Positions 1 through 44,682 of a stretch of DNA of 44,682 nucleotides are shown here, piece after piece; position 1 is the stretch's first letter; every line of letters starts with the position of its first letter. Location: contig JBNGIO010005753.1 of assembly GCA_049999805.1 (NCBI GenBank), positions 1-44,682 on the forward strand, written 5' to 3'. The notes beneath the pieces are model-generated. The model did no database searches. It saw only the letters and a program-made list of their open reading frames with translations, and was not told where the DNA came from. Origin of the DNA: Folioceros fuciformis. Taxonomy: Eukaryota. The position numbers were made by a program, and so were the translations under genes.

Positions 1-408
1 CGGCTGCAACCCCTGCCTCTAGCTCTAGCTAGGGCATGGCCTCCACACCCAGATTCCCGTTCCTATGTTCAAACCATTATTATTATATTATTATATTATT
101 ATATTATATTATTATTTAATCATTTAATATTATATATCTTTAATTAATATTAAACTAATCACCAAACCCTATGGCCTGGTACCGAACCTAATCCTTCCCA
201 GCTCTGGGACCAAACCTATACCCACTCTTATAACCAAACCAACTATTTCCTGGTCAATTAACTTAATTAGCACAAAGAAAAATAGGAAAAATGACCAAAA
301 AATCAAGGAAAATTAGGAAAAATAAGTTGAAAAAGAAAACCAAACCATACCACTATTAACCCTTTTTCAACCAAAACAAACTACTACCCCAAACTTTGGA
401 GGTTCACA
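1..408. mobile_element. Terminus of an inserted element (D), probably an LTR, interrupting the RT of copia element A; continues beyond the window start
   Basis: The minus-strand RT reading of A (...NRFEMVDVGE) stops abruptly at 409 and is followed by TGTGAACCTCCAAAG (plus strand ends ...GGTTCACA at 408). The sequence is non-coding and AT-rich with reiterated ACCAAACC and GGAAAA motifs. The other end and the TSD are outside the window. Confidence 0.55.
76..152. repeat. (ATT/ATTAT)n low-complexity microsatellite
   Basis: ATTATTATTATATTATTATATT... read directly. Confidence 0.8.
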
Positions 409-3400
409 TTCACCAACATCAACCATCTCAAAGCGATTGGACAGCAGGGTCTTCACCTTTCAAATCTTATCTAGGTTAGTGCCAAGAAGTATGCAGTCGT
501 CCACATAAAGAGCTAAAATAACATAGCCTTTGCCTTCTTGCAGGGTGTACACATTTGAGTTAGCTGAACTCTTGATAAAGATAAAGCCCTGAAGGAACTC
601 ATTGATGCATTGGTACCAGGCCTGAGGACTCTACTTGAGTCCGTAGATCGTCTTAAGCAGTTTGCAAACCCAATGTTCTTTGCCTTTGGCCTCCAATCCT
701 TCAGGTTGCTGCATAAAAATCTCTTCTTCTAGCTTGCCATGCAAGAAAGCCATCTTGACATCCATCTAATGTATATGCAGGGAGAAGAAGGCTGATAAGG
801 CAAAGAGAACTCACAAGAATTGTGATTTGACGACAGGGGAAAAGGTGTCATGGTAGTTAAGGCCGGGTACTTGAGAAAACCCACGAGCAACTTAGACGAG
901 CCTTGTAGCGAGAGATACTACCATCCGCCTTATACTTGAGCTTGAAAGTCCAATTAGAGGTAACTATCTTCCTCCCCTAAGGCAGAGGGCAGAGCTCCCA
1001 TGTCTTATTAGGAATGAAACTGTCATACTCAGACTATATAGCTGCTCTCCAATGATGGGCATCGGGGCCTGTAATAGCTTCCCGATAAGTTTGAGGTTCA
1101 TAACTAGGATTGACCTGTAGAGTATCTAGATGGACAAGATCGGGAACATGGGGATCTAGAGGAGGTTCTGTGGGTCTAGCTACGGGGCAAAAGTCTTCAC
1201 TAGGGTAGGGAGGCTTTTGCCAATGAAAGGACTAATCTTGCCATTGATCAGGTGGGCACCTAAGGCGAGTGGAGTGGCGGAGGGCAAACTGAGGGGCTGG
1301 TGTAGGAAGGTCATATTCAACTAGGTCGTCAACCAGCTCAGGGGCTGAATCAAGAGCATCATTTGGAAGGACAATAGGGTCCACATCTGCAGGGTCAGCT
1401 GGTAGTAGTATAGCTGGCGATGGTGGGACTAGTAGGCTAGTGTCCTCCGTATCAGCAGAGGGAAGGAAAGAGGGATCAAAGTCAAGGAAAGTTACAAAAT
1501 CTATTTCACTAGCAACTTCAGCTGTATCCATACGTGTGGATTCTAGATTAGGTGTATGAAAATCAAAGGATTCATCCAAAGAGTTCAAAGGTGCTGATAT
1601 GAGGACTGAATTCTCATCAAAGGCTATTGTACATGCATGAGTGACACGATGAGTGGTAGGCTCGAGTAACTTATAGCCATTAATAGCCACTATATAGCCA
1701 ATAAAGATGTGTTTCCTGGATTTGAAAGCAAACTTCTGACGGAGCTTGTCTGGTATGTGTGCGTAGGATGTACTGCCAAAGACACGAAGATAGGATAAAT
1801 TAGGTTTACTGCCTGTCCATGCCTCAAACAGGGTACAACCCTGAAGAGAAGAGACTGCTGATCGATTCTGGAGATATGTAGTCACCTGTACAGCTTGAGC
1901 CCAAAATCGGATTGAGAGCCTCCCCTAGAAGAGTAGGGCTCTAGCAGCATCCTAAATGGTCCTGTGCCAACACTCAACACGACCATTCATATCAGAATGA
2001 TATGGGATGGTCACCTGGTGTGTAATTCCACGCTCTTGGCAATACTCTTGAGAGGCTGCTGATATGTACTCCTTACCATTGTCTGATCTAATGCATTTGA
2101 GTTTAAGTCCTGTCTGTCTGTCTACATAGGCTAGGTATCTCTTAAAGCTATCGAACACTTGGCTTTTCTGACGCAGGAGCTCTATAACGGTGAAGGGAAT
2201 CCTGTCATCCTCAAAGACAACGAAATACCTTGCACCTCCCTAGGAGGATACAAACATCGGGCCACATATGTTTGTGTGGACCAGATCCAAAGTCTATGTT
2301 GCCTTACGAGGCTTCCCACTGCCAAAGTGAGATTTAAACTATTTGCCATGAATGCAAGCAAAGCACATCTCAAGGTTTGGTATATCCTTGTCATTGAAGC
2401 CAGTCACCATTTTCTCCCTCAGTAATCTTCTCATAGCTTGAATATTGGGATATCCCAGTTGGTAGTGCCATTTAAAGGTATTCGTCACCTTGACATTTGC
2501 ATGTGTTGTGGTAGCTATTGCAAGGGGGATGTCAAATTCGAAGTCTAGGAGATACAAGTCAAGAAGTGGTGTGCCACGGGCAATGGTCACAGTAGGAGTT
2601 GACAGTTTGGAGATCTAACATTCAGTCCCTTCAAAAGTAATCCTGTACAAATTGGTTTTCCTAAGAGCCATTGTACTGACCAGATTTTTTGTGAGGGCTG
2701 GTACATACATGGCACTCTCAAAGTAGAGGTAATTGCCATCCTTGAGGATGATTTATATTGTTCTTACTCCCTTAATGAGGATGGTAGAGTTATCCCCTAG
2801 CACTACAGTTGTCTAATTGTCAAGGGAAAGAGACTCAAATGTAATAAAGGATTGCCACTTGGAGCACATGTGGTTGGATGCTCCGCTGTCCAAGAACCAT
2901 TTTTGACAGCATGCTCTGGAAGATGTGAGGCAAGCAACAAGTAGCCCCAGGGTAGAGGCCCTAACTGTATGGGCCTCACTTGATTGCTTGCCTTTACTGC
3001 TATCATCTCTCATTCTTTTCCTACAATCCTTAGCCTAGTGTCCTGGCTTGCCGCAGTAATTGCAATTTCCAAGCCTTGATGTTGTAGTGGTGTTGGACTT
3101 GGGTTGATGAGGGGATGGTGTGGTGTGACCTCCTCCTCGACCGAAGCCCCCTCTGCCTTTGCCACGACCCCTGCCATGCCCTCTACCCCATGTAGTGAAG
3201 ATTGTGGTGTCAGACTGCCTGTGGGAGGCCGAGCTACTCCCCTTCATTTGTTTATGGTTAGCTGCAGCTTGGAGTAGGGCCCCTACCACTTTTTGGACTG
3301 TAAGGTTGGATGAAGCTGGTGTAGTTGATGTAGCAGGTGTAACAATTGTTGTGGACTGTAGGGCTGCACTGAACTGCTCATAGCTGGGTGCAAGGGACAC

Positions 3401-3446
3401 CGCCAACTGAACTACTGCCCTTGATTCAGGTATGAGAACTCCTCAT
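409..3446 (-). pseudogene. Element A gag C-half, protease, integrase and partial RT, with many stops and frameshifts
   Basis: ORF fragments 3035-3406 (zinc knuckle), 2813-3013 (DSGAS), 2339-2590 (gag-pre-integrase WHxxLG..CxxC), 1952-2158 and 1232-1885 (rve and following SH3-like region), then RT motifs ([26 protein letters not shown]). Confidence 0.9.
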
Positions 3447-3722
3447 TGTAGGATCGCTAGAGGAGCTGCATGGTGAAGGAGGAGAGGAGGAGGCAAAGAG
3501 GAGGAGAAAGAGAGGTCACACTCTCACAATGAGTCTCTCATTGCAAGGGAGCTCAAGGGGGTATTTATACCCTCTAGAAGACCTCCCTAGGAAGCTTCAT
3601 AAGAAGCGCACAGGAAGCTGCGCACGAAGCTTCCTATAGATGAGCTTAAGCTAATCTAAACTAATGGTACTTAACTAAACACTAATCTTAGACTAAACAC
3701 ATTGGGCTTTATTAACCCTACA
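3447..3722 (-). repeat. 3' LTR of element B (276 bp)
   Basis: TGTAGG...CCTACA terminal inverted repeat; minus-strand TATAAATA box near 3562-3569; immediately follows the polypurine tract. Confidence 0.85.
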
Positions 3723-3735
3723 ACCTCCCACTTAC
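3723..3735 (-). promoter_or_regulatory. Polypurine tract of element B
   Basis: Minus-strand GTAAGTGGGAGGT directly before the TG of the LTR. Confidence 0.75.
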
Positions 3736-3764
3736 AGGCCAATTTACCTTCATAGGAGAGTGGT

Positions 3765-6700
3765 CTACCTCAAGCCCATGAGTGTCCGAGCTTGTGCGAA
3801 TTGCTCCGTAGACAGCCCCTTGGTAAGAACATCTGTAGGGTTCTGACTGGTGTGAACTTTGACAAGCTGTACCCTCTTGTCTTCCAACACCTCTCGAATG
3901 AAGTGATACTTCACTTCCACATGTTTGGTCTTCGCATGAAACATTGGATTCTTCACTAATTAGATAGCACTCTGGCTATCACAATGCAACACTGGCAGCT
4001 CAACCTTGATCCCCAAATCTCCCACTAAATGAGCAAGCCACATGGCTTCCTTCCACGCCTCAGTCGCTGCAACATACTCGGCCTCTGTGGTAAATAGCGT
4101 TATGCACGATTGCAAACGAGATCGCCATGAGACTGCCTCTCTAGTGCACATGAAGATATAACTTGATGTGGACCTCCTTTTATCCATATCCCCTACATAA
4201 TCAGCATCTGTATATCCCATGACAGATGCATCTTCACTACCAAAACATAAGCACAAAGCTTTCGTATCGTTCAAGTACCTGATAACTCCTTTCACTGCCT
4301 CCCAATGCTTCCTGCCAGGGTTTGACATAAACCTGCTAACCACTCCCACTGCAAAGGCAATGTCAGGACGTGTAGCAATCATTGCATACATCAAACTCCC
4401 TACAGCTAATGAGTACAGAACCTTCTCCATTTCAGCTCTGTCCTCCACAGAGCTTGGGCAATCCTTGCTCAAAAGTTTCAAATATGGAGGCAACGGAGTA
4501 CTTAATACCTTCCCCTTCTCCATGTTGAAATGTTGAAGCACCTTGTTAATGTATTCAGTCTGAGACAAGTAAAGCAAACGCTTCTGTCTGTCTCGACAAA
4601 TACGCATGCCAAGAATATGGCTTGCCTCTCCCAAGTCTATCATGTTAAAGCGAGCATTCAACTTTGACTTCAACGCTGAAATCTCATCACTATTAGTTCT
4701 AGCAATTAGCATATCATCCACATAGAAGACCAGAATGAGCAAGCTTCCATCCTTAGCTTGCTTCGTATAGAGGCAATGATCTTCCTCGCTACGCTTGAAG
4801 CCTTGAGAAAGCATAAATGAGTGGAACTTGTAATACCACTCCCTAGGTGCCTGCTTCAAACCATAAAGGCTCTTCTTTAACTTGCACACTAGACTCTCTT
4901 TGCCCTTCTCAATGAAACCCTCTAGTTGCTGCATGTATACCTCTTCCTGGAGATCACCATGCAGAAATGTTGACTTCACATCCATCTAGACAAGTTCCAT
5001 GTCGTGCCTCGTAACCAAACCAAGAACACATCATCGCAAGGTGGTCATTTTGATAACTAGTGAGAAAATCTCATCAAAGTCAATACCTTGTTGTTGCTTA
5101 AAACTCTTAGCAACCAATCGTGCCTTGTACTTGGGTTTGCCATAATGGGGTATGTCCTTCATCTTATACACCCATTTGCATGGCAACGCTTTCTTGCCCC
5201 TAGGCAACCGAACCCACTCCCAAGTTTGGTTCTTGTGGAGCGAATCCATCTGCAACTGCATCGCCTTCTCCCACTTGTCCTTGTTAGTCACTAACATGGC
5301 CTCTTGATAACAAGAGGGCTCCCCACAATCCGTCATCATGACATAATCAAGGGATGCAACATACCTGTCAAGAGGATGTGAAATCCTTCCTAACCTACGA
5401 AGCACTGGCGCCTCGATCGGAGCTGGTTGCACTCTCTCCTCTTCTACAAGTGGAGGAACTTGTTCCTACACATCACGACGTTCAACCTACGCGGGACGGT
5501 CAAGTCCATCTTCTTGGAAGACCACGTGTCGCACCTCCATAGTTGGAGTAGGCTTCTTGTGCATCTTGGTCTCATTGAAGAACATGTCATTGCTGTGAAC
5601 CATCCTCTTAGCCTCTGGATCCCATAGATGGTATCCCATCTCACCAGATTCACCATAGCCAAGAAAAATACATTTTCTTGACTTAGGAGCCAACTTGTCC
5701 CGAAACTCCTTCGGAACATGGTAGTATGCCTCACAGCCAAACACTCGTAGATGCTTGTAAGACGGATTCTTCTCAGACCACGTCTCCTCTGGAACCTGCT
5801 CATCCACAGCCCTATTAAGAGATCTGTTAATAAGATGCACTACAATAGCCACTGCTTCTGCCCAAAATCCGTTAGGCAATCTAGAGTTTGACAACAAACT
5901 ACGCATCCTCTCTTGGATTGTCCTGTTCATCCGTTCAACCACACCATTCTGGGGAGGAGTATACGGCGTAGTCAATTCTCTCTTGATTCCCTTGGAATCA
6001 CAGAATGACTGGAAAGCCTTGAAAACATACTCTCCCCCATTGTCTATCCTTAGACACTTCAATCGGAGGCCAGACTGATTCTCCACAAGGGTGATGAATT
6101 TATGAAACACTATCAGAACATCATCCTTTTTCCTCAAAGGATAAACCCACACCTTGTGTGAGAAATCATCAATGAAAGTGACAAAATAGGATGCACCGCC
6201 TAATGGTACAATGGGCATAGGTCTACAAACGTCACTGTGAACCAACTCAAGAGGTTTACTTTTGTGTTTACCTCTTGCTCCATGTGGTGACTTCGTCTGT
6301 TTCCCATACAAACAGTGCTCACACACGGAGAAATCGGAGAAGTCAAAAGCAGGGACGTAACCAAAACGAGATAAGATCTTCATTCCTTTTCGAGACATAT
6401 GTCCTAACCGACTATGCCACAAGGAAACACTTGGCTGTTTCATTACACAAATCACATGATCCTTGACAGTGGTTACCTGAAGTGAGTACAAAGTGCCACA
6501 CTTCGATCCACGAGCTAACACAAGAGAACCTTTGGAGATCTTCAAAGAACGATCTTCAAACCAACAATGGTAGCCACCGTCATCCAACTGCCCCGCGCTA
6601 ATCATGCTTTTGGTCAACTTCGGAACATGCCTAACATCCTTCAGTACGAATGAAGATCCATTGTCAAACTTCAGCAACGCTTGCAATCTCGCATGCGTAG

Positions 6701-7075
6701 TTATTTCCAAGCCGAACACATCCTTTCCTAGTAACATCATAAGTGCTAAACCACTCCCTACGCGGGATAACATGGAAAGATGCTCTAGAGTCAATTATCC
6801 AATTAGAGAATAAGTGACTCTTCGCGGCTGTCAGTTGTGCGGAATCAAAGGAAGAAGAGATAAGAACATCTCCATCATCAACAGAGTTCACCTCGTCACG
6901 CTTGACACTCGGACTTGCCTTGTTGTCGCTTTGCTTCTTCTCCTTTCCTTTGTCCTTCTTGAACTTCTCGCAGTCCCTTCTGATGTGACCCTTCTTGTGA
7001 CAATGGTAACACTCAACATTGTTTCGACTACGAGACTTACTACGGGAAAGACTTCGCTCCTTGTACTTCCCCTTT
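3765..7075 (-). pseudogene. Element B gag C-terminus and pol (PR, IN, RT, RNase H), interrupted by stops and frameshifts
   Basis: WIIDSRASFH, LELVHSDVC, LRIDNGGEY, PQNGVVER, CKWVYK, YVDDML, ATRPDIAFAV, YTDADY, TEAEYVA, HAKTKHVEVKYHFIRE. Confidence 0.92.
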
Positions 7076-7154
7076 GAAGTACAAGGAGATAGCCAAACTA
7101 TTTCTTGTACTTCCCCTCGGCCAGCTAGCCGAGGGTGTCCCCTGGCTAGCTGGC
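7057..7154. other. Deletion junction with templated fold-back filler between B gag and A gag
   Basis: 7057-7069 and 7076-7088 are a perfect 13-bp inverted pair; 7060-7073 equals 7104-7117 (14-bp direct copy); 7120-7130 and 7144-7154 are a perfect 11-bp inverted pair. Confidence 0.75.
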
Positions 7155-7618
7155 TAAGGGGGCATGAATCTAGCAACATGACTCTCGATGGAGTCGGTCT
7201 CTTTCATGCGTAGGTTCTGAAAGTGCAAAGTTGCAGCGACCTCAGTAACCATGTCCTTGGACTCATATGTTTCAAACAGAAGCGACCAGGCCTCCTGTGA
7301 AGACTGTGTCAACTTGATATGAGGTATCATTTCCTGTGATAAAGAAGCGACTAGTATTGTTCTTGCTTTTCAGTCCTTGGTAGTCCAATCATGCTCATCC
7401 TTCGATGTCCATTTGTGTATTGTACCCCCAGGGGTGGGAGGACCTGAGGGCTGGCCTGCGATTTTCTTGGGTACGGACCTGTCAACTTTATCCATGAGCA
7501 GCTTCCCCTCTAGGATGCATCACACCTTGAAGCCCTAGGCATCGTAGTCTGTTGAGGTCAGGCAGTCCTTTTCCTCAAGCCTGTCCGACCCTAAGTCTGG
7601 GTTCCTGAAAGCAGACAT
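7143..7618 (-). pseudogene. Element A gag N-half (copia gag N-terminus and UBN2-type region)
   Basis: Manual translation MSAFRNPDLG...TDYDA*GFKV*CILEGKLLMDKVD...DWTTKD*KARTILVASL...EAWSLLFETYESK...LRMKETDSIESHVARF..SQLA, which joins GVLIPESRAVVQLAVSL at 3446. Confidence 0.85.
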
Positions 7619-7642
7619 GATGTCTGCTTGGTCTTATTACAA

Positions 7643-7951
7643 TCAGTTTTTGGGAGGGTGGAGAGTGAGTTGATCTCTCAAGTTGTGTATTAATTCCTTC
7701 TACTTTGTGATTGTCCATTGATCTGAGGTATGTTGTCGCTCCAGATGATCAATGCTAGAGTAAATAACATCGATGCAAGAGGAGAACTCCAGCATTGTGC
7801 TCTTGATGCTTAGAATGGAATCAAGGATGACTTGGTGCTTCGTAAAGAACTCGAGGTGAGATCTGGGCCTATGAGTACATAGGCCGCTTAAGGAGCACAG
7901 CCATTTGAAAGACTCCACTGATGCAACATTATTTGGCACAGGAGCATGAAG
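7643..7951 (-). pseudogene. Element A upstream extra ORF (ORF0), 3' part
   Basis: In frame with 14739-14576 once C and one TSD copy are removed; one internal TAG at 7700-7702; ends about 25 nt before the gag ATG. Confidence 0.55.
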
Positions 7952-8101
7952 TGTTGAGGGTTTTATAGTTAAACCCAACCTAGTTTAAGTTACTTAGGTT
8001 TATCAACCTTAACTCAAGAGACACAAGTTTTGTTCATATACTCTCTTTTGTTTTATCAATTCATTGTATTGTTTGTACAACAAGCTTCCGCTAGTTTAAC
8101 A
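7952..8101 (+). repeat. 5' LTR of element C
   Basis: TGTTGAGGG...TTTAACA; 148/150 identical to 14426-14575. Confidence 0.97.
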
Positions 8102-8113
8102 TGGTATCAGAGC
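8102..8113 (+). promoter_or_regulatory. Primer binding site (initiator Met tRNA) of element C
   Basis: TGGTATCAGAGC immediately after the LTR. Confidence 0.95.
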
Positions 8114-8172
8114 ATATCATTTATGACCACTAGATCAGATACAGCCTATCTACTTAAGCACACGATGTACAT

Positions 8173-8826
8173 ATGTCAACTCTGACATTTGCACTATCAT
8201 GTGCCGGAGCAAATAGTTTAAATCTGCATTCTAGAGTTTGTGTTTGTAGTTTTGTCATACGAAATTCCTCAAGGAAAAATGTTTATGCTATTCTACAAAT
8301 GATCCTGAAGGTTGATTGCTATGGCACGAAGGGGCTCCAAGCGCCCTTATGGGTTTCCTCTCAGCTGGGAAACCACTTGAACAAGGGCTTTCAATCTCGG
8401 TCTCAGAGAAGACCTCCTCCATCAGCTGGCTGGATCGAAGGCCCTACTTGCTTGTGTCACTGCAATCACAACAACACACAAAGAAGTTTCAGACAAACTT
8501 GTTATTCCGAAACTCCAGAACCAAGAGCTTCAAAACCAACTCACTTGAGTTTATCAAATATTGATATGAGTTTCCATGTTCTGGAAGCTAGGATCTCGAC
8601 ATTCGAGGGCCACTTTTTGCAGAACTTGGCAAATGTGGAAGAGCAAAGTCTTGCTCAACAGATATCTCAGAAGCGCTATTTAAGGCATCTTTCTAAGCAG
8701 ATCTCGAAGCTTCAAGACTCTTTCATCAATGCAATTTCTGTGAGCGGCTTGACTGCAAGTAATCAAAGTGAAACTTCAGGAGAATTGGGAGCTGGAACTA
8801 ATCTGGCAGTGCAGATTCCTAGTTGA
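8173..8826 (+). CDS. Element C upstream extra ORF (ORF0), coiled-coil-like protein of unknown function; possibly a frameshifted ORF that really starts at ATG 8321
   Basis: 217-codon open frame between the PBS and gag with a heptad-like C-half (LEARISTFE...LANVEEQ...LRHLSKQISKLQDSF). The alternative frame from 8321 reads MARRGSKRPY...LQNQELQNQL with one TGA and joins near 8545. Confidence 0.5.
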   Translation: MSTLTFALSCAGANSLNLHSRVCVCSFVIRNSSRKNVYAILQMILKVDCYGTKGLQAPLWVSSQLGNHLNKGFQSRSQRRPPPSAGWIEGPTCLCHCNHNNTQRSFRQTCYSETPEPRASKPTHLSLSNIDMSFHVLEARISTFEGHFLQNLANVEEQSLAQQISQKRYLRHLSKQISKLQDSFINAISVSGLTASNQSETSGELGAGTNLAVQIPS

Positions 8827-9142
8827 GTTCAGGATTGCATCATTCCTCTCTGAATTCCGGTCACAGATCTTAACAGGCGCGTGAGGGAGTGTTTCCGCCT
8901 CTTTGTGGCGACAGCTTGGCAAAGGATACAGAAAGCTGTGATCATAGGCATTGCCTCCTCGCTGATCCTCCAACTCAACGTGTCTGCTTCAGCCTACATG
9001 TCGATTCAGAGTTAGTTGCACCCTTTCCTACTCCATTTTAGGGTCAGCTGAATCCCAACCGTCATGAAAACCCAATTAACGTTTCGTTTTTAGGGTTTCA
9101 GGTTTACTAACCATGGTTATAGACGTCGTTTCCTGTTAGAGC

Positions 9143-12100
9143 ATGTCTGCTGAGGGCATTGACTCTGATCTTGCTTTCCCCCACTCTCGATCAGCAACTG
9201 TAAGTAGTGTTGACTCTGCAGAGGTGTTACACAGGTGATGTTGATAAGTGGGTGAAAGGAAATAAAGTCGCTTTTGCTATCCTTCTTTCTGGACTGGATG
9301 AAACCACAGTGATAGAGGTGGAGTCCTTGCCAACTGCTGCAGAAGTTTGGTCCCAGCTTAAGGATACCTATCAAGTACAAAATATCCTAACCTTGGTAGC
9401 AGCGAGAAATGATTTCTTTCAACTAAAACTTTGTGATGGAGAAGCAGTTGGACCTCATGTCGTCAAGTTTCGATACATGAGGTCGCAGTTGGCGAATCTG
9501 GGAAGTACTATGTCGGAGGTGGATGCTGTTGCTCAACTTCTATCCAGCCTACCTGCAAACTTCCAGAATTTCATCTCCAGTCAGAACGCAGCCCTGCAAG
9601 AATCATATGTTGCTATTGCTGCTAAGAAACCACCCCTTGTCACTTTCAATAGTGTTGTTGGTGCCCTCCTGCAAGAGGAGCAAAGTAGACACAAATCAGG
9701 GACCTCCTCTCGCGTCCGAGGAGAGAAGGTGCTTTATGCTGCACAAGCCAAAACCTATGGTCGAGGGAAAGCGAAAGGCAAGAAGAGTTCGAACTCACCT
9801 CCATCAAGTACCTCGTCCAGCACCAAACGGCATGGAAAGTGTAATTGGTGCCAAATCCCAGGTCACTGGGAACGCGACTGTTGGAAGAAGAAAGTAGGGG
9901 AACCCAAGAAGGATCCTAGATCTGAGGCCCATGTGACTTCCAAGGACAGCAAAGGATCTGGACAACATCAGCCTAAGAGTAGCAACACAGTCCTGACTGT
10001 GTGTCTCACTTCGTCCAAGGAGACCTCCTCAACGTGGTTTCTTGAGTCGGGTGCTATTGCTCATGTGTGCAATAACACAGAGCTCTTCTCCACCTTCCAC
10101 GTGAAGCGGGGGAAAACACCAGAGTTAGTATATGTAGGAGATTCTTGTGGAGTGGAGGTAAAAGGCAGTGGGACAGTCAAAATACCTCTTGCAGCTGGCA
10201 AGTCCTTGTGTTTGCATGATGTCTTGTATGTGCCCACTATGTCTAAGAATTTGTTGTCAATTAGGGCTGTAGCTCAAAATCAGCAGTTAGGCTTTCGCTT
10301 TGAGGACAGGAAGTGCTATTTATATCATCCTTCTGATCCTGAATCACATGTAGCGAAGGCAATTCTTGTTAATGACCTTTACCAACTAGTCACAACAGCT
10401 AAGGTGCATGCTAGAGCACTTACATCTTCTTATCACGCTCAAGCTAACCTGTGGCATGCTAAACTTGGTCATGTGAACAAAGCTAAGCTGGATGTTATGT
10501 CTACCTCTGATTGTTATAGGGAAAGTCTTGTGTTAAACATCTCGCTCCCTGCAGTTCTTGCATCTTGTCAAAATAGAAGGAGCTTCCGTTTAAGAACAAA
10601 ACTCCTAATCGGGCTAGGGCAGTTCTGGAGTTAATCCATGCAGGCATTGCAGGGAAGTTACCTGTTAAGTCACTCGGCGGTGTTGAGTATTATCTTACTC
10701 TCACGGATAACTACTCAAGGTATATGTGGACTTCTCCTCTGAAGCTAAAAAGTGAAGTGTTTGATACAATTGCAGCTTGGATCCCTATGGTGCAACGCCA
10801 AACTGTCTGCTTAGTCAAATGCTTCAGAACAGATAACGAAGGAGAATTCACAGGGCACAAGTATGATGACCTGTTTTAGCAGTTTGGCATTGTGAGGCAA
10901 CTGTTGGTGCCCTACACGCAACAACAAAACGAAGTGGCTGACAGGAAAAATCAAACGCTTATGGGGATGACCAGGAGCATGTTGTCTTGGGCTGGTTTAC
11001 CTAAACAGTTTTGGGCAGAGGCAATTGTGACAGCTACGTATATCCTGAATAGAGTTGTTACCTCTGCATTGCCTGGTCGCACTCCCTATGAAGCCCTTTG
11101 GGACAGAAAACCTAGTCTGCTTCACTTGCGTGTCTTTGGATCACTAGCTTTTGCCTATATTCCAGAAGCCAAGCGCAGTAAGTTAGACAACAGGTCGCTT
11201 CACCTTATCTTCTTGGGCTACTCTGAGGAATCAAAGGCATACAAACTGTATGACAAGAATACTTTTAAGATTGTACTTGCTAGGAGCGTTATTGCTAGTG
11301 AGCTTACTCATTCCCCTGGACCTCTTGATCATGATCTTTCTGTTGGGCACAGTTCTAACTTTGCAGGCTCTTCTCTGTCTGAAGAAGAAACTTCAGAACA
11401 AGCAGTCCTTGATGCTGCTCCTCACCAGTATCCTCAATCAGATGGAGAGGGCCCAACCCATGAAGACTTGTTTGCAGCTGATCAACATCTGGAAGTTGAA
11501 CCACCGCCAACAATAGGTGATGACATACCTCCTGCATATGACGTGGGGGAATTTGCAGATGATCAGGCCTCCATACATGAAGATGCAAACGATGTGGAAT
11601 CTCTTTCCAGCACTGCGGATGATGGACAGTCTGTCCCTTCAATTCATTCTAAAGAACCTGAGCCTAAACCTGCACCAGTTGCACCTGTTGCTAATCATCA
11701 GCCAAGGTACTCATTCAGGGAAAGACGCACTCGTGAGAATTGGGAAGAACCTCCTTACCAGGCAGTGGATTTTCGTAGACAGTCTATACAGGTCTCTGAT
11801 CTACATGTGCCAGACGTCAGACCTGACCCTCAGACTTATGAAGAGGCTATCAATGGGCCTGATGGTGATAAATGGAAAGCTTCCATCGATGATGAGTACC
11901 AGTCTTTGATAAAAAATGCCACCTGGGAATTGGTTGATCTTCCTCTTGACAGAAAGCCTATTAGTTGCAAATGGGTATTCAAGACTAAGTTAAAAGCAGA
12001 TGGTACTGCAGCTAGGTACAAATCACGCTTAGTTGCACGAGGTTTCAGTCAGATTCCAGGGTTAGACTATGGTGATACCTTTTCTCCAGTAGTGAAGCCT

Positions 12101-13404
12101 CCATCTATTCCAATCCTTCTTGCTCTTGTAGCCGAGTTCGACCTGGAAGTTCAGCAAATGGATGTTTGTACAACGTTTCTTCATGGTGAGCTCAAAGAGA
12201 TTTTATATATGGAGCAGCCTGAAGGGTTCATTGACAAAAAATGGGTTAAAAAGGTCTGTAAACTCCTCAAAACGATCTATGGTCTAAAGCAGTCACCTAG
12301 GGCTTGGTACAGGAGGATTATGAAGTACCTGAAGAAGTTAGGCTTTCTACAATCTCCTACTGACAGTAATGTTTTCCTTCTAGTTGCTGGTGCCCTCTTT
12401 GTAATTCTAGCTTTGTACGTGGATGACTGTGTTCTGTTAAGTAACAGCACAGTGCAGCTGGAAAAAGTTAACGACATGCTTCGTCAAGAGTTTGAAATGA
12501 CAGATCAAGGCGACTTACAATTTTGTCTCGGCATCCAAATCCTTCGCAGTAGGGCAGCTGGGACTATCACCCTCCACCAGACTAAGTACCTGAAGGAGAT
12601 CCTTAAGAGATTTAACTTACAGGATGCTCGTCTATTGGCCACTCCCTCAGCAGTGGGGGAAAAGCTGACAGCAGAGCAGTCTCCTCAGACCAAGCAGGAT
12701 TTTGCGGACATGTGTGCTATCCCATATGCCGAGGCAGTGGGTTGTCTTATCTTCTTAGCCAATTGGACGCGCCTTGATATAAGCTACTCAGTTAGTATGG
12801 TCTCCAAGTTTCTTAAACAGCTTGGACTTGCTCATTGGGCAGCCATTACGAGAATCTACCGCTATCTAAAGGGCACAGTTACTTATGGCTTACAGTACTC
12901 AACGAGTGGCAACAGATGCTTGGAACTCACCTCTTACGCAGATGGTGATTGGGCCTCTGATGCAGACACTAGGAAGAGCCTATCGGCTTACTGTTTTCTT
13001 CTGTCATCTGGATTAGTTAGTTGGAGTTGCAAAAAGCAAGCTTCCTTGGCTCTCTCCTCCACTGAGCGGAATACAAGGCCTTAACCGATGCCTGTAAGGA
13101 GGCAGAGTGGGGGAGGCAGTTCTTGGAGTTTGTACAGCAAAAACAACAAGGCCCAACAAGGTTATACTGTGATAATATGAGTGCAATTGCTCTCGTGGCT
13201 AACCCTAGGTTTCACGCTCGTACTAAACACATTGAGCTATATCATCACTACATTAGGGACGTAGCCGAGAGGGGTGTAGTAAAAGTTGAGTATGTCAGCA
13301 CGCATGATAACACAACAGACATATTCACAAAGGGACTGTCCAAGTCTAAGCACTTTCAGCACCTTGCAGCCTTAGGTCTGCGTGAGTTTGTGTATCAACA
13401 ATAA
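9143..13404 (+). pseudogene. Element C gag-pol polyprotein with disabling lesions
   Basis: UBN2-type gag, CNWCQIPGHWERDC knuckle, WFLESGAIAH protease, integrase, RT (CKWVFKTK, YGLKQSPRAW, LYVDD), RNase H (YADGDWA, ARTKHIE). Frameshifts near 9230, 10540 and 13065; TAG stops near 10573 and 10877. The start is approximate. Confidence 0.93.
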
Positions 13405-13520
13405 CATGAAGGGCGTTGTCTAAGCAGAAAGGACCTAGCTCTAGCCTATTAGCTGATTACACTCTGTGCACACACTTAGGTGGAACCTTGTGTACAGTGT
13501 ACTCTTCTCTTCCGTCTTCA

Positions 13521-14295
13521 TTAATTTTTGGGCTCATATCCATCCTGTCCAGATACACAGATGAGTGTTGTTAGGTTTGTCCAGTCTTTCTGTTCAATGG
13601 ATGAAGCGTCAAGTGCATTAAATCGTGGACAGGTGACAACCGAAAACAGGTAGGGAATTTACCTGATAAAGCTTCTTCCCACAGAGAGGGCATAGTTTGC
13701 TTCTGTAGGCACATATGCTGCAGTCCCTATTCTTCTCACGTTCAATCTTCTTCTGGTCACCGGGATCAATCTGGGCAGCTAGCTTAGCTATCAGGGCAGC
13801 CTGCTGCCGAGATACTTCCTCCCGTTTCAGGTCTAGGGGCTTCTCCACTTCTCCCAAGGTTGCCATCGTGGTTTTCATATGGTTCGACAAACTCTGGATA
13901 GTGGGGGTTGCATCCCATGACCAGTTCCTACGACGAGGCTCACTATTTGCCTCGTCAGTGCTATTAGGGTTTGTGTCTATCATGGTGATACTGGCAACTG
14001 AGGGAGATAAGGATACAGAGGACTCGAGCTCCACGAAAGGGACCCAATTCAGATGAGTAGGGCACAGAGCAGGTGGCGGCGCATCCTCGGGAGGAATCGC
14101 TTCAGGGGCAGGAGCCTGGATGGCTCGCCTGGTTGTCGATCTTCCTCGCGCTGGACGGTCTCCAGCTCCGCTAGCTCTCTTCATCTGGTGTGACCTCGAG
14201 CTATTGGCGCGACCTCTCTCTTCGCTTGGTGCTGCTCCTGAGCGTGTCTTCATCTTTTTTGTGCTGTGTGGCTCTACCGCAAAGAAAGCAAGCAT
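13521..14295 (-). CDS. Antisense accessory gene of element C: disordered N-terminus, coiled coil and CxxC-x6-CxxC; predicted exons 14295-13663 and 13589-13521
   Basis: 225-codon uninterrupted antisense ORF between the pol stop and the PPT. CAG|GTAAAT donor at 13662 and CTTGAC..TTGAACAG| acceptor at 13590 (73-nt, phase 0) give ...DCSICAYRSKLCPLCGKKLYQKDWTNL...*. Confidence 0.65.
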
Positions 14296-14416
14296 AGCAT
14301 AAGAAGGCCACTATCACGAGTTCCATGTGCGATGAAGTAGTGAGTAGAGTGGGTGGAGCATAATGCCCCTACTTGATTGTACTCTATAGGAAGATCCTGT
14401 TAACCAAGTTAGGTTT

Positions 14417-14425
14417 AAGTGGGGG
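14417..14425 (+). promoter_or_regulatory. Polypurine tract of element C
   Basis: AAGTGGGGG directly before the 3' LTR. Confidence 0.85.
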
Positions 14426-14575
14426 TGTTGAGGGTTTTATAGTTAAACCCAACCTGGTTTAAGTTACTTAGGTTTATCAACCTTAATTCAAGAGACACAA
14501 GTTTTGTTCATATACTCTCTTTTGTTTTATCAATTCATTGTATTGTTTGTACAACAAGCTTCCGCTAGTTTAACA
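14426..14575 (+). repeat. 3' LTR of element C
   Basis: Matches 7952-8101; followed by TSD TGAAG. Confidence 0.97.
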
Positions 14576-14739
14576 TGAAGACTCAAAAACGTGCTGAGTA
14601 AGTGCGCCCTTTCCTCCCTCTATGCATGGGATGCCTCCTTTTTTGAAGTAGAGGTCCTCAAATCTAGTCTCAAGGTGTGGGTGCACCTTACTTTCTGCAA
14701 ATTTTGGCCAAATTGCCTACAAGTGTGCCTGCGAGGCAT
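14576..14739 (-). pseudogene. Element A upstream extra ORF (ORF0), 5' part
   Basis: ATG at 14739: MPRRHTCRQFGQNLQKVRCTHTLRLDLRTSTSKKEASHA*REERAHLLSTFLSL, continuing in frame at 7946. Confidence 0.5.
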
Positions 14740-14819
14740 GTTGCCAAAATGATGGCATATTCTCTCAAATTAGTGGAGCAGATTGCATCTTCGACTAAGT
14801 GTGTATTAGGCCTAAGGTT

Positions 14820-14831
14820 GCTCAGATACCA
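14820..14831 (-). promoter_or_regulatory. Primer binding site (initiator Met tRNA, 1 mismatch) of element A
   Basis: Minus-strand ...GTGAACA|TGGTATCTGAGC. Confidence 0.85.
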
Positions 14832-15000
14832 TGTTCACATTTGACCATGATTGCTGCAATGGATTGATGCTTAAGTGTAGGCTAATTGACGAGAACAAAG
14901 ACACGTAAGTCAAAACAAGCGTATTGGAGAAGGTAGAAGGTGTGTGTTCATGAAGCCGACTATAAATGGTTATAATATTTTGGCAACTGACAGAATAACA
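14832..15000 (-). repeat. 5' LTR of element A (outer boundary tentative)
   Basis: Plus-strand TGTT at 14832 adjacent to the PBS; nearest plausible AACA end at 15000; no partner LTR in the window. Confidence 0.55.
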
Positions 15001-17086
15001 ACTAGCCGTAACCTAATTATAAAATGTTTAAATAAGCCGGAGTTTATTTTCAACTTAACTTAACCAAAATTGTCTCACTAGTTAATAGGATGCATGTCAA
15101 CTGTATTGGATGATGCTTTCGATGTATGAATGTAGGAGTCAAGTACATAGTGAGCTACACTACATTAGCAACATGGTGAAACCTCAGAGAGTGACACTTC
15201 AAAGAACACATATATGAGAAGAAGTTGGGTTCTCATAATGTTGAAGGTATGAAATTGTTGTTTGTCCACTTAAGTTCTTCATGGAATTGCATAGCTCTCT
15301 TCGTCAACCTGAAATTGTTCCCACTTTGTAGCATATGTGCATTGGGTATTGCCTTGATAGGCTTGTAAGGGACACAACTACTGGAACTAACCTTACTTTA
15401 GAGTTTTAAGAAGCATTGTTAGAATTGTTGTGAGAGTACAAACAAGTTCAATTGTGACATAGATCATTTTCAAACTTCATTGTTGCTGCAATTCTAATCA
15501 AAAGAGTGCTTTAAAGCACAGATTGGACATGCTGCTATAAACTCACATCTCGTGTTATACAAATGACAGAAGTTCATGGACTATATGCTTGTGAACTAGG
15601 GTGCACTTGGAGGCTTAAGCAAGTACTATGACTAAAACGTATAAGAAGAGGGACGATCAACTTTCTCATGTCTAATATTGGTGGCACATAGTGCAATGGC
15701 ATCAAACCTTCTGGCTATTGGTTCAGATTATGCATGATGCACCATAACATGGTAATGAGCAAGAACATAGAAAGGTACATGTTGTAGCCGTGGAGAGCTG
15801 TAGGGACATGTGTACTGACCTTAATGACCATCGATTTCCCCTTTGCAAGCACTATCAACATGATTATGGAATGGTTGCACTAGCCTTGCATACCCATGCA
15901 TTCGATTTTGTGGTTTAGTTTGAGATTTGTTTGTGTGTATAAGACTTGAGTTAAATAAGGCCATTTCAAGTAAACAAAGGGTCGTACCATCGATATCGCT
16001 CAAAGTTGTAGATGGACTAAAGAAGTGGAGTAGGAAAAGAAGATAAGGTTAATTGAGGACAGGGTAACGAGAGTACATGGAACATATCTCAAGGTACATG
16101 AGATGTACTCTAAATAGAGAGTATGACGTCATGATTATAGGGCCAACGACACTTAATAGTCTTAACATTTGATAGTAGTGTAAGTTGACATACACCTATG
16201 TCACCTTAGGCACATTTAAGTTTCACTCTCTTAGGAGAGTAGAAGTATACCTGGCAAAACTTCATACCCACGTGAGCAACATTGGGCATTAACAGAATAC
16301 TCCCTATGCCCTCTCACCTTATGCAAAAACTCGTCATACTCCCAAGCTCTTTGCCCAGTGGATGTGCCTTGTATGTTGCCATACATAGCAATATAACTAA
16401 TCAACCATAGAGGTGCTCCCACCTCTTTGAAGATAGGAGGATAGTGTCTTCACGAGTCTTGGAGTTGCATTCTTGGCTTCTCGTCAATGGTGCACTAGTC
16501 TAGAAAACAGACCACCTTACCAATAGTAGGCTTGTTCTTGTATGGGGCTTGTTGTTGGGAAAATAGGTTAAGAAGAGAGGATGGTGGTGCAATGGATTTA
16601 AAAGGACGTGAAGCACCTAAGGCCCTTCTATTGCTATATTCTTGGCTTCCTTAACCTTCACCTACAATTCTATCTTTTATACTCTCATGGTTTACCTTCT
16701 CTCTTAAGTCTGAGAAGAGCTTCATCTGTCTCTATGCCTCGTCAATTGCTCTTACCTATCAAAGCATTGTAGAAACCCCAAATGCGATATATCAATGAGG
16801 TCAGACAGGAGGGATGGCTTTTCCGATTGCAAGTGCTTTTTTCTTTATTTGACAAATATTTTTTATGTCAGATATTTATATTTTAAGATATATATAGTTA
16901 TCTAAATTTATTTTTAATATTTTATGGTATATAATATATATTATTGATAAAAATACTATCTAATTTTTATTATAGTAGCTTAATAAAAACAAATAAGTAA
17001 AAACAATCACTATTTCACAACTCTTGATAATTATTACTTATGGTACAAAAGAATGGAGAAGGAACCACCATTGTGAATTCTGGTAC

Positions 17087-17186
17087 NNNNNNNNNNNNNN
17101 NNNNNNNNNNNNNNNNNNNNNNNNNNNNNNNNNNNNNNNNNNNNNNNNNNNNNNNNNNNNNNNNNNNNNNNNNNNNNNNNNNNNNN
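17087..17186. other. Assembly gap (100 N; true size unknown)
   Basis: Run of exactly 100 N. Confidence 0.99.
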
Positions 17187-18404
17187 AAATATATATAAGA
17201 TTGTCATCTCTACATTACTAAAAGCTACAAAATTTATCCAAAATTTAACCATTAAATAACAAGTAGAATTTTCTTTAAACTGCAATATAAAAAAAAACTT
17301 TACATCATGGTTTTGGGCCATGACGCGGATGATGTAAGATAATAAAGGGCTTTCGGCAAGATGTTATAACCCTTCTTATTTCCCTTTGGATCTCCCTCAA
17401 TGATGGTTTTCTTTTCAACACCAGGTACTCACTATATATATGGACGCATTGGGCCAAGATGAGCAAAGCTTTCTAATCTTCAACCACAACACATTAGTGA
17501 TAGAAGGTAGGTTTGGGATGAGGATTTATAGAGACTAGCTTCTCTTAGCTTTTGGCCATTTTATGGTTTGTTCTCTTTTGATGTGCCGTACATGGAATTT
17601 TCCATCTCTTCTTTTTTGAAGTCTTCATTTGCTTAGAAGATGTGCTTATGTTATGTAACACAATCTCATGTGCTACAAGTCTAGATTGATTTCTCTCATT
17701 AGGACAATGTACAAGACATACGGCATAAAAGACTTTTCCCTATCACATAAGACTTAGGGACTTCTCTATGTGAAATACAACACACCATTCTCCTCAAGGG
17801 AGACGATAAGAGTGCCTCATGATAAGGTGGTGAAGAAGAAGAATTCTATCAGATTCCACCAAGGACGAATTTCCATTCCATTATGGGGCTTGAACCCATG
17901 TTCAAAATTTGATGGCCTTGTAGACCACGGGGACCACCCTCCAAGCTTTAGATGATATTAAAACCCAATTCAATTCTGCATGACCTATTGGATGTTGGAA
18001 CCCTTCCTTTGAGACACACAACTTCGTGATATGGGTCCCATAAAAGAAGCAAAGCTGCTTCCCTTCCACTATTGTTAGCGTGTCCAGAAGACAGAAGTCC
18101 AACAACACAACATCAAAACCCAAAAAGAACAACTAATAAATAAAATAAAAGGCAAATATTTTCTCGGATGACTACTGTTAAAGATTTCGTTGTAAGCAGG
18201 CTCTAGATGTATATTCGTGAACAAGACGTCAAACGCGGGTACGAGCTGGGATATCCCTGACTATTGGAGTCGACCTAGATTCTGAAGGAAAAACTTGAGT
18301 AAGGCTGACCCGCACGGCGGACAAGTCGGCGCAGCTGCAAATCGCGGCTAACTGTGCCCACCATGTTTATGCAGTTGCGGTGATGATTTTGTAGCAATCA
18401 TTCG

Positions 18405-21400
18405 ATGGCTACCTCGCTGAGCGCGCAGTTGCAAGTGTTGGCCCCTACCCATGGCCAGCCAACCAAGCAGCGGAACGGGACCCGTCCCTCGCTGTTTTTC
18501 GATCCCGTTCAGGCTGCTGACACTGACTTACAGACAATCTTCTCTATTGCTCTAGAAGGTCAGAGCACTCGGTTGTGAATGCTCGCAGTTTGATTTGCAA
18601 CGGCCCTTTCTCACACCCTTGTTGTGGCGCAGCTCTGGAGAAATTAGTAGAATATGATGGTCAGTTTGAGGGCTATCGAAAGACTCTGTTCAGCCCTCAA
18701 AGTTGTTACACTGACAGAGAAGTTCAGGGAAGGGAGTTCAATTTGAAGCTGGACAAGTCTATATCAGAGTACCTCCGATTGCTGTCAGGCTACTTGATGC
18801 TTGAACCAGCTCCGCGGACTTTGGAGTATCTTATCAGGCGTTACAAGTGTGTACCGTCTCTAACCTGAATTCTTCCTTGTCCAGTGGTGTTTGTTTTATG
18901 TTTGCTGGCTGGTTGTGGAACTAACACGACTATTTGGGACTTTTGTTGGGTGACTGAAGTGTCCACGTTCGTAATGTGGATCAAGTAATGGCTTGCGTTC
19001 TCCCCTTTCATGAGACGCGTCTTTTTGTGGAAACCGTCAAGCTGCTGGAGATTCAGTGAGTGTTAATGTTGCAATCTTGGAGAAGAGACTTTGGGAGTGG
19101 CACATATATGTTCTGATGGTCTCATGAATGTTCGGCACATGCTTGCTGTTTGCATCCTTGCAGGGGCAGTAAGTGGAGTTTTTTAGCGGGGGTGCAGAGT
19201 AGTGGAGCACCACCTCCTCGGCAAGCTCTTGTGGAGCGGTGCTCTAAGGACCTGGCTTTATTGGATTCAGTTGTTGACGTGGTATGCTTCACGCCTCTTT
19301 TCACTTCCCCGTGCACCTGGGAGGATGTGACTTGGATGCATCTGAACCTATGTTGTTACATTCTTGCCTGCACATCTGCAGGCTATTCTTGAGTCTCATT
19401 CAGCCAAGTCTCGGAGTTTAATCACCTTCAGTATTGTCTTCATCACTGAAATCTTGGTGGCAGTGCCCATCATAACTTCGGAATTGGTGAATCGAATTGT
19501 GCAACTCCTCTTGCACAGCTTCAAAGCGGGTGTGCACGAGGACTTCCAGGTCTGTTCATGATGTTTTGCCATGGAATTTGGCTAATACGGTTATGACCTG
19601 TAGAGACCTTGGATGTCAGCTGCAAGAGTAGCAGGGAAGGTTTAATCTTGAAGGTCATGTCAATGCCTCGCAGATTGGAGCCATGATGATAATGTGTACC
19701 CTTGCGAGCAAATCTAGTCTGTCACCAGATCTGGTCACCACCCTTTTCGAGTTGATTGCGAAAAGGATACAGATAAAGAAGGATGTAGGGAGCTCTCTAC
19801 TTCAGCTTTCCATCAGGGTGTTAGTTGTATTCACTCAGGTGACGTCCTCCTTCAATTCTTTTCTTGTGTCCGTCTGTTGGAACTGAGGGATAGGCCTGCA
19901 GAGTGGTGGTGATTTCAACTCATGGGCAGCCTTGTTCAGTTCTTTGTTCCATGTCAGATTCGTGAACTGAGAGTGTTCCTCCTTGCAGACACAAGCTATA
20001 ACGCAACTACCTCTCAAGGCCTTCAAGTTTATCGTCAAAGTGGAGTACGCACCACTATTACTGTTTTCAGTCACTGTCACACTTCATTCCTGTGTGTTCG
20101 CAATGGATACTGTATTCTGACTGTGGATCTCTGTGTGTTGACATCAGAGGTTTGCCAGCTACTCTGGTTGAACTTGGACAGAGTTTCGAAATTAGAACAT
20201 TCACATCGCTGTTGCTCAACTCTTTAGTGGACCATTGGTGAGGGCCTTGCTAAGATTCGGACTGAAGTCTACTGGTTTGGTGCATGGGAATTCAGCTGTT
20301 CTCTCTTTGCCTCGTCACCGTGTTGACATTGTGTATGCACGTTTTGTCTAAAGCATGGCACATGAACATTATGAAAATTTGCTCTTGGAAGTAATTAAAG
20401 CGGTTCCTATTGAAGATGAAGTTGTCTCATTAGTATCCCGGCTAGTGGGCCGAATTTCTGAGGAGCAGGCAATGGCTGATTCTGGAACTGCTGAAGACCT
20501 GGGACCTGGTCAACGGAAAGCAAGTTCGTTTTCATATCCTGACTCCATCTGTTTTGTTTCCATGATATTGGAAGATTTTGATCTGATCCGCTATGTATAG
20601 GCATGCAGCGTGGCTTGCATGAAGAACCTGCCGAATATTCTGCATAGTGAAATGCGTGGACATTTGTTGCTGCAGAGAGTGTGGTCACAAGACTGCTCCA
20701 GACTATCGATCATCAGTATCCCAAGCAGATGGATACAGCTGTTAGCGCAGTTCTACAACAGTATCAGGAAAAGGTCAGTGTAGTTTACCACTGTTCTGTT
20801 TCTCTGTTGAAGTCGGGTACTGACAGTGAGCTTGCTCAGAAGGGGAATACATCTTCAGTTTTTTACTTTCTGCGGGAAGTTCTTCATGGAAGTTTGCACG
20901 CCCCACTAGCAGAGACGCAAACAAGTTTGCTGCTGTCCCTTGAGCATCCTAATGTGAGTTTTTGTTTGAGTGTTAGGTAATTACAGATGGTTGCCGTTCA
21001 AAATGCTTGTATTGAATCTCTTGTTTCACAGGCACGGATACGACAGGCTGCTGTGGAAAACTTGTCACATGTAGTAGCGAAAAACGCAGAGTCTGAGGAC
21101 GTGGAGGTAATTGCATTCTTACTCCGCTTTGCTTGTTTCTGAATTGCACATAGTTTGGTGTTGTTGAGCATTAGCTCTCAGACCAGACAAAAGTGGCTAC
21201 AGTACTTCGTGTATGAATGAGGAATCTTCAAGGGCAAGTTTGCGTTTTTCAGCAGCTGTTTATGTGTCTTGTTTGAACTGCAGATGTCAGCAGTTGTTCG
21301 GGATGTGCTCTTAAAAAGAATTCTGGATGATGACTTCGGTGTGACATACGCTGTACTTAACATCAAGGATTTGGTTAAGTTTCTGCTGCCCCAAAATTCT

Positions 21401-24400
21401 TTTGAGGCTCTAGGAGCATTGCTGAACAAATGTAAGGCTTTTTATAGAGAGAGATGATTGCATATGTTTTCCAAAATTTTCGCGTAATTCATGTTGGCCT
21501 CCATCGTTTCTGACCTCTGAAACTTCAGGCAGGAAAAATATGGACGGAAAAACAAAGTCTGTCGCGAGAATTGCCATTGAATTGGCTGGTGACGTGGCTA
21601 AGCGGAATCCAGATTACTTGGAGGGTGTCGCCCTTATGCTTTTGAATTATTTACTCATTCTGCCCAAGGTTCTGCATTCCACTCCCCATGAGTTCCGTGC
21701 TCTGACAGCTGATGTTTTCGTGCAACAGAAGATGTGCTGATGTGTCGTTTTGTGCAATGGTATGGCATTCTTAACTAAACTAGCAGATAAAGATGAAACT
21801 GTACTTGATGGACTAGTGCAGACTTGGAGGCTACACTGGATCGCATTCACAGTTTGTCAGCAGTTGTCATATCCTTTGTTCAATGGTTTAGCAAGTATCA
21901 ATGCTCCACCTCCAGAAGCTTATGATGATGGCATGAGCGCTAAGACTAGAAAGGTAGATCACGATCCATATTGCACTCATGAAGGTCCTAGATTCATAGT
22001 GATTACAGCTTCAATAGTTTTTCTGTGGTAACTGATACAATTTCAATGGTTCTCACTGAAAATGTGCTCTATGCGAATCAGCAAAAGCGGAGGGCTTGGC
22101 TGTCTTCTATCAACAGTGAGATTGTTCGGGCTGTTTCAACTTCTTTTTTGACCGACGTGTCTCTATTCCTACCACTTCTGGCTAAATCTATCAAGGAGGA
22201 GCACTCAAGGGGACTAGTGCTGCTTGTTCTGCTTCAGTCTTTTTCTACCGAAAGGAGTGGTATACTTCAGCACTTTGCTGGAAGTAGTTTAGCGACTGTC
22301 TTCGTCCTGCGATTTGCAGTCTGATTTGCCTTGGCCTTTTTTTAGGCGGAATGAGGGCAGCATTGGAGGATTATTTCTGTGTTGTAAAGCAGGAATGGGA
22401 AGCTTTCATTTTGAACAACCATATTGATAAACTTCAAATTCCTCAGGTATTTACTCTCTGATGCTCGGTACAGGTGAAATTATTTGTGTTATGTCTGCTT
22501 TGTCCTCGTCCAACCATCTCATAGCCTGATCATTGGCAGATAGACTACCAGAATTGGGATTTGGGAGAATCTTCCGAGTTCTATTGCAATTTGGAGACAA
22601 CACCACATAGAGCGTATTATGAGCTGCTGCTTCGTATCTTGTACAAGCTGACGTTTCATGCTTTTGGAAATAGCGTGCTTGAACTCAAGGTAGTCTAAAT
22701 GTGGATTGATCTGGTAAATCCTGCTTGGATCAGTGATGGAGCCTTACCCTGTGGTTGTGGTTCTAGAATCAAAAGTCAGATGATGCACAGAGCATCACCG
22801 TCGACCTCTTTGTGCTCCTTGCGGGTTCATCATCTCCTGAAGCTTTTGAGCCCCATATGTCTCTTGTCACAAACGAGCTCTCGGGAAGGCTGTTCAGCTT
22901 CTTGTCCGGATTCTTCGCACAGGATGGTATGTTCATCATTTATACGTTCTTTGTTAAGGCATAACTCGCTCGAGAGATAGAAATGTGGATCTGTTATGTG
23001 ATCTACCAGGTCACTGTGTGGGTGGCTTAAAATTGGCTGAATTGATTTGTGGTTGGTGGCAGGTTCTTCGGTTCCGGCATTGGTGCAAACTCGAGCACTT
23101 GACCTTTTTGCTTCGTCTGTCACGAGAACGTCTACGATGCCATGTTGTGAGTCTGAAGTGCAAGAAAGGTTGGAAGGTACTGACGTACTGATGGCTTGGC
23201 CTGCGCTCCTGGTAGCTCTAACGAGCAATCGGAAGGTAATCATGGTGGCAGCATGTTGTTTCTGGTTCTTTAGTTTAAACTTTTTTCTTTGATGCTGAAA
23301 GGTTATTTCATTTGCTACTTGTGCAGGCGGTTCGTAAGGGCGCACTTGAGAGTCTCAAGCAGTTACATTCATGGGCTGGAAATGAGGGAAAGCATTTGGC
23401 ACGCGGACTAGGTACAAGTTACTACGAAGGTTTCTTGTTAACCAGTTTTATAATACAAAAGGCTACGATTTTTACTTTTCTGACTGTCTCCCCTCCTAGG
23501 CAATCAGCAAGGAGTTCCAAAATTATCAGCGAAGCTTTTCGTCCGTTTTCTGGGAGTGTTGATAGCTCAAGAAAAACTGTTCCTGGCCGATGGAACCCAT
23601 CTCACAGCCTTCTTCGTTCACTCTCTCAGCGACGCACCAAGGGATTCCCTGACGATTCCTCCCACTCCACTGGTGGAAAGGTATTCATTGCTCATCCGAA
23701 ATTGTATGCTGATCTGAAAGTCTTGCGAACGACTGGATCTGGTATGCAAATTACGAAATTGGGGATGCACTCCGACTGACATGGAATTATGGTTTGCGAA
23801 GGTTTGACAACAAATCTCAGAAGGCCATTGTCATGTATCTAGCAGCTTCTGCGCAGCTCATGAGTTCCCATCCTCAGGTATAGCAGCTTTCCCTTTTTTG
23901 GGATTCTGTGTGGTCCAGCTGGACTTTGCTGCTGCCTTGGTCATGTTTGTTGCTTGCTTAAGTAAGGTCTCTATCTGACTTTCTGATGTGATGCAGAGAG
24001 TGCTGCTGTCATCCCTCTTAGATGTGGGACATAATGTGGAACTTGCTGTCGCAACTGGAGGTCTGCTTTCACAGTTATTACAAAAACGGCGACGGGGTCA
24101 TCTGAGTTACAGCACTTCAGTTGGTCAAAAGACAACAAATGCAGATCTACAACTTATCACTCTTCTCCTTCGTGTATGACGTCATCCACATGACTGCCTT
24201 GCTGAATATTTGCAACTATGGTTATATCGGTGCCTCTATGCTAACACTTCGTCTCTCTTAACCGTAGGTGTATACACCGCATGTGGCTGCTGCAGTGAGT
24301 TCAGCGTCGGGCAAAGAGGACTATCCAACCCTTGCTGGGTTTTTCGAGGCTGTGACAGTAGGTGTCCGACCTTTTGAAGAGGATGGCTGGCACTCGAATG

Positions 24401-27400
24401 TTTCTTGTTAACAAAAAATCCGCTCTTCTTGTCAGGTGGAAGGGGGTTCTTTAAATGACCCTGCAGTAGAGCAACCTTGCATTGCTGCTATTGGATGTGT
24501 GACGCCGGATTTCTTCAGAGCACTAGATGAATCGGCGCAAGTATGTTACAGAAGCCCTGCATGTCCGTTTATGCAAGGTCGTTTTTACAACACTATATTT
24601 TTTGCTGAAATATCTTCTGTGGTCATCAGGATTCTGTGTTCCAAACACTACTGTCTCTCAGTACAGTTGATTCTGTAGCCATTCGGACAGCATCCCGAGG
24701 AGCTATCTGGAAACTAGATGTACGCTGTCTGACTTTAACAGGTCTCCTGTGGGAATTTCATGTAGTTTGTTGTCCGTGCTATTGGACTCATGGCATGGGT
24801 GGCTCCTTACAGGTCACTGTGAAATGTTTGTCCAAGCACGCATACTACATTGTTGGTGATCAGGTGTCAAAGACTAAGCGTAAAAGGGCAAAGCGTAGAC
24901 CAGGGGATTGTAGCCAGCAAGAAGCTGCCGGAAGTGCAGCCTGGCCTAAACCTGGATTGTTTGTGGCGACTGCTTCTGCCCTGTTGGAGTTTCTCTTTGG
25001 AATGCCAAGCGGGCCTGATAGGTTGATAATCTTCTAGCGAAACCAGCCACTAGCCATTGCTATAATGATCTCAGAAGGCTGATGGAACAGGATTGCTATT
25101 TCTGTTAGTTGCCTGTATGGCATGATTGTGCTTGCAACAGGTGTGCAGGAATAACGTCTTTGTATTGTAATATGCAGGCACGTGCTCCTTGATCCACTTT
25201 TTCTGCTGCTCGGTGAGATAATTACAGAAAAGTGGCCTCCGAGTGATGAATCGGGCGAAGAAGTGGGGGCTGATTCTGCAGCAGAAGACAAGACAGAAGG
25301 ATCTATCATGTCAAGCGTGACTTACGTTGAGCAACTGACAATTATGACACTGGGAAAAATTACTTGCGAGCTTGCGGACAGCCTCAAAGTAAGCTGTGAA
25401 ATTTTTATATGATTTTTACTTGATGCTGTCATTGCAATGTCTTGTAATGAATCGAACGTAAATCTGACTGAATCTTGGCACCAGGACGGAGAGATGTCAT
25501 CAAGATACGATGTAGACCTTATAGTGGACTGTGTCAGCAGAGCTATTGATCCAGTTACGAGAAATCATGCTCTGGCGTTACTGACTGCAGCTGGGAAGTT
25601 GTATCCTCACAGAGTGCTCAGCCATATGATTGACATTGTTTCTGTGATTGGTACATCAGTTGTCACTCAGGTCGGTACTCGGAACTTGATTACTCTTGGT
25701 TGTTATGCTCGCTGCTCATCTCGTCTGCTGCACTGGCATTGGCATTCTCATCACTCTCCGACACTGTCTGTTCCATGGCAGGATGTTACACATTCACATG
25801 AAGTGGTCCATGAAATGCTTGCGACAATTGTTCCAGTTTGGCTTGAGAGCACACAAAGGCCAACTGAGCTTTTTCAGGTCCATTTTGTTGTTGAGCATTA
25901 CTTTCTACTCTGATGGTATGCTTGAGTAAATTGGATCCTCTTTTTGTAGTTTGATGTTCACAGTAGTGTGTTTGCTGCTGTCTGTAGGTGTTTGTTAGTG
26001 CTTTACCACGGGTGCCCACTCATCGCCGCCTTGCGTTAGTTACTAACTTGCTGAGGTACACGTCACAGCTGTGACACCCAAAACTGTTGACGCCTTCAAG
26101 GACCTTAGCGCTATTGCAATTTTTTACGAACATGTTCTGTTGTTATCCTTTGGCTTCTGATAACACTGGGCTGTCCTAAAATTGGCTTACTGTAGGGTTA
26201 TCAAGGTGGAATATGGGTTGAACATCTTTCTTTGGTTACTGGTTCAAGATTTTGTCAGTGCCTCAGCGCTGACCAACGGAGGGAAGCAGAATGAATCACA
26301 AGCAGAAAGTTGGCAATTGAGATTTGCTGCAGAGATCTGTGAGCAGTATGATGTGTTTGTACAGCTGCCAGCTCTTGTGAGGCTACTGGAGTTGTCCCGA
26401 GCCCACGCTGGTGGTGAGAAAATACAAGCAGAAGACTCTAAATCCAAGGCTGCGGAGTTTTGGACATTGCAGCAAACGGCATTAAATCTAGTGGTAGAGC
26501 GACTGCGTGTATCATATTTTCTTCTGTCTGACAATGAAGGCTCATTACAGGTGTGTACCTCTTTTGAATGTGCTTCTTCATTCCTTGAATGTCAAACTGA
26601 TAAGCAGCACTGCACTTTATGTCAGATGAATGTCCCGGTTATTGTGTTATGATCACGCATTCGTGCAACATCTGGAATGCTTGTGCAGGATGCATATGCT
26701 GGACTCCTGGAGCAGGTCCTGCTTCAGTTGCAGTTGGCTGGTAGCTCTGCAGCAATTGCCTTGCATAGTCATAAGCTCAGAAAGAAAGCGCAAGATTCAG
26801 CCTACGTGCTTTTGGATCTTCTTATTGGCTTCATGGCACCCCCTGTTTTTACAAAGAGCATGGCCTCCCTCTTGAAGCATCCTGACACACGAATCCGTCG
26901 CAAGGTAATGGGTTTGCTCTTCAGCTGGATTGGGGTCTCGTCATCCATGCCAGGGCAGTTTTCTTTAAGTTGTAAACCTTTTTTGCAGGTTTTGCGGCTG
27001 TTCACAGCAAAAATGGCTCATCAACTTCAGAAGGGCGGTGACTTGGGTAAAAAAGGCAAAGCTATAAAGGATAAAGGCACTATAACGGAGGTGTGTGATC
27101 TGAAGGACAGTAAGCTTCACAGGACGATGGTCACAGAGATTATGGGGGTGGTTTCTGACACAGGAGAGGAGACATCTCTAAGCACTAAGCATGCTGCCGT
27201 TCTGGCACTTGACATGTACACACAGATATATCAGGGCACCTCCCTTGACGTCTTTCTGTCGTGCTTGCCGACATTGGCTTCACAGTTCAACATGACCAGC
27301 CAGTCAATAGCGCCTGCCGCTGTGAAATGTGTGGCATCCATTTTCAGGTTGCTCGGAGCTCAGGCGATTCCTGCTCTCCCAGATACATTGAAAGAGCTCT

Positions 27401-29198
27401 TCAAAGTATCCCAGGATTTGCAAGCTAAGGCAATGGAGAACTATGAGACCAACAGCAGTGACGGTGTTTTCAAGATATGCGTAGCCATCCTCGAAGCATT
27501 TCAGGCTCTCGTTGAGAAGCTGCCTTTCTACTTGGGTCCGTATCTTGCAGATATTGTGGGGGTTGTATTGTTGCAGGAAAGTTTCATAAGGTCACCAAAC
27601 GTGGAAGTTGCAGAACGTGCCAAAGCTTTGAGGAGTCTACTTCCAGATAAAGTACCGGTAATGAAAAATGCCTCTTGATCCCGTTGTTGTATTGCGGCAC
27701 ATGTGAGGAGAAGGGCGTGTTTGTGTTTCTGACAGCGATGGTATGGAATTACGTGGGCAGGCTCGGCTGTTACTGGATCCCCTGATCAGTTCATACGAAA
27801 AGGCTATACTTGCTGGGGAAGTGTCCACTTCGGGCCTTTTCCAGATGGTTGCTCAATTGGCGTCCAAATTGGACAAGGAATCACTAGCCTTGTACCATGT
27901 CAAGATATTCAATCTTTGCATTACAGGCTTGGATTTGCGCCGAAGGGTGCCTTCAACATTTTCATCCATCAACAACGTGGAAGCTGACGTGGTGAGGGCG
28001 CTTGTGGCTCTTGTAATGAAGCTGGGGGAGAGCACGTTTAGACCACTGTTCGTCAGGACTATGGAGTGGGCAAACAGTATATCAGGTGACGGCGAAGGGG
28101 ATGGCACGGGGTACAATGTGTATCGGAGCATTTCTTTCTTCAGACTGGTGAACGAACTAGCTGACAAGCTCAGGTTCGAACTAATGGCCATCCCCCAGTT
28201 CGGATGCGCTTGAGTAAAAGTCTGTGATGTTTATGATTATTCCTCTTGTAAAGACTGTTGCTGAGCTTTGTTGCGTTAGCATCTCTGGAGTCAGGGAGCT
28301 CACTTGACCTTTTGTTGCAGGTCTGTGTTTGTCCCGTACTTCAAATACTTCCTGGACGGATGTGTCCACCACCTCAATCTTGGCAAGCAGGCGGAGGAGC
28401 AGGAGGCACCAAAGGCAAAGAAGAGACGGAAACAAGAGTCTCCTGCGACTCTGTCACCTTCTGAATGGCACGTTAGAGTGCTGGTGGTTCGATCGCTCCA
28501 GAAGTGTTTTCTCTATGATACTGTATCGTTTTTGGATGCCGCAAGGTTTCAGGTAGCTCCCACCTCTGGCCTAGTTATGTCATTTCAGAAATACTGGAGT
28601 ATACGCGGCTTGGCGTGGCGTGGTGCATCCATCACTCACTGCGTCATGTCGTTTACAGCTCCTGCTCAAGCCTTTGGTAGCGCAACTGGGAGTGGTAGCT
28701 CCCAGAAGTGCGTCGGACAATTCAGATGATGGAGATGGATGCTCCCTTCAGGGGCTTGAGATGCCTACGGAGAAGGAAATGGATGAAGTGGTGGTATCTT
28801 GCTTAGGTCAAATGGCGTTGGCAGCTGGGACGGACCTGGTTTGGCAGCAACTGAACCATGAGGTATGACGGCGGTCTCCTTCATTGCCGACCACCATGCC
28901 TGTCGCTTTCTTCCTTCGGCACTCTGTGTCTGGTTTTTCAGCTTTCGTGCTGTTTGTGCCGCAGGTTCTGATGAAAACCCGTAGCGATGACGTGCGCACG
29001 CGTCTGCTGGCGCTGGAAGTGATCAAGTTCTTGGTACAACGGTTGCGGGAGGAATATCTGGTGCTGCTCCCCGAGACGATCCAATTTCTGGCCGAGCTTC
29101 TAGAAGACAGCCAGCTTACGGTGGTCGCCCAGGCTCAGGAGCTGGTGAAGCTGCTGGAGGAGCTGAGCGGCGAAGACCTGAAACAGCATTTGTGCTAA
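18405..29198 (+). CDS. UTP10: U3 snoRNA-associated protein 10 / HEAT repeat-containing protein 1 (BAP28), about 39 coding exons
   Basis: Exon 1 (18405-18558) MATSLSAQLQ...RPSLFFDPVQAADTDLQTIFSIALE; exon 2 (18633-18846) LEYLIRRY; exon 3 (18960-19055) VHVRNVDQVMACVLPFHET; BP28CT-like KLGESTFRPLFVRTMEWA near 28020; C-terminus EEYLVLLPETIQFLAELLED...LSGEDLKQHLC*. Short GT-AG introns (about 70-180 nt). Internal exon boundaries were read manually and are approximate. Confidence 0.95.
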
Positions 29199-30249
29199 CG
29201 GGCGAAGCAATGCTAGGCCGTTCACGACCAATTTTGATCCGTAGGTGCGGGACCAGCGTTGTATTCTTCCAAAGCCCTCATGCATGTGTGTGAGAGGGTA
29301 GAGTAAAGCAAAGCTTAGCGGCCGCGTGGTCCGTGTGGTCAAACCAAGGTACCACACGTCTACGGGCTACAGCTGCTAGATGCGTGTCTGTGATGCATGC
29401 ACAGAAAGGTGGAGCAGACAGACAAGGTGGCAGGCAGGCATAGCGAGGTAGAGGAGCCTGTAGTGGGAGCTGACGCCAGTGCAGTACACGAAGGCCCAGA
29501 GCTGATTGCACGGGGAAGCTGAGAAACGGGGGAAAGCATGATGGGAAGGCTCTTCCTCGCAGTTGGCGCCTGGATGGTTGTCAGAAAAGGATGCACTACA
29601 GCGCCAGTCGTAACGGGCCGGGCCCGGAACCCGTCTGCTCCAGTGCTTGCCACTAGCACCTGGTTGTATGGCCTGTACAAAGACGTCCGGGGTTTTGCCC
29701 GGCCAGAGTCGACTTTTGCTCAGGCCAGAGCAGGACATGGACTCTGTGGACGAGATGTAGTCAGTGTCTAGCCCTGGATTCTGACTTGCACATTGTCCAT
29801 AGCTCATCGTCCAGGGCACGTTGCCGCTCCCTGACAAAGCGTGGGTACGCTGCTGGTCAGTCCACTGCGTTCGGCCTTGGCAGAGACTCGTCTGTTCGTG
29901 GTCCTGGGCGTGCTCCTGGGTGACTCCTTTGGACTGTATGTAGACTGAAGGTACCTCAGATGGTTTCCGGTTGGACAGACCGACGGCAGGTTTTGGTGCA
30001 GTTGCACTGCCCGCGGGATGCAAATTCTGCATTGTTAATTTTACACTAGCTTGGCCTATTTCGAAACATGAATCTTTTATGCCGCTTGTGGAAGGAACCG
30101 GCTCCCAAACGACATGTTTCGCACAGATCGTACTGTTCCCTGAGCATTCTTTGTTGCAGTAACGTGTAGTCTGTGGTGTAGGGGTGGATTGTTGTCCACT
30201 ATTTTGCTAGTTCACGTGCCCGGATGGCCCCAATCCTGGCGCCTGGCGC

Positions 30250-30470
30250 TTGTGGTGTTGGGATTTTGAGTTCGTGTTGTGGAGATGTGGAGTCCATGTG
30301 GTGTTGAGATTTGGGGTGTTGGTGGGGCTGGCACTCCATTCTATATGATGGTGATGTTGAGGATTTGAGAGAGTTGTGGTGTTGAGATTGTTGTGAGCAC
30401 GTAGGTGTTTAGGTCTATAGGTTTGCGGTGTGTTGGGATTTGATGCCCTGCGGTGGTGATGGGATTCACT
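30250..30470. repeat. Degenerate reiteration of a GTGGTGTTGRGATTT motif (about 6-7 copies)
   Basis: Copies near 30252, 30298, 30351, 30376, 30428 and 30454. Confidence 0.55.
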
Positions 30471-31062
30471 CCCGCGCTGGTTACCTAAAAGCGAGAAAGC
30501 ATGGGGTAGTTTGAGAAGGAGACGAGAGCAGGACGATCCCACCCCAAACGTACATACGTGTATACATGCATGTAATGTACATATGTCCGGGAATGGATTA
30601 TTATTAGATGCTCATAGCCGGTAGGTATGTCAGGGATGCAAGGGAAGGAGAAAATTTGTCCGCGAGGGGGAGGGATGGAAGCTGGCACCTGGGACCTCGG
30701 TGTGGTCACGGGGGTGGAACCTGGGAAGCACCTTCAACGTGTTGCCTTGCGGCACGAGCAGGGCCCCGGCTTTGGCAGCTTCCTGGAGCCCATGGGCCCG
30801 GCTGGGCAGTGCGCAGGCCAGGCCGCCCACTGCGCCAATCTGGAGCGGCCAATGACGGAAGGCAGAGTGGGCGAGAGTGAGAGACTCGAGACGCAGACGC
30901 CCTCGTTTCATCAGCTCCTGGGATGCTGTTATCCGGATGCCGGACCATAGCCGGCAATGGCATGGGATCGTCGGTCAGCCCCCGGGTTCGGACAAGCGCA
31001 CCGACACGTGGTGAGTGCGATGGGGAGTGCGGAATCGTCGGGATACGGGATTTTCCAGACGG

Positions 31063-31163
31063 GGACGCAGACGGAGACGGAGACGCAGACGCAGGTGCAG
31101 ACGCCCGAGCCCAAGCCCAAGCTCACGCCCACGCCCACGCCCAAGCTCACGCCCACGCCCACG
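31063..31163. repeat. Compound hexamer microsatellite (GACGSA)n then (CCCAMG)n
   Basis: Read directly. Confidence 0.8.
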
Positions 31164-34100
31164 CGGGCCTGTAGAACACGCGCTCAGCTCACGCAGCACC
31201 GTCGTTAACTTGATGTGCGTGTGCTCGGGCTTCTTGTTCGGATATCCGTCCACAGCGATGGACCGGCGTGAGCAGTGGTGTCCCTGCTCCTAGACAGTCC
31301 CGACTGCCGTGTGTATGGAGCGTACACCATCGCTGCAATGCTCTGCACTGCAAAAGACCACCTTCCTCCTGCATTATACAGTCGCTGCACAGGCTTTTTA
31401 CCAGCGTTGGGGCCCTTGGGGGACCAGTGGCTGGCGTGTGCAACCACTTGGGTCGTGGTGACTGGTGGGTGGTCACCGGGTGGTCGTGGGCGGGAGACAG
31501 GGATGGTGGGTCTCACCAACTGTTCATGGAGGGAGGGAGGAGAGGAGGAGGGAGGAGAAGAGAGGAGGAAGGAGGAGTGACGAGTTAAAGGCGGACACGA
31601 GGTGAGCGACGCAGTAACGCAGGCAACACCCCAAGTCAACTGGACAGATGCTGCTAGAGGAGCTGGAGCTATGATACGTAATGGCACCTCAGGCTCTGAC
31701 ACAGAGGAGGAAGGCAGGATGATTGCCCAGATCTCCAACCGGCGCTCAATCCGGCGGCTTCCTTCAACCGTAACCCAGTCTCGCCACAGTAATGGCGCGC
31801 TCGTACTTTCCCGCATTTACATGTACATACATACACACAAGCATGCATGCATGCAGTGGCTTGGGCTGGGGCTGTGGCTGTGGCTGTGGGCTGGTTAAGG
31901 AAAGCAAGGGTAGTCTTGTCAACGCGCGGGAAAGGGCTGGAGGTCGAGGCAGATCCGGCACCGCCTGGGGAGGCGCGCTGGATCGATATCTTTCCTCCCC
32001 ACCCCCAAGAGCTGCGTCTTCAGTGTTCGTGGATGCAGCGCGGGGGAGGAATTCATGAGCAAATCCTGGTTCGCATGATTACGGCGTGTAAAGCGTGTTT
32101 AGTGGCGGGAGTGAGGAACGTACCGGACGTAATGCGAGGTGGAGGCTGGAGGCTGGGTGGAGCAGAGCAGAGCAGTGCGGTGGAGTGCGGTGGAGTGCAG
32201 TGCAGTGCAGGTCAGGCCGGAGCGCAGGGCATGCCCATGATCGGAATCCACACATCCCGAGCGTTATGAGAGGAGCTGGCACCTGGTAGACCGGTCCGAC
32301 TCCCTCTCCTGCCTCGCAAATGCGTCCATCCAGGTCGGTCCCGCTGCCGTTGCCGCTGCCGTCTGCTGCGGGCCGCGCCACATGAGCCAGTAAGCTCAGC
32401 CAACAGAAAGATTTGGTACCCACCAATGGCGTCCCCCCGCGCTTCGCTGGCCTCTGCCATGCCGTACCCCTCAACCCTGCCCACTGCCTGGCTAGCCGGA
32501 AGGGACGCTCGGGCCGAGTAGGGTGGGGTAGGCTACGGCACCGTTGCGTAGGGTAGGGTTGTAGGCTGGCCTGTTGCTCCATTGTGAACGGGACGTCGGT
32601 CACGGACGGTGCTTGAAGCTACTGTATGCACACGGGCATCACCCAATCTGATTATGAGCAAGCCCTGCTGCAGTGCAGATCGATTAGCCTTTGACTGACA
32701 ATGTCTGTCCAAGGCATCGATGTTCTCGAGTGAGAAAGTGCAGCAAGCTTCTTGCACGAACGATGTAGACTAGACTAGACAAGACTAGACCATACACACC
32801 AGCCACTGCCCCATGTGCTGCGTCTTCTGCTCCCAAGGGACTGTACACTGAGGAGATAGATGCAGTAGCGCCCTTTTCCTTCGCTGATCCTGGTCCTGGT
32901 CCTGGTCCTGGGTCTGGTTCAGCAGTGGGAAAACTACTGCACGGCACTCCTCGATCGGCTGTACGCTTCTGGGGACATGCACAAACTCCAACTTTCTACT
33001 GTTTCCTTTCCTCCTCGATCGACATATGCAACAGGACGGGACGTCGGGGATCGATATGTACACGTACATGGAAAGGTGTACATGTGATATCTGGTCTGGT
33101 GCTGCTGTTGCCCATGTACATACTGTATACTGTAATAACATAATCATGCCTAGATGTATACTGCGTATGGCGTAGTGCACGCTTGTCCGGGACCCTGGGT
33201 CCGGGGCAGACGCAAGGGTGGATGCCTGCAGGATGGGCACACAGGCTTCGGCTTCGGCTTCGGAAACTGGATCCGGAGATGGGGCGGCAGTGCGCAGGGC
33301 TACTGCTACTGCTGCCTGGCTGCAGGCGGCAGACTCAGAATGCGAGCCAGGCTAGCTAGGACTAAAGGCTGGAGCCATCCCACCCCTAACGCCTGCGAGA
33401 CGAAGAGGCAGATGATGTACAAGAGGCAGGCAGGCAGGCATGGTGCGGCAGCACACTAACCACGTACCAGTACCGCAGGCGCCTGCCTGGCCCCAAGTTG
33501 CATCATCAGAGAGAACGGGGCCGCGGGGAACTGTGGACTCGTGTCCCCAGGCAAGGCTCCGTCTGATCGGCCCACACGAGTGTGAGAGGAGAGATGACAA
33601 CAGGTGTGCCTTCGAAGATCCCCTTGCCGATGTGCACTGCAGCAGCAGGAGGCTTGCAAGGCAGCGCCAGCTTAAGGCAGGTGCTGGCTTGCCTTTTCAG
33701 TGTGCTAGGGTACTGGAGGGAGAGCACGCAGGGCAGCGGCAGTGGGAGCGGGAGCAGGAGCAGGAGGAGCGGCAGGAGCAGCAGCAGCAGGATTTTAAGT
33801 GGCCAGGAGGCCCAGCAGGGTGCAGTGCAGTGGAGTGTACATGGGCAGAGCAAAAGCTTGTGTGGGGTCTGGAAAGCGGGGTCCTCTCGTCTCGTCTCGT
33901 CTAGTCTCAGCACCTCTGGTACCGTGCACAGGCCCCTTTCTTACAATTTGTATTCAGTGTATCCAGCCCTGGAATACACATATTTTAGGACTGGATATTT
34001 GTCTTGTGTATTGCGTCCCGGACCTGGCCGCCCATCTTCCAATTGCCCATCCAAGCGAGTGCAGCGGATGGACAATAAAATAAAGGAAAGCTGTGCAGGG

Positions 34101-35681
34101 AATCGGGGACCCACAGCTGCGTTCCTCTTGGCATGGAGCTGCCCGAACAGGAAGCTATTATTATAGCCCTGCACCTCCTAATGAGCCTGCTGTGAGGTGT
34201 GTGTGGGCTCTGCTGCTGCTGCTGCTGCTGCTGCCCACGGCTAGCTGCGACAATCGATATGGTTTATTTAATACTCCAGCCTCTCCCACTATGTGTATAC
34301 AGCAGTATTCCATTTGGAGCCACATGAGCGCTGGCGCTCATATAAATGCTTGCTGCGTGCACCAGTCCCTGCAGGCTCTCCGCAGAAAGGAAGTGTTTAA
34401 GTGAGCCAACGCTCGAGACGGGGCAACAATAATGTCCGGTCGCCTCTGCCACATTTACATGTGCCAAGCGTGCAGTGCGCTCCATCTTTCTGTACATTAC
34501 ATACCCTTTGTGTATATTTCCGAATGGCTGTGATCATCACCCACCGCACTGCACTGCACTGCACCGCCCTGGGCCGTGCACGGAAGCAGTAGTAAAGTAC
34601 TGCACTCCCACCTCTCCATCCCATCTCCTCTCCTCTGCTGTCCAGGCTCTGTCCTCGACCAACTGAGCCTCGGAGTCCACATTTTCCCTGCTCACATATC
34701 AGATAAGCCCTTCCTCCACCTCGCTTCCTTGCTGCCTGCCTGGCCTGCCGGCTTGCCTGCCTGCCTGTCCGCCCGCCTTGAAGATGGAATTTGTCTGGCT
34801 ATGGCCGTGTCCCCTTTTCGCCTTTCTTCACACCTGCTATTACTCATTAGCATATCTTGCCTCGTGCTGTGCATCATTTCTAGGTGGCATGCACTCGTAC
34901 CCCCGTACTTGTGTGAGACAAGTATTTGCTCTCCTCTTCTCTTCTCGTCTCTTCTCCTCTCAGCGGATGGAGGGAGGGAGGGATGCAGGGAGGCGGAGAG
35001 GATGCGTTGTTGTTCATAAAAGAGTGTTTAGATACTAACTAACCGAGAGCAGTTCCAGAGGGCGGTGGATCCTGTTCCCCGAGGGAAGTTACACTGGCAT
35101 CCCAAGCCCATAATGGTAGACAAATAACCCATATCGGTCGCGGGAAGTCCGTGCCCAGTTCCAACCGTGTCGATATTATATTAAACCGAGTTACGAGGTT
35201 TCTTAAAATTCATGCTAGGAAAGACTCTTGTACCTATGTCGGGTTGACCATGCATGTGTATGTCGGAAGTTGGGGCAGGAGATCCATGGGGCATGTAGGA
35301 TATGAGAAGTGGCGATGGCGTGTGCGCTGTGGAGTGGGTCAAGCGCAGTCAAGCATCCGAGGCCAAAGGCGGGCCGCGGCCGAGGGAGGAGAGAGCTGGC
35401 AAGCAAAGGCGAAGGCGAAGGCGCGGGGCGATGTGGCTGTGGGTCTGGGCGGGGTCCTCTGGGACCTGTAGGAGAGCAGAGCCTGAGCCCGGTCACGTGG
35501 GCAGGCCAGAATCATACGCCTTTGCCCACCAACCACCGGCTGGTCAGCTTTTGACACGTCCCCGCCACAACCGGGTGGAGCTGCTTCCATTCCTGCATGC
35601 GATCCGGGCTGGGGCAGGCCATGGACTGGCCCCACCACCCTCTTTCCTTTCCGACCACCGGCAGGCCATGGGCCAGAGCGC

Positions 35682-35745
35682 CCAGCCCCAGCCAAGTCCC
35701 ATCCCAGCCCAGCCCAGCCCAGCCCAGCCCAGCCCAGCCCAGCCC
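35682..35745. repeat. (CCCAG)n pentamer microsatellite
   Basis: At least 7 perfect units from 35703. Confidence 0.9.
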
Positions 35746-36953
35746 GTTCTGCATCTCAGCTGGTCGCGCCGGAGGCTAAGGCTGAGGCGGAGGCGCATGC
35801 GGAGCCGGAGCAGAAGCCGGAAGCCCGGGGCCCGTACCTTGGAAGCAGCCGCCCTGGGGCCTACACTGCGTGTCTGAACGAACGGAAGGAAGGAAGTGAG
35901 GACGGATGGAAGCAAGCAGGGCGGGGGCACGGCAGGCTCGGGCCCGGCTCCCCATTATTACCGTTCCTTCTCTTGGCGCGCCTTGTTTACATTATCCACG
36001 AATCCATTTGGAGACGAGGTGTTTAGGCCGGCTCTCTTCTAGAAGGTCCAGGCTCTAAAGCCAAGCGCGAAGACGAGGCGGACAGCGTGAGCGCGTTCCT
36101 CGCTCCCCCCCCTTACTGCCTCCGGAATTCGGATTCCTCCTCCTTGGTCGACCATGAATACGAAAACATACAAAACAGATCGAGCCTGTTCATGAGAGGC
36201 GAGCATATATGTAACGGCCACTTCCATATGTCAAACGCCACTGTACTAAGCGCACCAATGGAAGCGCATAGCTGTCTCATCTCCACAGCCCACCGATTCG
36301 ATTCCGGGATTTCGCGTTATGGCTCCGCTCCGCAATGCGGACTACGGCAACAGTGGTACAAGTAGCAGAGGCAAGGGCCCACTGGAAGCCAATCATGCTC
36401 TCCGCTTCATCACCGCACTCCCTCCGGCCCCCCAGAATCAGCTACAGGGCTGCCCCGAGCCCCCGAGCCCCCGAGCCCCCGACCCCAGCCATGCCCAGCC
36501 AAGCCAAGCCCAGCCGAGGCCAGCCCAGCCCAGGTGATGAGGATGCTGTCTGGTCTCCACAAGCTGGGAGCCTCCCCCCAAAACTCGCGCATATACTCAT
36601 ACTCTATTTTCTGGTCCCCGAACCCCCTATTTCCATTTCCATTTCCGTCCTCCGCCCCCAGGTCCACTTAATACAAAATATGCTTCGTGTCCAGACATTC
36701 TGCTGGGCCTGGCTACTGCGAAGTGCGGGAGCGTGAGTTGCTTGTCATGACGAGGGAGATGCTCCGACCATGGCGCAGGCGGCTCCGACTCCGGCCTTTT
36801 GTAGCTCTGCGCTTCGCTGCTCTCAAGAAGCCGAATAATAGAAAACAAAGAGGGTGTGGGCCGCTGTGGGCATTGGCAAATGATGATGTAACCTGCACTC
36901 AAAATGTGTACAAAGCTGCCCGAATCTTCACCCTGGAGCCTGGCCAGTTACTT

Positions 36954-37170
36954 GCACTGCCACTGGCACTGGCCCTGGCCCTGGCACTGGCACTGGCACT
37001 GGCACTGGCCTGATCCTGGCACAGCCCTACCCCGCCCTGCCCTGGCCCTGCCCTGCCCTGGCACTGGCCCTGGCCCTGGCCCTGGCCCGATGCCAGCCTT
37101 AGAAGGCATCTTCTGTCGGCAAGGCCACGCCACGCCACGCCAAGCCATGGCCACGCCACCCCCACGCCAT
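36954..37170. repeat. Compound (GGCACT/GGCCCT)n, (GCCCT)n and (GCCAC)n microsatellites
   Basis: Read directly. Confidence 0.85.
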
Positions 37171-37329
37171 CGCCCGGGCCCGTCCACCACGTTTCCTCGG
37201 CTGCCTCTCCCTTCAGCCTCCCAGTCACCCTGCTCCTCCTTTCCCTTCTCCCTCCATGGTCACTCACCGTCACCCTCGACACATGGGCTGCATGCCAAGC
37301 TTATCCCACTCGCCTAGCCTCGTTTCTAG

Positions 37330-37442
37330 ACTGCGCTTCCTACGATTCGCAAATTCAGCTTCTACGATTTGTAAACTGCGCTTCCTACGATTCACAAATT
37401 GCGCTTCCTATGATTCGCAAGCAGCACTTCCTGCGATTCGCA
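37330..37442. repeat. Tandem minisatellite, 5 x ~23 bp (ACTGCGCTTCCTACGATTCGCAA)
   Basis: Units start at 37330, 37353, 37375, 37398 and 37421. Confidence 0.9.
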
Positions 37443-38165
37443 TTCCATCCCTCCAAGCTTAGCCCACGCATACTGATTGGTTCCACAAGTTGTGGATGGA
37501 TTAGACGATTCTTTCTTTCACATTAAATGTTATATTACATTATATTTATTACCACTAATATATTATATATAGATTACTAATATTTTAGTATTATAAACAA
37601 TAATATAATATACTTAGAAGAGGTCCACTGTCTAACAACAACCACACTTGTTCTAAACATAATAAGAACAAGTACTAGATAGTCTATAAAAAGCCATCCT
37701 CACATTTTATGGATCTATATTAAGATGTAATGTACTATTATAAAGATTCTTGATGAGTTAACGAGTGATTTTAATACATTTGATTAGTACGCAAGTTCAA
37801 GTTCAAGAGTGACAAGTTTTTGTATCTTCCTAACAATTTCATATCCTTCATAGTTTTAGAGTAACATGTATTACATGCACTACATGTTGGTAACAATGGT
37901 TAAATGATGTAACATAGTCAAGTCCCCTTGTTGTATAAACATATGTTCTTTACGTTGAGTTATGCCTATTGCTCTATAGATTGTATAAGTCATTACTTTT
38001 GTAACAAGAAGACTAGATGGGTCTATACAGGTAAAATTTTGACTAGAATTAAGCTACAATGGATTCAACCACCAAAGATTCCATTAGTGAACATCTCATC
38101 CTCAGTCCTTCAGGGTGGCTAAGGGTTGTGCTATATTGAAAGTTCAAAGGTACTCTTCTGCTATG

Positions 38166-38208
38166 CAGCCTAGACACCCTTTTCATACAGCCTAGACACC
38201 CCTTTCAT
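38166..38208. repeat. Tandem duplication of ~22 bp (CAGCCTAGACACCCYTTTCAT)
   Basis: Two adjacent near-identical copies. Confidence 0.8.
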
Positions 38209-39329
38209 CTCCTATGCCATTGGACCCACAACATTTGTCTAAGCTTTTTCAACACAAGTGACAAATCATTGGACACTACAGCTCAGTGGATGATCAAAAC
38301 TATGCATACTTTTTTTCAAACACTTCATAATGAACCATGTGGGAACTTGTTTCCCTAGTGAGACCTAGTGTTTCAATATGTGCTATACACCAGAAAGTTG
38401 GACATGAGATTTCAAAAGTGTCTTTCTATGTCGCTTCAAATATTATTGTGTTATTGATGAACATAAGGATGGAGAAAAAAAGCGTGTGGAAACTGCTAGC
38501 AAGAGGTGTTATAGGTACCCTACAAGCAACTGGTTGTGCATAATATAGTGGGCCTTGACTTGCATGTAGCTAGTAATAGGGTTGTAGCATGAGTTCTCTA
38601 TGTGCACTAGCACCTTATCCATTCCATTTGAGCCGCTCATAATCCACATAAAATGAACAAATAAACCAATCAAACAAGTCAAGTTTAGTGTTCATATGAT
38701 GATGTACATAGTATGGCCAGCCTACATCATTATAGATTTTTTCTATAAAGAAAGGGTTATAGTGACAAACCAACCTCAAATGTGAGAATTAAAGTAAGTC
38801 ATTCATTTGACCTACATGAAAAAAATCACTAAAATTAGAAAAAGCTATAAGAAGATGTGGTCGAATTAGGCCTGATGTGCGCAACATGTTACTTTAAGAA
38901 GTAAACTTAGAGCCAACCTAAATTAGAAAGTGCCAAGAGTAAAAAAGGAAGAAAACAAAAGAAATTGATTATATATTTATGGCATCAACCAATAAAGAAT
39001 TAGATCTTGAATTCTAATAATACTAATTCTGGTTAAGAATTCTAGTTCTAGATAAGAATTAGATCCTCACTTCTAATAATACAGATTTGAAACCTACATC
39101 AGTAATAGCAATTTCTAAGATAGTAAAACCTTTGACAATATATATAGGGATGAAGTCTAGGTCTTACGAGAACTCATGAAATGTATTGAGAGATCCTTAA
39201 GCTTTACTGCTTTCTCTCAAGCTCTCTTGCTCTTCTTGATTCTACATATGTAAGATTGAGTAGAGAGAAAGAAACAAGCACTTTCGTTTCTTGTAATTTT
39301 GGAGTGTGTACAATATACGAATTCATCAA

Positions 39330-41473
39330 ATGGAGGCCATAGGAGATACTCATATGACTGAGACAATAGAAGATGAAGATTATGAACATGGTTCGGCATC
39401 TACAAGATATGCCTATTTGAGGGAAGACACACATTGGCTTGTACATCTGGTGCAGAGTAGAAGCTTATATTTTCCAAGTAAACACAAGTCCCAAGCAAGT
39501 AACGAAAGGCAGAAACAAAGGCCTTGCATATATCATGGAGTAGATGGATTAAAACACAGTGAGAGAGAATTATGTTTGCAAAAATTTTGTGTCACTTGTC
39601 ATCAAGGCCCGCTTTGTACGATAGGAATACAACAAAATCATGTGCTTCATAAGGTTCTTAATCTCCGGAGATGTTCGTATATGGCGGCCTTGAACTTCAA
39701 CGAAAATGCAGATATCCTTATCACTGAAGATATTGATCTTTCTTATATTTGTCCATATCGAATCAATGATATTGAGGTATATTTCTTAGGAACTGAGAAA
39801 CAAGAGAGAAAGCCAAATGGCAAACAACACTTGTGCAAAACATGTGGTAGAACATTGGCAAAGCAAGAGAACCATCACCCATCAGAATGGTTTTGTAGCA
39901 TTAATTGTAAGATCGTAGCAGTAAATAGTGGCCAATATGAAGGATTGACTATTGTTCAAAATGCTAACAACTTTGGTCGAAGATTGGTGCCAACTGATAT
40001 GACCAAATCGAGGCAAGGATTAGCGGAAGGATCAGCAAAAGGGTCAACAAAAGCATCAGCAGAAGAGTCAATAGAAGGATTAGCAACAGGGTCAACAACA
40101 GCATCAGCAGAAGAGTCAATAGAAGGATTAGCAAAAGGGTTAGTAGAGGGATCAGCAAAAGGGTCATCTAAGCGTTCGTTGAAGAGAGCAAGAGAATCAA
40201 CATTAAACAACATATCGGAGCACAAGTCAAAAAGACAAGCAATTCCTACACCTTCAAACCCAATTGCAACACCACTAACACGACCTCACTCAGGGTTTCC
40301 AATGCTCAGGTTTTTGTTTTTTTGGTTGGTTTTGTTTCTCACTTTTTGTTTAACATTAGTTTCAATACTATGTAGCATGTGTAACCTTTCAGGTTAAAAG
40401 TGCCTCGCAAATCTTGTAAACCTTCCGAAAGTGTAGATCCTATACAATCTAACGTAAATGTACCTCCTACATCTGCCAATGTGAGTTCAAGTCCTAAAGA
40501 GGATAGACCATTAGAAGTTCCACAAGTTCATAAACCAACAAACAGGTACTAGTTTTTTTGTTTTTTTTTTTTCACATCTTTTTTATTCTTCTTGCAAAAG
40601 AGACATGAATCCTTCCATATGATTTTAGTAGGTCGAAAGCATCTCTTGCCAAACCACCGAGACCACCTCCTACTAGGTTCAGTCCGCGTCAATCACATGA
40701 AAATATAGCTTGTACACCTTCCAAGGTAAATTTATCTTCAATGATTCCACAGTTATCTCCTATTGTTTCTAATGTGGCTCCCATAGAAGACAAACCGTTG
40801 GAAGTTGTACAATCTAAGAGACTGAGAGTTAGGTACTAGTTCTTTATCATTATTGCTATTATTATTATGATTATTTCATTTCATTTTTGTGAGAGACATA
40901 AATGATCCTTATAATTTGAACATGTGTACCTATTAGGTCGACTACACCTACTGTGTTTGCTATACAGCCTACCAATCCAGTGAGACCACCTTCAACCAGA
41001 GCACTTTCGACTAGAAAGAGACTACCTCCTATTAGACTTAGACCATCATCTCCTACCACAGAGAGACCACCTCTTGCCAAACTCAAACAACCTTCTGCCA
41101 AACTGAGACCACCTCCTACCATATCGAGTTCACCTCCTGCCATATCAAGTCCACCTATTGAAAAAGACATATCTGATGTTCCAAGACAAAGGTATCAATT
41201 CCAATGTTTGTTTCTCTTTTCCTTGGGTTTAATTTCTTTCCTCCCTTGTATTCTTCATCATTAATTTCATAGTTTCATTCAAGACAAACTTGACTCCCGG
41301 AGTCAAGGTCTAAATTAGTGTTAGTGCTAAATTTGAACCAAATTTAGCACTAATGCTTGCTCATTTTCATTTGAATGCAATGTAGGTCGAGGAGAAAAGC
41401 AAAGCCTCAACAAGCAGCTGGTGTAGGAATAAACTTTGGTCCACGGTTTCCTTATCTTATTAAATTTTCATAA
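39330..41473 (+). CDS. Divergent PLATZ zinc-binding transcription-factor-like protein, 558 aa predicted; exons 39330-40309, 40393-40545, 40632-40832, 40937-41191, 41386-41473
   Basis: PLATZ pattern WLxxL...CxxH...FCxxC..GPLC...HxxHxVLxLRRxSY...DLSxIxxYxINxxxVxFL...CxxCxRxL...FCSxxCKI. Four GT-AG phase-2 introns give an open frame ending in SRRKAKPQQAA, similar to the RRKGxPxR C-terminal motif of PLATZ proteins. Confidence 0.88.
40017..40172 (+). repeat. Coding 12-bp minisatellite with a 48-bp higher-order duplication (GSTxASAEESIEGLAx x2)
   Basis: Units such as GGATCAGCAAAA, GGGTCAACAAAA, GCATCAGCAGAA, GAGTCAATAGAA. Confidence 0.85.
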
Positions 41474-42077
41474 TCGACCAAATATTTAGAGTCCATGCGA
41501 TATTAATGACATAGATGAGCAAGAGTTTTTCTAAGTTTCATGAATACATTGTCTTCTAACATCCATATGGTTAGTATCATACGAACAACAATCAAACGGA
41601 CATGGCTATTCTAAAGTTTCTTAGGGCTTGTACAGTATTCTTAGGCTAGCACCATAGGTGAAAGACTAGGTTTAATCTCCATCTTTCATGGGTGTAGCTT
41701 TGAATTATATATGTTTCACTCAGTAAGTATAGTTAGGCTCATAAAGACACACAATGTGAGTTGGGCAACAAGACCTTAAAAGAAAAGACAAGAGCAAGCT
41801 GCTGCTCTAGACCTAGATTGGGTAGTGTTTATGTCATCACTAACTAGAGCCAATGGGAACTTATCCTATCGAACGATGGCTACATAGGGGTTTTTGGAGG
41901 AGACAAGTAGAGAGGAAGGAGTGGTATGTGGTGGGGCTTTACGAGTGGTCACAATCTTTTACAGAACCAAGCGATTGGGTCAATGGCGCACCCAAGAATG
42001 ACAAGGCAACAAGAAACAATCTTCGCAGCAAGCTCCAATAAGGTACTGGTTTTGCTTAAAGGAGAATTGAGAGTTGT

Positions 42078-43286
42078 TGTTGCGACCTGACCTCTTTAGA
42101 TGGCTTGGGCCTCTTAGGAGTAATAAGGAGAGTTCGAGGTCTTTCTTCAACTTTCTGTCAGCATATATCTACCTCTGGCTTGTGTGCTCATGGAAAATAC
42201 ACCAGCACAAATCGTTTGGCACCCAGGCTTAAACTGTCCCTTCAACGTCAAAGAGCAACTATAAAACTCTTGTGGTTGACTATGGCTATATGTTGTGCAG
42301 GAGCTGCATGCCTACCTAGCCTGTCCACAAAGCTAAGTACCTGAGCACCAACCTGCCTGCGATTTAGAATCAACAACCTAGCCACAAATTGTCCTTGGCC
42401 TATGACCAAAAGCAAGGCTACAAGAAGGGCTGGGTCTGCCTAAGAGGGGCAGGCCTAGGGCGCGAACACGTAAAATCAAGATGGAAAACTCTCCCAACTT
42501 GACAATGCAACATACCACAAGAACCTCTAGGAGACAAAGACATAGCAGGGACGAAGTATGGCTATCTATTAGAATAAGACAAACATCAACGATTCGAGAA
42601 TCCATGGTTGGATAGCCCACATATATAGGCAAAATCCCCAAGAACTCTGGATGAAGTGCCTCCTCAACGGTAGGCACTTTATAATCCTACTTCTCCTTGG
42701 CTTTTGGTCTACTACCAAATAATAACCAACTAAATAGCCTACTTTGTCCTTTTCTTATTTTCTTATTTTTATATTTGTTTTGGAATATCTCGGCAATGGT
42801 TCATATGTGTCATGGTGCCGCTCCTCACATGCATCCAACACACATGGCTCACATCCACCATGACACATACATCCTCTCTCTAGACATGTCATATGCATCC
42901 ACATGTCATCCTTCATCTTCACATGCACACATGCATACATGGCACACACCTTGACATACATGTTATGTGTAGGCCATCCATGGGCCATGCACATGGCATC
43001 ATCAAGCACTTCAACATGAAGCTTATGCCCAGGATGCTCTAGTCAGTATTCAGTCATAGAGTCTCATGTGGTCTTTTCTTCATACACCAACTACATGACA
43101 ACTGTCGCACAGCAGTCGCATAGTTGCATGCCTACCTAGCCTGTCCACAAAGCCTACCTGTGATATCCTTGGCCTATGGCCCAGGATCAACAACCTAGCC
43201 ACAAATTGTCCTTGGCCTATGACCAAGAGCAAGGCTACAAGAAGGGTTGGGTCTGCCTAAGAAGGGCAAGCCTAGGGCCGTGAACA
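42078..43286 (-). repeat. Putative 3' LTR of element E with an internal duplication of its terminus
   Basis: 42305-42333 equals 43125-43153, and 42369-42468 is near-identical to 43186-43286; CACATG-rich tract 42800-43020. The left boundary is tentative. Confidence 0.55.
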
Positions 43287-43371
43287 GCCCCCTTGGGAAT
43301 CTTGGGGGCCTAGCCACTAGGTTTCCCACAAAACTATCTAGACCACCTTGCCTAGAAAACACAATAGCTGC

Positions 43372-44682
43372 TTACCAACGCCCCCACCATCGCAAACGTA
43401 ACTTGTCCAACACTAATGCTGGCTCTGCCTGAGGACGAGTTACGGAATCATCTTCGAGATCCTCATCATCTAGTTGGTCTTCACGTGGCTCCTACTTCAT
43501 CTCAATCTTGCTCGGCAACTTGAATCCAGAGAGATGGTCAACTTGTTCTTCCACAAAGCGCTTGTATGCATCTAGCTGATTGAAAACAGGGTGTATGCCA
43601 TCCTGCCCGGCATCCAGGTCCCTATTGTAAGCTTCCTGAGTTGGGTAATTGAAAAACGGTAACTTACAATAACTGTAAATATGCGGGCTTGCGAGCTTCC
43701 TGAGGCAGTTGAACTCGTCCTTCTCCTCTTGAGTCCAAGCATGCTGGTCAACATAAGGCGTCCTCAGCTTGTTGGTCAGAATGTAAAATTGCCAAGGCCA
43801 TCCTACCACATGATGCCCTAGGGGTTTGCAAATGGTGGAACACTCTAAACCATTCTTTGAGAAAGACCAAGCGATGAGGGTACATGTCTCCCCAATCAAT
43901 GAACTCTGCTAGCAACCTCATCCTGTCAAACCACTGATGCATCTGAAAGTGGTGCTGCAACTTGCTCCAAGCACCTTCTGTATAGCTTTTCCATGCACAA
44001 GGCAACCGCTTATAACCCTGGCGCTGGAGTTCAGTGGGATAATACTCCACCCTACAGCTTTCATGATGCTCCTCGACATACAGCAAGAAGGTGTGAAGTT
44101 CATCGTAACTTGCAGGTGGAATACCTCGTTCAAGGTCATACATGCGCGAATAAAAGAGACTCCACTTACCCACGCTCTAATCATCCACAAATTGGGGTCC
44201 CATCTTGCCCTGAGAAACGTGCTTGAATTGTAAACACTCATAGCACACTCTGGAGGGCACAGCCTCCAGCACCTCCACGCCGCTTGCTCGAGGCCTCCTC
44301 CATGGTTGTTGTGTAGGATGGAATATGCTATTCCTAGTTGCGACCCTGGAATTCACAACACCTGCCAAATGCCTACAAACGTGATATACCTGAGTAGGCT
44401 CAGAGGTACGTTCCGGTTGTCCTAGTAGGTAGGCGTTGTGCTCCGCTGCTCTACTATGAGGAGGTGACTTGAGTGTCCTCCTAGTGTTGTCAGCACTAGT
44501 TGATCGCTCCCTGGGTCGAGGCCGACTTGCCCTAAGCTCCTGCTGGGCTTCCATGGTCTCTAATGGAGGATGCTTGCATAGACGTCCCCTCTTGCGCTTG
44601 GATGACGGTAGCGCTTCCCCTTCTTATGCTTTACCTTCAGCAATTGTGGGTAGGGCAGGGCTTTTACACCTTCTTCCTCGCA
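43372..44682 (-). pseudogene. Decayed accessory ORF of element E, unknown product, with an AT-hook-like motif
   Basis: ORFs 44177-44554 and 43748-44173 are in the same frame across one TAG, then shift near 43820 into 43492-43899 and continue into an acidic tail; KRKRGRLCKHP at 44599-44567. Confidence 0.6.

Follow-up and report, generated by a model that had tools for sequence, protein, structure and literature searches.

The spacer between pol and the 3′ LTR of a Ty1/copia retrotransposon in the window (the whole 44,682-nucleotide stretch of DNA that was analysed) contains an antisense open reading frame (ORF) that is longer than chance gives and that is probably a coding sequence, now or until recently. 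Besides the ORF and the anatomy of its carrier, we found a CRIPT-like four-cysteine motif near its C-terminus, splice-like signals at its end, and a second version in the source DNA that keeps the frame. We tentatively read it as a genuine, lineage-restricted protein-coding ORF of the kind termed aORF-3R, belonging to a low-copy copia family and still coding or coding until recently. Three other readings are ranked behind this one, in descending order of likelihood: a fragment of a host gene carried along by the element, a functionless ORF, and the remnant of a nested insertion. Each is weighed below beside the evidence that bears on it.

Results

The carrier is a degenerate Ty1/copia element

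Both the terminal structure of the carrier (LTRs, a 5-bp target site duplication (TSD), primer-binding site (PBS) and polypurine tract (PPT)) and its domain order with an RVT_2-type reverse transcriptase (RT) identify it as Ty1/copia (Table 1). The two LTRs differ at 2 of 150 positions, 7982 and 8013, and the PBS is a sequence that we take to be the complement of the initiator tRNA-Met 3′ end, as in copia elements. Pfam domains follow one another in the order Retrotran_gag_2, Pol_BBD, gag_pre-integrs, SH3_retrovirus, RVT_2 (E 5e-71) and then the end of RNase H, which is the copia order. The last pol frame closes with a stop at 13402-13404, leaving an unusually long spacer of 1,021 bp before the 3′ LTR. 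Upstream of gag, the sense frame that we call ORF0 extends over 222 codons from stop to stop, a length reached in 0 of 3000 shuffles of 8102-9203; judged by this length, ORF0 is plausibly a third gene of the element. Other copia pieces, nested and fragmented, are common in the window (1232-7203).

Table 1. Coordinates of the copia element, its antisense ORF and associated features, numbered from the first letter of the window.
Feature	Position	Strand	Basis or remark
Ty1/copia element	7952-14575	+	LTR pair, TSD, PBS, PPT, Pfam domain order
TSD TGAAG, left copy	7947-7951	.	5′ flank ends ...CATGAAG
5′ LTR, 150 bp, TG...CA	7952-8101	+	148/150 positions identical to 3′ LTR
PBS TGGTATCAGAGC	8102-8113	+	directly 3′ of 5′ LTR; sequence reading
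ORF0, 217-aa sense ORF, 5′ of gag	8173-8826	+	without family match
Degenerate gag-pol: gag, protease-type barrel, integrase, RT, RNase H	9204-13404	+	three frames, Pfam
Candidate exon 2, 22 codons + stop (KDWTNL...)	13521-13589	-	sequence; stop at 13521-13523
Candidate 73-nt phase-0 intron, GTAAAT...CTTGAC...AACAG	13590-13662	-	sequence and signal test
Antisense ORF, ATG to stop, 225 codons	13618-14295	-	230 codons stop to stop
Antisense ORF exon 1, 211 codons from ATG 14295	13663-14295	-	sequence
CX2CX6CX2C-GKK zinc-knuckle motif, aa 192-208	13672-13722	-	PF10235, human CRIPT 7dvq_0
PPT AAGTGGGGG	14417-14425	+	adjoins 3′ LTR
3′ LTR, 150 bp	14426-14575	+	pairs with 5′ LTR
TATAAAA inside 3′ LTR	14435-14441	-	direct sequence reading
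TSD TGAAG, right copy	14576-14580	.	3′ flank starts TGAAGAC

The gag-pol region of the element aligns collinearly, in three frames, with intact polyproteins from three metagenome loci. Where the first-pass annotation had counted at least five lesions in gag-pol, four are clear, namely in-frame stops at 10574 and at 10877 and frameshifts around 10478-10547 and around 13066, and a fifth, a stop at 9201 ahead of position 29 of the gag profile, is possible. The intactness of the antisense ORF beside this broken gag-pol had been offered as an argument in its favour, and that argument fails: the rate seen in gag-pol, 4-5 lesions over 4.2 kb, predicts some 0.6-0.8 lesions for 0.68 kb, so that the intactness of the ORF is not significant, zero lesions being expected with a probability near 0.5.

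Given how common nested and fragmented copia pieces are in the window, the ORF might have been supplied by a gene of another mobile element that inserted into this one and decayed. We consider such an origin very improbable, as the ORF is not flanked by terminal repeats, whether inverted or direct (the sole inverted pair found, 15 nt at 87%, lies inside or beside it), as it matches no mobile-element family, transposases and gag included, and as the 1,021-bp spacer has no match in the rest of the window.

The antisense ORF exceeds the length expected by chance

The 225-codon antisense ORF described in the first-pass annotation is present between the pol stop and the PPT, and the two peptides cited from it, LDLKREEVSRQQAALIAKLAAQI and DCSICAYRSKLCPLCGKKLYQ, are both found in its translation. 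When the spacer (13405-14425) was shuffled 5000 times with its dinucleotides preserved, an ORF of at least 230 codons arose once, and the longest ORF per shuffle averaged 98 codons. A second in-frame ATG lies at 14253, 42 nt inside the first, and on sequence grounds is more likely to be the start, since a 1-bp deletion variant at 14255 (described below) sits between the two ATGs. The minus-strand TATAAAA inside the 3′ LTR, which precedes the first ATG by 140 nt and the second by 182 nt, is a possible candidate for an antisense promoter element.

Splice-like signals lie at the end of the ORF

The splice-like signals claimed for the antisense strand were all recovered: a CAG/GTAAAT donor (exon end at 13663), a CTTGAC branch-like site conforming to YTRAY about 19 nt before the acceptor, and an AACAG/A acceptor (exon 2 from 13589). 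With exon 1 comprising 633 nt, or 211 codons, the candidate intron is in phase 0; if left unspliced, the frame continues for 14 codons beyond the donor to a stop at 13618-13620. The ORF is independent of splicing, and the cysteine motif is common to the spliced and unspliced forms. The two strands of the 44.7-kb window together contain 20 AGGTAA sites, and 5 of these 20, the candidate included, also have a YAG acceptor 50-150 nt further on, a YTRAY branch and at least 20 open codons. The probability that such a set of signals falls within the final 15 codons of any one ORF is of the order of 1%, which is a rough estimate from a post hoc search. Because the search was post hoc, we grade the antisense intron as plausible. 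The 22 amino acids of candidate exon 2, searched on their own, have no meaningful Pfam match.

The length of the candidate had been likened to host intron size by way of a 74-nt first intron in UTP10. This comparison does not stand: the 74-nt gap at 18851-18924 between the first two HEATR1 blocks lacks a terminal AG. Four HEATR1 (UTP10) introns could be placed by homology to protein P0003, with GT..CAG ends and lengths of about 100-103, 103, 106 and 147 nt. Host introns are short, and the 73-nt candidate is slightly below these four.

The C-terminal motif is CRIPT-like rather than RING-like

The four-cysteine motif reported near the C-terminus of the ORF is present, as CX2CX6CX2C (C192, C195, C202 and C205). 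Its description as RING-like has to be abandoned. RING fingers are cross-brace C3HC4 structures with eight Cys/His ligands, whereas the ORF has four clustered cysteines, and what the two have in common is the presence of CxxC pairs near the C-terminus; RING2 chains matched over 26 residues at E 2.1-4.5, and no Pfam RING family was found up to E 10.

With the last 70 amino acids of the ORF as the query, CRIPT (PF10235) was the sole Pfam family found at E values up to 10. These 70 residues score 27.6 bits (E 4.7e-6) and the full-length ORF 25.6 bits (E 2e-5), the curated cut-off being 25.5. The aligned part is confined to profile positions 52-84 of 90. The best PDB chain for the ORF was human CRIPT, 7dvq_0, from the activated minor spliceosome (E 0.13, residues 67-93), the two sequences having C..CAY....C..CGKK in common. 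The shared pattern, C-x2-C-A-Y-[KR]-x2-[IL]-C-x-[ML]-C-G-K-K, corresponds to CRIPT residues 73-89 with the same spacing, and within this core 9 of 17 positions are identical between the ORF and human CRIPT, with nothing alike outside it. CRIPT carries a C-terminal PDZ-binding tail; the ORF product ends in ...HLSTI if unspliced and ...YEPKN if spliced, and neither end is matched by the CRIPT profile past position 84.

CRIPT itself, a spliceosome component that also associates with microtubules, is a protein of about 100 amino acids with four CxxC pairs, and its zinc centres, C3/C6/C83/C86 and C58/C61/C73/C76, are interleaved according to the available text of PMC10676203. The ORF, in contrast, has the last two pairs alone, one from each centre, together with an unrelated N-terminus of 190 residues, for a total of 211-233 amino acids. 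With half of each zinc centre present, the ORF is unable to fold as CRIPT, and we rejected membership of the CRIPT family, for although the profile cut-off is passed, two of four CxxC pairs are present and the size is wrong. Judged from the sequence, the CRIPT likeness is real at the level of the motif, while the architecture that defines the family is absent. If the knuckle binds metal, it most likely holds a single zinc. Retroviral CCHC knuckles span 14 residues, and the knuckle of the ORF has the same span.

Searches for relatives of the ORF

In a word-indexed protein search with the whole ORF, none of the 623 word-sharing candidates scored. Searched against proteins of 30-122 amino acids, residues 170-225 found none with three shared 5-residue words; as no protein of CRIPT length shares three words, it is unlikely that a CRIPT gene was captured recently. 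A phmmer search of 1.84 billion protein cluster representatives returned one match, P0001, which we rejected as a homologue: it is a 1519-aa translation of a tandem repeat of about 100 amino acids, and it matches the Pro-rich residues 62-99 alone, in 14 stretches. No usable match to the whole ORF or to residues 150-225 came from a protein atlas, and no relative was confirmed in the metagenome and viral contigs scanned with the ORF.

Scanning metagenome contigs with the RT-RNase H part of the element yielded 80 copia loci, none of them above 46% identity. On these 80 loci, tblastn with the ORF gave a best E of 0.98, and motif patterns were also unmatched; matches of 12-15 residues (E 3.4-8.9) lie in the sense pol frame of the loci and were discarded as chance. 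An LTR pair was present at 32 of the 80 loci, where the longest antisense spacer ORF was 139 codons versus 230 here, in a survey that is crude, with approximate pol ends, some duplicates, and some "LTRs" that are contig-end repeats. The searched collections, which may lack the lineage, yielded no homologous ORF from a related element in another species.

A second version of the element keeps the frame

Of the words in the spacer, fractions of 0.82 and 0.78 are present in two DNA runs (X1 and X2), whose contigs were aligned to the element at a likeness of at least 80%. Depth in X1 was 18-23 over 13420-14202, as compared with 20 in the pol bin of lowest conservation and about 12.5 in the unique flank at 14725-15507; the conserved RT and integrase bins reached depths of 100-175, from partial matches to other copia families. 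A 15-bp indel in the flank, at about half depth, makes it likely that two haplotypes are present. Taken together, these data suggest about two versions of this copia family, each with the spacer; at an identity of 80% or more, the family has about two copies at most. Contigs bridge pol and the ORF (13144-13576 and 13347-13814) and also the ORF and the LTR (14002-14447), and the versions seen therefore lie inside the element. In a bisulfite-like run (X3), C>T and G>A changes were in excess, and a run guessed to be RNA (X4) gave a single 37-nt piece at 11108-11144 and zero on the ORF, and has no bearing on expression.

Among the differences listed, which are the best supported of a longer list (1641 more), the ORF has five substitutions, all of them nonsynonymous (P110T, P178S, I194V, R198K and S199R). 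The last three lie within the knuckle and are conservative, and none of the differences listed hits a cysteine. The indels among these differences are a 6-bp in-frame insertion after 13949 and the 1-bp deletion at 14255, which falls in a stretch of six A residues shortly before ATG 14253; across the same differences, the frame from ATG 14253 is kept in the second version. The five listed substitutions give no sign of purifying selection, an observation that is not a dN/dS estimate.

These findings bear on a reading in which the ORF is a passenger, that is, an inverted host-gene fragment made up of an exon and an intron and derived either from a lineage-specific gene or from the 3′ part of CRIPT fused to unrelated sequence. 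We judge this origin somewhat unlikely, and we think it equally so that the frame is open from a coding past in its source and not from use by the element. The possession of two of the four CRIPT CxxC pairs, each from a different zinc centre, has the look of a truncated domain (PMC10676203), yet the 9 of 17 identities to human CRIPT in the core, together with the want of a three-word match of CRIPT length, make a recent CRIPT capture unlikely. A kept intron would fit a genomic origin, but the other 180 residues match nothing in the 1.84 billion representatives. Copy number is very low, as is known for transduced host sequences, which occur in one or a few copies, although these are usually in sense orientation (PMC7264820, available text). 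Finally, the five listed substitutions would suit a passenger in showing no sign of purifying selection, whereas the variant contigs were seen in the context of the element.

Coding signature and predicted product

Codon statistics give the antisense ORF a weak coding signature. GC content at its codon positions 1-3 is flat (0.54/0.53/0.52), whereas every control ORF has a higher value at position 1 than at position 2. The in-frame codon log-odds of the ORF are -0.02 with a transposable element (TE) table and -0.09 with a host table; among the controls, five TE ORFs ranged from +0.06 to +0.18 and six host ORFs from -0.07 to +0.12, with most values at +0.04 to +0.18 and a single host ORF at -0.07. 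With the TE codon table the true frame is the top-scoring one, yet its score is below zero. A plus-strand ORF of 113 amino acids at 13715-14053 has no meaningful Pfam match.

The unspliced product from ATG 14253 has 211 amino acids and a pI of 9.25, and its first 110 residues are Arg/Ser/Pro/Ala-rich with a pI of about 10. A single-sequence AlphaFold2 model of the ORF has a mean pLDDT of 43.4 and a pTM of 0.20, its best part (pLDDT 63-67) being three helices at residues 133-149, 158-174 and 178-188 of the 225-residue numbering. The coiled coil proposed earlier survives in part: predicted helices do cover the stretch in question, but their sole basis is this low-confidence single-sequence model (pLDDT 43).

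Several of these properties would also be expected if the ORF were young or decaying and functionless, lying in a GC-richer, low-complexity spacer, with a fortuitous knuckle and with its effect, if any, exerted through antisense RNA by dsRNA or siRNA feedback. We regard this as unlikely, and as less likely than a host-gene fragment. The flat GC values and weak codon log-odds agree with it, but the length of the ORF, attained in 1 of 5000 shuffles, does not. Likewise, a disordered Arg/Ser/Pro/Ala-rich N-terminal half and a low-confidence fold are set against an exact CX2CX6CX2C motif with AY and GKK that scores above the Pfam curated cut-off. All listed substitutions are nonsynonymous, yet the variant with the in-frame insertion keeps the frame. 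The ORF is an orphan in every protein, metagenome, viral and copia-locus search, and retrotransposons are documented to give rise to antisense transcripts that do not code for protein (PMC7264820, in the part available), but a full set of splice signals stands exactly at the end of the ORF.

Discussion

It is established that some LTR retrotransposons, namely Grande, RIRE2, Retand, PvRetro13 and the fungal Boty, carry an antisense ORF in the interval from pol to the 3′ LTR, and the functions of these ORFs are unknown according to the available text of PMC7264820. The ORF described here has the position that defines aORF-3R, being antisense to gag-pol and located between pol and the 3′ LTR. It resembles those of Grande (gene23), RIRE2, Retand, PvRetro13 and Boty in position, in antisense orientation and in a basic product without clear homologues. 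It differs from them in several respects, as far as they are described in the available parts of the sources. The known aORF-3R belong mainly to Ty3/gypsy elements of the Tat/Retand type with spacers of 3-6.6 kb, whereas the present carrier is a copia element with a 1-kb spacer. They are found in most copies and in several species, whereas here there are about two copies and no relatives were found. In Retand, an antisense ORF with a TRP28 domain is present in 97% of clusters (PMC11963269), while the present ORF has no TRP28 or SMC match. The word "intron" is absent from the available text of PMC7264820 and PMC11963269, and a spliced aORF-3R is not described there. In article texts, our literature searches turned up no copia element described as having an antisense ORF that is CRIPT-like or spliced.

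A further likeness is to HTLV-1 HBZ and HTLV-2 APH-2, which are also antisense genes near a 3′ LTR with a promoter in or near the LTR, for which the present element has a candidate (PMC7264820 and PMC11963269, available text). HBZ and APH-2 are spliced, whereas splicing is a candidate feature here, and neither has any sequence relation to the ORF. HBZ is a bZIP protein.

Returning to the preferred reading, an aORF-3R kind of gene in a low-copy copia family, we infer from the sequence how its transcription, splicing, zinc binding and function might be arranged. Known aORF-3R need a promoter of their own (PMC7264820, PMC11963269, available text), and here such a promoter would lie at the inner edge of the 3′ LTR or close to it, driving transcription of the antisense ORF opposite to that of gag-pol. 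An intron on the antisense strand could not be spliced from the sense genomic RNA and would thus be copied at each retrotransposition. The product, of about 211-233 amino acids, would consist of a basic Arg/Ser/Pro/Ala-rich N-terminus (pI about 10), two to three helices and a C-terminal CX2CX6CX2C-GKK, and would most likely be a small accessory factor that binds nucleic acid or protein. A more far-reaching form of this reading would make the carrier a green-lineage three-gene copia element that includes ORF0, with a spliced antisense gene whose intron survives reverse transcription and whose product is a basic, CRIPT-descended single-knuckle protein, a counterpart of retroviral accessory proteins acting on element RNA or on host silencing or splicing. 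We think it improbable that all of this holds.

The present evidence does not separate a maintained gene from a passenger or a functionless ORF. As a passenger, or as a young ORF without function, it would count among the ordinary by-products of retrotransposon evolution. If instead it is a maintained gene, antisense accessory genes would extend from gypsy elements of the Tat/Retand type to a copia element outside flowering plants, and it would be the first of these genes to show both a recognisable metal-binding motif and an antisense intron of natural origin. The role of such proteins would then become approachable through assays of zinc binding, RNA binding and localisation.

Organization of the copia element and its surroundings

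The Ty1/copia element carries a sense ORF upstream of gag, ORF0, which occupies part of the interval between the primer-binding site and gag. None of 3000 shuffles of 8102-9203 reached its stop-to-stop length, and a comparison of ORF0 with Pfam returned no family above threshold. Contigs from the DNA sequencing run X1 cover ORF0 at a depth of 9-13, approximately the level of the unique flank (14725-15507).

Features of the window other than the antisense ORF
Feature	Coordinates	Strand	Description
Additional copia fragments	1232-7203	-	integrase and RT pieces, several frames
ORF0	8173-8826	+	217-aa sense ORF, PBS to gag interval; stop-to-stop 222 codons
Assembly gap	17087-17186		100 N in a row
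HEATR1/UTP10, host gene	18773-29192	+	HEAT_HEATR1 and BP28CT domains
PLATZ transcription-factor domain frame	39297-40397	+	366 codons open; E 4e-9

Further copia sequence lies on the minus strand near the start of the window, with matches to RVT_2, rve, SH3_retrovirus and gag_pre-integrs. The integrase and RT pieces, which fall in several frames, suggest at least two further elements, degenerate or nested. Sequence resembling the antisense ORF, the minus-strand frame in the pol-3' LTR spacer of the main element, is absent from all of these fragments.

The introns of HEATR1/UTP10, among those that could be placed, are short (~100-147 nt) and bounded by GT..AG. Among full-length relatives of this gene in the protein collection, the nearest is 40% identical across the tested ORF. 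Given the taxa in which PLATZ proteins occur, the frame with the PLATZ domain suggests a green-lineage host. Between the copia element and HEATR1 sits the assembly gap, in low-GC surroundings (GC 0.35 over 16001-18000). Separately, a 96-nt direct repeat (95% identity) was observed at 42366-42461 and 43183-43278, its copies 817 nt apart.

Sample variation and a possible converted library

At position 14984 in the unique flank, a 15-bp deletion variant is present at about half depth in both X1 and a second DNA sequencing run, X2, suggesting that the sequenced sample contains two haplotypes. In a further run from the same sample, X3, C>T (629) and G>A (308) differences are strongly over-represented across the element (region considered: 8200-16000), and X3 therefore looks like a converted library, whether bisulfite or enzymatic. 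The methylation state of the copia element is potentially readable from X3.
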